Notes under the pieces: model-generated | The model's input: only the letters and a program-made list of their open reading frames with translations | Databases searched by the model: none | Told to the model about the DNA's origin: nothing | Source: Botryllus schlosseri | Lineage: Eukaryota | Reading direction: 5' to 3' | Assembly: GCA_051294905.1 (NCBI GenBank) | Contig: CM119371.1 | Location: 34,474,001-34,538,000, forward strand | DNA: 64,000 nucleotides | Made by a program: the position numbers and the translations under genes | In this document: positions 1-64,000 of the stretch, piece after piece | Layout of the letters: every line of letters begins with the position of its first letter | Numbering within the stretch: the first letter of the stretch is position 1

Positions 1-533
1 GTTGTAAAAGGCTTGAAATATTAGCAGGTATTGAAGTTGAATTCGGTATCCCACAATACTATCAACAGTTGTAGTGGATTTGGGGTCCAACAGTATCAAC
101 AATATAGATCTGGAATTCCCGCTGATTGACAAAAGGTCTCTATGGCAGGAGTCACCAACACGCGGCCCGCGACCTGCTGATTTCATATTTCGGAAGAACG
201 CTTAAGCAATACTAAATAGATTACGTACAGGCGCGTAGGGGGGTTTCGGGGGTCGAAATCGCTTCTTTTTCAAACTCGAATCACTGTCCGTTTGAAATGT
301 CCGTTCCATCTCCAATATTCAGTTGCAATTCAGTACCGTAATTCGTATTATCAGTGTTGTGTGCCGCCAATTATCGAGAATCGACTCTGCACAACAGCAT
401 GCGATCTCCAGCTGAGATTGTCATTGATTGCTGCTATCGTCGCTGACGCCTGAAGTATCGCATCTGCAACAGGCCCCGCATGCTTTGGCTCCTATCTCTC
501 CATGGTTTTGAAGCAATGTTTATACGTGTATAG

Positions 534-720
534 CAGAGTTGGAGTAATTGTAATTTGTAATTGAGCTGAATGTATTTCATTACATTTCTTCATGAAATTG
601 TAATTGTAATTGAAGCATTTTCATTTTGTGTAATTGTTATTGTAATTATAATTATATCAAATTTTTGCCTAATTACAATTTCAGTTATAGTACATTGTTA
701 TTGAGACCTGACAAGCACAA
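534..720 (-). mobile_element. Terminal fragment of the CAATTA-repeat hAT-like non-autonomous family
   Basis: Starts CAGAGTTGGA followed by (TAATTG)n; reverse complement matches the right end of the element at 62466-62648. No partner end seen. Confidence 0.7.
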
Positions 721-1139
721 CACAAAATAATTGACGCTTCTTCGTTTTGCGATCAACAGCCAACCAGTGTTCATCGTGACACTAATAACTGTTTCCCATC
801 AACATGTATACACTTTCCATTACCATTTACACTTTCGGAAACTGCCATACAACTTTACAAACGAAACTGGGACAGATTTCACATGCATATCACAATGCGA
901 AACTGCAGCAAGAAGTCCGCCGCAACCTTTACTACTGCCAAATGTCGATTTGTACCTCAATGTAGCCTACATCGCCACGCTGACGCAATAGCTAAGATCA
1001 AGAACAATGGATTACTCGTATGTACCTGGCTTTAAACTATGGCATTATCTTTAGCAATAAAAATTTGGTCGAGTAAATAACAATCTCCCGTCATCATAGA
1101 GTAGCTATTTCGTAATGTGGTTTTAAAATACGTAGGAAC

Positions 1140-1581
1140 CAGTGCTGAGCGGATATTGCTTTCTGAGAATCCGAATCCGTCCGACGGCTCGAGTCTCTAC
1201 GGAACTATCCGTCCGAATCCGAACAATATCAAGCAAAAATTCATAGGAATTCGAATATTGTCGTCCAGAATCCGAAAATACCGAATCGAATAACTTGTTC
1301 GAAGAATCCTGCTGAGCTGCGAGTAGTTTATAGGTTAGGGTTAGCTGATATATATTTGCTTGAACCTTTTACAGAACAACTCTAGACTGTCGCCAGTCTT
1401 ATCAGAACATGTTTACTGTTGGAGTTTGGTTGTCGAGCTGAAACTTTTTTCTTTTGGCATTAAATCACGTCACGTCTGGTCAGAACTATCCAATGATATC
1501 CGACGCAGAAGTTACAGCTATCCGAAAATATCCGGAACAAAGTTTGCAATAGAATCCGAATCCGTCCGATGCTCATCACGG
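1140..1581. mobile_element. hAT-like MITE with AATCCG subterminal repeats
   Basis: Ends CAGTGCTGAGC...GCTCATCACGG; perfect 8-bp TSD GTAGGAAC on both sides. Confidence 0.85.
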
Positions 1582-1870
1582 GTAGGAACACGACGCCGTC
1601 CATATGTTTGATTTCGAAATACCCATGGTTCGCATCACGCTTTGCTCGGGGAATAGTCATAGACCGCAAAGTTATCTTTTTGTTTTTTTCTTGTTACGTC
1701 GTATAAAAGGCTAATATTGTAGAGGACGGTATGATCGATTGATTGGGTCTCTATTACCATTTTAATGGCACTATTCATTTATTCTCAAGCGTTGTTTTAG
1801 CGACTGTGGTGGCCGGTGCATGTATAGGGCGGTGGCGTGACCTGTCTTTAATATTTGCGTAGCTCAGGAT

Positions 1871-3484
1871 CAGAGTTGGATCAATTACAATATTTTAATT
1901 CAATTACAATTGCAATCACAATTACTTCCTTGCATGTTTCAATTACATTACAATTACAATTACCCAATGCTAAAAATATCAAGTTGCAATTACAATTACA
2001 ATTACTGTTAAATATGTAATTAATTACTATTATAATTACAATTACAATTACTTTTAAACAGGTAATTGATTCAGTAAAGAGGTGTTCTTTGACAACCGTA
2101 GCGACGTGATTAGCAACAATCTCAAGCTATTCATGTTTCATTCCTGATATGTAGAATACCCTTTAATTAAAAAAACTCGAACGTATTCGACCTATTCCTA
2201 ACCATGAGTACTAAAAAGTACAAGCACAGAAAAAAGTTTCAAAGCGACTGTTAAGAACCAAAGGTTTGAGCGACTAACAGCGAATAGGCTACAGGACAGT
2301 AAATGAAATGTAATCAAACGATTAGGCTACTCAAAGCTGAGTCAGGATAATGAAATGTAATTGGTGAGGCATCAGCCATAAGGATGATACCGATAAGGCG
2401 CGTGAAATTAAAATAAATGCAAAAGGAGAGAACCTCCTGATAACTGAGAATTACAATATTTTGGTTCGCATTTACATTTTCACTTGCTCGGAAACTGTTA
2501 GATTGCATTTGATGAACATTAGGGTGCGAAAAGTTTCTGGTCCCAGTAAATTTGGCCAAGATTGGAGGTAAGATTGGGATACATTTCTACAAATGCGTGA
2601 TGAAGTTTGATGAAGCCTTGGTTCGAAACTTGATTTTTTTTTTGCTATTGTTGCAACAAGCCTCGGTACTGGTCAGAGATTAAGAAAACTTTGACCATGA
2701 TGTAGGAAATGGTTCAGCACAGGTTTCAGAAGAGTTTATTTGCTGTTCATCCATTTTTGAAATACTCAGATTTAGTTTAGCCCACTGGTTCTCTAACTTT
2801 TTTAGACACGCCCGCCTTTATGACATTGAATATTTCGTGCCCCCCTTATCGCCATAGCACACAATGAAACCAGAAAGTTAGCAATCTTTACATATAGTTT
2901 GATGGTATGGAAGGCTATGACTGTTGATGAGAGAATTCTCCAATACGAAATTCAGACTATACACCGAGCAATAACCATAAAACGGAGGTTAATCGTGCCA
3001 AGCGCGGAAAAGATTTCAGTACATTGGAGCGTCGCGCCCCGCTCAGATGCTTTCACGCCGCCTAAGGGGGCACGCCCCCAGTTTGAGAACCACTGGTTTA
3101 GTCTATATTGTAATTCACAAAGTTTTATGTTGCTACTGAAGTATGGGAAACAGTTTAGCGTGACTGAATTATCTAGTTATAACGCTGCACGCATATAACA
3201 CCGATGTAAATAGGCTAATTATTGCATGTGGTGACTGTTCACTAAGGCCTTAAGGCCCCTCATCGTCATCCTGGTTCGTACTGGATTTTCACTGGTGCGA
3301 CGAATAAATGATTGATAAAATGATTATTTTATGCTGTGATTGTCAGGTTTCCATGAAAATGTAATTGAGATTGTAATTGAGCAAAATTTTGATCAAATTA
3401 CAATTACAATTACAATTACAATTACATGAAAAATGTAATAAATTACATTCAACTCAATTACAAATTACAATTGATCCAACTCTG
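1871..3484. mobile_element. hAT-like non-autonomous element with (CAATTA)n subterminal arrays
   Basis: TIR CAGAGTTGGATCAATT...AATTGATCCAACTCTG; TSD CTCAGGAT/CTCGGGAT (7/8). Same family as 57093-62648. Confidence 0.88.
2783..3095. mobile_element. Charlie-like hAT MITE nested in 1871-3484
   Basis: CACTGGTTCTC...GAGAACCACTG ends; TSD GTTTAGCC/GTTTAGTC (7/8). Confidence 0.8.
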
Positions 3485-4524
3485 CTCGGGATTAATAAGT
3501 TTGATTATATGAATGTTTTGACATTTCCTGGTACAGTTTGTTGATTTCCTCGTTTGTTATGCAATGAATACTTACACCCCCCTTCACGATTTCACAATTG
3601 TATCACTGACCCGTCGGTAATAAGGTGACCCGCCACGTGATTATCACTTACACACTTGCAGTATTTAAACTTTATATTGAGTACTATAGTAAATGCCCAA
3701 GAAAAATGATGAAAAAAAAAACTAATTGAATTGATACCTTATCTGAAAAGACACGAGGTCATAATGCAATGGCTGAACTGTCGCTGAGCTAGGGATTTAG
3801 ATGCACATGATTGTAATTGTAACGGCTGGGGCGCAGTATGATCGGGAATCTCGTCGCATTTTTCCAGCCGCTAAAACAGGACTGGAAACGCAGCTTCGAA
3901 GTGCGTTGTCATTGGTATTCGATTTTCTGTCAACGATATCAATACTACAATAATGCTGCCTTCGGCATTGACTAGAATTTTCGTATATGCATTATTATTA
4001 GATGCAGCCTTTCGAAAACGTTCTTGCATAATCCACGATATATTGCGCAATATTTACAAACATTGTTATTGTGCAACGCAAGCTCAGTGTGCGTTGTTGT
4101 CAATACAATTGCATTTGTTTCGTATTCGTGGCGTCACTGAATAGCAACAGAAATTTGTTATGCCTGATCTGATGATTAGTAACCATGCTTATTGAGAATA
4201 AAGCGGTTTCAAGCGGATGTTATATTCTGACCACACTACACAAGACAAAACCGTGTCTCAAATCGAGCAAGAACTAGAGTTGTGTGAGTGAATGATCAGT
4301 AATCCATTGGCTGAATCTACTTGAGCCTTCAAACAATACTCTGCTGGTTAAACCTCGAGGTTAAACCTCGAACATACCGGTTGTGTCTGCTCTGAAGCTC
4401 TGATAGATCTGGATTGCTATTGCTCGTACCCGCTAGCGTGTACTGGCTCATTCGAGAGAAATATCTGTACGACACAATACCTGGGTATTCCCCATTTTAC
4501 GTCAAACTGCATCGGCATTCGGCA

Positions 4525-4532
4525 TATATAAA
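4525..4532 (+). promoter_or_regulatory. Putative TATA box of the E2 gene
   Basis: TATATAAA ending 75 nt upstream of the ATG at 4608. Confidence 0.5.
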
Positions 4533-4607
4533 CGCCTTGCTTCTGATATCGACACACGTTACAGCTGAAAGTCAACAGTCGGTCGAAACGAGAGAGGTTG
4601 CTATTTT

Positions 4608-5063
4608 ATGGCGAAGAATCGACTGCAGTTCGAGTGTCGAAAGATCGCTCAAGAAATACAAGCCAATCCCGAGATTTTACAAGCAGGGCCGCTGGACGAC
4701 TCGAACATCTACGTTTGGCAAGCAATATTGCGCGGACCATCAGAAACACCATACGAGGGCGGAAGATTCCATCTTAGAGTCGAATTTCCAACTGAATATC
4801 CATTCAAGCCCCCCAAAATTAAGTTCGAAACCAAAATTTTCCATCCGAATATAAGTCGAAGGGGTACAGTCTGCGTTGATATACTCGCCAACGAGTGGTC
4901 GCCAGCTTTGACTTTGGTCAAGGTGCTGGTGTCGATTTCATCATTGCTAGCTTCACCGAATCCAGACGACCCAATGGATGCAGAAAGCGCTCGATTGTAC
5001 CAAGAGGATTTCGCGCATTATCAGACAATGGCGAGGAATTGGACGGATACGTATGCCAGATGA
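4608..5063 (+). CDS. Ubiquitin-conjugating enzyme E2, UBE2D/Ubc4-5-like, intronless, 151 aa
   Basis: UBCc motifs GPSETPYEGG, FPTEYPFKPPKIKF, HPN (79-81), catalytic Cys89 in GTVCVDIL, WSPALT, PNPDDP; complete ATG-to-TGA ORF. Confidence 0.95.
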   Translation: MAKNRLQFECRKIAQEIQANPEILQAGPLDDSNIYVWQAILRGPSETPYEGGRFHLRVEFPTEYPFKPPKIKFETKIFHPNISRRGTVCVDILANEWSPALTLVKVLVSISSLLASPNPDDPMDAESARLYQEDFAHYQTMARNWTDTYAR

Positions 5064-5322
5064 ACACTGCGACACAGTTACCAGGAATACGACTGAAGCA
5101 AAGAGACCTGGTTTGCGAATCAAGCGCATCATATCAACATCAAGATACACACGAATCAACTAGTTTGTTATCGCCCGCCTGCAGTATTTCAGGCTGTGTC
5201 ACCATTTACCGCTGCCCAAAATTATTTGTATGCATATTCTCGTTTATCCTTATGTCGAATTATTATTGCTGTGCTTACTTAGAAATTTTTTTTATCAACC
5301 CTGTGCACATGCTAAGTCATGC

Positions 5323-5328
5323 AATAAA
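5323..5328 (+). terminator. Putative polyadenylation signal of the E2 gene
   Basis: AATAAA 260 nt after the stop codon. Confidence 0.5.
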
Positions 5329-5566
5329 GATTCAATACATTTCTCTAATACAATCGACATCGAAAACTTCATTTTACTGAGGGAGTGGTTCGGTATAACC
5401 AGGTGAGGTCTGATGGATTCAACTAAAGGAATCCTTACCATTAATTCCTACGGACATCGTTTGCCATGGAACGAAATTTGATATTCCCTGTTTCCGTTAG
5501 TCACGTAAGGCAACTTTACTTCGTAATATAGAAGGGATCACGAAAATGCTGAAACGGTATGACTAT

Positions 5567-6150
5567 CAGGGTTGTAACCAAGTCACAAGGCTCCGAGTCA
5601 CAAGTCAATCTCACTTTTATACTTTTGACTCGAGTCAAGTCGAGTCATTTTCAATTCCCACCGAGTCAAGTCCGAGTCCAAGTCAGCGAACAGAGGATCG
5701 AGTCCGAGTCATGGTATTATGACTCGAGTCCGAGTCCAAGTCATTGTGTTGACTGCTCAGTTTCCAGTTAAAGTCTTCCTAAACCCACTTTTTTAACTCT
5801 GTTTGGTGATATTGAATGGTTCGCATTTATAATATATCAATTTTCCTCACTTTTAGCAGTTTCTGGTCGCATTTTCAAGCACCAGTACCAACAAACGAAA
5901 TCCCAATAGTGTGTTGGCTTCGAAATTACAATGAAATGTCGGTCTTCGCCGTCTGAATCTCGAGTCAATGACTTGGTTCGAGCCATGCGCACTGACACTA
6001 GTCCAAGTCGAGTCAATACACAGATTGACTCGAGTCGAGTCGAGTCATTTCCGTATTTTGAGAAAATGACTCGAGTCGAGTCGAGTCATCCGAAAATCGT
6101 GACTCGAGTCTGACTCGAGTCGAGTCATGACTCGAGTCATTACAACCCTG
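5567..6150. mobile_element. hAT-like MITE, GACTCGAGTC-repeat family A
   Basis: TIR CAGGGTTGTAA...TTACAACCCTG; perfect TSD ATGACTAT; further copies at 23965, 37049, 40029, 44263, 47908. Confidence 0.92.
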
Positions 6151-7857
6151 ATGACTATACTCGTGGGAATCACGCCTGGGTTTGCATCAGGGCTGTAGAG
6201 TCGGAGTCGGTGGAGTCGGAGTTTGGCTAATTTTCGCTTGATGGAGTCGGAGTCGGGAAAACTGTAGTGGCTGGAGTCGGAGTCGGAGTCGTGGAAAAAT
6301 ACTGACTGGAGTCGGAGTCGGAGTTTTGGAAAATTACCCTGACTTCGACTCCGACTCCGACTCCAGCTTCTTTATCATGAAAACAATTGCTTTCAAAGGT
6401 ATCTTTAAATTACTAATAATAACAATATCATGATTTGTATGTACCATCAATCACTGTTATTAGTAACGATACTACCACACCGTGCCCCTCAGGACAAATG
6501 TAGCACGTGAGAAGATTTTGTGTGGCTGCGAGGTAATTATCGAAATTAGATATAACATCAGGTAAATTTGCAAGGCCAAGAAAATTTGATTAGCCTGACC
6601 GCGAAATTTCATGATGATGACTAAAACATCGGTTTCGACGCACTGGGGTAACCAGTGGCCAGCCCCATTCATCACAGATCTTCGTATATGACGATAAAGT
6701 TTTCGTAGCAGATTTATTTGACTTGAAATTTTTCTTAGCACGTCGCATGATTTGTTGTCACGTTTCTTGCATTTAGTATTGGAACCCCTACTGGAAATTA
6801 TAAATACGCGTAATTTACAGAATTGAGTCCAACTATACTCGAAATTAGGAGATGACGTGTCGTCCAACATGCGACTTCGCTTGTGCGCTCGAAGCGAGAT
6901 CGTCGGCGATGAAACATTTGCACAAAATGACTGAGGCATGTTCACCAAAACCGTCGATATTGCTATGTCTAAAACGCCAAATAATCCTGTCCTTGCCAAA
7001 TGAGCCAATCACAGAGGCGACCCCCAATATATGCAAGTAAAATATTTATCGATCGAATTCATTCATTACCTTTGAAAAGATTTCGTGCTTCGCGCGACCA
7101 GGGCATGACTGCACACTGCACAGTTGCACACGGAGTTGTCATGACATAATTGGTATCAATTTTGAAGCGTACTCATATAAGTCTTGTTTTCAATGTTACC
7201 TAATTCGGTTCGTTCCTATCGGACGACTAGAAAAAGGTTATCAACATTCAAGTTGCCCGCGCAATGGTTTGTAAATCTCATGTGGCCCTTTGGCCGAAAA
7301 GGTTGGCCACCGCTGACATAGATAGAATTGGACATTATTGGCAAATTACAATTCAGTTGCATAGAGGAACAAAGAAGCAATATGCATTTTCCCGATGCAG
7401 TCACAAATGGATGCAATTTTTGGAATTATACCATGATATTGTGACAGAGCAAATATATCCTCTGGTTGTAAAATTGATGTAAATATAGCCAAACGCTCCT
7501 TCCCACTTGACAAAATTAACAATATTTGAGGTGTAGCTTAGCTGCTTGGGTCGAACAAATGATTAAGAAAGACAGCAAGTCCTAGTCCTTGATTACTTGA
7601 CTTTAGTGCATGTGGAGTGTAGACTAGACATATGCTATTTGACTACTTCCTACGATTCGTTTATGACCAATGTCTATTAGTGGTGAGAGTGAGTGTGCTT
7701 GTTATCAGTACAGTGTGTAATGAGAAAATTAGTAATATGCATCCCTGTATATTAGATGCTGACTCATACATAAGAGCAACACTTCGATTTTTTTATCTAC
7801 ATTTTAATTATACAGGATAGGACATATGTCGTATTTCAATGATTCATACATTTAGGT

Positions 7858-10800
7858 CAGGGGTTCTCAACCCGCGGTCCGCGGGCCGCATGCGGCCCAC
7901 AGACGATTCTTTTGCGGCCCGCGACATCTTTCAATATAATCACTACTGGCCCCGTATTGTTATGGAAGACCGATGTGTCACATTTGTCGAAGAACAGTTG
8001 TTGTAACAAAGCCTAGAAGCTTGAAATGATAGCACGATAGTTTCATCTGGAGTTATAGCCTACATATCAAACGTTGCTAGCTTGGTTTCAAGCCCAGCAA
8101 TCCATATTTTGAATCATTTTTAAGGGGGTAAGGTACTGCTAGACACACAAAATTTTCAAATTGCGATATTTCCTGAACAGTCAGTCCTAGATTCTCAAAA
8201 ATTGGTATGTGAACTATTTATACTCAACTTTATACACTGTAAAAATTTTAGCATTTTACAAAAATTCCTTGGGCCCGAATTGGGGGGGAGATTGGTGAAT
8301 CGGACGGTTAGCACGGGGAAACGCCTGTCTCTTCGATGGATGCCGAGATATCCTAAAAAATGCTTCATAAAGTGTCCTAAGGCCTCTAAGCACCTGCTGA
8401 AACGCTTGAAACTTCCGATTTTTCGAAAATTTTTACGAAATATGTGTTTGGTACTGGTACGGTGCCGAATTTTCGATTTTTTTTCATAAAATTCAGATCA
8501 TAAGTAGCAAAGTAAGTAAACTAAAACTCTTATAGAAGAAACAATAGTTTCAGCAGGTATAACAGCCCTACTGCTTGTACTGAGCCAAGTTTGATCAGAA
8601 TTGAAGGTCTTCTGATATCAAAATTCGCTTTCCCCGTGACACCATATTAACAAAAACTAGAAATAGGAGAAAATCAACTTTGAAAATTGAAAAATATTTT
8701 ATTGAAAAAGTAGAGCAGGTATTTGAAATCTGTTGCTTTTAAATGGTACAGGCATGCTTTATTCAGTACATAGCCAAATTTTAAGACAATTGAATGTGCC
8801 TAAATGCAAAATCAGTCATAAAAAGTATGAGTGATTTGATGATTTTTTACTCAAAACTGCTATCCCAGATTCGAAAAATTTACAGACCTTGAATTGGACA
8901 TCAGTTAGATGTTGTAAAGATGAAACAACATATCAAGAATACTGCGATATTGTCAAAATACCGATTGCAGGTAGTGTGAGTGGAGATACTTCACCCATAT
9001 TTCACGCGTGATCTTTCAAACATAGAATTTTTAGCATCAATTTCATCATGACACTCCAATACTAATTAGAGTTGCATAACCCTTAGCATTCTGCATTTGC
9101 AAGGTCATGCAATTTGAAAAAAGCTCAATACTTGCAAGGTCCTTGAAGTCGGGTTTGACTATTTGATACATTTTGGATGTCAGCGGATACTTGCGGATTG
9201 GATCGGTAGCATCTTCAAGTTTTACTTTCAAATAAAAGCACCTCCTTTCATCACAATTGCCGTGCATCGGTTCTTCTGGAGTTGAGCTGTTGGGCATCAG
9301 TATTGCCCACACTTCCTCGATGCTTCCTGTGCATCTGGTGCACCATTTACGATGGCATTATCATAATACTGGCTCCATTTTGGTGTTGATCTGGTGATGA
9401 CAATGCTTTTTGTCTTCCTGTTCAACATCATCTCTTTTGATGAGGTGAACCGACGAAAAATTTCTTTCTTGCAGCACGACACTCCGATGCTAATCTCTGT
9501 GGCAAAGCCTTGCTGGATATTTTGCCAATAGCCCCTGCCTGTTGAACCACAGTCCGGGCAAGTCACAATACATTGAATAACTGCATCATGCATGACTTGC
9601 TAGGAAAAAGGTTTCCTCTGAATTCCATCTACCACCATCAGACTTCAACGCAGATAAAAGTTCCAAACTTTTCTTGAATGACTTTATCATAATATTTTCT
9701 CCTATTCTGGTCAAATGCCTGTGTTGTTGTTTTCTTTGTCCCGCCCATTGTAAAATCACAACTAACTATCAGTTTTCCCACAAAATAATTCAAAAATCGG
9801 CCACCGACAACAGGATAGCTAATCAGTAATCACAGTGTCTTGTGACTGTGCTTTACAACTGCTTTGGCTGCCAAAGAATGTTATGATATTCATGCTTGAG
9901 TGATTACAGATATGGCTCTTTTTAATAACTGTTCAAAGTATAAGGATGTGGTCTTTAGTGACAATTTTGAGCTGGTTAAAAATATGGGGGGTGTGTGGAT
10001 ATGGAATTTTTACGAAAATGAGAGATTTTAAATGGAATTTTAACCTACTTATAGCTTGAAATCATGCAAGATGATTACATTTTTGGAAAGAGCTAGTCTC
10101 ATACTTTGTAATTCTGCAATAAAAAAATTATGAAAAATTTTGATGATCTGGGAGTACCTTACCCCCTTAAAATTGCCGACGACATGACAGACGCATTGTT
10201 CAAAATTGCTTGGAATATCGCTAAACCCAAGAATCTGCTAAAGAACGTATGACTTCAATAAAACTTTAACGTACTGTGCGAATATTCGCTGTTTCCGGAA
10301 CTTAGCAGCAAGTCTTACATCACCTGACAAATTTCGAAGCTTCAGTTGTCTGATTCAACAGTCACCAGAAGAGTAACAACGATATCAATCGATCTTTTAT
10401 CGCATGTTCTATAACACGTTGCCACGTAGACTACTTTAGCCTAGCATTGGACCTATCCATCGATGCACACAGTGCACACACATTGCATAGCTAATTATCC
10501 AGGGGCTTTTTATCAGAGTGAGCATGGGCATATTTCCAGAGGAAATGCTGACGGGGAAACGTGGGAAGGGGACCAGTACATCAATTTGACAAAGCTGACT
10601 TCTGTAACTATTGGTGTAGGGTTCCATCCATGGAAGGAAAGGAGGAGAGTTGATTGATTTGCTCAGAAATGACCCCCAACGTCTCAATTCTTCTCATTTC
10701 ACTGAGAGCTCAAAGTGATAATGACCTCAGTAACGAAAAAGTCACCGTAATTTTATACTTGCTCGCTCACGCATTGAAACAGAGAGTTCGGTTCTCTGGT

Positions 10801-11114
10801 GGTGGAAGGGTTTGAAGGGTGCATATACTATACCGACGTGGCAACGAATGGAATGTACGCTCCATGAAGGGATTTACTTGCGCCACTAGAAGATCGATAT
10901 TCTCACAAAAAAAAAAACAGCAACTGCAAACTTACGAACGCTCTCCAATAATGCTTTAGAATGCATAAAAATGTACTAAATTCCCGAATAAGACTGATAA
11001 ATAGGCCTAAATTTAATAGTAGCCCACAAATACATGGTGATAATGTTCTGCGGCCCGCAGCGTCTTTTAGTGTGAAAATGCGGCCCGTTATAAGAGGGAA
11101 GTTGAGAACCCCTG
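7858..11114. mobile_element. Charlie-like hAT element with GCGGCCC motifs, nested in 6188-11530
   Basis: TIR CAGGGGTTCTCAAC...GTTGAGAACCCCTG; perfect TSD ATTTAGGT. Confidence 0.9.
8124..10166 (-). mobile_element. Kolobok-like DNA transposon, internally deleted and decayed
   Basis: TIR GGGGGTAAGGTACT...AGTACCTTACCCCC flanked by TTAA; minus-strand peptide remnants CPDCG (9297-9593) and IVKPDFKDLASIELFSNCMTLQMQNA (9046-9312) resemble Kolobok-type transposase segments as I recall them. Confidence 0.75.
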
Positions 11115-11758
11115 ATTTAGGTTATTAGAGAGTCCATGTTATAAAAACTGATAAAATATGAATAACGGAAGGATATTTAAAAAGGAAATCTTTTATGCAT
11201 AGTGAATAATTCGAGCTGTGCCACAATGAAACAATTTTGCATGCCATCGTTTATCATAGGTTTTGGCTATATGATAGTCATTTAACCGTCACTGTGACAT
11301 ATAATTTTCGAAGTAAATTGGTAATACTGTTGGAGTCGGGGTTGGAGTCAGAGTCGGAGTCGGAGTCGGTAGTTTTAAAGACTCGGGAGTCGGAGTCGGA
11401 GCCGGAGTCGGAGTCGGTAAGTTTGAAGATTCAGGAGTCGGAGTCGGAGTCGGAGTCGGTCCATTGAAAACGCGTGGAGTCGGAGTCGGTGTTGGAGTCG
11501 GTAGTAAAATTTACCGACTCCACAGCCCTGGTTTGCATCACCGGTGGTGGTGTTTCAGGAGGAGGAACCTATTGCTCTCTTGCAGGCCACGCTGTCAACC
11601 TTGTTATTCTTGTGACAGATTTACTAATTATCATGAGTGCCGTGCGTCACCACAGGAAACAGTGCACGATACTAACACAATGGCGTATGACCCGCTTGTC
11701 ATATCCTGCTACCCTGCAACATATGTAGTGCAGCCTTGTCTTATAAGATAATTTTCGG

Positions 11759-12183
11759 TAGGGTTACCATATCATGGAATGGGGAATGGCGGACACATCA
11801 GGATCAGAAAAGTTGGTTGATTAAATCTGAAAACCACCGGTTCGCTTTTTTTTGCTGTAAAATTTGGTGAGTTGACTAAAAAAAGGTCATCACTTTCGTT
11901 CGACTCCCGATTTGCACACTTTTTACTTGAATTTAGTGGTTTTGACTAAACAAAGGGTCGTCACTTTCGATCGAACCACAAATTTCCCGCCCGAACGTCG
12001 GTATTTGCTATTTAGCGTCATTTATGCCCATTTTCACTCGAATCTGCCCATTATGTTAGCTGAGAAGCTGTAAAGGAGGAATAATTGCCAAAAAGGAGGG
12101 CATTTAGGCGTCCTCGGAAGACATTTTCGAAAACCTCAAAAAGGAGGACAAATCCCCCTAAAGGAAGACGTATGGTAACGCTA
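11759..12183. mobile_element. hAT-like MITE with TAGGGTTACCA ends
   Basis: TAGGGTTACCATA...TATGGTAACGCTA; TSD degenerate; related fragments near 41300-41498 and 45245-45310. Confidence 0.65.
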
Positions 12184-12463
12184 ATATTGGGTCACACATA
12201 GGGGATGTCAAAAATTCAGATTAAATATTTTTAAATTCAAGACGAATATCCGACCATTCAAATCCCAGTCTAAATCTTCACATAGTTTGTTATCAGATGA
12301 AAATCAAAACCTATATTTGGTAACAGCCAAGTCGGTCAAAGAGATTATGGTAATGGTTATTCTCGAGCTCTTATTTAAAAACTAATACGAATTTACTAGT
12401 CCTATACACACCAATTCTATTGGAGCCCAGGTAAATACTAATATTCCATAAATATATGTCCAT

Positions 12464-13081
12464 TAGGGCTGTTCAAAAAAAACTTTTTTTCCTGAATCTT
12501 GGTGGTTACGTGATTCAATCGTTAGGTTGCCTTAAAAAACGACGCACGCCAAATTTTTACTCATTCCAACCAATAATCGCTGATTTCGGACAGTTTGAAA
12601 ATTTTGAATTCACCCAAAGATGCAAAATCAATTTTTTGTCAGATTTTACTGTTAACCTCATGAAATCGTTGCGCTGTCTTCAAAGACGATGCAAAACTAA
12701 TTTGACTCAATTCCAACCAGTAGAAGCGGAGCTATTTGAGTTTTTCTTCGATAATTCGGGGATCATCCTATATCTGTGGATAACCCAAGAATTATCATCG
12801 AAAAACTCAAATAACTCCGCCTCTACTGGTTGGAATTGAGTCAAATTTGTTTTCCATCGTCTTTGAAGACAGCGCAACAATTTCATGGGGTTGACAAAAA
12901 AATTTGACAAAAAATTTTTTTTGCATCTATTGGTAAATTCAAAATTTTCAAACTGTACGAAATCAGCGATTATTGGTTGGAATAGATTAAAATTTGGTGT
13001 GCGTCGTTTTTAAGGCAACCTAACGATTTAATCACGTAACCCTCAAGATTCAGGAAAAAAAGCTATTTTTGAACAGCCCTA
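12464..13081. mobile_element. Foldback (fully palindromic) MITE, about 618 bp
   Basis: TAGGGCTGTTCAAAA...TTTTGAACAGCCCTA, arms complementary almost to the centre (~12772); TSD ATGTCCAT/ATGTTCAT (7/8). Confidence 0.9.
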
Positions 13082-13962
13082 ATGTTCATATTCCATGTCG
13101 CAGTCATCTCAAAGAGCCCCTCGTAGAGTAGCGCAAATATCGCTCCTACAAAACGAATGAAATGCACCATATCTGGTAATGGTAATCTCCTTCATAATCA
13201 TGCATAATATCTATCTGCTCAGTTATATAATTGCAACTGTTTCGTACCTAAAAGCCTGATAAAGTGGAAAATGAACGAAATAAGTATAAGAATTGATGGT
13301 TGTGCAACGAGATGTTTACCGAAATCAGAAATTTGCATTCGAGCTCCGACATATACTTTATTTCAAAGTAACTGCTTTCCCAGATTTCCGCCGATGCATT
13401 GGTTAAGGTATACCAAGCAATAATGCAAGATAAGTCGCTGCACAAGCATATAGAAACTATAAAGGCTGTCAGATTCGTTTTGACATCATCACTACCGGCA
13501 CCCTGCTATACCTGTACCGGTTTCTTTTATGTTTATTAACATTTAACAATTGCTGCTTGTACTTCTGCCGGTCAACTGCGTTTGCTATCAAGCTACAGTA
13601 CTGAAATGGTTTCATATCATTCTAACTGCAATGAAGAAACAATTAAAGACGCCAAAACAGGCAAATACCTGGGCAAACTACAGCGGAATGATCGGTAACT
13701 GCTGACTGCTACGATCTCTCTCGCTACTTAATTGCGTAGTTGAGCAACCTTGTTGCAGTCGGCATACGTCGTTAGTGTACTTGTACATGATTTGTCGCGT
13801 CGTGAGCCCAGTGTGCATCGGGCTTCATGCATATATACCGGCCGTGTTTACTAATGCAGACGGTGGCTGCTTGCACTCTCTTGTTTAAGATTGGGTCTCT
13901 GGGCGAGCGCAGTGTCTTGGTATTGGCGTCTTTTGCTCGTCCTATGTGTTGTTATGGATAGC

Positions 13963-14425
13963 CAGTAACGGCTATTGGGGTGGGCGAGGTGGGCGGTCGC
14001 CCGCCCCCCCCCCCCCTGGTCGAAGCCCCCCCCCCCCCCCCCCTCTTCGGTTTATGCGCTTTTTTTCAGGGAAAATAGCGAATAAACATGGAAATCCGTG
14101 TACCAAGCAAGAATATGATTCCGTACAGATGTGTCAATCATCATCAAATCTCTGCATTTGTTAGAAAAGTCCCGTATCCCTATAATCATAACGTCTCCGC
14201 ATGCTGTAGAATGACTTAGTTTTGATGTAGTCTATCCTTGCACACATGCAATGATAGATATGGCCGAATCCAGCATCCGGCCAAACCTTGACGCGGTGAA
14301 AGATAGGTAATTCTAACAGATGCTAAAGGGGTGTCTGGGGGACGGAGCCCCCCATAAGTTACGGTTAGACACTCATAGGCCCCCCCCGGTAAGTCTCCCC
14401 CCCCCCGTTCATAGGGCCACCACTG
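13963..14425. mobile_element. 8-bp-TSD MITE with G/C-run subterminal tracts
   Basis: CAGTAACGGC...GGCCACCACTG; perfect TSD TGGATAGC. Confidence 0.82.
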
Positions 14426-14621
14426 TGGATAGCACTTACTCAAACCTTGCACACATGCAATAATAGATATGGCCGAATCCGGCATCCGGCCACACCTTGA
14501 CGCGGTGAAAGATAGGTAATTCTAACAGATGCTAAAGGGGGGTAAAGTATTAGAAACTTGAGTGAAATAAACTGTGGAGAAATAGTCAGGGATATCTTGC
14601 AATCACTCTCATACTTATGGG

Positions 14622-15471
14622 CAGGCCGTGTTATTTTTGACATATGCCAAAAATACTAAAAATGGCTTATTTTTAGCATTTTTCAGATTTTCTTATTGGC
14701 AGTCTTGGCATCGTTCGGACCTTTCATATCAAACGAAAGTCACAAAATGTGCAGTATACACTTTTTCATCAAACAGCGAGAGTAAAAGTGTGTATGTTCA
14801 ATTTTTCATTGAGGAAAATATATTCATATTACCCGACGGGACAGAGTCTATTTGAGATTGCACCCTATGCTGATATTTTCATTAACAAGTTAAAGGCAAA
14901 TCGAATTATATATATGCATTGAGCTAAATGCAGCATGGGTCGCGCGTGTCGGCTACATGAGGTAAAAAAATGCACGAGCGGTGACAAAAGGCCTAGTCAT
15001 TGATCTACATTTAAAAATAAGGGCTCTCATTGACGGATTCCAAAATATGCTAATTACCAACTAGAACCCTGTTGTTGCGGGTAAAGATCATCTTTTTCCT
15101 AATCGCTCGATATCATCTATACTTCCTGGGTTGATCAATTCACAGTAGGCTATATCGTAACTCCAGATTTCAGTATTCGACTTTTTGTTCTCGACCCAAG
15201 GATGTTCAATTTGTTCATTCGCATTACATAGATCCCTTGGGCGGTAAACCGCGGCCTTCCGAAAGGTTCAGAGAGCTCAATTTAGGAATTTAGTGTCACA
15301 CTCTTGTTCTTTCGCTTCATGCAAACTCATTTCAATCCTTGTTGATATTTATATCTAAAACTTTCATAACAATATATATTTACGAAAAGCCTTTATTTTT
15401 GGCATTTTGAAAATTTTATTTTTGGCAGTTTTGGGATTTGGTTCTTGAAATGCCGAAAACGGTACGACCTG
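14622..15471. mobile_element. hAT-like non-autonomous element
   Basis: CAGGCCGTG...TACGACCTG; perfect TSD CTTATGGG. Confidence 0.82.
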
Positions 15472-15913
15472 CTTATGGGGAAACCAGATTACAAGGTTGC
15501 TGTCACGAAACCGCTGTTTTATCGATACACATTCCCCGCATGGCGACATAACATCAGTTTGAATCACGACCAATTCCTTAAAATATCACGGCGGTAATCG
15601 AACCGGTGATAAATAGGTTCTCCGAAATGCAACTTTGTTATCGTGGTTGGGATTTTTTACCACTTTCTCTGTTTATGCTAATATTTTATTCTGTAACTCG
15701 TGCCACCGACAGACCTACAATGCCGAAAGAAAATAAATTCTGGTCTCTTTTTAGAATTTGTGACAGGCCCACCAGAATAAATTCGTCACTTATATCACAC
15801 ATGGACATTGGACATAGAAGACTTGTTCGGTACAGCATGATCGTAAGTTCAACAAAATGCACATGTTTGATTTTATCCATGATAGGCAGGAGCTAGGAGG
15901 ACGAGCTGTAAAG

Positions 15914-16300
15914 CAGTGTTTGGATGACTCGAGTCATGACTTGACTCGAGTCAGACTCGAGTCACCTTTTTCGTATGACTTGACTTGACTCGAGTCACTT
16001 TGCTAAAATGACTTGACTTGACTTGACTCGGCGTGTCAGAAATGTGGATTGACTCGTGACTCGAAGCAAAATTCACGAGTCAATTTCAAGTCATCAAGTA
16101 ATCGGTGTTGATAAAAGTCACCGTATCTTGGATATGTTCGGATTGTTCGCAAAACGCTGGTGTAACCCGTGAGAGCAACGAATCATTCAATGATCGTGTG
16201 CTTCATTGAGCCTCCATTGTTTTCTCACAAATAAATTGACCGCAAACGAAGTGATCGAAGCCTAACAGCCTACGTTGTCGTAAACTAGTAGTAAAGTAAG
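15914..16300 (+). mobile_element. Left part of GACTT/GACTCGAGTC family B element
   Basis: CAGTGTTTGGATGACTCGAGTC... colinear with 50417-50760; right boundary approximate. Confidence 0.75.
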
Positions 16301-16619
16301 AAAATAGAAAAATGTCTATTTCTGTTCTCTGTACTGACCTCAACCAAAACTCTTGTTTCATTGAAACTGAATTCGAATATAGTTTATATAGTCCACAACA
16401 ATCAATCAAACAAGCAATCGTAATATAAGCCACAGTTCCATCAATTATTTTAACTGCTCAATATATAATGTACACAAAATGTACAATGTTGTACACAAGA
16501 CACAATGAACAAATAGAAAGATCGCCAAGTACGGTCGGTCGATCAATGTAATATACAGCTCGGCCTAGTGGCCGATGTGACAGTGTTAGACTCTCTATTT
16601 TTCCGTCTTTCTTTTAAGC

Positions 16620-17517
16620 CAGGGGCGGGCAACTTCTCGAGTCGGCGGGCCGGATATAGGAAAATTAAGTACTTGGCGGGCCGGATTGCTGAATAGATAC
16701 AATATTCGCCCATTTATCCACATTCCACATATACAAGGAATAAATCGCATTTAATGAATACATTTTAACGACAGTAATGTCACTTCAAAGTCATTTCTCG
16801 CCGATAATGACGAAGACAATGTGGATTTGAGAATAGCATTGTCATACAGGCGCCGCCATGTCTGCTTCTATCTGATCAATCAACACACGGTGCAATCCTC
16901 AATTAAGATTTCAAGGAGTTTGATAACCCCGGTACCCCTAATTTACCAACACATATATTCGTTAGGGTTGAGTAGGTGACGAGATAGCATCGTTGTTCAA
17001 CTGTGTGGCCTGAGAAATCTCGATAATGAATTCATGCGGTCCGCGACCTCTACGAAATTTGAAAAGTGGCCCGCGACCCGTTTTGAGTTGACGACCCCTG
17101 GTATAAGCAGTGTTTTCGTCTTACAAAAGCCTAGAAGTCTGCCGTGCTACAAGTCTGCGGTTACAGAATGAAAAATAAGAAATATCAGCCTGGTGTAATT
17201 GACCATTGTAGTCGACAAACACCATGATTACCACAAACGACATTAGGGTTGAATACATCGCAAATGCCGATAATGCAAGTCTTCTCGCTTCGACGAAATT
17301 ACGCATAAGCTCCACTCTAGCACGCTGCGCATATACGTATATAATATCATGCACTATGCAGTCACTAAAATTTGACGTTGTAATCAAGTAGTGGGAAATC
17401 TCGGCAGGCTAGGGCCGCGGGCCACATTATCATGTAAAACGGAAAACTGTCCGCGGGCCGGACAAAATCCCTTCGCGGGCCGGATCCGGCCCGCGGGCCG
17501 TATGTTGCCCACCCCTG
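16620..17517. mobile_element. hAT-like element with GCGGGCCG motifs
   Basis: CAGGGGCGGGCAAC...GTTGCCCACCCCTG; perfect TSD TTTTAAGC. Confidence 0.88.
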
Positions 17518-18214
17518 TTTTAAGCGCTATACTGCCGAGACTCTCGTGTCGATTGGGGAGGGGATTTACCAAGTAGAGGCCCCTATACACTCTCTCGCGA
17601 GTTTCCTTTCTCACACTTTACGTAATACTGCGTTTAATTGTTTAACTATTTCGTAAAGTTACGTTGCTCCATTGGCATAACCGACATCTTTTGAACTCCC
17701 TATACTTGATTGCACCATGATTGCAACACATATCACAACATTTAAGCATCTGTTGCGGTATAAACCGGGTCATTCCGCCAAAATACAGGAGAAATCAGGC
17801 ACTTATCTAGCATTATACGGGAATATTTACAAGTTACTCTTGGAGGTACAGAGCAACAATGTATAAAATTGAATAATATATCCATATTGAAATAAACCCG
17901 AATATTTTCAGCTGACACTTGTCAGAAAAAATCGTCAGCAACGATCGTAGAGAACTGAAAAATTAGTAGTGACTGACGGATACCTCTGACTGTGTCAGCC
18001 CAAAATACTCCGGTTTATTTCAACATGAATAAATTATTGAACAATATATATTTTTTAATTTTCTCTTTGTGTATGTGTCGGTGCTCACACTGTATAATTG
18101 TGTATAATACTACGTTTGTCCCAGAAAAGAAAGCTACTGTAGAGCATCGGTAGATATACGTACTAAACTATAATGGGGTGACGGAGTCAGTTGATTTCGC
18201 AGATTTCCCGTTGA

Positions 18215-18670
18215 ATAGCAAAGAATAGGCTGCGGTTCGAGTGGCGAAAGATTGCTCAAGAAATCCAAGCGAATCCCGAGATTTCACAAGCAGGACCGCT
18301 GGACGACTCGAATATATACGTTTAGCAAGCCATATTGCGCGGACCATCGGAAACACCGTACGAGGGAGGAAGATTCCATCTGAGAGTGGAATTTCCAACA
18401 GAATATCCATTCAAGCCCCCGAAAATCAAATTCGAAACAAAGATTTTCCATCCCAACATTAGTCGGAGGGGTACCGTCTGCGTCGACATCCTCGCCAATG
18501 AGTGGTCGCCAGCTTTGACTTTGGTAAAGGTGCTGGTGTCGATTTCATCATTGCTAGCTTCACCGAATCCGGACGATCCAATGGATGCTGAAAGCGCTAA
18601 GATCTACCAAGAGGACTACATTCGTTATCAGAAGACGGCGAGAAATTGGACGGATACATATGCCAGATGA
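18215..18670 (+). pseudogene. Second copy of the UBE2D-like E2; apparent pseudogene (ATG>ATA, W37 TGG>TAG)
   Basis: 456 nt colinear with 4608-5063 without indels; ATA at 18215-18217, TAG at 18323-18325; HPN and catalytic Cys intact. Confidence 0.85.
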
Positions 18671-19319
18671 ATACATGGATGTTCTGTTTTGGAATAGATA
18701 AAGAGCTAACCAATTTCATACACTGAGCCTATGTTAAGCGTCATACATAAGCTGATCAATGTTTACAGTACATGCTGATGTCAATTAATTTAACATTAAA
18801 TATTTCATTAGCGCTGCCAATACGTTAATTTGATGTTTTCAATCCCACTCATTTAACGTTGTGCATGTATCAAACATGTCAATATCAAACAAATAGTAGA
18901 ATCTTCCAGTTAAAAAATATGATTATATGCATATCATGCGCATACCGAGACTGCATCAAGCAACCTTGGCCCAAGCCTAGTGAGTACAGATAACATCACA
19001 GTGAACTGTACGTTAAAAGTTTGAAGGAAAAGTACGACAACTATAATCGTGACGTGGGAAGCGAATTAAAACTTATAGCGTTGCGTCAAACAGCGCAATA
19101 AGCGCACTCTCGTTCTCGAACTTGTGAAACGCAAAAATAGTAAAATCCCTGTCGCACGATACGATTCACGGAATAGTAATTATTGTTGACGTAAAACTCT
19201 AGGCATGTCGGCGATGTGCCAGTTGGGAGAAATGCAATGTATGAATTTGATGCTCTGGTGCCATCTCACGTATAGATTTCAAGGTGAAATCTTTCTCCCA
19301 GTGGATTAAGCACTGGTCT

Positions 19320-21580
19320 TCATCATCATTCATCATCATTGGTTTATTAGCAATTTTATCAGTTCAATACACCACAAAAATGCGATACAATGAAAAGACA
19401 GGAAGATGTCGAAGCGACAAGGAGTAGTCTATGGAATCTGACACCCACCTTGGCCTAGGCGATGTAAAGAGGAGGCATGCACACTGAATGAAAGTAAAGA
19501 AGATAGTATAGAAAAAGAATGCGACAAGAAATAGGGCGGCATGTCATGGGAAGCGAGATCGATAGGTCAGTCGTGGTCCGGTAATCTTGAGGATGGACTG
19601 TACTTATTTAGTAGTAATTGCTTGTATTTCGACTTGAATGTGGACAGGACATGCTCGTCGACTGTCGGATGGCCGGCGGGATACTGTTCCACACATCAGG
19701 TCCGGCATATTTGATGGAGCGATGATCTTTTCGGTCGATCATATGATATTTGGACGACGTGGACGTGCGCGTGTTGTACTTGTGCGCTTTTGATTCAGAG
19801 GTAAAGAAGTCATTGAAATATTCGGGGCAACGACCGCAGTGAAACTGATACATGAACTTGGCGATTTCTAGTTTCCGCATATCTTCAATGTTTAGGACGC
19901 CGAATCTCTTCAGCAGCGACTTATTGGATGGGCAGCCAGGACCCTTTGGGCCCTAGCTATGATTCGGAGTACTTTATGCTGTAGTTTCTGCAGTGGCTTG
20001 AGTGCAGTTTTACTGGCAGCCCCCCAACAGAGGATGCCATAATGTAACTTCGATTGGATTAAGGATTTAAAGAGTATCAGAAGAACCCATGCTGGCATGA
20101 AGCGCCCAAGGCTGTAGAACAGGCCGCACTTCTGTGATAATTTAGTTTCTAGGGACTGAATATGACTCTTCCAGGACATGTTCGAGTCCAGTAAAACTGA
20201 GGTTGCATTTGGCATTATCTGTGTTGGAAACGGGCTGACCAGCGATATTAACGGTTAGGTTATTTTTTGAATTTACTGTCAGCAATTGCGATTTCGAGGC
20301 GTTTATGCAAAGGTTGTTCTGGGCCGTCCACTCATGGACTTTGGGCATTTGGTCACCAGTCAGGGCATCCAGCTCTGCCGTCGAAGATGCGGAAGAGAGG
20401 AGGTGAGTATCATCAGCGAACAGTGTGGTGTTCAATGAGGAGGTTTCAAAAATGTCGTTGACATATAAGGTGAAAAGGAGCGGTCCAAGTACTGAGCCCT
20501 GGGGCACACCACAGGTCACCGGGTGAGGAGAGGACAAGGTGTCTGAGATCGCAACCATTTGTTGGCGTCCAGTGAGGTAACTTTTCATGAGCTCAAGTTG
20601 CGGGCCCCGAAGTCCGTAACGCGCCAATTTCGAGATGAGAATTTTATGATCTACGGCTACGCAGTCAAACGCTTTTTTTAGGTCGAGAAAAATGCTACAT
20701 CCCACATTTCGCTTCTCTGAGATATCATAGTACTGTTCGGCCACTGTTAGGAGGGCATGAGCGGTTTGGTGTTTGTTTCGGAAGCCAAATTGTTGAGGGG
20801 AAATGACAGACATTTTGGCGAGGAATGAGGACAGGCGGGAGAGGAGTAACTTTTCGAATACTATCCCGATGCATGGGAGAACAGATATCGGACGGTAGTT
20901 GGTGACATTAGTTCTATCCCCAGCTTTGTGTACAGGGACTACTCTGGCTTTTTTTAGATAGCTTGGGTAGACTCCATTTTCTATCATGAAGTTGAAAAAA
21001 TGGGCCATATATTGACCGATATGCAGGCTTTTCATTTTTAAAAACCATGATGGGATTTGGTCATAGCCGTCGGCCTTGTGCGATTTCAGTTTGTGGATGG
21101 CTACTTCTACTTCGTATTTGGTCGTAGATTCAAGCATAATTGACTGGGATATCGATCTCACTTCTGACCTGGCCGACACAGGTTTTGTAATAGAAGAAGC
21201 AATATTTGGGCCTACGTTACAAAAATATTCATTGAAGTGATTCTCGATGGCCGCCGGGTCTGAAAGTTTGTTTCCGGTATCCGAATTCACAATTTCCGAA
21301 GCAGACTTATGGCCTTTTTTTCGATGTAGGAGAGAGTTAAGTCCTGACCATGTTTTTCGAGTGTCCTTTATGCGTCTGTTGAAAAATCTCTCATTGTACT
21401 TTGCTTTTGCCTTGGAAATGAGATGCACGGTGCGATTCCTGAAACGTCGAAATCTTTCTCGTTCATGTTCGGGGCAGTTCTTGGTGTCTATGCGGTTATG
21501 CCACCGGTTACGTTTACGGATAAGTTGAATCAGCTTTGTGGTCATCCACGGATTTCGCTTTAATTTTCTTTAATCTTCTT
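19320..21580 (-). mobile_element. 5'-truncated L2/CR1-group non-LTR retrotransposon (ORF2 reverse transcriptase, frameshifted)
   Basis: ORF 20142-21545: NYRPISVL, QFGFR, FLDLKKAFD, GVPQGSVLGPLLF, LFADD; C-terminus continues in shifted frames (19910-20215, 19608-19880); 3' UTR ends in an (ATG)n-like microsatellite tail at ~19320-19340. Confidence 0.93.
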
Positions 21581-21709
21581 ACAATGATATAATGATATTG
21601 GCAGCGTAAAGCGTAATCATTTACATCTACAGCTCTAGATATCCATGTACGCAACCTTCTATAAACCTTTCGCTGGCAAACAACATTTGTTGTTACCCCC
21701 ACCCCCAAG

Positions 21710-21857
21710 GGCAGTGTGCACCCCTCTTCATTACACATCGCCCAGGTGGGTGTCTCATTTCAGACTCTATTCGACACCTTCCTTTTTTTTCATTGTATCG
21801 CAATCTTGCGGTGCATTCATCAGATGAAATTTGAATATTAAACTGAACTGATTTGAG
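21710..21857 (+). mobile_element. Short 3'-end fragment related to the L2 3' UTR
   Basis: GGTGGGTGTCT...CATTGTATCGCA..TTGCGGTG matches the reverse complement of 19370-19490. Confidence 0.7.
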
Positions 21858-22337
21858 CTGGGACAGGCAAAGGGGTGGGGTCGTGGCAGGAAGTAATTCC
21901 AATTAGAACTTCATCAAGATCAGAACGCGTCCGATGTGGCAAATCCTACACTGACATGAGTGCTGATCTGTTTTGGGTTCGGTAAAATCGAGTACCTGAG
22001 TGAGTCGAGTCGATTATTTGAGTATCACTCATTATGACGTCACGGCATTGCATAGAAAGTTTAAATACGTAAGTTTTATGTGACATAAAGAAATAACGCC
22101 AATTCTACGTCACCAAATAAATATAATTTGGCCTTTTTTTTACCATGCCCAGATTGCCCACCTTTAATTGGACTTTGTGACAATGCTGTGGGTTAATCTC
22201 GGATTCACAGAAATATCAGCTCCGTTAACGTGCGGAGACGGCGAATTGAGGTTTCAAGTCTTCCATGTTGGGAAGAAATAGAAACTCAAATTCTCGGAAA
22301 TTTTATTGGAACGCGGTGCAAAATCGCCTCCAACGAC

Positions 22338-22852
22338 TAGGGCTGGGCACAATGATTCGAGTACCCGAATCTGAATCGAGTATTAATTTTAATGATTCGA
22401 GTCGAGTAGTAAAATACGATTTTTTCGAGTACTGAAATTATACGCTCCTCGCAACTGAAAGTTAATTTACAAACGAGAATTATAGTTTTGATACTATTTT
22501 TCACTGAGGAAGCCTTGAAACCTTGATTGGCCGTGTCGCAGCATAATAGACATAGTACAAAGCTACGAACGTTACTGAAAGTAACACATTTCCGAAGTCA
22601 TGATCGTTCCATAACATTGTCAAGAAGTGCAATGAAGTCGGCATGGTCGAAAAAATACCGAATTATCATTAATGTGACGGGTAACAGGCATTATGTTATT
22701 CGTGGTGGCATAAAATGTACATATTTGAACTTTGACATAGTATATTCTGCTGTGACGTCATAATGGGTGATACTCGAATACTCGACTCGACTCGAAGCGT
22801 TTTACGTGATTCAGAATCGAATCACTCAGGTACTCGATTTTGCCCAGCCCTA
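22338..22852. mobile_element. hAT-like MITE with TAGGGCTGGGCA ends and TCGAGTA motifs
   Basis: TIR TAGGGCTGGGCA...TGCCCAGCCCTA; perfect TSD CCAACGAC; relatives at 26122, 34300 and ~21975. Confidence 0.9.
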
Positions 22853-23559
22853 CCAACGACTCGATCGAATCGTTACAATTATTTTCCGATTAGCCTTAAT
22901 CGTTTCGCCCATCTGTATCCCACCTAAGTAGACCATATATCCACGGAGCGTGGGGTACATATCTTGACCTCTCTCTCAGTATAGATAACTAACCTACGGA
23001 TAGATACGCAACACCCGTCGTCTCGCCTGCTTGCCCGGAGAAAATTACTGCTCAGCAATCTGAACGCAACATAATTGCTAATCCCATAGCTGACGACCCG
23101 CGTGCTTAAATTGAATAAAGTTGATCATATTTGAAAGCTACTGTCGCACTGATTCCGAAAATATACATTAAAACCAAATCAGGGCAATGGAACCCCCTTG
23201 AGATACACCTCAAAGTCTGAAAATTGGCATTGTTCTAAACAATCGCAACCACGCAAGGGCCATTATTATGGTCATTGCGCTGCGTGCTTAGTCGTTAGTA
23301 ATATGTAACGCGAATTTAGCGCACATTTGTGTCTGTGACTTGTACGTGAAGCTAATTCATAGGAGTCATCGGTGAACAAACTAGGTCTGCGATAGGGCGG
23401 GAATGGACCGGAGCCGGATTGGATATCCGGCCGGATTTTCGCATTTTTGGCACGAGACTGTTCGGAGCGACATGCCACCTCATATGACAAGCAATTTCTA
23501 CTGAATATTCACGAGTCAGCCCTCCTCGTATTTACCTGACTGCGGCGTGACATACACTA

Positions 23560-23755
23560 GCGATCCCGCCTTCCGTCACATGCCAGCTCTTTTTGTCGCT
23601 CCTTTTACATCACCCAGGCTAGGATGGGTGTCTGATTTCGATCACTACTCCGAGTCATCGTTTGGACACCTAATTCCTACCTTTCATTGTATCGCAGTCT
23701 TGTGGTGCATTGAAATAATGAAAATTTTAACAATAAATTGATTTGAATTGAAATG
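23560..23755 (+). mobile_element. Short 3'-end fragment related to the L2 3' UTR
   Basis: GGATGGGTGTCTGAT...TTTCATTGTATCGCAGTCTTGTGGTG matches the reverse complement of 52740-52930 and 19370-19550. Confidence 0.7.
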
Positions 23756-23964
23756 CCTTTTCTAATTGCTGTCAGCCAGCACGTGACAAGCAGCTATAAT
23801 TTGGAATGAATGAATGAATTTGGCCGATAATACAGCTGCTGGACTTGCATACATTACATATATTTCATCAGATATACTGGTAGAGCTGATGAAAGTGGTA
23901 TCTTGGAAAAAGTAGGGATCCCATGCCAAACGGAAACTATTCGCAAGTTCGCTTCGGGTGTTAT

Positions 23965-24420
23965 CAGGGTTGTAACCAAGTCACATGGCTCCGAGTCAAA
24001 AGTCAATCTCACTTTAATAGTTTTGACTCGAGTCAAGTCGAGTCATTTTCACTTCACCACCGAGTCAAGTTCGAGTCCAAGTCATCGAGCAGAGGGTCGA
24101 GTCCGAGTCATGGTATTATGACTCGAGTCCGAGTCCAAGTCATGGTGTTGACCGCTCAGTTTCCAGTTAAAGTCTTGTTAAACCCATTTTTTATAACTCG
24201 GTTTGGTGATATCGAATATTTCGCATACGGTCTTGGCCGTATGAGTCTCGAGTCATGCACAATGACTCGAGTCCAAGTCGAGTCAATACACGGATTGACT
24301 CGAGTCGAGTCGAGTCATTTCCGTATTTTCAGAAAAAGACTCGAATCAGGTCGCGTCATCAGTAAATCGTGACTCGAGTCGAACTCGAGTCGAGTCATGA
24401 CGCGAGTCATTACAACCCTG
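23965..24420. mobile_element. GACTCGAGTC family A MITE copy
   Basis: CAGGGTTGTAA...TTACAACCCTG; colinear with 5567-6150. Confidence 0.88.
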
Positions 24421-24739
24421 GGTGGTCAATTGATATTATAATTCGAGACCGCCGGTGAAGATTGTCATTACTACAAATATGGTGGAATATCGCACACACG
24501 TACCAGACCAACTGAAACTGAAAGAAAAGCTCATTTGGTGAGAAGCACGTGCTTCCAGATCGCATTTATTGCCTAGCTGCAATATTTTCACCAGCGCATT
24601 TTTCACTTTAATTTTTATGGAGGGGGTACCCATTCCAATGGGGCTGTTCCACTTCATTTCGAACACGCGGTGACGACAAAGGTAACTCGACCCAAATCTG
24701 TTTTGTTGCTATATACTTTACCATGGGACTGGAATAAAC

Positions 24740-24741
<2 letters not shown>

Positions 24742-24817
<76 letters not shown>
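24742..24817. repeat. (GA)n microsatellite, tail of a short interspersed repeat
   Basis: Pure GA run; the adjacent 24818-24890 is the reverse complement of 54565-54650, which ends in a short (TC)n. Confidence 0.9.
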
Positions 24818-24823
<6 letters not shown>

Positions 24824-26121
24824 TCTTTTTCGCCTGTACCATCGAGATGTGAGGTCATCTATCAATCAATCAATCATCTAGTCTGCGCCCCCGTTTATTT
24901 CTTCTCCTCCATGCTATCCGTGATTGCTGAGCGACCAGTCCAGAAGAAAGGCCGGTGAAAGAATGCACTCACTAATAATGGAAAGAGCAAGAAAGAGCAG
25001 CTGAATGTAGACTAACATCATAAAAGGAACTGTGACATCGGGCACTATAGGCCGAGGTGGATGCCAGTTGAAGAGACCGCAACTGGTCGTTCGGCATCCT
25101 CCTATCTGTTCATTACATCGCATCGTGTCTTATCGCATTGTACATTGTGTGTGTCTTGTTCAGATAAAAATATAATCTGACGAATATTGATATTGAAGTC
25201 ATTTTTAAAATTGCCTCGCGGGCCACTCAAACCCTCTCGTCACCCCTGGCCCTGAGCTGAAATAGTGTTGTCGCGGTCTCATATCTAGAAACGTATTGCC
25301 AATCGGTTTAGTACCCACATAATGGCACATTTATATCAAAATTTGTTCCGAAGCACAGGAACAAATTTATTCTCAAACCGGTGCATCTACGAAACGAACC
25401 TCTGGGGTGCAAGACTTTCAAAACATGGAAGTTTTCCACTTAGAAAATGTGTTTTTATTATCCAGAAGTATAACACAGAGGAAAGGGGGAACAGCCAGTG
25501 TTGCCAATTTAGCGATTTTGTCGCTAGATATAGCGATTTTTCATTCGGTTTAGCGACAAAAAATATCTATCTAGCGACTAGCGATAAATCTAGCGACTTT
25601 TGAAAAATATTTAGCGATATTCTCGCGATTTTTTTCAAAAATATCTGATATCAATCAGTTAGTTATGAGCAGCAAACATCATGCACGTTCAGCGTTCACC
25701 ATATCATATATGCGCGTTACAACCTCAGCACGCATCGCCGATCTGCATTCAGGTCGCGTTAGCGTGTATGGACACTGGACAGGGACGTCAACTAACTTTC
25801 CTGGTCATGGGAACGAAGTTGGCCATAACATTTCCAGCCATAAAATTCGCCGAACTTGTCAAGATCCTGACCAATTGACTCCCAATACATAACGAGTAAT
25901 CACAATCATTCTCACTCACTGAAATTTGCTATACAAGTTCCGAAATATGAATTAATTCTTTACGCCCACGTAGGGTTCTCCAATTCCCCATCCCTCTTAA
26001 ACTGAAATCGCGAGTCACAAGAAAACTGATGAAACTATTTTGCATCGGACTTTTGACACCTACACGAGTCTAGGGATTTCTAATTCTAGATATCCCTGAC
26101 GAGACGTAACAGTATCAGTAC

Positions 26122-27227
26122 TAGGGCTGGGCAAAATCGAGTACCTTGGTGATTCGATAATGAATCGAGTATTTTGCTTCGAGTCAAATGGCACTCATTA
26201 TGACGTAATAACATTATTGTCAAGGTTCAATTATGCAAATATACGTCTTTTCTGCCACCACAAACAATACAGTGCCCGTTATCTATCACATTAAAGATAC
26301 TTTGGTATTTTTCGACCATACCGATTTCATTGCAATTTGTGACAAAGTTGTTGACATGATCAGGACTTCGGAAATATGTTATTTCCAGTCGTAGCTTTGC
26401 ACTATATGTTTCGTATGCCGCGATACGGCCAATCAAGGTTTCAAGGCCTACACTATAGAATGTAAACATGGAATGGCAGCGACCGATTTTGCAGCTTCGT
26501 TCCGCTTCGCTGAAGCTTTACTCAGACTTATTTTACGGCAGCTACTGTAGGATTTCTGGCAATCCAAAAGTTGTCTTCCAGAGCTCAGAATTTACTGAAT
26601 CTGGCCTTGATCGAAAGCTACTATCGCACTGATTCCGAAAATGCAAATAAAAATATGATCAGGCACTGAACCGATTAGAATTCGCCCTTCAAGTCTGGAT
26701 TATCGGCATTGTCCGAACAATCGAAGAGCCGCAATGGGTCATTGTTATGGTCATTGTTTTGCGGTCATCCGATTGTTCTGAACAATGCAGATTTTAGGTG
26801 TTGAGGGTGGTTTTTCATCTCAGTACGGTGCTTCACCATATTTTGATTGATATTTTCGAAATCAGTGCGACAGTAGCTTTCGATCAAGACCAGATTCAGT
26901 AAATTCTGAGCTCTGGAAGACAACTTTTGGATTGCCAGAAATTCTACAGTAGCTGCCGTAAAATAAGTCTGAGTAAAGCTTCAGCGAAGCGGAACGAAGC
27001 TGCAAAATCGGTCGCTGCCATTCCACGTTTACATTCTATACCTACACCGTGGAAAATAAGTATCGAAACAACAATTCCCGTTGATAAATTAACTTTCAGT
27101 GGCGATGAGCACATAATTTCACTAGGCTTCTCGAAAAAATCGTCTTTCACTACTCCACTCGATTCACTAACATTAATACTCGATGTCGATTCAGATTCGA
27201 GTACTAGAATCATTGCGCCCAGTCCTA
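26122..27227. mobile_element. TAGGGCTGGGCA-family MITE (nested)
   Basis: Perfect TSD ATCAGTAC; interrupted by 26454-27040. Confidence 0.85.
26454..27040. mobile_element. Long-TIR element with TATAG...CTATA ends and 7-bp TSD
   Basis: About 190-bp near-perfect inverted arms beginning TATAGAATGTAAAC; flanked by CCTACAC direct repeats. Confidence 0.85.
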
Positions 27228-27340
27228 ATCAGTACTATAACACTATTCGTACCAATGCAATAAACCAATGATGATGATATCGAGATCCAACGAACGGATT
27301 TAAATCGCCCTCCCTCAAACTGCTTGAATACACTCTAACA

Positions 27341-28808
27341 CAGTGCTTTTCAACCTGTGTGACGGTTCGCACTTGTGCGAATGAAAAAAATTGCAGTGCG
27401 AATGACGAAGGTGGTGCGAACGGTGCGAATGAAAATCCCGAACGAGTGCGAATGACGATGGTGGTGCGAATGGTGCGAATGAAAATCCCAGTTGAGTGCG
27501 AATGAAAATCGTGAATAATAATTGTTAATTTTTCTGACGTGGAATAATTCAAATGAACCTAATAGGAAATTCAAGGGCAGTGTAACGTTGTAGTCAAGGG
27601 CAGTGTAACTTGTTTAACTTACCACCCACCACTAATCGTAGCTCCCACAAGCCGTAGTGAATTAATATTTTCGCACTATAATTATTACGTAACCAAAAGC
27701 CTGGTTTGGAAGCTTGTGTAGTGGCAGTCATACAGTATATCAGCCCGTCTGAGCCTGCGACAAGCTGGAAACATGACGTCAAATTGACTAACTGCCTTCT
27801 CTCGCTAAACAATCATCATATTTTCGTAATTATTAACTGTTCGATTAGCGCGAGGCACGAGGATAGTAGTAAATACCATCATTAACGCAAATTTTTACCC
27901 CTTCAAGGGTAATTAAAGTACGGACCGCAAAGAATATAATTTTGGGTCGACACTGTGCCTGAGCTATCTGTTAATATGTATGTAGTATTTGTTGAATTTA
28001 TTGCAAAAAATACTGCGATAGTTTTTACAAATCTTAGGCCACGGTGTTGGGTACTGTGGGCAGTAAGCGAGACACGCAGAAAATCTGGTTTTATCATAAG
28101 AATTCATGATAAGATTTGTCCGACTGGTAAACATGGTCGAAGACCGTTGGGATGAGCTAGTGTAGGGACTAGGGATATGCAACGAGCAAGTTCAGGTCTG
28201 TGATACTCATTCATTTCGAGGCCAACCCCTTCTGCGACGGGTCACATGACGACGTAAAGTTTTGGCCAACAAGCTGCTGATAAAATGCGGTGCCTAAACA
28301 TAAGCGTCGACAAAACCTAGGCTGAAAATGATCGATGCTGGATGGCCAAACCATTCAATATGGATATGCTCCGTTGTCGGCATAGAATAGTCCCGTTTTT
28401 GCAATCTGAGTTCACAGTAGTATAACTGCGAGCAGCAGAGGAATTTAATTCACCCTAATTTGAAATCGCGTGCATCAGACATATTTTGTAGACCAGTGTT
28501 GGATAGAATTGTGGTGTAATACTAAAAATGAATTCCTTTTCATGGGTGAGGCTCGGGTCGCGATATGCTACAAAAACTCAGATTTTGGTGGTAGTCTGAA
28601 AATCTGCTTCAACGTTTTTAAACTGTTATGAATTCTCAAGTTAAATTGAGCTAAAGAACTGAACACATAGTATCGTGAATTTATTTGAAAGACAGAAAAT
28701 GGGAAATCGGAAAAAAAGTTGGAGCAACGTTAGTTTGTCAGTTTGTGCGAATGAAATTTATTTTACAAATAAAGTGCGAATGAAGCTCTAAAAGGTTGAA
28801 AAGCACTG
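27341..28808. mobile_element. hAT-like element with GTGCGAATGA repeats (nested)
   Basis: TIR CAGTGCTTTTCAACC...GGTTGAAAAGCACTG; perfect TSD CTCTAACA. Confidence 0.9.
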
Positions 28809-29064
28809 CTCTAACACATAAAATAAATCAAAACAAACGATTACGTTGCGTACTTTCTACACCAAAATCAGGTGGATGATAGGGAAATAAAAAGATAATT
28901 GGATGGTCAGCCGCTACTATTATCGTCTAAAGTGCATGTTGCAGCTTATGATGGCTGACAAACCCGGTGTGGGTCATGTCGAGTTCAAGTACCCCCATCC
29001 AGTTACGGGAAGGCAAGAACGTTTCCGCAATTATCAGTCGGCCGATATTGCATCATTGATCATC

Positions 29065-30253
29065 CCCAGGTAACACGACTACTTGGGACCCACATGGTAA
29101 CCAGATGGATCTCCACGGGTCCCCATGTGGGACACCCAGCTGGGTTCCACGTGGATTTGGCGGCTATATGTGTTGGGATTTTATAGGGTCCCATGTGGGT
29201 AACCCACGAAGGTGATAGGGTACAGAATACTACGACCCCGGACCTTGTAGCAGCGCAGGCGTGCATGTCAGGGGTATGCAACACTGGTAACTTACCCGAC
29301 TTGAAAGGATGCGTTTTCACTTAACTCTACACTATAGATAACTTTATCATTGAACAATGTACAGTACATACCGAATACCCTAGTTCCTTAGATCAATATA
29401 TACGGAATACTCAGTATATAATAACCTTTACGGTGGGTGAGTGGTCCCGCCATCATTGTGCAAGTAAGTGGTTCTCAAACTGGGGGGGGGGGCTTGGGGG
29501 CATGTATGCATCTAGAGCGGGCGCGACAAGGCTGCGGTCAACTGAGTATTTTCTTCGCGCTCCGCGCGATTTACCTCCCATTCTTAGTTATTGCTTTGTG
29601 TATAGTCCGAATTTCATATTTGACAATTCTCTCATCAACAGCCATAAGCTCCCATGCCATCAAGCTATCCGTTGGGATTGCTAGCATTCTGGTTGCATTT
29701 TGCGATATGGCGATAAGGGGTGACGAAATTCCTCACTATCATAAAGGGGTCGTCTTAAAAAAGTTTGGGAACCACTGGTGTAAGTGAAAAGTGACAGTAC
29801 CTCGAATTCAATTCATATGGAGAAAGGAATAATAATAATTGTGGTGATAGAATTCAATCGGAAACCAGTTATAATGCAACTTAACTATACAGATAAACAA
29901 ACCTTGCTGTGGGAAAATATAAAATAAATACTGATGGGGACAAACTACTGGGTCCCATGTGGGAACCATAAGGAATATCGACACATCTTCATTGACGAAA
30001 ATCATTCGCTTAAATGATTTGAATACAGAAATTTAATGAGTAAAAGGCGTCCTGAGTTGAAAATAGTAGATACAAATGAGTGACAAAGGTAATGGGATCT
30101 AGACGGGAATAGTATGGTATAGCCCAGCAACTCCTTGACTTGGAAATCCCACTTGGAGTCCATGTGGGACCCATGTTATGAGACCCTTCAATTTGGCCAA
30201 CCCACCTATCCACCTAAATACCACATGGGCACCACGTGGTCGTGTTACCTGGG
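29065..30253. mobile_element. EnSpm/CACTA-like non-autonomous element with CCCA(C/T)ATGG repeats
   Basis: TIR CCCAGGTAACACGAC...GTCGTGTTACCTGGG with apparent 2-bp TSD TC; contains a Charlie-like MITE at 29466-29777 (TSD GTGCAAGT/GTGTAAGT). Confidence 0.75.
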
Positions 30254-30842
30254 TCATATCATCATGATATCATTAATCGTGTTTCGCGTATTCACGTCCG
30301 CACATGTATATCCACGATGCTTTTCACTTCAAAATCCCTTCAGCGGCAGTTTGTGTCACGCCTATATAGTGAATGATGACTGCAAACCTGGTCAATGGTC
30401 ACGCAGAGCAATATGGTTTGTTGAAATGTACCGCACATTTCGTCCTGTTTTGAGATGACTGACATGACTCTTGGGTATTATGAACTAGAAATATGCTAAG
30501 AGGCGTTTGAAACAGACGATTAAAATACAGCCAACAAAAATATATGGAATATATGGATATTCTGGTTAAATTCAACAACCTCAGGAATTAAAATCAAATT
30601 GAGCGACTTTTTCTAGCGATTTTGTTTCAAGATTTAGCGACATCTAGCGATTTTCGACGCCAGTTTTAGCGACTTTTGTCCAGCCGGAGTTGGCAACACT
30701 CGGAACAGCAGCTCAGTGGTTAGAACGCGAACAGAGAACAACTGTGTCATTCATTGCTGTTTGCCGTATATGCCAGACATGATAGTTTGACAGTCGTCGT
30801 CAGCATTTAGCATATAACAAAAAGCCGTGTGTCAACTCGCTT

Positions 30843-31757
30843 ATGGTCATGAAGGACGAAACAGTACCGAGAGCGACTACTTCGCTACAGCAACCCGACG
30901 ACCTCGACGCCTTGATTGACATGGCGATGAAACTTGCCATGAATAGTGAGCAAGACGCGGGAGAGCCAAGCGTAGTTTATGCAGAAGAAATAACTAATAA
31001 TGATGATGTTTCTGAAACGATACGGTCGACCCAGGCTTACGAAGGCGGAGATCGATGTAGGCCCAATGATGCTGTCCCGCCGTTGATGGCGGCTGCATGT
31101 GGCTTTCCCCCAAGTTACGACCAACGTATGATTCATCAACAACAACATCATGGTGCGTTTTTTAGCGGATATCCCACCATATCTCCTGGATTACCTTGTG
31201 GAGCTCCAGATATAATGCCTTTTGCTCAAGAAAAATATCCTTCATATGCAAATAAACACGATGAACAGGTCGAAAAATCGAATGATACTTTATCTGCTTT
31301 TATTACTTATATGAAATATAACAATGATAGCGCCGTTATATCGGATGTATACAACATTGTGTCTTCTCTGCGAGATAATGGAATTTCGGTTCATGTTGAT
31401 TACAATGAAGAATCGATGCGGGGAGTTAACATGAACATGTGGTTGGATGATAACATTGAAAATAGCACGGTCGTGATAGTCTGTGTTGATCCCAAGTTTA
31501 AAACTGCCTTGAGATCCTCTGATCCTAATTCGGACGTGGATGAAAATTGTAACGCCGAGTGTCTTTATGTTATGGAAAACCTGCTGACCAAGCACCGCAA
31601 CGACGGGTGTCGCAACTACAATGTTCTTCCTGTGCTTATTGCGGGTTCGAAACATTCGCATTTGCCTACTTGGTTGCAGAATACGAATGTCTACCGATGG
31701 CCCAAAACGGAAGAAAATCTGATTCAGCGAATTTTAGGATTGAGAGCGACTAATTAA
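30843..31757 (+). CDS. TRAF3IP2: SEFIR-domain adaptor, Act1/CIKS (TRAF3IP2)-like, intronless, 304 aa
   Basis: C-terminal half follows the Act1 SEFIR pattern: AFITY, LRDNGISVHVD..EESMRGVNMNMWLD, VIVCVDPKFK, GCRNYNVLPVL, HLPTWLQNTNVYRWPK; low-complexity N-terminus; no TM segment or signal peptide evident. Confidence 0.88.
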   Translation: MVMKDETVPRATTSLQQPDDLDALIDMAMKLAMNSEQDAGEPSVVYAEEITNNDDVSETIRSTQAYEGGDRCRPNDAVPPLMAAACGFPPSYDQRMIHQQQHHGAFFSGYPTISPGLPCGAPDIMPFAQEKYPSYANKHDEQVEKSNDTLSAFITYMKYNNDSAVISDVYNIVSSLRDNGISVHVDYNEESMRGVNMNMWLDDNIENSTVVIVCVDPKFKTALRSSDPNSDVDENCNAECLYVMENLLTKHRNDGCRNYNVLPVLIAGSKHSHLPTWLQNTNVYRWPKTEENLIQRILGLRATN

Positions 31758-33394
31758 GTTTGGTATTCCTCTATCAGCGGTTGTAATTTGTTGAATGTTT
31801 TGTAACTTGACAGCCGTTCGTAGACTGCCCAGCCCAGGTCTTGCGGACTTTGTTACATTGAGCGACCACAATCACTTATTTGTTAGGTACGCTCCTTTTC
31901 GCTGTCTTACCTCAACCTTGTTCATTTCAAAGCGATAATGTGCTACGTAGGCAGACTTGGACAACTAAAATAATCTTTTTTGCCAAATGTTTTTCTCCAA
32001 TTCCAATCTAATTTTTGAAATATTTCTATGCTCTAATTTCGACTCCAATTTGATTTCTGGATTTTCCTAAAATTGATGCAGGAGTAGCCTACTTTACATT
32101 GTGAAATAACCCAAGCTTGCCGTACGCACATTCCTTTCTCTCATGCTTTTGAAAATGAGTTTATATGAGTTGATTAAATTTCCGAGATTTCGCAAATTCA
32201 GTAATTCTAATCCAGTTGGAGTTGAACCTGTGTAGCTATATTTCTAATACTATTCTAACTTGAAATTATTGAAAATTCTCTATCAGCCATCTCTGTGGCA
32301 TAAACAAGCACTTTATTTTGTCGCAATGTCATGAGAATACCCTTTACTGAGCAGTAGTCGCACAATGCTTGAATACTATAGGCTATGACTACTTTACCAT
32401 GTTTCTTTCATGAAAAATGAAATCGCATACAGGAGATCTTTTGGGGAATCCGTGTATCAGCCTTAATGAAATTGCTAAACATGTACGGAATAGAATAGGC
32501 TATGTAGGCCTATATGTTTTAATAGTTTTGTAAGGTGTATGCTTGGAATTTTATGGTTGCTAGACATGGCTTTATGTTTTTCTTCATCATGAACTGACTT
32601 GTTTTTATCATTCTGTGTATTATTCTACTGTGTTCTGTTCTCACTTCTTCAATGTGTTCTGTCTTCTATGTGAAAGCAAGGTTTGTGAGTGTGACTCCTG
32701 CTGCTGGATCTGCTGACTACACTTTATTGCAGGCATTTCCGTATGCTGTAATAGCTTGGAATTTGAGCCCATAAACCTCGCTATCAGTATCAAACTATTT
32801 TTAGAAGTATACAGCTGCGGTTATTTGCACCAACAGCTGTGATTTTATTGTCTTCCAATAATTCATACCTCGATACCTGGATTGGGCAAGGTCGATGGTG
32901 AAACCTATTCTTTTGGATAGAGTCTTCGCGTATCAATGCGAAAAAAAATTCATTCACATACCAATTAGGACCTATACCATGTCAAAGTTTATGGAATCGC
33001 CTTCTATTATTTGCATTCCTTAAAAGCAGTGTGTGCTAAATGCGAATTGTAGCAAGCTTTATCTTGTCTGTGTCAGCTACAAAGTTTCTTATTTCATGCT
33101 GAAAGAACATTTTACTCTTTAACCGATCACTACTGTAAAAAATGAACATTTAAATTCATTCCTCGCAACTTTTATAATGTTGACCACATCACATATGAGT
33201 AGGTGCTAATTCGATTTGGATTGTATTCACAAATCTCGATACATAGCAGCAAATTTTCTATGATCCGCTGTCATATTTTTAAGTTCTATGTGTATATCTT
33301 CAATGCATTCGTTCCTATTCGCAGAAGCTTGGAAAATAGTAGCTTTAAATGTAGCCGCCGTACTATCGCTGGTGATATCTTCCGCAAAAAAGCA

Positions 33395-34279
33395 ATGGCT
33401 AATTTAGCGACTTCGCTTTCCATCGTGAAAGAACTGCACCGTCTCGCTAGAATTCCCAGTAATCGACAGTACATGCTACGTAACGATGTCAACTCCTTGT
33501 TGATATTTGTGGACCCCGATGAACAGCACCCGTCTGTAATCGTAGAAGCGCTAAAAGCTTTGCGTTGTCTGGCGCAGGAAGCCGTCAGTAGCGAGAGTCT
33601 ATTGTCTCGCTTTCAAAATACGGTCGGACTTCAGACGCTGCTGCAGAAGATCTCACAGCGTGACGGATTCAACGAGGAATGTAAAAAGGCCGCGTCTGAG
33701 ATCTTGTTTTTGAGCAAATGTAACCCAGCTCCTCAGCATGTAACGAAAGAGCAGCAGAGCGCGGGGGTTATAACTCGTGCTGGGATGCGTGCGGCACGCA
33801 AAACCAATCCAAAGGAACCAGTTAAATTCCTAGGGGGGAATAAAAAAGCAAAAATAATACAGCTTCAAATCGAAGGTCTTGACAGTGAGGATAAGAAGCA
33901 GGAATGCATCAATGAACTTCTGAGAGTAACCGGTGTGATTTCGATCACTTTCAACATGGGCGTGCAAAGGTGTATGATACGCGCGCGCGCCGATATGCAC
34001 GCCGAAAGTTTGGTGCACGCTATTCACAACACGCGGAAAATGTCTGCGAAACAAGTGATTAAAAACGAATCCGGGGAAGAAGTGCTTGTTTCGTTTGACG
34101 ATAAGGAGTTTGCGGATGAGTTGCCGCCCTATTTGGACGAAGACGCGGGAGAATCGCCGAATAAAGAGGAGAATAAGCAAAGCGTTGCCAGACCTGGATA
34201 TACGGAAGCCGTCGGCAGTTTTGCGAAGTCGTGGTTTGGTAGCGTGGTTAACGCTGTAAATAAGAATTTATACTGGTGA
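33395..34279 (+). CDS. ARMC1: Armadillo repeat-containing protein 1, intronless CDS, 294 aa
   Basis: Matches ARMC1 end to end: SLSIVKELHRLA, ALKALRCLA, FLGGNKKAKIIQLQIEGLD, GVISITFNMGVQRC, KNESGEEVLVSF, LPPYL, terminal NLYW. True start taken as ATG 33395, not the GTG at 33203. Confidence 0.95.
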   Translation: MANLATSLSIVKELHRLARIPSNRQYMLRNDVNSLLIFVDPDEQHPSVIVEALKALRCLAQEAVSSESLLSRFQNTVGLQTLLQKISQRDGFNEECKKAASEILFLSKCNPAPQHVTKEQQSAGVITRAGMRAARKTNPKEPVKFLGGNKKAKIIQLQIEGLDSEDKKQECINELLRVTGVISITFNMGVQRCMIRARADMHAESLVHAIHNTRKMSAKQVIKNESGEEVLVSFDDKEFADELPPYLDEDAGESPNKEENKQSVARPGYTEAVGSFAKSWFGSVVNAVNKNLYW

Positions 34280-34299
34280 AAACACCGGAATATCATCTC

Positions 34300-35049
34300 T
34301 AGGGCTGGGCAACATCGAGTACCCGACTGATTCGATTCTGAGACGAGCATTCAACTTAAATTCGAGTGTTCCGAGTACCGAATGTTACTTCTTTATAACA
34401 GTAATAACGATTAGAAAGTTTGAATATGTACATTTTCGAGGCCATGGAGAAACAAAATACCAGTCATACATCATCAAAATTAATTTTGTCTTTCTTGCCC
34501 GTGACTGTCCTATTTCATTGTTGTGATCATTTCGTCGCAGTGGAAATAAGTAGGTTATGTCAATTTTGAATATTTTGAGGAAATTTGGTTTTTCCAAGTC
34601 TTCTTTCGGCCGTTACCTTGACTACGATTACCTTTGCAACAATGAGACAAACGTAACTATTCACAAAGATATAGCCGGAAAAAAAATGAAATGAATTTTT
34701 CAGAATTTGAGAAATGGACCTCAAAATTTGCAAGATAGACATAAGTCACTTTGATTTCACATCGACGGTATGCTGGATGCTCTGGGCACATGACTTCTCC
34801 ATCGCAATGTCGTTTACGTGAATATCCGTAGGCTTGCCAGATATGTTTGTGACAGCCAATTGAGAAGTATAGTTTTGAGGCTATCACGTTGAGAAGAGTG
34901 TAGAAACTATAATTATCGTTGATAAAGTCAAAGTGTGAAGAATTTCGGTACTCGAAAATATGTGCTCTTGCCTCTTGCTACTCAACTCAAATCATTACAA
35001 TCGATACTCGTCTCGGATTTGAGCACGCAAATCTCGGTGTCCAGCCCTA
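34300..35049. mobile_element. TAGGGCTGGGCA-family MITE just downstream of the ARMC1 stop
   Basis: TAGGGCTGGGCA...TGTCCAGCCCTA; TSD degenerate. Confidence 0.75.
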
Positions 35050-36690
35050 ATCTTCGCACCTCGATGAATACCATCATTTTCTCCTATTCGACCATAAAAA
35101 CTCGTGTTTGATGCTTTGTGAAAACTGGTAACGGCACGCCACGATGCCGTGATTCGTGAAGACTTTCTGTCGGAACGATTGTAAATTGGTGCTTGTGTGA
35201 TATGCATTGTACAAAGACATGTATATACGACATCGCATTTTATCTTTACCTCTGCACAGTGTATGTACAATGTCATGCGAAACTGATAGTGTTCTTAACA
35301 TGGCACACGGTGAAACATTTCCTTGATACGTAATTTGAAGGTTGAAGATTTGGATTTTCGGGATGCTGGTTCAGCGTCACTCTGAGGATTTTTACATTTC
35401 AACTCTTTTTCTGATAATCTGCATTTTCCGTGGTCGATTATGAATTTCCTTGAAATTCGGGATCGTATTGTTTGCGAAGTACTGCAATTTCTGGCTGAGA
35501 ACTTGTTTAAGATTGCACACAGCGGATGTAGAAGTTGGCATCCTAGAAATTATTGCTCCTTGATGGTCTGTGGATATGATAGCCTAGTCACCGTAGTGCA
35601 AAAATTGGGTTCACAACATGTTTTAAAAGCAAAAGAAGCCATTTTGGGGTGCATCAAAGTTACTACCGGATATTCTTGACGGCTTTAGCGTTGTAGATTC
35701 ACTTCCGAATTGCTGGCATTCATTAAGTTCAGGAAGCGCTGTCTTGGTTTCCGAAACAAAATTGAGATATTGATTTTGTCAGATTGTGTTTGGCGACTTG
35801 AAGCAGATGTGGGGACTTATGAATTATTACTTATGCTGGTGCAGTCTTGCCGTTCTGGTCTAATAAGCCACTACAGCCCAAAACTTGCAAACGTTGTCTA
35901 TGTGCGTAAAGAATGGTACTCGCCTACTCGGGATTGCTGGTAACAATTAACTGGTGTCTGCCTGTTGCATTTTATATTGTACCCGATATACCTAATGCAT
36001 GATCAACTGAATCTCAAGCTTGAAACAGTTTTGCGTTCATACGATAGTTACGCGAGTAAGCTGTATTTTTGTAATTAGTCTGACATGTGACACAAATGCC
36101 ACCGATCAATGATTTTAATAGTATTCCGAAGGATTATTTATAATCCTTTGAAACTACCTGTTACTGTAATATCTAAAAAAAGGACGATTATCTCTTCTGG
36201 ATTCAAGGACGGCACAAATTAGACCTATCCTATGTATCAATTCAAGCATAATATGTTGATAATACATCGTATTTCTGCTTAAAGTTGAGCCAATTAAGCT
36301 TCGCATGGTACCCTACTTTTTATATGCACGTTGAATTGCTGACTGACGGTTCCGGGGATGATACAATTTCGCCATTGATTTTACTACAGTTCTTGGAATA
36401 GCCAGTAATTTGGACGGCTGATAACTGCTGTAGCACGCCTTGAGTTATTCGCAATTGATGGCTATGTGTGAATATCATAACGGCAGCTGTCGATGTAACC
36501 GCGATATCCTTTTCCATTGCCACAGTGGATATTTCCTGATCGAATTTGCTTTATTTCGGTGTCTTTTTATCTTTTCATGACTGCGAATTGATTTTTTGTG
36601 TTCTAGATTTCTAAACCATTGGTGTTTTGAAACGGTGAACTGTGGTTGCTACTGAATTCGATCGGATAGTATCTCAGTCCGTGCTGCCAG

Positions 36691-39600
36691 ATGAAGATGT
36701 CTGCCGGTGAAGCGTATGACAGTTTTGACGAGGAGACGTCGCTGAAAATCGATGAGGGAAAACCCAGGAGTAAAGGTGAGTGATGTTATGATTCATTTTC
36801 ACTACATTCTAGTGAGCTGACCAGATTTGGAAAAAGCAGATCATTATAATTTGGCCTGATAGGGAGGGAATGTAGATGTTGACATGGTACTGCCATATTT
36901 GAACTTGAATCGTTACTGAGGCTGGGAAAAATCAGGTATCTGGTCAATTCAACGCTGACTCGAGAATCTAAGTATCACTCGGATTGGAGCACACGGATTG
37001 TTACACTCCCAACCCTTACTGAATATAGACAGGATGAAAGCGTAACATCAGGGTTGTAACCAAGTCACGAGGTTCCGAGTCGCGAGTCAATATCACTTTT
37101 ATAGTTTCGACTCGAGTCTAGTAGAGTCGTTTTCAATTCACCACCCGAGTCAAGTTCGTGAGTAGAGGGTCGAGTTCAAGTCATAGTGTTGCGACTCGAG
37201 ACCAAGTCGTGTGTTCACTTTTCAATTCAATCGGGTTCAGCCCATTTCTTCAGCTCTGCTTGAGGGATATAGAATGGCTCGCATTCATAATATCGTACCT
37301 TTCCTCAATCCCCAGTCCTGACAGTTTCTGGCCCTATTTTCCTAGCATCAGGACTGATCGACGAAATACCAATAATGTGGTGACTTTAGTATTCTTCGAA
37401 GTCACAATGTCTGTCTTGGCCGCCTTAGTCTCGAGTCATATGCACATGCACAATGACTCGTGCACGAGTCGACTTGATACACAAATTGACTCGAGTCGAG
37501 TCATTTTACTCATTTGAAAAATGACTCAAGTCGTTACGATCCTGTGTTGAAGTTGAGAATATTGCGTCTGCTCATCTCTAGCTCTCCGCTATCTCTGTCT
37601 TCGTTGAGAATTTTTTTGGCTTCGTTGCGTATACTGTTTGGGATTGTTATAATTCTCTGGTAACGCCCTGTCAAAAGACGCACCCTGCTTCTTTGCAGCT
37701 GTTCAAGATGAAGATACAGACGACGCCAGCGAGACGGATCGTGCGAAATGCGAAGAGGAAGCTCTGGAAATCAAAGAGCAAATTTACAGGTGAACAGGGA
37801 TTTGAAACAAAGCTTTCTGTTAGCCTACCTGTTATAGCCCACACATACTGTCGCTTTTACCTGACCTGTCAACACCTACATGCTGTACTGAATTTATCCC
37901 ACATACAGTCGCCATTTAACCCTGCCCGAGTTTAAGTCATTTTCATTCGTTATCAAGGGTGGGTATGACAATTTTTAAGTACTCAGATCTCAATCGAGTA
38001 TGAACTCTGATCCCATTCGATATAGCGGTAAGAGTAATTTTTTATCGAGGAATAAACTAATACACTTATGGTGCTAGAAGATTTTTTGTAAACATGAAAT
38101 TTAGTTTTAATTCCTTTTTTCCCACTGTGGAAGCCTGGAAGCCTTTGTAGCATCAGAAACATTTGGCGTGAGGCTGTGAATATTAATGGAATCAGCATTT
38201 TTTGTGACATATTGATTACCGTAGACATTAGTTTGAGCCTACGGCTAAATTGGATCTTTAATTTAAAATTCAGACCAAGAGATAGGAATAGATCCGGGAT
38301 CATCATTTAGACTCGGATTGAACCTGAATCGTTCCTTGATATCGAGTTCTTTTGGACGTTATAAATTGGAAATAGATTCGGGATTATCATTTGGACTCGC
38401 GTCTTCAAGCAGGATTTTGCTTTGTAACTATCAAATACACTCGTCACCGCGAGATGAACTCGTGAAGTGCAAAGGAGGTTTCAATGCTATAATTTCTGCG
38501 TGCAATGCGACCCTCAGATTGGTTATGATTAGCACAAGCACCATAATATGTAATGAAGCTATGATGGTAGCGCTTGACCCATCACGCTACTACCTACCAA
38601 GAGTAACCAGCTAAATTCCTTTTTTTCCGAAGGAGAATTCGAAGGTTTTTTTTCCTAATTCAGACTTCCTATGGATCTTAACATGTCACAACACATCTAT
38701 ATTGTGAAGCATAAAAAATTAATTTGATTTTGCACATGTGCGACATGTTTACTGTAATAGAGGGATCGAATGTGAGCCCGGTATCTAATTTCAATTTCTC
38801 CCAATCGCGCTGTACTTTGGAATTTACCCGAACGCTAAAACTGCGTGAGAGTTCCTTGTTAAATTTTATAGCATCCACTGGAATTTAGGAGAAGCACGCT
38901 TTGTCCAATATGAAAGTAATGGAGGAGAATTCATCCAGGAAACTGTTTTTTGTATATTTTCTGTAAATGACAGAGTCTGATTTATCTGTAATATAGAATT
39001 CAAAAATCAATGTATGAAATTCACTGAATCCGTTCATGTGCTATCAAACGAGAATGATCATTTTCAGTACCGGTAGCCTATCTTTCATTAACGATTATCG
39101 ATTACATGGTCCCCTTGTTAGCTGCAGCTTCAGGCCCAAATTTGGACCCAAACATGGGTCGTGACCCGTACTTTGAGAACCCCTGTTCTGATGTATAAAT
39201 CCAACATTTGGTCACATCAGTAGCTGTTGTCAGTTTTCTCCGTATGACCAATCTCATCAGCTTATACTATGTTGTTCCATGTTAATCTTTCAGTATGACA
39301 GATGGCTATCATTATCAAAAGATCGTGCGGAGATTATGATAAGTTTAGTTTCCTTTGTCTCGACACAGGGAGAAGTTGGGTCAACTGAAGAAACAACTGA
39401 CGCAGTTGAATGCCGGAACGTTGCAAGAGTATTCGAAGAGGCTGAAGAAATTGGAGCAGGCTCACAAGGAAAGACAGCGTCAAGCGCAAGTCCATCAAGA
39501 GTATCTATTGGCAAAGGTTTGTATCGAATGTGGACAGGGATGCATATCTATATAAGGGATGCAACATGTTGTAGTGTAAATGAATTTCAATATCAATTCT

Positions 39601-42600
39601 TTAAATTTGTGGATTTAGACACCCTGATGCATAGGCCTACTACAGTAACGAATGTTAACGACATTACTTAAATCAGAAAACCTTTCAAGTCACGTTTGTA
39701 GGTCGACCAAGAATACGAGAGCGAAAAGGAAGCCGCGATCTGTGACTTTGAAGAGAAGAAAGTGGAATTGAAGGAAAATCTGATAGCGGAACTTCAGGTG
39801 AAAATCAAATTTGAAGGAAGCCGAAAGCTGTTCTCCATGCTTTGTGTTAATATTTCCTGGCTGCGGTTGAAGTGCATCCAAAAGCGACTTTTTGCTTCAC
39901 GTAATGAAGTGCGCAAAAATTAGTATCCTTGCTTAATAACTTTTATAAAACAAATTATTATAAAAATAACGAGGACTAATCAAGTAAGACAATCTGAGTA
40001 AAAGTATTAGTAATTTGAATATTAAACTCAGGGTTATAACCAAGTCACAAGGCTCCGAGTCACAAGTCAATGTCACTGTTATAGTTTTGACTCGAGAAAA
40101 GTCAAGTCATTTTTAATTCACCACCGAGTCAAGTCCGAGTCCAAATCAGCGAGCAGAGGGTCGAGTCCGAGTCATGTTATTATGACTCGAGTCCAAGTCA
40201 TTGCGTTGACTGCTAAGTTTCCAGTTACAGTCTGGTTAAAACTACTTTTTATAGCTCTGTTTGGTGATATCGAATGGTTCGCATTTATAATATACTAATT
40301 TTCCTCACTTTCAACAGTTTCTAGTCGCATTTTCAAGTACCAGTACCAATAGGCGAAATACCAACAGTGTGGTTACTTTACTATTCTTCGAAATTACAGT
40401 GAAATTGTCGGTCTTGGCCGTCTGAGAGAGTCATATGAGTCGAGTCATTACAACCCCGATTAAACTGCTTGTGTGCCGGTCAAACCTCACTGAATACTCT
40501 GAAAAAGAGGTAGTACTCTGTTGCTGGCCGCCCCTGAGTAAAAGTAGGAATACTATGAATACAAAACCACCCAAGTGGTCCGAGTATAGGGAGAATCTAC
40601 TTGAGTACTAAAAGCTGGAAATACTTTGTTAACGAGCACAAGCAGGAGTACAAAACCACTAGAGGAGAGTAAGTGGGCAAAATCTACTTGATTATCTCCG
40701 CTTGAGAATGAAATAGGAGTACAGTTATGTGAATGCAAAACCATCGGAGCAATGTTGAGTATAGAAATAGCCTACTTGGGTAAGCCTACTCTGAAAAAAC
40801 AAGAGTTACCCATTACTTACCGCCTCTTGAGTAAAAGTAGGAGTAGAGCGAATGCGAAACGTGCCTGGCCACATTTTTGAAGTCCCTCGTTGCGTCAAGG
40901 AGAAGAAGAAGACGATCGAAGCGGAACGCCACACCATGGAGCTCACGGGAGTGTGCCCGTCGATAGTGGACGCCAAGACGCACGTCAAGCGCAACCTGCG
41001 ACGCAGGGCCCACGACCCGGCGCCCGCCAGCAGCGACAAGCGGAGGAAGCCCAGCCCGACGCAACTGAACTTTGTCTTGCCCGACGAGGACATTCTGGAG
41101 GATTTGAAGGTGAGTGTTGGGTTGGAACAGTGACGTGATGAAAAAAGCGAGTGTCACGATTATCATCAGTTCTCCGGTAATCTCAAGTCGATACCACACT
41201 TTGAAAAACGTATCAGCAATTCTCGTGACTTCACAGCCTAGTTGAAGGGAGTCAGAGAGAGATATAATCTATTTCTTATAGCTTGAAGGTGTGGTGTTGA
41301 CGAAAAAAAGGTCGTCACTTTTACTCGACTGCCGATATACCCGATTTCTTAACGCAACTCTGACGTTGACTGCGTCGTGGTCGTGTTTTTTGTTGTGAAT
41401 TCCCAAAAAACAGGACATTTAGGCATCCTCCAAGGACACTTTCAATTTATCGCAAAAAGGGGACAAATCATCTTCAAAGAAGACGTATGGTAACCCTATT
41501 GCAGGTGTCCAGATGCAGTGTTTCTAGTTTGTTTCATATCCAAGCGGAGCACCAATGGCTGCGAAGCTGTTATATTAAACGCTCAGTCACTCAAGCTAGA
41601 TGTCATATCTTTTCAATATCGGCTGAATTCTGGATGTGTCGCAGTTGTTGGCGGCGCGGCAGTGCAAGTTATCGTCTGAAAAATCTGATATCAGTCAGGC
41701 TTTACTAACGACACTATAAATAGAGCAATAATAATATGATATGTATTATTCGATGATATATTATGTTACCATCATACAGGGCTATTTTCGCAATTTTATA
41801 TGATGATTTCACCTACAAAAGTGATAAGAATCAGCCCCAAAACTACTGTCTACTTTGCTAAAGTCAAATTGTAGAGAGTAAGCGGTTTTGCGTCGAAAAC
41901 TCAAAAACTGTTAGGTAAAAGTATAAGTAGTCTGAACATATCACCGCTTGAGTACTCTGTAAGAGTAGAAATAATTCAACACTTACCAACTGCGATAGAG
42001 ATACATCGAAATATTGGGATGCTTGTTTTGAATATAGTTTTTGCACTTATTAAATCAGACATACTGCTTGATTCGAATCATTGCAATTGATACGTGACTC
42101 GGATTCCATTACTCAAACGCTCTCTTATATGAGATCTCATTTCATGCTGTTGACGTCATATTTCGAGATACGATTGTTGATATACAATGTTCTTTCCAAT
42201 TCTCTACTAGTTGCTGACGATTACCCCTGACGAGTGTCCGCCGAAAATATTCGGGTTCATTTCTATATGAATATACTATTCGATTACTCGTATCGTTGGC
42301 TCCGGTCCCAATCCCCAGTCGTTAGTCGTTTACGTACTTCCGAAACGCCATAATTCTGTCACTTGCGTCATCCCAACGCTGCTACATATTTGCCACTCAT
42401 CACCAGATACTCAACAAAGGCAAGCCGTCCAAGCTCACCCAGGAACTGACCCAGGAGCTGCAGAATTCCGAGGGCCGTCTCGTGGAGGCCCGTGTCGACG
42501 CCGGCAAGCTGCTGTATGACAAGAAGTGGTTTCACCGCGGACAGCCCGTGACGATATGCAACTATCGGGAGAACGCAAAGTTTTCGGGCGTGATTTCTAT

Positions 42601-44951
42601 CATCGCGGATAGAGAGGTAATCTGCGGTAGCCGGGCAATTCGGAGAATCGCGTTGTCTAGGTATTTTCGTTAGGTTCTAGGCTTAGGTTGTGGGCAGAGG
42701 TGTCTGTAAAGAAGTTCTTCTACACTTAGTACTAGAGTAGGTTTTGCCTAGACCAGTGGTTCTCGACCTTTTTGTCTTCGCGGACCCCTTTTGGACGGTC
42801 AAGGACCCCCGCTGACACCACAAGTTTTAGTTCAAATTTAGCTCAATTATCGTGCGTATCGTCTGCGTTTCGCAAACATTAACAGTCGGCTAGTGACAAA
42901 CAGCAACAAAATGACTATTCTTGAAAAAATCATCACACTCTTCATGTGGATAATTGCATGGACGGTAGCGAATTCTGCAGCTGCTTTTCTTGAAATACGT
43001 GGTCGTGTCCTGAAAATCCGCGCCTTTGATTTGATATGAACGAGTGCCGAAAATTTATTTCCGCAAAGAGTGGTGGCAATGCCATAATGGGCAACGCTTT
43101 CGACGACCCCTTTGGGTATAATCGCAACATATATGCCACAAATATTGAGACACAGATATTTTATTGAACACATAACGTCCATCCTAGTCATTTCTATCTA
43201 GCAGCTCATCTCGAAATTGTTCGGGAATAGCGGTTATGTATGTCACAGGAAAAATGATTTTTGCATGCGTCTGAAGTCACGCTGATTGACCTTACTATTT
43301 CTACTTTATTATTTTTCCACAAACCCCAACAAAACGACTCCAAACAGTAATATGCTTCTATCCGTAGGCTATTGCCAATTTGGCAATCCAAATGAGTTTG
43401 TACAGTAGGATCATCTCAGACGGTCATTCTTTTGATGTGAGTCTTGACTCTTGAGGTTGTAGCAGTAATGAAGCGAAACTGACTCGTAATTTCTCTATTT
43501 TGAAAATAGAATATAAATACGGTTATCAATCATTTTGCAAATTTAGAGGCTTCGTGGACTGTTGAGAACCACTGGGTTAGACTATGCTACTCAATCTAGG
43601 AGTTGTGTGTTTTAACCAATTCCACTTCTCCTCAGCAGTATTTTACAGCAATAGCTGTCTGCTCGATTCCAAGTGGCAGCAGCGATTACTCGTTTTTGAA
43701 GCTACATAATCAAGTACTTTCCAATCCTTCCTTCCATGCTTCAACTTGAAGTAACTTTGACATATTGGCTCGGATATATTGCCACTGCTGGACTTGTGAT
43801 TGAGTAGAGATGAACTCTGTGGCTTCTACTGAGTAGCAACGCTGTCAACTTTAACTATAGATTACTAAACTAAGGACAGATATACAACTCCAGTGGTTAC
43901 ACTTGAATACGCAGTAGTGTTCAATGTTTACTGCTGAACTGAACAGAGCCAGTGGTTTTGGTGAACCCACAGCTTGCGACCCGAGCACAAAATCTATGAA
44001 AGCTGGTCAAGTTCGAAAGCTAGTGTCGCACTGATTCTGAATATATGAATTAAAACCAGGTAACCACACCGAAATCTCACTCGAAGTCTGAAATCAAGAT
44101 TGCTCGGAACAACACCAATTGCACACTTCTGATCGTGATGTTAATGGGGGGTCACTGCCTTCACCAGACTTCAATTTCTATTTTCGTAATCAGTGCAACA
44201 GTAGCTTTCGATAAAGGCCGATTTTATTAAATTTTATGCTTGTCACCGGCTATGGCATCATCCAGGGTTACAACCAAGTTGCAAGGTTCCGAGTCACAAG
44301 TCAATCGCACTTTTATAATTTTGACTCGTGTCAAGTCGAGTCATTTTCAATTCACAGCGAGTCAAACCCGAGTCCAAGTCATTGAGTAGAGGGTGTAGTC
44401 CGAGCCACAGTGTTGCGACTTGAGTCCGAGTCATTGTGTTTTGAGTTCAATCCGGTTTAACCCATTTTTTCAACTCTGCTCGGATGATATACAATGGCTC
44501 TTATTTATGAATAGTCATTATCTTCAGTCTGCCCCTATTTTCCAAGTAGCAGGACTGATAGCCGAAATCCAATAACGTTAGTAACTTTACTATTCTTCGT
44601 GAAGTTAGATGAAATAATTGTCTTGGCCGTCCTAGTGTTGAATCCTATGACTTGGTTCGAGTCATGCACAATGACTCGAGTGCAAGTCGAGTCAATACAA
44701 AAATTAACTCGAGTTGAGTCATTTTACGCATTTGAAAAAATGACTCGAGTCACTTGGGTCGAGTCGTGACTCGAGTCATTACAACCCTGCGCTATGTATA
44801 CCTTGACGTGATATGAGAATGTCAGCGTCGTTCGTGACTGACCCGTTGAATTTTCCAGATCACCGTTCGAAAACCTTCGGGGACCACGGTCAGGATATTT
44901 GTGTCGCAGCTGCACCGCGGCAAGTACGGAATAAAGAAGTCGGCGCAGTGA
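36691..44951 (+). CDS. SUDS3: Sin3 histone deacetylase corepressor complex component SDS3, 7 coding exons, about 310 aa
   Basis: Exons 36691-36775, 37699-37789, 39369-39516, 39702-39797, 40900-41109, 42407-42616, 44859-44951; all GT-AG, phase-compatible, 933 nt in total. Motifs DEDTDDASETD, GTLQEY, KKVELKENLIAEL, MELTG, DKRRKP, GKLLYDKKW, RIFVSQLHRG. Start could be 36691 or 36697. Confidence 0.93.
37049..37544. mobile_element. GACTCGAGTC family A MITE in SUDS3 intron 1
   Basis: CAGGGTTGTAACCAAGTCAC start, colinear with 5567-6150. Confidence 0.8.
40029..40458. mobile_element. GACTCGAGTC family A MITE in SUDS3 intron 4
   Basis: Perfect TSD ATTAAACT; colinear with 5567-6150. Confidence 0.88.
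42754..43574. mobile_element. Charlie-like hAT MITE in SUDS3 intron 6
   Basis: CAGTGGTTCTCGACC...GTTGAGAACCACTG; inverted similarity to 53444-55023. Confidence 0.8.
44263..44789. mobile_element. GACTCGAGTC family A MITE in SUDS3 intron 6
   Basis: CAGGGTTACAACC...TTACAACCCTG; colinear with 5567-6150. Confidence 0.82.
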
Positions 44952-45526
44952 ATTGTGGCGCGTCCGCAACGGCTTGAAGCAGTCTCGGTAACGCGACGGT
45001 TCGCGAATCCCGTTGAAGCTTGCAGTGGGGACTGCCTCCCCAGGGTCGTGTTTGTTGGCTGGTATAAAAAACGAATTGGAGTGTGTTTCAATTGACGTTA
45101 GGCTCAGCGTGTGTTTGTGATCATCCGTCGAATCTTCCTATGCGAGCATACCAGTTACTGGGTTGTCGCATCCCCTTCTACGCGTGTTTCATTGATGTAG
45201 CAACAGAGGTGGTCAGCATGGCTAAGCACAATGGTTCCGGTATTCTAGGGTTACCAACGTCCTCCTTCAGGTGGATTTGTCCTCCTTTTTGAGATAACGT
45301 CCTTTTTTTTGACAAGTTTGGTTATACATAGGGCAAAATTCGACTGAGATACAGTAAATCAGCACTGAAGTAGAGCTGCTGCGGCTACTTCGGGAGCTGA
45401 GCCTAAAAGTCGACTTTTTGTGATAACGTGAAGGAAAAACTGTACTGCAAATTCGGTTTAGCTTGGAGATTGGTGCCAGCCAACCAGGTAGCCACCGTAA
45501 ATTTTATGAAATGTCCGTTTTTTTTC

Positions 45527-45532
45527 AATAAA
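45527..45532 (+). terminator. Putative SUDS3 polyadenylation signal
   Basis: AATAAA about 575 nt after the stop, followed by T/GT-rich sequence. Confidence 0.4.
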
Positions 45533-45811
45533 ATATTTATATTTGTGCAGTAAAAGACTTGTTCGCGTTAGTAGCAAAGACAGTTTACATGATAGAATGC
45601 AATCGGTTTAGTTCGATCTCAACATATTTATAAATGAAAATGTAGTAAACTGGTCTAATGGTGTTTTACTCAGACACCTACCTCGACCTGGAATACGATA
45701 TGAAGACATGAGATGAAATGGATGTTCCGCTGTTTCAAAACGGTTTACATGGGTGTGCTAAGCTAATACACATGGTGTAATGTACTGTATAGTTCACGAC
45801 TGCACGTACAT

Positions 45812-46226
45812 CAGAGATGAGCGGATTTGAAATTTCTATGTCCTAATCCAATCCAAATCCGAACCTTCAAATCCAAATCCTAATCCATAACTTTTTCATA
45901 TTCAAGTCCATGTCCAATCCTAATCCGATTCCAACTGGAAATTCAGAAAAAATACTAATTTATGCAACGGAGGGATTCGAAAATTTTCTTTCACAACCAA
46001 CGATTCACTTGATTCAAGATAACTTGATAACCATAAGTACATTAATAACTGATCTGAATAAAGTTTGTCGCCATTCGTCAGACGACATTTCAATCTCCCA
46101 GAAAATATGTAAATCCAATCCAAATCCTAATCCGTTCTAAAAAAAATGTCTAATCCAATCCAAATCCGACAAAATTTCACAAATCCTGTTTTTTCAAAAC
46201 CTAATCCTAATCCATGCTCATCTCTG
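45812..46226. mobile_element. hAT-like MITE with AATCC(A/T) repeats
   Basis: TIR CAGAGATGAGC...GCTCATCTCTG; perfect TSD ACGTACAT; highly similar to 62773-63199. Confidence 0.92.
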
Positions 46227-46472
46227 ACGTACATGGAAGGCGCAAGGTGTTTTCATTTGTGATGACATTACGCGCCAGCTGCTATCCGTCATGCATGGCG
46301 GCGTTTATTTTCTGCCATTGGTGTGAAAAGGACCTCAGCTTATAAATAACTAAGGTAAACCTTGGTCAGTAACCACACGTAGTAGCTACTCGCTAAGTAA
46401 CCCCATGGACAGATATTCCCATTTAAATGCAGAAATTAATATCCCCTTCCACAAGCGCCCAGCTAAACAAAT

Positions 46473-46514
46473 TATAGATAACTAAGGTAAACCGGTTTAC
46501 TTTAGTTATCTATA
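46473..46514. mobile_element. 42-bp palindromic mini-element of the TATAGATAACTAA family
   Basis: TATAGATAACTAAGGTAAACCGGTTTACTTTAGTTATCTATA flanked by AACAAAT direct repeats. Confidence 0.8.
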
Positions 46515-46631
46515 AACAAATCGAGCTGCGTAGACATGCATCAGAGCGCGAAATGACGTGTCGCGAGTTATTGTCGCATCTCGCAATGACTCGCATCTAC
46601 GGATTACCTTAGTTGTAAATGTCAGTTCGCT

Positions 46632-46667
46632 TATAGATAACTAATCTACGTAGGTTAGTTATCTATA
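46632..46667. mobile_element. 36-bp palindromic mini-element of the TATAGATAACTAA family
   Basis: TATAGATAACTAATCTACGTAGGTTAGTTATCTATA flanked by GTTCGCT/GCTCGCT; absent from the paralogous site near 63600. Confidence 0.8.
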
Positions 46668-46928
46668 GCTCGCTTGTCTGTGGTAAGTCAGCTTCATGGT
46701 TAGCCTCAGCACCATCGTCATCGTGTTACCGCTTATGTTCTATTAACAGCACAGTGGTGCTTCAACTCACAGGAACTCAAGATAGGTTTGCATATAGTTC
46801 AAGCATAGCAATTTACAACGTTGTAAATTGCTATGGTTCAAGGGTCGTGGTAACGTAAGACTAGGGTTGGTGGTTAGCCTCTAATTCTACGATACCCCGC
46901 CGCAAACGATAATATCGATCCTTAGCTA

Positions 46929-47380
46929 CACTACAAAAAAAATTAGACAAATTGGTCTCAAAATTAGACAAATTTGGTCTCAAATTTAAGAAATGAGGAT
47001 GATTTGGTCTCATTTTACCACCCACTCACCATAAATGCTATTTTCGACTCGGACAACCATATATATATTGATCTGAATAGTACATGTGAGTAGTAAGTGG
47101 CATGTACCTTGATAACTATATCTAGTGAATACCTTGTGAACTTAGTACAGGATCATCTCAACACTGCAATTTCTGGTCTCTCTCATCCTTCCCCTCCTCT
47201 GCTCAGACCCCTAACACTGAAAAGGATGCCCCCGAGGCACTGCTACTTTTTTCGATCAATTTCTGGCTTACTTTTGAGACATAAAGTACTTGGTAAGACT
47301 AATTGGTCTTTAAGATATTTTTTCATAAAAAGTCACTTTAAGTTAATAAGATAAAAAATGTCTTATTTTTTTTTGTAGTG
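46929..47380. mobile_element. CACTA-terminus non-autonomous element
   Basis: CACTACAAAAAAAA...TTTTTTTTGTAGTG with TA on both sides; the paralogous site near 63808 is empty. Confidence 0.85.
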
Positions 47381-48278
47381 TATAGTTATTGACTTTGACA
47401 TGTTCATGGAGAGCCCTGATTGGTGATGGCCAATTGGCCATGTTGTAGAGTATGGTTAAAAAAAAAGTACATTAGAGAGTGGACGTGGTGAGTGTTATCA
47501 CGGACAGTTAGTCATGCATGGTTCGTATTCATGGAAAATATTGTAATTTCAGTGAGGAATTGCGCTTCAGGATGATAAAGTAGAGGAACATGTACCTGAA
47601 TGGTAATATCATATCTCAGAATTATTTCATTTTTAGTCAGAACTGTAAAGCCTTGAATTGGACAACTGTGAACCTGAACACTTATTTGCCTGGTTTCGTG
47701 TGGTGACACAATGTGTTCGTGATTGTCTTCAAGGCGTTATAGTTCTTCTGCCACGAAAATGAATAATTTTGTGAAACCCTGTACACTGTGTTCAGGTTAT
47801 AGGGCAGAAATATATATTTACTTTGTTAGGGACTTGGGGTTAGAGTTCAAGGTTTGGATAGGGGTTGACTAGGATTAGAAGATGCAAAGTGCTGAATTCA
47901 ATACAACCAGGGTTGTAACCAAGTGGAAAGTCAATCATAGACTTGAGTCAGGTCGAGGTCAAGGTGCAAAGGGTCGAGTCCAAGTCATACTATCGAGACT
48001 TTAAAGAATTGAGTCTGCTGTTTGGTCACAATGAGATGCCTGTCTGCCCGTCCGAGTCTCAAGTCATATGACAATTCGAGTCAATACGCAAATTGACTCG
48101 AGTCAGTTGTTTTCCATATCTAAGAAAATTACGGCCCGGATTACAACAGCAAAGGTTTTGAAGATTTGATGAACGACGTCTTTTGTGTTGACTCTTCTAC
48201 GCAGATTCTATAACTAGAACGAGACTTTTTACCTGAAACTGTCATTACATAATTTACGGCAGCAACGTACCGAAGACT

Positions 48279-49502
48279 ATGACTCCCAACTCCAATGTGT
48301 GTGAGATTTGCGGGAAAGTGTTCAAATCACCGCTGCACCTTCAATCGCACGAGGTTATTCACACCGGGGTGAAAGCGTACAAGTGTGATATCTGCGGAAA
48401 AGCATTTGTAAATAGTTCGGTACTGTACAAACATTTATTATATCACTCTGACATCAGACGGTTTCGGTGTGAGATATGCCACAAGGCATTCCGTCAAAAG
48501 GCCCACTTGAATACGCACATGCTTGCTCATTCCGGTGTCAAAGAACATAAATGTGACATCTGCAATAAGGAATTTCGTCAAAAAGCACACTTGAGAACGC
48601 ATATGCTCGGAGTTCATTCCGGCATCAGGAGATATAAATGTGATATCTGCGCCAAGGAGTTTCTTATCACTCAAAATTTGAAAAAGCACAAAAAAACTCA
48701 TCTTGATGTCGATAAGCATGACTGCGAAATCTGTGGAAAGGCAATGGCTTCGCACGAAATGTTGAAATACCACTTGAAAGCCCACATGGGAATCAGAGAA
48801 TATGTGTGCAGCGTATGTGGTAAAGGGTTTATTCTTCGGAGCCAACTAACGAGCCATTCGCTAATTCACGCCGACGCCGTGCAACATTGCTGTGAGATAT
48901 GCGGCAAGTATTTTCGTCATAAATCACTGTTAACTGCTCACATGCGCAGTCATCTTGGTATGAAACCGATCAAAAGATTCATTTGCGAGATATGCGGTAT
49001 AAAATTTCTTCGAGACGGGGAGTTGATGATGCACATGAAAATTCATATTGAATGCAAGGATCAAGAATGCGATGTATATGGGATGGCTTTCGCTTCCAAG
49101 TCGAAATTGACGCGTGATTTGCCAAGTCATGGCTACGTGCAACAGTGCTGGTATCGATGTGTCATATGCGACAAGAAATTTCGTGATAAATTTGCTTTGA
49201 ACAGTCATATGGGCATTCATTCAGTCGCGGATTGTAGCGAAGAATTCACTTGTGAGGTCTGCGGCAAAGGATTTACTCGACTCCGTTACTTGCAAAAGCA
49301 CACGCGAATTCATACTGGAGTCAAAGATTATAGATGTGGTGTATGCGGGAAGGCTTTCATTGCAAACTACAAACTCGTACGTCATTCGCTAACTCATATT
49401 CGCATCAAGCGTCATCGCTGTGACATTTGCAATGTGGCATTCGGGCAACAATCAAGTTTAAATTTACACATGCAAAAGCATTTACCCTCAGCAAGCATTT
49501 GA
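48279..49502 (+). CDS. Tandem C2H2 zinc-finger protein, 14 fingers (finger 10 degenerate), no recognisable effector domain
   Basis: Repeated CxxC-x12-HxxxH with TGVK/SGVK/SGIR linkers; finger 10 reads CDVY...RDLPSH; in-frame stop shortly upstream of the ATG. Confidence 0.92.
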   Translation: MTPNSNVCEICGKVFKSPLHLQSHEVIHTGVKAYKCDICGKAFVNSSVLYKHLLYHSDIRRFRCEICHKAFRQKAHLNTHMLAHSGVKEHKCDICNKEFRQKAHLRTHMLGVHSGIRRYKCDICAKEFLITQNLKKHKKTHLDVDKHDCEICGKAMASHEMLKYHLKAHMGIREYVCSVCGKGFILRSQLTSHSLIHADAVQHCCEICGKYFRHKSLLTAHMRSHLGMKPIKRFICEICGIKFLRDGELMMHMKIHIECKDQECDVYGMAFASKSKLTRDLPSHGYVQQCWYRCVICDKKFRDKFALNSHMGIHSVADCSEEFTCEVCGKGFTRLRYLQKHTRIHTGVKDYRCGVCGKAFIANYKLVRHSLTHIRIKRHRCDICNVAFGQQSSLNLHMQKHLPSASI

Positions 49503-50416
49503 AACGGAACGCGACAAAACATTGAACCTAAAATTTATCAAGACTGGTCCTGATCGAAAGTTAGTGTCGCACTGATTCCGAATATAGACATTGAAATCAG
49601 GTCAGCACGTACCGGAGCCCATGAAATCACGGTTCCAAAAAATCGTAGCGTCGCACTGGGTGATTGTATGACGTTGCTCCGATACAACAACAATATGAAT
49701 TTCTGATTGTTATTTCGGGGGGGGGTCGGAGCCCTGACCAGATTTTAAGGTAATAATCACGGTTCCGAAAAATCGTAGCGTCGCACTAGGTCAGTGGTTC
49801 CCAAGTGGTGGGGAATAGATGCATTTGTTAAACATTATATACAGGACAGTCTACGTATTTACCAAGACACATGCGCAATTACCGTTACCAGTTAACTGCT
49901 TAGGAATGTATGTATCGAAAATTTGATATTGCGTGTTTTTCACAAACGCTCATTCAATTCTGGATAACCAATTATGGCGTCACAAACGCCTCCAGCACGA
50001 CCAGAATGACGTGAAATAACGCTTTCCCTAAATTTTGAAAGTTGCCGGTATCGGTTCACAATACGTTTCAGGTTTTATGTTGCAGTTATAGGCCATTGTC
50101 TTGCGTACTGGTCTGGTTGTGTGTGTTGTGTGCTCCGTAATGACAAAAGTTTTGGGTAGTGTGGAATGAAGGAATGGAATATATCTGAAGTGGGGAATGA
50201 AAGCAAAGAGGTTGGGAACCACTGCACTAGGTCATTGTATGACGTTGCTCCAATACGGATTTCAGACATCTTTTCGTGATTTCTGGAGGGCTTGGTGCCC
50301 TGACCAGATTCGAAGTTATATTTTTGGGATCACTGCAACAGGAGCTCGGCTTGCCAGCTATGGGATCACCAGATCTGCTGCTATTGCCCTACGCAGCAGT
50401 AAACACTACTGCGTAT

Positions 50417-51730
50417 CAGTGTTGGGATGACTCGAGTCATGACTTGACTCGAGTCACCTTTTTCGTATGACTTGACTTGACTCGAGTCACTCTGCAAAAA
50501 TGACTTGACTTGACTTGACTCGACGCTTCAAAAATGCAGATTGACTCGTGACTCGAAGCAAAATTTACGAGTCAATTTCAAGTCATCAAGTAATCGATGT
50601 CAACTAAATCGCCGTATCTTGTATAAGTTCGGATTGTTAACCGATCACTCAATGATTGTGCGTTTTACCGAGCCTTCATTATTACATCACTAATGAATTG
50701 ATCGTTAACGCAGTGATCGGAGCTTATAGCTTACATTGTCGTAATGTTGCTCACCTCAACCAACCCTCTTGCGTGCTTTAAAACGAGCGAATATTATCCA
50801 TACGTTTATAGTTGTATATCATGGATATATATGTGGGTAAGGTATTGCTCCATATCATTTCATTGAACCTTCTGATGCTTCATATGCTATCCTATATTTT
50901 GGCTGAAAATTATAGATCGGGGAAGGGCAAAGCTGCTTCACGGGCGAGCCGTATATCACAAATCGTTGCCTTAAAAGAGTTACAACACAAAAATTGATAC
51001 ATAGGCTTACTACTATATTTCGTCACCAGGAAATCTAGGGTATCGATTGAAGTTTATTATTGTGTGGTATCAGACGATGCGTCTCCACCTAGGCTGCAAG
51101 GTGTTTGAAATTGGACTGATATGACGTCAAACAGGGTGGAGCTTGGTAATCATGATACTTCGTAAACATGCCTCTTTTGGATAACGCATGGAAATTTAGG
51201 TTTTGATGTTTGGTTTCGTAATGACGTTTCAATTCTAGCTGTGTGATTATTGCGCGAATCTTGACGGAAAAGGCATTGTGGGTTACGTTCATTATCACCG
51301 AATGCACATTGAGCAAAGATTCAAAGAGCATGCAGCAGGCGGCTCGCGAGTCGCAGTTTTCCCTCCCGTGTTATAGACTGAGGCTATACCGCTATACTTG
51401 CGCAGTTTGACAGTTCTACGTATGCATGAGCGATAGAGCGCCTTCTTGCGTGTGTAATCAACTCTTTATTCGTTCCTCAATTCAGAATAAATGGGGACTC
51501 CATTCATATTTAAAACAGTTAGCAAAATGCAATGACTTTGAATCACGTATCGTACTTTGAAAATTCAACTTGACTCGTGACTTGACTTGACTCGAGTCAC
51601 CTCCAAAACTCGGGTGACTTGACTTGACTCGAGTCACCTTTGAAAATCGAGTGACTTGACTTGACTCGAGTCAAAATCTGCAATGACTCGAGATGACTCG
51701 TGACTCGAAGGTAGTGACTTGATCCCAACA
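50417..51730. mobile_element. hAT-like element, GACTT/GACTCGAGTC family B
   Basis: CAGTGTTGGGAT...ATCCCAACA; flanks CTGCGTAT / TGCGTAT. Confidence 0.82.
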
Positions 51731-51859
51731 TGCGTATTCAAGTATGACCACTAGAGTTCCGTTTCTAGCCGTAGGTTAGTTATCTATACTTTGATCGCCT
51801 GTGGAAACGTGGCATGAGAACGTCAGCTTTGGTCGTAGGTGCCCCGTTGAATTTTCCAT

Positions 51860-51952
51860 ATCACCGTTTGTAAAGCTTCAAGGACCACGGTCAGGATGTT
51901 TGCATCGCAGCTGCACCGTTGCAAGTATGGAAAAAAGAAGACCACTCAGTTA
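51860..51952 (+). pseudogene. Duplicated, inactivated terminal exon of SUDS3
   Basis: Translates ITVCKASRTTVRMFASQLHRCKYGKKKTTQL versus ITVRKPSGTTVRIFVSQLHRGKYGIKKSAQ* at 44859; acceptor TTTTCCAG changed to TTTTCCAT. Confidence 0.88.
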
Positions 51953-52704
51953 ATTTATTGCAGCAGTATCGGTTGCTGAATCGTTTGAAAGCTCGCAGTG
52001 ACAACTGCCGACACTGGGTCGTGTTTATAGCCTGGGATTAAAACGAATTGGACTGTATTTTAATCGACGTTATGCTCAACGAAGGTTTGCGCTCGTATGT
52101 CGAATATTCCTATCCGAGCATATCTGTGGCGGGCTTGTTGAATCCCGTTGTCCGTGGCTATATCTATGTATAAGTAGATGGCTCGGTTTGGCTGCGCACA
52201 ACGATTCGAGAGGGAGAGATGAATATATGCTGCAATTATATGTTACTTGCCACTACCTATTAATTTATTAACAAAGACTTGTAGAACTGGCATACATATT
52301 CGCTGCAGTCGCTTGAAAGTGTTATCAAGAACATGGCGAAGGTTATCGAACTTCGCACACTTTACAGTTGTGACGTCTTAGCGAGTGATACTCGATTCAG
52401 ATTCAAATCACTCGGGTACTCGATTTCGCCGAAAATCGATTAATCGCATCTACACCATATCTGCAATAAACTTGTGATCTGCGATTCTACTTTGACTCCC
52501 TTTCTGTTGCCTGCAGATTCGGTTAAGCTTGCTAGCCAACCAGCTTACCACCGTGAATTTTATGAAATGTCCATTTTTTTATAAAAAGATTATATTTGTG
52601 CAGTAGCTTTTTCGGTGGTGTTCGAGGCTCGTTCGTGTGGGCAGCGATGGCAGTTTACGTTTACATGATCAAATGCAATCGGTTTAATTCGATCTCAACA
52701 GCTA

Positions 52705-55155
52705 TTGCAATCAATCAGGTTTCTTAATATTTTCATCGTTTCAAAACATCACAAGACTGCGATACAATGAAAAGATAGGAAGGTGTCGAAACAACTTGGA
52801 GTAGCCTTTAATATCAGACACCCACCTTAGCCTAGGCGAAGTAAAGAAGAGGCATGCGCACTGAATGCAAAGTAATGCAGAGAATATAAGACGCAAGCGA
52901 CAAAATGAGGTGGCATGTGGCGGAGGGCGAGGTCGGTGTTAGGTCGTGGTCCGGTAATCGTGAAGACTGGCTAGTATTCATTTAGAAGAAATTGCTTGTA
53001 TTTCGACTTGAATGTGGACATGCTCGACGACTGTCGGATAGCCGGCGAGATGCTGTTCCACAATTGGGGTCCGGCATACTTGATAGAGCAATGCGTTTTC
53101 TTGTATTCAGTCCTGATCATCTGGTAGTTTTTCTTCGTTGACGCGCGTGTGGTGTACTTGTGCGCTTTTGTCTCCGAGGTGAAGTAGTCGTTGAAATTTG
53201 AGGGACATTGACCGCAATGGAACTGATACATAAACATTGCAATTTCTAGCTTCCTCATATCTTCTAAGTTTAAAACACCAAATCTTTTGAGAAGCGATTT
53301 ATCAGTTGCACATCCAGGCCCCCATGGGGCTTTGGCAATGATACAGATGATCCGATGTTGACGTTTTTGCAGAGGGTCAATTGTATTCTTGAAGGCGGCA
53401 CCCCAACAAAGAATTCCGTATTGTAACTTTGATAGGAATAGAGCAGCGGTTCTCAACCGGGGGTCCGCGGAGCAATTTCAGGGGGTCCGCGAGACCTCTA
53501 AATTTTTAAAATGATTGATAACCTCATTTCTATTTTATTTTTTAATTTGAGAAAGCATGAGGCAGTTTCGCACCACAACTGCTAAAACCTCGTGACTCAT
53601 ATCATCATCATAATCGTCTGACATGAACTATCGTAGTGTGGAAATTCATTTCCATTGCCAATTTTCCAATAGCCTGCTGATACAAACAAATTACTGTTTA
53701 GAGACGTTTTGTTGGGGTTTGTGGAAAAAATTAAAATATGGAGATAGTAACGTCAATCAGGGTGACTTTGTAATGTCTGCAAAACCTTCTCATCAATATG
53801 AAGTTGTCAGTCTCATCACATTAGTGAACAGTCGTTTGAAATAAATAATTTGCGAAGTATTTCCCGAATTTGTCCCAATGCAGCGATTGAAACCTCGCCA
53901 CGAAATCCATTTTATCCTGTGATATACGTAACCACTATTTGAAGAGCTTCTTGGAGGTACAGAACTTCAGTATACAATTGAATTGTATATTCATATTGAA
54001 ATGAACCCGAATATTTACGGCTGGCACTCGTCATAAATCGGACAATGATATACCCACTCTTAAAGCTCGGCTATCAGATTTGGCGTAATCCTATTGCGGA
54101 TGCCCTATCGACAACGCTGTTTTTTTGATGAACAAGGAGTGTTTTGTTGCTGTTGAAGCATTACACTCCAACCCTGAAATTCATATCACCAGTTATATTG
54201 GTATGCAGCCTTGTCTTGTTAATGTTCAATTGTTCATGGTCGAAAATGTTTGCTCGTAAATATATGTGTAAACCCAAACAGAGCAATTCGTTTCATGACA
54301 TTCTCTCTGAGGTTGGAAAACTTGGATCCATTCTTTGGCGCATAAATTTTGTCTATAATTTTAGATTAGGATTTCACTTTGACGGTATAGAAACTCTCTG
54401 CGGGCCGATCAAAATGCCGTCACGGGCCGAATCCGCCCCGCGGTGCATATGTTGCCCGTCCTTGCGCTAGATGCTGGGCGTGATATGTTCATAAAAGATA
54501 TGTTTCTTCATTTTGGTGCCATAAATGTTGCGATCACACCAAAAGTATCGTCGGAAGCGTTATGCGGGGGGCAGACTAGATGACCTCATGGGGCCGTATC
54601 GCAACTCCGTCGCCAAAGCATCTCGATGGTGCAGGCGAAAAAGAATATCATATCTCTCTCTCTCTGCGTTAATATTGCATTAGCCTCCATCTATCTTTGC
54701 GAAAATGGTTTTCGGCACATATCTCGTTCATATCAAAACGAAGACGCGGATTTTCAAGACACGACCACGTACTTCAAGAAATACAGCAGCGAAATTAGCT
54801 TTGAAATAATAAAGTCTACCAATTTCTACATAAATAGTATGCTGTTATTTTCAAGAAAAATCAAAATTTTGCTGTTTATCAAAAGCCTACAGTTCATAAT
54901 TGCGCAAGACAGATGAAGGTTGGACCATAATAGAGCTAAAATTGAACTAAAACTTGAGGGGGTCCGCGAGGGTCCGTGACGGTCAAAAGGGGTCCGCGAA
55001 GCTAAAAAGGTTGAGAACCACTGGAATAGAGTGTTGAAGAGTATCAACAGCACGCTGACTGGCAGAGTGTAGCTAAGGCGGCGAAATAGACCACATACCT
55101 TCGACTTCGATAGTTGTGGTTTGAGTATTTGTATGTGACTCTTCCAGGACATGTG
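52705..55155 (-). mobile_element. Second, diverged 5'-truncated L2-like LINE, split by a hAT insertion
   Basis: Peptides MSWKSHIQ...VLLILFNTLF (55152-55024) and LSKLQYGILCWG...FKSKYKQFLLNEY (53435-52971) join when 53444-55023 and one TSD copy are removed; 3' UTR like 19340-19600. Confidence 0.88.
53444..55023. mobile_element. Charlie-like hAT element inserted in the LINE
   Basis: TIR CAGCGGTTCTCAACC...GGTTGAGAACCACTG; perfect TSD GAATAGAG. Confidence 0.92.
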
Positions 55156-57092
55156 ACATTATTTTAAATAAGAATGTAGGAAGGAGTCGAAACGACTTGT
55201 CGTTGTCATGGTGTTTTACTCAGACGACTACATTGACCTGGAACATGTTATCAAGATGCACAGTGCACACTTCCTTCCACGTCAGATGAAATGGACAATG
55301 GATAAAATGAAGTGGAGTCTGTAGGTGCGCGAAATTGGTTTGTCAGATCGGGGGCCCGGTAAATCTCGAGCAATGACTTATATATTGTTCCATCGGCGGC
55401 TCTATTATTTGTCTGCTAAAGACCTGTGGTTCTTGGGCCAAGCCTGGGGTGTGAATTTACGTTGTGCTGAAACCTGTAGGGTGTTCCTCCCATCCCACAA
55501 CGCCAGTAATCGGTATATTATCAGATTCTAAGTCACGGGTCACCAAAACGCGGCCCGCGGCCAGATTTTTAATTTCGTAAGAACGCTCTATAAACGACTT
55601 TGGGCTCCCCAAAAGACCATGCTAGCTTTACGAGGAGAGAGTTTTCCAGAAAGTACCATGTCTAGCTAACCCCAATATCGATTCTTTAGTCCATGGGTGG
55701 CCACTGGCCATTGGGTTTGAAATTGAAGTAGTAGTTCAAGTGAGGTAGTATATAGGCCTACAGTAGGAAGTGTCAAGGGCTACTGGGGTTTGTGCAGTAA
55801 TTTATGTGTGTGGTTGGGGGGGGGTGAGCTCGAAGGGGCCCAAAATTATTTCGTGAATTAGCATAAATTATAGAGTATTTTTTGAAAATTTATGCAACTT
55901 TTTCAAAAAATTTTCGTGTTGGTCGCGATTTCAAGATGCCAAATATATTGATATTTGCGTACTCTTCTCCCATGAAAAGATACGCAAGATTTATAGAAAT
56001 GGGCATATCCGCGTTGGCCATTACCGCCCCACGATTCAGCAAGACATATAAAGTGTGGCCGTTCCGTCTTTTGTTCCTCTAATAAGCTATCTACCTCACA
56101 GAAGATGATGCCACTGTCTTTCAGGTTCGAGACTGAAATGAGAGGTTCCACCGAATTCGAACTCACAGTATGTATTGCTCAAAAGCAGCAGTCAAGTACA
56201 AAAGCCAGCGCAGCAGAATACGAATAATATTAGTTCACCTTTTTGCCGCCGGCGTGCTCTCCTAACCGGAGATCACCCATCCTCCGGATCCGTGCGGCTA
56301 CAAAAGTTTTAGGCCATGTAGCATGCGACTCCAAGAAGTGTGCCAGAACGATCCGCAACGAGAAAACCTTTGCTGAAAAGGACTGCCCTTATGCTGACCG
56401 AAAACTTCGTTAGGTTCAATTGTCCATAGGCGCCTAAATGACTGGCGCCGAATGTTCCTGTCTTGGCAATCCGAACGTCACAAGACAAATACTATCCCGC
56501 AGGGAAAATTATATGCCAGTTCAGTTCCTGTCAACGAGTATAGGCTACGCCCGAAGATTGAGGGGTCCTACATTTTCAACCTCACTCAGCTCTACCTGTG
56601 AATCTATGAATACGTGAACAGAGAGAGGATAAAAATTGATATCAATATAATTATATGCATTTCCCGATCATGTTGACCGATTCAATCATTAATTATAGAA
56701 TTTTTTCGCACTTCGCGCGTTTAGGCGAGAAAAGCCGACTCAGTAAGCGGCCTCCACTGTAGATGATAGGTAGCGGTAAACAGCGTATAGCCTGAGGGGG
56801 TCTGGGCGACTAAGTTCGGTTTATCATCATATGGGGGACCAAAGACCAACTTTTTTCTGAGGGGGGACTGAAAAAGTGCTGTTACGGCCCTGTGTGCCAA
56901 TGTGTATGTTGTTTTGCGGTACCATGTCGTTATATGAATATTCGTGTATTATAAGCAATGCGGATTTGTGTTACCAGTGTGTGCGACCACGGAAAGGCGA
57001 GGTCTCGAGCCCACGAACACGACTAAGTTCCTGTTGGGTTTTCGCATGCCGTATCAGGGAAGTAATTACAGCCCACAGACCACGGTGCCCAG

Positions 57093-60000
57093 CAGAGTTG
57101 GATCAATTACATTATTTCAGTTCAATTACAATTACAATTACAATTACAATTACTTTCATGGATGTTTCAATTACATTACAATTACAATTACTCCATGCTA
57201 AAAATATCAAATTACAATTACAATTACAATTACTCCTTGCATGCTTCAATTACATTACAATTACAATTACAATTGCTGTTGTTGAACTTGCAATTGAATA
57301 ATCATAAATTCAACCGTGCTCCTTGACAACCGTAGCGTCGTAATTAATAACAATTCAAGTCTAGTTCAGATTGTGTAGTAATAAATGCGTTTATGTGCGT
57401 ACATAGTATGCTATGTAAGATGTCATTGTGACGTAATATAAGCGTGTTTTGTATGCTCGGTAATTATGGCTCACGTAATTGGAAATGTAAAATGTTATTT
57501 ACCTAATTTCCTATGGGTTAGGATTAAGGATAGGGTGCAGTATGTCGTTGAAAAAAGTATTATAATGCACGTGTTGGATTTGCGTATATAGTATATCATT
57601 ACAGAAATAATATTATTTTAATCGAGGGACGTAGGAATTAGGATGAGGAGTAAAAACAAAACCGTGCTTTGTCAGATAGGACGTTATATAATATCCAGTG
57701 GTCTGGTTAGTTAGCCAGACGAAGTAACGATGCAGCATCGTGATCTGAAATCGTATTGTAGATTGCCAACCCACGGATAGATGAGCATTGCGCAAGATGT
57801 GAGTCACGGATGAATGCACCGACAAACGTACTGCAGAGCCGGCTAAAAGCAGCAAACTTTGTAGTCCTACAGCTGGCGATCCAAGCGTCCAAATTTGGTG
57901 CATCGGGTCTTTATTGTAAGCTATTGATGCACTAATTCCGAAAATACAAATTAATATCTCGTCAGGACAATGTAACTGCTCCAAAATAGCCGTTTAAGGC
58001 CGACTGTTCTGAAAAGTGAGAGCGCCGCAGCAGCATGACCACAACAATGACCAAGTACGCCCAGCGATTGTTCAGAACAATGCCGATTCCCAGACTTTCA
58101 CGACTATTTTGGGATGGTACCATTGCCTGGAAATATACTTTTATTGCGGAATCAGTGTGACACAATGACATATATACAATGATTGGAAACTGCCACGCCC
58201 CTTAACGCTATAAGATAGATTCCCGGCGAAATCAGTCCGTCGCGGGATATGCTTGAGTAGAGGTACGGAATTGCGTATGTCGACTGTGGGGGAGTGCTGC
58301 AATCGACCTTTCTGGCGTACTAATTCACTGATTTTCCCCAATTGGTTTAGTTTTTGTTGGATTCTTGAGCATAGTGAGGCAGTGCTGCATACTAGGATCT
58401 AATATAACTTTTAACAATGCACATTTATCAAAGTACCGACTAGCTGTGAGGCATTTTAGCATCGGTTGCAACCATGCATGTACGACACAGCCAAAAAATT
58501 AATAGATACTGTGGGTGAACGTCAATATAGATGCGCAGAACCTAGACGGATTGTTAAAAGAGGATTTTAAAATATTCTGGCAGCATTTATGTCACCTGAT
58601 TTTATAAAAGAGAAGGGTTGATTACGATAATTGTGTGAGCAACTAAGTTGTTTTATATAGTATAGATTGTAATATTGTAGGGCCGAGTTCACTGGAAACC
58701 ATAGTATCAGTATAGCGATTGTACCTTCATAATATAATATAAAATCGGAACTAACCGGAAACTAACATTGTACTGATTGGTAAAATGGTAACAGATATAA
58801 CTTTTTACCGGGTCAGGCCGTTGAATCCACATTCCACATCAATGATGAGAATCGGCATTGTTCCAAACAATATTCCATCGGCAAAACAATGCACTAGAAT
58901 GGCATTGAGGATATTCACTCCATAGTTGGTATTGTGCACATCGACCTGGCGTGATATGTCGTACTACTCTCAATAGTTGAATCTTTCACACCGGGGTGTC
59001 CGAAAGCGTCTACCAATGCCCATTTATTCAAAATATACCTGGTAAACGTTTTGGCACTTCTTTGATATGAACTACCCGTTGTGAAGTGTTCCCCATGAAT
59101 TGCCTGTAAACCTTGAAAATTAACATGGGGTACTCGTAAAGATTGATAGCTGGAAGGATTGTACAAAATAGATGAGTTATGCATTTGCGAGCAACATTCT
59201 ATGGTGTCTTATTCATTCAAAGGTTAGGAAATGATTTTGTAACCTTCGTCATTGTATAGTGTGTACGTCCGTGGTTTTTTATGTATAACCTTCATAACTT
59301 TTCGCCATTTGCATCACGCTTTATGACCTGAGCATGAGCATCAACTTGCATTGTATGTGCCGCTACCCAGGTTATTTTTCCAGCAATGTAACTCCACAAT
59401 CATCCAATGCAAAATCTCTCTCTTGAATATGCACATTGCTCATATATATTGCATTTGCGGCAGTACGGAAAATACTTGACGGATTGAATTAATAACTTGA
59501 TTTCAATTGTAGTTGACTGGCAAAACTGTGACATAACAAATTCCCATTCTGTAAATGTCTAATGCATAAATTTTTTACAGGATCGTTCACATTTTTTATA
59601 AATTATAGTCCATTCTAACTTTCAAGAAAAGATTGTTCGTGTATTGAAACAGCCGCGAGGAAATTGAAAAGGATTCAGCGATCTTAATAAAAGTGCAAAT
59701 CATTATCTTATGGGATTTCGGCACGCCAGGCCGTCCATGAGAAGCAACCATGTCATGTTCCACTTTGCTTCAGACATTGAGATATTTCCAAAGATTGTAG
59801 TCAAAATGAATAATACTTTGACGAATGGTGCCGGATTGGATTGATACTCATTGGATCGATTGATGTAGAGAAAAATAGTCTTGCTGAAAGACTATACATA
59901 TTATTCGAGTACGAGAGGTGAAGAGATGGAAACTGCAAATCTACAATGCAACCTGTGGATAATTTCGTGTGCCTTGTGAATATGACAACCAAGTTCAGCT

Positions 60001-62648
60001 ACAACTGCCATTTAAAGCCATATTGCATTCCAGATAATATTGCTTCACATGTACTAGCTGGAAAAAGATATGCCGCTACTGCAAAACTGGAGATATTCTT
60101 ATGCCGCAGAAACAGCAACAAAATTCGTGAGCAGGGAAGCTTATCAAAGAGACAAGAAAACAACAACAATGCCAATCCATCGAGCAGACTACCTCATTAT
60201 CACCAAGAGATTGAGTCTTGATCCGTTATTGGAATCATTTTTATCTAGATCAGGAAATCTGGCCGCACCTGCGATATGGTAATTTTCAAAGAATAATTGA
60301 TTTCTAACGAGGCTTGAAACATACTAGTGTTCAAATGCCATGGTACTTGATGCTTGAATGCCCTCCGATGTTCAACGTCATGTGAGATCGCTGCTCTACC
60401 ATCCAACTGCTGTCCTGTTATTGTCATTAAGAGAGGATAAGAAAGCTCGAAAATATAACATTTGAGAATATATATTTTTGTTACGTGACAAGAAACATTG
60501 ACGTTATCAACTACTAGGCACAGTTATTCGATTGTTCATAATAGCACAGCACAGTTTCATAAATTACAACAAAAATAGATGCAGACAGTACATTTATCGA
60601 ACGGCTTAAACATAGGTATATCTGATATTGTAATTTGCATAAACATGAAAATCCCTTTTTGCTACATATTCACTTGACTTAAATGCTTTCCGTTGACTAG
60701 GATTTTGGTTCTTGTTATTCTGAATTTAGATGACAACAAGTCTGACATGATAACAAAAGTTGTTTATGCAGTTTTCAAGTGTGATAGTAAATGAAATATC
60801 CATACCCTGTATAAAATTCTCAATGATATTATGGTGTTGGTATCCTCATTGAAATTTAGACACGACTAGTATCAGAGCATTTAGGAGTCCATGAAGAGGT
60901 GAGGTGTTTAAGCTGTTCAAAATCCTGCTTCTGTAATACCCATGCGATGACACATTGTTATGATGCTCGGATTCACTCAACTTCTTCCATGATCACCTCG
61001 ACCATTCAGGGAATAGATGGTGATGTGTAAGTTCGGAGATTTGTTGAGTGAAGGGGATTGTTGGATAGTCTCTATTCCGTCCCATTCTTCGAAGTCACCA
61101 TCTTGCAAGTCAACTATGATTGTAAGAGTTGACAAACTGGACTGGACATGGACAACATTACAATTTAATGACTATACAAGGTATATGCTGTGAACAATCA
61201 TTTATAGATCATTGGCTGCGCACAAGTCTATCAAACCTGACATGGACAGTGGCAGGAACTTTCTACCTATTGTGGGTCACTCTTGCGCACACATACACTT
61301 ATAAGATATACCATAATATCATGGTAAATTGTACTCATGAAGTACCGTAGTTTGAAAAAGGTTTTGCAGACGTTTCTTAGTCAATTGGATATTGAAATCT
61401 ACTTGTTGAAGCAGAAAATGAACGGTCTGAAAAGTACTCGAGTAGTATGAAGAAATGAGTTGGACTTTACTTTGTATACATCTGTTAGTCAATTGTATAC
61501 TGTATCTACAAGCTGCTGACGATTACTCCTGATATGTATCAAACAAAAATATTTTTATTTTTATTCAATTGTATATATGAGCATTCGGATCACAAGATGA
61601 ATCTCCGTAACAAAGGAATAATGACTATTATTACTTCAAAACCGTGATGCTTTTTGCGATATCCTCAAGTAGATTTTGCCTACTTTCACAACTTCAGAAG
61701 GCCTGACTTCAGAGTCAGTTTTAGAACCTACCTGATTTGACTTGAAAAAATTAGAAATGACTTCGTGACTTGATTAAAAATTTGCAATGACTTGAAGATA
61801 GTGACCTGATCCCAACTCTAGCTCGTACTATGAAGTATCCATCTTTATTTGATACAGCGAGACCACCTCTGATCACAATTTTCATCACGTAGGCACACTG
61901 GTACATCAGTTTCGTCTGAATATTAAGCCATGCTACTGGTATTGGCCAAAACCTGTACAGTATGCACACATTTCACGTGCAAAAGAGGTCTCGATAAAAA
62001 ACTTTTCACTACGTTAACGCCAGTTCCTGAAGAAAGATTGCTGGCGAACCGTTTGTTTACATCGATTTCATACCTGTAGTGAAGCATGACTCGCGACGCG
62101 CTCAAACGCAGAGCTCATTGGAGTTTCCAATCATTGTATATATATCATTGGTGTGACACTAGCTTTCGATTAGGACCATACATATCAAATTTCGACGCTT
62201 GGATCGCCAGCTATGGGACTATCAATTCTGCTGCTTTTAGCCGGCTCAGCAGTTCGCTTCTCGGCGTATTCAATCGTGAGTCACGTGTTGCGAATCCATC
62301 CGTTGATTAGTAATCTAATAATTGTATACAATGGCAGCCGAGGCCAGCATAGCGGTAAAAATAAAAGACTTCGCCCGCAAGGGCGCAGTCAAGGGCTTCC
62401 GCGAATGGATCCACCAAATTCCTTGTCGACAGAGAATGCATTATAAGTCAATTATTTTATGATGTGCTTGTCAGGTCTCAATAGCAATTTAATGTAATTG
62501 AAATTGCAATTGAGCAAAATTTTTGTCAAATTACAATTACAATTACAATTACACAAAATAAAAATGCTTCAATTACAATTACATTACAATTACATTGAAA
62601 AATGTAATTAATTACATTACATTACAATTTACAATTGATCCAACACTG
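57093..62648. mobile_element. CAATTA-repeat hAT-like element expanded by a nested 4.6-kb insertion
   Basis: TIR CAGAGTTGGATCAATT...AATTGATCCAACACTG; perfect TSD GTGCCCAG. Confidence 0.9.
57757..62320 (-). mobile_element. Decayed long-TIR DNA transposon (TATAG family, 7-bp TSD) with MULE-like transposase remnants
   Basis: Diverged inverted arms (57757-57910 and 58155-58190 versus 62115-62320); TSD ATCGTAT/ATTGTAT; minus-strand stop-ridden peptides resembling the MULE domain (~60200-59900), TNN..ES (~59645-59615) and CSC...CK (~59345-59305). Confidence 0.65.
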
Positions 62649-62772
62649 GTGCCCAGTGTCCATTCCCTGGAGTACGTTGAAGGACGCATTTTCTTGCCTC
62701 GTCGCAATCGCACGCAAAAAGCGTTGAAGTGGAAGTAGGCCATAGATCACTTGCCTGGTATGTAGTATGTAG

Positions 62773-63199
62773 CAGAGATGAGCGGATTTGAAATTTCGAT
62801 GTCCTAATCCAATCCAAATCCGAACGTTCAAATCCAAATCCAAATCCTAATCCATAACTTTTTCATATTCAAGTCCATGTCCAATCCTAATCCGACTCCA
62901 ACTGGAATTTCAGAAAAAATACTAATTTATGCAATGGAGGGATTCGAAAATTTTCTTTAACAACCAATGATTCACTTGATTCAAGATAACTTAGTAACCA
63001 TAAGTACATTAAGAACTGATCTGAATAAAGTTTGTCGCCATTCGCCACACGACATTTCGATCTCCCAGAAAATAGGTGAATCCAATCCAAATCCTAATCC
63101 GTTCTGAAAAAAATGTCTAATCCAAATCCAATCCAAATCCGACAAAATTTCACAAATCCTGTTTTTTCAAAACCTAATCCTAATCCATGCTCATCTCTG
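62773..63199. mobile_element. hAT-like MITE with AATCC(A/T) repeats, second copy
   Basis: Same TIRs as 45812-46226 but a different perfect TSD, GTATGTAG. Confidence 0.92.
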
Positions 63200-63387
63200 G
63201 TATGTAGTCACATAGTCGAAGAGCAAAAACACTTGAGGAAGAATGAGTACAGTATTTCGAGTTATAAGCGGTCCGCCGCTGTCACTGTTGGATTTTGTGA
63301 TAGTCAGCATGGACCTGAGTTCCGCCATCTAGCAATACGAGTTATAACTGTACCGCCGTTTGAAACGGATGGCATGGATGTGCTAAT

Positions 63388-63417
63388 GCACATGCACATG
63401 CACATGCACATGCACAT
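63388..63417. repeat. (GCACAT)n hexamer microsatellite
   Basis: Five tandem GCACAT units. Confidence 0.8.
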
Positions 63418-64000
63418 AGTGTACGTACACTGAAAGCGCAAGGTGTGTTTATTTATTATTATATTACGCGCATAACTACGCCAGACCGCAAATGTATGTT
63501 GGCGCGGAAACAGCTTAACAACCAGCTGTTATCCGTCATGTACGTGTACGGCTTCGTTCGATTTTTGCAAGCAGTGTGAAGTGTGAACAGAACCTCAGCT
63601 TCGCTTCTCTGTGCTTCTGCTTAGCTTAGCTTGAACACTACCCGATCATCGTATTACCGCTGGTGTTCTATTAGCATCACAGCGGTGCTTCAACTCAGAT
63701 ATGTGTATATAATTAGTTTAAGGGTCGTGGTAACGGAAGATTAGGGTTTGGGGTTAACCTCTGATCCTACGATACCCCTGCCGCAAACTATAATATCGAT
63801 CCTAAACTACAGTTATAGACTTTGAAATGTTCATGGGGAGCCCTGATTGGTGATGGTCGTGTTGTTGTGGATAAGAAAGTACATCACAGATTCGATGCGA
63901 GATTCGAGTAAAATATTATATTTTTTAAGGAAGATTTGGGCTTACGGATTGTAAAGTGAAGGAAGGTGTACCTGGTGTCACAGAATTATTCATTTTCGTG

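Follow-up and report, generated by a model that had tools for sequence, protein, structure and literature searches.

The broken copy and its surroundings

What occupies positions 18215–18670 of the window, the whole stretch of 64,000 nucleotides analysed here? The forward strand (+) carries an intronless, UBE2D-like E2 pseudogene of 151 codons with no insertions or deletions, a C-type copy of a tandem array, referred to below as L005. Its start codon is lost, with ATA at 18215–18217 (+), and its codon 37 is a premature TAG stop at 18323–18325 (+). Both lesions are read from the sequence and again from contigs of the sequencing runs X3 and X6. An in-frame TGA directly 5′ of the ATA, at 18212–18214, means that no in-frame start lies upstream. 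At codon 37 the five nearest intact sisters all have Trp and none has TAG. 3′ of the stop the HPN motif (codons 79–81) and the catalytic Cys89 are intact on alignment to UBE2D2 (18449–18481, +). The sole remaining in-frame, ATG-started frame encodes 29 amino acids (18581–18670, +) and lacks the catalytic Cys. As it stands, L005 retains UBC-fold sequence with its HPN and catalytic Cys and has no frame open from start to stop.

The sequence on either side of L005 is homologous to that of two intact C-type copies, L004 and L006. The 5′ homology (18091–18214, +) ends about 124 nt before the lost start; the 3′ homology extends over 18671–18946 (+), and the whole unit is 82–84% identical. The 3′ flank shared with both sisters points to a duplication at the DNA level. 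A MITE-like repeat with 64-nt inverted arms and many genomic copies lies at 17855–18055, 160 nt 5′ of the lost start. The 5′ homology ends beside it, so loss of the promoter is possible, and the repeat may have cut it.

Directly 3′ of L005 is decayed reverse-transcriptase sequence (19341–21569, −), presumably LINE-type to judge from its motifs, with a related fragment at 52718–53477. Elsewhere in the window are three long single-exon frames, all on the forward strand: an ARMC1-like gene at 33398–34279, 78% identical to that of Styela clava and 51–53% to those of Ciona, Phallusia and Clavelina; a C2H2 zinc-finger array at 48237–49502; and a frame of 323 amino acids at 30786–31757, which may encode a domain of SEFIR/TIR type. 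From the ARMC1-like identities the host is most likely a styelid sea squirt. An exact look-up of two window proteins gave no match.

The tandem array

Of 126 candidates scored in a genome search, 115 were E2 matches. The tandem array of intronless UBE2D-like E2 genes accounts for 23 matches over 370 kb (C1:34121100-34492667), the last of them L005, and seven of the 23 are broken, L005 included. One further array copy has Ser at the position of the catalytic Cys. In a quick protein tree the array subfamily groups apart from the genome's UBE2D-like genes L072, L073 and L075.

The copies follow one another in the order A, B, C, B′, C′ on C1 and A, B, C on the side contig C148. The order on C1 suggests that a B+C pair was duplicated, and C148 probably represents the A-B-C segment on another haplotype. 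Between the loci L033–L035 (G000:C148) and C1:34458175-34473700 flank identity is only about 85–88%. The far end of C148 matches repeats only.

The closest sisters and the changes private to L005

Which intact gene is the proper standard for L005? The original prediction had used the B-type paralogue at 4608–5063 (+), which is intact (Pfam UQ_con, E 1.9e-48) and whose best solved relative, UBE2D2 (E 5e-49), aligns with it at the HPN motif and the catalytic Cys. It is not the closest relative. It differs from L005 at 55 nucleotides, against 24 for the intact L004 (G000:C1:34468947), which lies 5 kb before the window, and 30 for the intact L006 on C148. A tree built from the DNA of 30 copies places the 4608 copy elsewhere, in a group of its own with full support. 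L005 groups with L004 and L006, with each of which it shares 0.8–0.9 kb of gene plus flank at the identity given above. With L004 nearer, the 4608 copy is ruled out as the parent of L005.

The codon comparison with the 4608 copy was nonetheless accurate. The alignment is indel-free, the ATA and the TAG stand where they were reported, and codons 41–128 contain exactly 24 synonymous and no non-synonymous codon differences, as claimed. What changes with the nearer paralogue is the meaning of these differences. Most of the silent ones are older than L005; only five silent changes are private to it. Q7R, C10W and L24S are present, as had been noted, but C10W and L24S are not decay: intact L004 has both W10 and S24, and intact L006 has W10. 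The original comparison had also left out seven amino-acid differences at codons 129–141 (R129K, L130I, F135Y, A136I, H137R, T140K and M141T).

The changes private to L005 number nine: M1I, Q7R, W37stop, M130I and five silent changes at codons 62, 75, 80, 125 and 148. Private letters include G18234, A18400, A18439, T18589 and C18604. G-to-A transitions make up four of the nine, two of these being silent. The sharing of silent sites among the sisters is patchy, and gene conversion among them could blur which changes are private.

A conserved core with variable ends is also the pattern of intact sister pairs. Between L001 and L004, both intact, the core holds 26 synonymous and two non-synonymous codon differences, and the C-terminal part three and nine, respectively. 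With the lesions set aside, the two private missense changes of L005 miss codons 38–128 with p 0.17, and three changes with p 0.07, the boundary of this core having been chosen after the fact.

How recently did L005 die? The dS of its branch is 0.051, and a branch neutral throughout would be expected to carry about 11 missense changes in the core. None is seen. It follows that L005 was functional for most of its branch and that its death was recent; the 95% bound on the neutral part of the branch is 28%. The branch omega of 0.22, which comes from only nine private changes, reflects the earlier functional period of the gene.

Nine broken copies of the array and side contig were compared with intact sisters, and only L005 has lesions that are purely G-to-A. 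The other eight have stops arising by G-to-T or C-to-T, frameshifts or truncation, none of them reversible by A-to-I editing. Given the transition bias seen here, two G-to-A lesions in L005 have a post-hoc p of about 0.04–0.06. That both are G-to-A is the sole residual oddity, and a mild one. A GG-to-AG deaminase signature, with both lesions TGG to TAG in the DNA, was considered and found no support; the other two private G-to-A changes lie at CpG.

Sequencing reads

Four runs were examined among the 24 listed: X3, X6, X21 and X24. The listing named no RNA run as containing L005, which carries no weight in either direction. Contigs of X3 and X6, which are different samples from different studies, are identical to the window across both lesions, with 18217 lying 18 bases from a contig end in X6 and 18324 lying 23 bases from one in X3; one of the two runs may be the source of the assembly itself. 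Recurrence in contigs of two runs indicates that the lesions are real. X6, a run of unrecorded kind, also holds contigs of L004 type and B type, and it covers L005 mostly at 18079–18556 and not at 18610–19136.

Of the two RNA runs, X21 placed no reads on the region, which leaves X24 as the informative one. In X24, about 6% of which was read, 163 reads were placed, one of them at 99% identity or better; this run is from another individual without matched DNA, which may lack L005. At 18324, 17 of 17 reads have G, and each carries at least two other differences. The mismatch places are mixed in class (A>G 11, G>A 12, C>T 7, T>C 7), and cross-mapped paralogues would give such a mixture. Consistent with that origin, 37 of the 38 checked coding-region differences, among those listed, are letters of assembled paralogues; the matches listed comprise 40 of 66 difference rows, and 18217 is not among them. 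None of the reads shows the private letter of L005 at 18234 (18 reads), 18589 (37), 18604 (10) or 18658 (6). At 18439, where A is found only in L005 among six assembled sisters, five of 19 reads lack the paralogue letter, so the negative is not a clean one. The four runs yielded neither splice joints nor copy-specific RNA.

Seven X24 reads 5′ of the start carry L004 letters; from these an intact C-type sister appears to be transcribed. L004 differs from L005 at few places in the 5′ half, and this makes a useful caution for editing calls: at 18217, 18324 and 18370 L004 reads would pass for A-to-I edited ones if they were not phased with 18226, 18234 and 18376.

Probable recent pseudogenisation and its alternatives

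L005 is very probably an ordinary young duplicated pseudogene, a recently inactivated member of a tandem array that turns over by birth and death. This was the default among three readings originally proposed, and it is the one that the analysis supports; against the right paralogue little chance clustering need be invoked. A DNA-level duplication of the B+C gene pair would have created L005, and purifying selection would then have maintained it along most of its branch. One G-to-A transition would have killed it and the second would have followed neutrally. With the time since death at most about a quarter of the branch, the core would not yet have been hit. L005 would make no enzyme, its sisters supplying the activity.

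Birth-and-death evolution of multigene families, with its non-processed pseudogenes, is a familiar concept, and the array resembles such families in its tandem arrangement, near-identical intact sisters, homologous flanks and many broken copies. The nonsense and start-loss lesions are a further shared feature. L005 differs in being very young, and so has no indels and an untouched core; the E2 family differs in being carried by a mobile element as well. By comparison with the UBE2D/UbcH5/Ubc4 class-I E2 enzymes, the array genes are alike in their UQ_con domain, HPN and catalytic Cys. They differ as a divergent and intronless subfamily, of which L005 is untranslatable as it stands.

Might L005 serve a purpose without being translated? 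Its unedited transcript could act as an RNA decoy or small-RNA source, or the copy could donate sequence to its sisters by gene conversion. The patchy sharing of silent sites is what gene conversion would give, and the coverage in X6, mostly of the coding part and 5′ flank, fits a transcript if X6 is RNA; the same pattern fits low-coverage DNA equally well. With no copy-specific X24 reads at the four private sites and no structure signal in the fold test described below, we consider a non-coding role very improbable.

Could the enzyme instead be restored by editing? In some tissue or stage ADAR edits would turn both adenosines into inosine, giving an inosine-containing start codon and a Trp codon, and protein would be made only where editing is active. 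Both lesions, being G-to-A, are in principle reversible in this way, and both fall in the UAG triplet that ADAR prefers by its neighbours. Genes with an adenosine-deaminase domain are present in the genome: 11 matches on four contigs, each of which may be ADAR or ADAT. At the amber/W site of hepatitis delta virus, UAG is recoded to UIG by ADAR, which needs a long duplex around the site. The triplet change is in principle the same in L005, but no long duplex was found. The region folds no better than shuffled sequence (z −0.98), mean pairing is about 0.5 near both sites, and the best antisense match within 8000–28500 of the window, about 10 kb on each side, is 9–10 nt. No antisense paralogue occurs in the stretches searched, and neither site lies inside the 25 longest of 101 inverted repeats. 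Nor did the one informative RNA run provide a copy-specific edited read: the 17 G-bearing reads at 18324 are those with other differences, and in the run A>G is roughly on a par with G>A, C>T and T>C. Two edits on one molecule would be needed, and all they would yield is a protein almost the same as that of an intact sister 23 kb distant.

Precedents exist for each half of such a repair. In reporters the AUI codon can initiate, in the order AUA < AUI < AUG (PMC13542072). Fusarium graminearum has pseudogenes whose premature stops are restored by editing, and these are like L005 in having an in-frame TAG for Trp upstream of the conserved domain core (PMC10776026). Editing is observed there, with a median of 79%; it is specific to a stage, and most of the stops are conserved from species to species. 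In L005, by contrast, no editing is seen; the stop belongs to this one young duplicate, which has lost its start as well. If editing did restore both sites, L005 would be an unusual animal enzyme, gated by the repair of start and stop together. We judge this very improbable, a little more so than a non-coding role. A leaky AUA start combined with read-through of the stop, which is followed by CAA, was also rejected; the two inefficiencies would multiply. Stop read-through would, moreover, not insert Trp.

A further proposal was that the new TAG acts as a splice acceptor, in cis or in trans, with codons 38–151 kept as a coding exon. The AG is new and in phase 0. It is also unremarkable: the pyrimidine fraction before the AG at 18324–18325 is 0.53, which ranks 10 of 43 AGs, and at 18325/6 no joint or loose-end signal was found except adapter-like sequence. 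After trans-splicing the first ATG (18498) would be out of frame, and the first in-frame one (18581) opens only the 29-residue frame without Cys89, though an exon far upstream might supply a start. M130I, one of the two private missense changes, lies within the supposed exon. Without residues 1–37 the protein would also lack helix 1 and the opening strands of its UBC fold, as aligned to UBE2D2. This proposal is weaker again than editing. That the lesions are assembly errors in an intact gene, suggested by the otherwise nearly undamaged state of L005, is scarcely credible when short-read contigs from X3 and X6, different samples and studies, are exact across both sites.

Sister E2 genes inside a giant reverse-transcriptase element

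Recent pseudogenisation in the array would account for L005 itself. Sister E2 genes also ride in more than 25 copies of a reverse-transcriptase element of 30–45 kb, on many chromosomes. The 24 dispersed E2 copies L007–L030 stand at 77–82% protein identity, and in three all-against-one comparisons their flanks match one another at 85–99%.

In one example (L036–L039, G000:C10:14410229-14447699) all genes are on one strand. The first part comprises an IS1595/Merlin-type DDE gene, a protein of 838 amino acids, another of 1157 amino acids and an LRR protein. There follow a second IS1595-type DDE gene, an IAP (three BIR and a RING), small ORFs and the E2. At the end are a gag-like ORF, in which a zinc knuckle is weakly matched, and a pol whose domains are RT, RNase H and Tpt1/KptA. 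An integrase search of the pol gave no match, and neither the 838-residue nor the 1157-residue protein matched a family. Two database proteins share the RT-RNase H-KptA layout. The element termini were not found within the one example copy. A P-element/THAP9-type transposase frame of 665 amino acids lies near the example element (L041:3545-5539, −).

The arrangement recurs. The 838-residue gene is upstream in 29 of 32 tabulated dispersed E2 copies, and in 26 of the 32 pol is also downstream on the same strand, a lower bound since 42 of 1685 pol candidates were scored. More than 20 copies also have the second DDE gene, a few kb ahead of the E2. In four related elements pol is followed by a DDE match and then by an 838-residue-type gene within 5 kb (G000:C12:25764371-25771459, C1:24296986-24304083, C3:30331505-30338592 and C16:20592405-20599515). 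Judged by gene order, these look like gag-pol-integrase-env elements with a Merlin-type transposase at the integrase position, and the E2-bearing copies look circularly permuted.

What is the 838-residue protein? It had no Pfam or PDB sequence match, and its model (pLDDT 56) had no fold match at E 0.001. It has long helical segments, and its Atlas features match viral fusion proteins weakly, below the recognition threshold. It is a probable envelope protein, a role that we offer as no more than a lead. Tunicates are known to have Ty3/gypsy elements that carry an envelope gene (PMC13524379), and the supplementary element tables of that paper could bear on the novelty of the element. DIRS and HEART are known reverse-transcriptase elements without the standard integrase route (PMC12440569). 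Our search of the literature, outside whose reach lay most subscription papers, Repbase and supplements, found no description of the element layout or of the E2 expansion.

How are the array and the element related? The E2 genes of the element belong to a single clade (99/99), nested in the group to which array types A, B and C belong. For the direction of transfer p-AU is 0.38, which does not separate the two directions, and the protein tree is a quick tree only. The DNA of the example element does not match the array stretches compared except in the E2 coding sequence and one short repeat. With no further DNA shared, the window copy L005 is not part of an element.

Two further dispersed sets consist of near-identical intronless E2 genes (for example G000:C2:36471334 and C11:4524295; L068–L071 and L074). 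They are 53–57% identical to the window protein, with about nine and about 11 rows of identical or near-identical scores, and copies of this type group with D-type array genes in the quick tree. They are probably cargo of other repeated elements.

It is a serious possibility, somewhat short of an even chance, that this E2 subfamily was exchanged between the host array and an apparently undescribed giant reverse-transcriptase element. Its pol would end in Tpt1/KptA without a recognisable integrase, its two IS1595/Merlin-type DDE genes maybe serving integration, and it would have a probable envelope and a cargo of IAP and E2. What is established of this is the linkage. On such a view the array would either have given the element its E2 cargo or consist of domesticated copies with a birth-and-death turnover. 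L005 itself matters little, as one more young pseudogene in an expanded family. The value of following it up lies in the multi-copy reverse-transcriptase element that carries its sister E2 genes.

Follow-up and report, generated by a model that had tools for sequence, protein, structure and literature searches.

An old direct duplication running from SUDS3 towards a C2H2 zinc-finger gene in Botryllus schlosseri, with a predicted second zinc-finger gene

In the 64,000-bp window of the Botryllus schlosseri genome analysed here (contig CM119371.1, positions 34,474,001 to 34,538,000), the region from the last SUDS3 splice acceptor to just before a C2H2 zinc-finger (ZNF) gene is present twice, in the same order and with about 20% divergence. 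This arrangement probably reflects one old head-to-tail duplication that extended from the last SUDS3 intron through the ZNF gene. SUDS3 (SDS3) occupies 36694..44951 on the plus strand, with seven coding exons recovered by tblastn with the Styela clava SDS3-like protein P0121, and its last coding exon (44859-44951) has both the CAG acceptor and the stop codon intact. The ZNF open reading frame follows on the same strand at 48279..49502 as a single exon of 407 codons for amino acids, with a splice acceptor ending at 48204. It encodes 14 finger positions, 13 of them canonical and the tenth degenerate (PF00096, E 4.4e-62), has no accessory domain among the ten Pfam families matched, and is the only ZNF in the window.

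The self-comparison proposed in the initial annotation, run as self-BLAST and block alignments, recovered the direct repeat, and its claim that a unit at ~44800-47640 recurs in order held. The SUDS3-side segment 44806-47638 is present again at 51807-64000, with eight of eight blocks collinear on the plus strand and 994 of 1235 aligned bases identical over the summed blocks (80.5%). The comparable part of copy 1 (44806..47638, plus strand) comprises the SUDS3 acceptor region, last exon, 3' UTR (AATAAA at 45527) and intergenic DNA. In copy 2, the SUDS3 part (51807..52207, plus strand), a dead last exon with 3' UTR, pairs 44806-44951 with 51807-51952 (118/146 identical) and 44952-45237 with 51953-52207 (184/255). 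The counterpart of 45445-45624 (142/167) lies at 52511..52700 on the plus strand, also within a contig of sequencing run X2 (52383-52744), and alignment places that of 45625-45722 (82/97) at 55160..55295, plus strand, as an island between inserts. The ZNF-upstream region (63349..64000, plus strand) pairs 45723-45811 with 63349-63422 (53/66), 46235-46341 with 63430-63600 (86/106), 46670-46930 with 63601-63811 (176/208) and 47381-47638 with 63808-64000 (153/190). With copy 2 as target the eight blocks scored 55.6-226.4, and on either strand of window positions 1-43500 they reached no more than 28.8-48.4; over 20 shuffled targets the best bit score was at most 31.1, compared to 233 for the first real block. 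Both copies share orientation and order, as in a tandem direct duplication. Segmental duplications in the strict operational sense are longer than 1 kb and at least 90% identical; at 80.5% over 1235 aligned bases the pair falls below that identity, and the duplication is older than this class.

The SUDS3 exon in copy 2 carries its intron flank with it, since 44806-44858 and 51807-51859 align without gaps. Because these upstream intronic bases were copied along with the exon, copying took place at the DNA level. In the exon copy (51860-51952) the acceptor has changed from CAG to CAT, as first reported, the stop codon is lost and the upstream exons are absent. The two last exons differ by nine nonsynonymous and seven synonymous changes over 30 codons (dN/dS ~0.35); polarised against S. 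clava, five amino-acid changes fall in copy 2, one in copy 1 and one is ambiguous. The rest of the gene did not accompany the second SUDS3 exon, which then decayed and shows the co-copied flanking DNA, disabling lesions and relaxed constraint of an unprocessed pseudogene fragment. Such unprocessed (duplicated) fragments travel along in local duplications, and the SUDS3 piece is a passenger, itself functionless. Gene models should not include the SUDS3-like sequence at 51860-51952 as an alternative last exon.

Both copies took separate transposon insertions after duplicating. Copy 2 is split by inserts of 303, 2459 and 8053 bp, a measured 10,815 bp that bears out the roughly 10 kb of later insertions initially claimed, and copy 1 has ~1.4 kb of unmatched inserts of its own that were overlooked at the time. 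Those in copy 1 are a MITE at 45812..46226, which we take to be hAT-type under target-site duplication (TSD) rules, with an 8-bp target duplication and, near 63423 in copy 2, an empty counterpart site; a palindromic insert at 46342..46669, in copy 1 only; and a non-autonomous element at 46929..47380, also confined to copy 1, with TA on both sides and, from its terminal sequence, presumably CACTA-like. In copy 2, a 5'-truncated LINE 3' end on the minus strand (52701..55159), 75% identical to 19341-20061, which adjoins an RVT_1 ORF, is itself split by a nested MITE composite (53444-55023, 8-bp TSD). Further along, 8,053 bp of nested repeats (55296..63348) include an element of 3,988 bp (58163-62150) bounded by 29-bp inverted ends and an 8-bp TSD, and a second hAT-type MITE copy (62773-63199); a six-frame Pfam search of these repeats and an Rfam search of 43000-64000 returned no matches. 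The strongest match in the region, 93% between 45812-46226 and 62773-63199, does not belong to the duplication, as it joins two MITE insertions with different target duplications: the element entered each copy independently, in copy 1 after the duplication. Target duplications of 8 bp were seen solely around single later inserts, empty insertion sites were found in each copy, and the paired full and empty sites give the relative order of transposon activity.

One small TA-flanked element with ~30-bp inverted ends (47595..47781), which we assume to be Tc1/mariner-like, is older than the duplication. The two copies share its insertion site, and the left ends depart alike from the right end. The final 30 bases of the window (63971-64000), a point overlooked in the initial annotation, are its left inverted repeat, within which the ZNF-upstream region of copy 2 is cut off; the right end lies in copy 1 at 47752-47781. 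Because a terminal transposon end occupies the same site in both copies, homology is still running at position 64000, in agreement with the claim that similarity reaches the last bases of the window. The two end strings quoted in support of that claim were both found, at 47614 and 63978, each one base from the position given. In copy-1 terms, a further 567 bp would reach the ZNF acceptor and 641 bp its ATG.

Between the ZNF stop (49502) and the start of copy 2 (51807) lie repeats of a palindromic interspersed family, element X, with nested inserts. Within this junction region (49528..51791), an X-family copy with an internal repeat starts ~25 bp past the ZNF stop and is interrupted by later inserts at 49792-50224 (8-bp TSD) and ~50417-51730. 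Another copy occupies 43853..44802 in the last SUDS3 intron, where a MITE (44263-44790) truncates its right arm; a tip remnant of 10 bp appears to persist at 44792-44801, where eight of ten bases and the flank match. The same family stands just before both copies, with a best match to the intron copy that is marginal. For the left arm of the X copy preceding copy 2, the intron copy was the best of eight arms (63/79 versus 55-61 matches), a thin margin (63 versus 61 of 79), and whole-element identities were 68-77% in all pairs; for the right arm it was the best of seven by score, but another member had higher identity (77.0% versus 74.2%). The duplication probably starts further left than 44806, inside element X, and we infer left breakpoints at ~43990 in copy 1 and ~49530 in copy 2. 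A breakpoint in X would imply a unit of ~5.5 kb as now standing, with the junction ~25 bp after the ZNF stop.

We propose that the unit from the last SUDS3 intron through the ZNF gene was copied once, head to tail, and that the second unit may have arisen by unequal crossing-over between two X-family repeats, the likeliest mechanism, to which we give an even chance. The second SUDS3 exon would have arrived without its gene and decayed, and each copy would then have gained its separate transposon insertions. Unit 1 includes the ZNF, so copy 2 would have had one from the outset, with a predicted start some hundreds of bases beyond 64000 barring further insertion. We consider it likely that a ZNF or its remnant lies downstream of 64000, and put an intact ORF there at slightly under an even prospect. 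For annotation, the region just past the window is the place to look for a ZNF paralog. Within 49.6-64 kb, tblastn and a pattern scan found no C2H2 remnants, a DNA search none (best E 0.43), and C2H2 Pfam models matched none of 12 read-through frames, long concatenated frames lowering the sensitivity of this last search. The duplication model expects such an absence, which nonetheless lends it no support. No loose ends at 64000 were present among the 24 of 15713 listed, and an exact 28-base pattern from near the window end had no matches in metagenome contigs.

A rather unlikely alternative is that the duplication is real and copy 2 never had a ZNF or has lost it: copying may have stopped within the 570 bp leading up to the acceptor, the gene may have been deleted, or the single-exon ZNF may have entered copy 1 later. 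Copy 2 is heavily disrupted by its 10.8 kb of inserts, the window ZNF is a single exon that abuts a repeat ~25 bp past its stop, and the several ZNF-like sequences in the species suggest that the gene may be mobile. Nor is there excess conservation upstream: ZNF-proximal blocks (329/398 identical) did not significantly exceed the 3' UTR and intergenic blocks (547/691) in conservation (Fisher p = 0.18), so there is no sign of a selected promoter in copy 2. Set against this alternative, homology is unbroken at 64000, the ZNF stop is not followed by a visible poly(A) tract, and single-exon ORFs are common in the window, which makes intronlessness weak evidence of retroposition.

Sequencing runs from the same species contain ZNF-like sequences. 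In run X6, which is only guessed to be RNA, contig 18 matches the ZNF at 741/823 positions (90%) with a net 39-nt shorter stretch, and the overlapping contig 19 at 330/338 (97.6%). A ZNF coding identity of ~90% is what we would expect from 80% non-coding identity under moderate purifying selection; the unplaced contig 18 could also represent a highly divergent allele or a paralog at an unlinked place. These unplaced, ~90% alike sequences, together with a read depth over the ZNF several times the single-locus level, favour a ZNF past 64000 indirectly. Few RNA reads fell on the ZNF, and the six covering 48290 had seven or more other differences, giving no proof of expression from this locus; none of the 15 joints listed out of 2541 was a splice into the ZNF acceptor.

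The initial annotation had described the locus as the building block of an expanding ZNF cluster, that is, a SUDS3-tail and ZNF cassette copied repeatedly, which we regard as very improbable. Runs X1 and X2 represent one sample (S1). Reads were placed at 80% likeness; the result is swamped by repeats, and copies less than 80% alike would be missed. At site 48290, by the ZNF start, nine contigs in X1 and eight in X2 gave summed depths of 154 and 868.6, although summed contig depth is no copy number; the bin 48670-49336 had depths of 92 and 424.7, and long unique pieces had baselines of 19.2-23.6 and 80.7-98.3. ZNF depth is several-fold the single-locus level, and relative to the unique pieces it reaches ~7-10x over the ZNF start and ~9-15x over 63344-64000, as a cluster would predict. 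In contrast, sites 51797/51801 (depths 23 and 128.4) and 46300/46319 (30.8 and 145.6), with two contigs each, are near single-locus, these being a handful among 40 of 2446 sites listed, and 64 kb contain one ZNF and one extra SUDS3 last exon. As the SUDS3-side sites are close to single-locus, one duplication is in evidence and no cluster-building unit. An assembly artefact placing two haplotypes side by side, or a chance order of common repeats, is barely credible even in so repeat-dense a region, given ~20% divergence and separate insertions versus 0.5-2.6% differences in allele-like contigs 1, 2, 17 and 19, blocks that include a coding exon and lack matches in window 1-43500, and S1 contigs covering 49334-49724 and 52383-52744.

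The single head-to-tail duplication that we favour is ordinary gene-family growth, with little significance beyond this genome other than as a clean example of a ZNF copied with a dead neighbour piece. It is quite doubtful, though conceivable, that a live ZNF pair gave rise to a lineage-specific family of ~5-10 members varying in finger number, in which the window ZNF, truncated ~25 bp beyond its stop, draws its 3' end from transposon DNA and the predicted copy keeps the ancestral 3' end, its upstream region lying 10.8 kb further from SUDS3; if true, this would be a well-resolved ascidian case of ZNF family birth in which transposons rewired regulation.

Comparison with known systems places the locus among familiar kinds of event. 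The copy-2 exon, accompanied by intron flank and 3' UTR and marked by a lost acceptor and changes concentrated in the copy, resembles unprocessed pseudogene fragments in general, from which its limitation to one 93-bp coding exon marks no real difference in kind. The ZNF protein has no close relative among the matches listed: identities were 25-45% in the best 120 of 6466 matches (8000 candidates scored), 30-49% against 24 shorter proteins, 29-42% in the best 150 representatives listed and 25-38% at eight metagenome loci. Direct orientation and a one-family repeat before both copies recall products of non-allelic homologous recombination (NAHR) or of reversed-ends transposition of hAT elements, the latter described in Zhang et al. 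2013 (PMC3744419) as generating tandem direct duplications; unlike those products, the right breakpoint here lies outside the window and the repeat match is marginal. C2H2 genes are described, in the relevant passages of Tadepally et al. 2008 (PMC2443715) and PMC10547256, as evolving by tandem or block duplication under a birth-and-death model, the former defining a cluster as two ZNF genes within 500 kb; the window ZNF has the tandem finger array of such clusters, and the window itself holds no second ZNF. As in the birth-and-death families of these passages, a tandem-finger ZNF lies in a direct local duplication, has related sequences in the same species and is lineage-specific (best matches listed 25-49% identical); in contrast to them, it is ascidian, has a single coding exon and no accessory domain, and its second gene is predicted only. 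In the passages concerned, a tunicate survey (PMC8122590) counts genes, duplication units and the present locus falling outside them, and reports that no transcription-factor family of tunicates is larger or more variable than zf-C2H2, with 154 genes in Styela clava, a repertoire from which local ZNF duplication is to be expected.

Eight blocks of 44806-47638 (copy 1), a segment running from the last SUDS3 exon to a point upstream of the C2H2 zinc-finger gene ZNF, repeat in the same order and on the plus strand within 51807-64000 (copy 2). The two copies are identical at 994 of 1235 aligned bases (80.5%; Jukes-Cantor distance 0.23). For all eight blocks the score far exceeds the block's own best match in 1-43500, and the first block scores 233 bits where no shuffled target gave more than 31.1. 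This collinearity confirms the ordered recurrence described in the initial annotation, whose coordinates were correct to within a few bases. Its interpretation stands in part: the locus holds an ordinary, old, local duplication carrying a passenger pseudo-exon, and its role as a unit that builds a ZNF cluster is not supported.

Both copies were interrupted by later insertions. Four unmatched stretches of copy 1 amount to 1408 bp. Among these are a MITE (45812-46226), flanked by an 8-bp target duplication, and a CACTA-like element (46929-47380), and for both the empty site is seen in copy 2. The blocks of copy 2 are parted by three inserts of 303, 2459 and 8053 bp, with a truncated LINE end holding a nested composite at 52701-55159 and nested repeats at 55296-63348. 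Across 52672-63343, each 667-bp bin has a summed depth of at least 2064 in the same-species sequencing run X1, about 100 times that of unique pieces. The family labels (MITE, CACTA-like and the like) are putative and follow terminal-repeat and target-site rules. A 93% match between 45812-46226 and 62773-63199 in copy 2 was rejected as a duplication block because its target duplications differ; it arose because one MITE family inserted separately in each copy. The LINE family of the 52701-55159 insert also occurs at 19341-21569 (minus strand), truncated, with an RVT_1 ORF of 475 aa. A 3,988-bp element at 58163-62150, with 29-bp inverted ends and an 8-bp target duplication, exceeds 100-fold depth in DNA runs and has no Pfam match. 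RNA reads lie about 14-38 deep per mate direction over 59.3-61.3 kb, and a contig of run X6, presumably RNA, terminates at its edge at 62150; the element is a transcribed non-autonomous hAT-like family.

Using tblastn with the Styela clava SDS3-like protein, we found SUDS3 in seven coding exons at 36694-44951, an additional copy of its last exon at 51860, and no second copy of any other SUDS3 exon in the window. One SUDS3 exon is 87% identical to the S. clava protein (runners-up about 51%), which points to an ascidian as the source of this animal DNA. As the initial annotation had noted, the duplicated exon lost its acceptor (CAG in copy 1, CAT in copy 2); its stop codon is also gone. Across 30 codons, 9 nonsynonymous and 7 synonymous substitutions separate the exon copies (dN 0.15, dS 0.42, from small counts), and polarisation by S. 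clava over the first 27 residues assigns five changes to copy 2 and one to copy 1, with one ambiguous. The AATAAA at 45527 in copy 1 has no equivalent at the aligned position of copy 2. The SUDS3 piece in copy 2 is dead.

Repeats of the palindromic family X lie just before each copy, at 43853-44802 in a SUDS3 intron and at 49528-51791 downstream of ZNF. At copy 2 the X tip adjoins the homologous flank, and copy 1 has a 10-bp look-alike of this tip at the equivalent position, behind a MITE without a clean target duplication. Between the left X arm at copy 2 and the intron copy, 63 of 79 positions agree, the highest count for eight arms compared (second, 61). Because this margin is thin and all pairs in the family are 68-77% alike, we go no further than to infer from sequence a duplication starting inside X, whose junction would lie about 25 bp past the ZNF stop; unequal crossing-over would be a possible route. 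Further X copies lie at 57759-62317 (interrupted by the 4-kb element), 22982-23300 and 26554-26940.

Since a head-to-tail duplication includes everything between its two starts, ZNF should belong to the unit. Its single-exon ORF (48279-49502) encodes 407 aa with 14 finger positions, of which 13 are canonical. No other C2H2 array occurs in the window, where GC content is about 41% and small repeats are dense. Finger 10 (49068-49130) is degenerate, its second Cys and first His replaced, and the adjoining fingers are intact. A splice acceptor lies 74 bp 5' of the ATG (48200-48279) with stops in all three frames between, which implies either a non-coding first exon or trans-splicing of the gene. 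None of the 15 splice joints listed, of 2541 from the aligned reads, enters the ZNF acceptor; a donor-like site at 46853 in copy 1 is changed in copy 2.

Similarity does continue to 64000, although the last 30 bases match the reverse complement of 47752-47786 (31/35) and belong to a small element, flanked by TA, of which they form the left end and which spans 47595-47781 in copy 1. A shared transposon end by itself proves nothing about homology. The left flank is, however, homologous between copies and both left ends differ identically from the right end; the element therefore predates the duplication, and homology is ongoing at 64000. From the equivalent point in copy 1, the ZNF acceptor follows after 567 bp and the ATG after 641 bp. 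We consider it likely that a ZNF or its remnant lies beyond 64000, with slightly less than an even chance that it is intact.

No close relative of ZNF was among the matches listed from the protein and metagenome-contig collections searched. We compared contigs from 4 of the 24 listed runs that carry this species name, at a likeness of 80%; two of these, X1 and X2, represent one sample, which may be related to the source of the assembly. Two overlapping contigs of X6 match ZNF, one at 330/338 positions and the other at 741/823, the latter with 13 letters in the place of 52 close to where finger 9 begins. Site 48290 is covered by nine contigs in X1 and eight in X2 (summed depth 154 and 868.6) and the mid-array bin has summed depths of 92 and 424.7, values that do not equal copy number; long unique pieces have depths of 19.2-23.6 and 80.7-98.3. 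Given this excess and the divergent contigs, the species probably has several ZNF-like loci, none of them placed. The 90% contig (741/823) could be a divergent allele instead of a paralog. Overall, the same-species runs lend indirect support to the predicted paralog.

The proposal that the duplication served as the unit of ZNF cluster expansion finds no support in the depth, which is near single-locus at the few SUDS3-side sites among the 40 listed of 2446, 51797/51801 (23 in X1, 128.4 in X2) and 46300/46319 (30.8, 145.6). Bin 63344-64000 lies above these sites (195, 1305.4); ZNF and its near upstream region could have been recopied as a smaller unit, or the bin could hold an old repeat. Conservation of the ZNF-proximal blocks is not significantly above that of the remaining blocks (p = 0.18).

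Elsewhere in the window, two single-exon copies of a ubiquitin-conjugating enzyme (UQ_con) at 4608-5063 and 18215-18670 (plus strand) share 87.8% identity over 460 bp. The second no longer has its ATG and contains an in-frame stop, and the pair is a further local duplication with a dead copy. Single-exon ORFs on the plus strand encode 302 aa with a SEFIR domain (30849-31757) and 294 aa without a Pfam match (33395-34279), the latter of which we take to resemble ARMC1.

The titles and abstract openings listed in the literature searches hold no account of this locus, which supplementary gene lists might include. The standard view attributes the growth of C2H2-ZNF genes in mammals to duplication, tandem and in blocks, combined with gain and loss (PMC2443715), lineage-specific expansion of C2H2-ZNF genes applies across animals (PMC10547256), and zf-C2H2 is the most variable family in tunicates (PMC8122590). 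For tandem direct duplications, the prevailing model is NAHR; alternative hAT transposition is another way in which they can form (PMC3744419).
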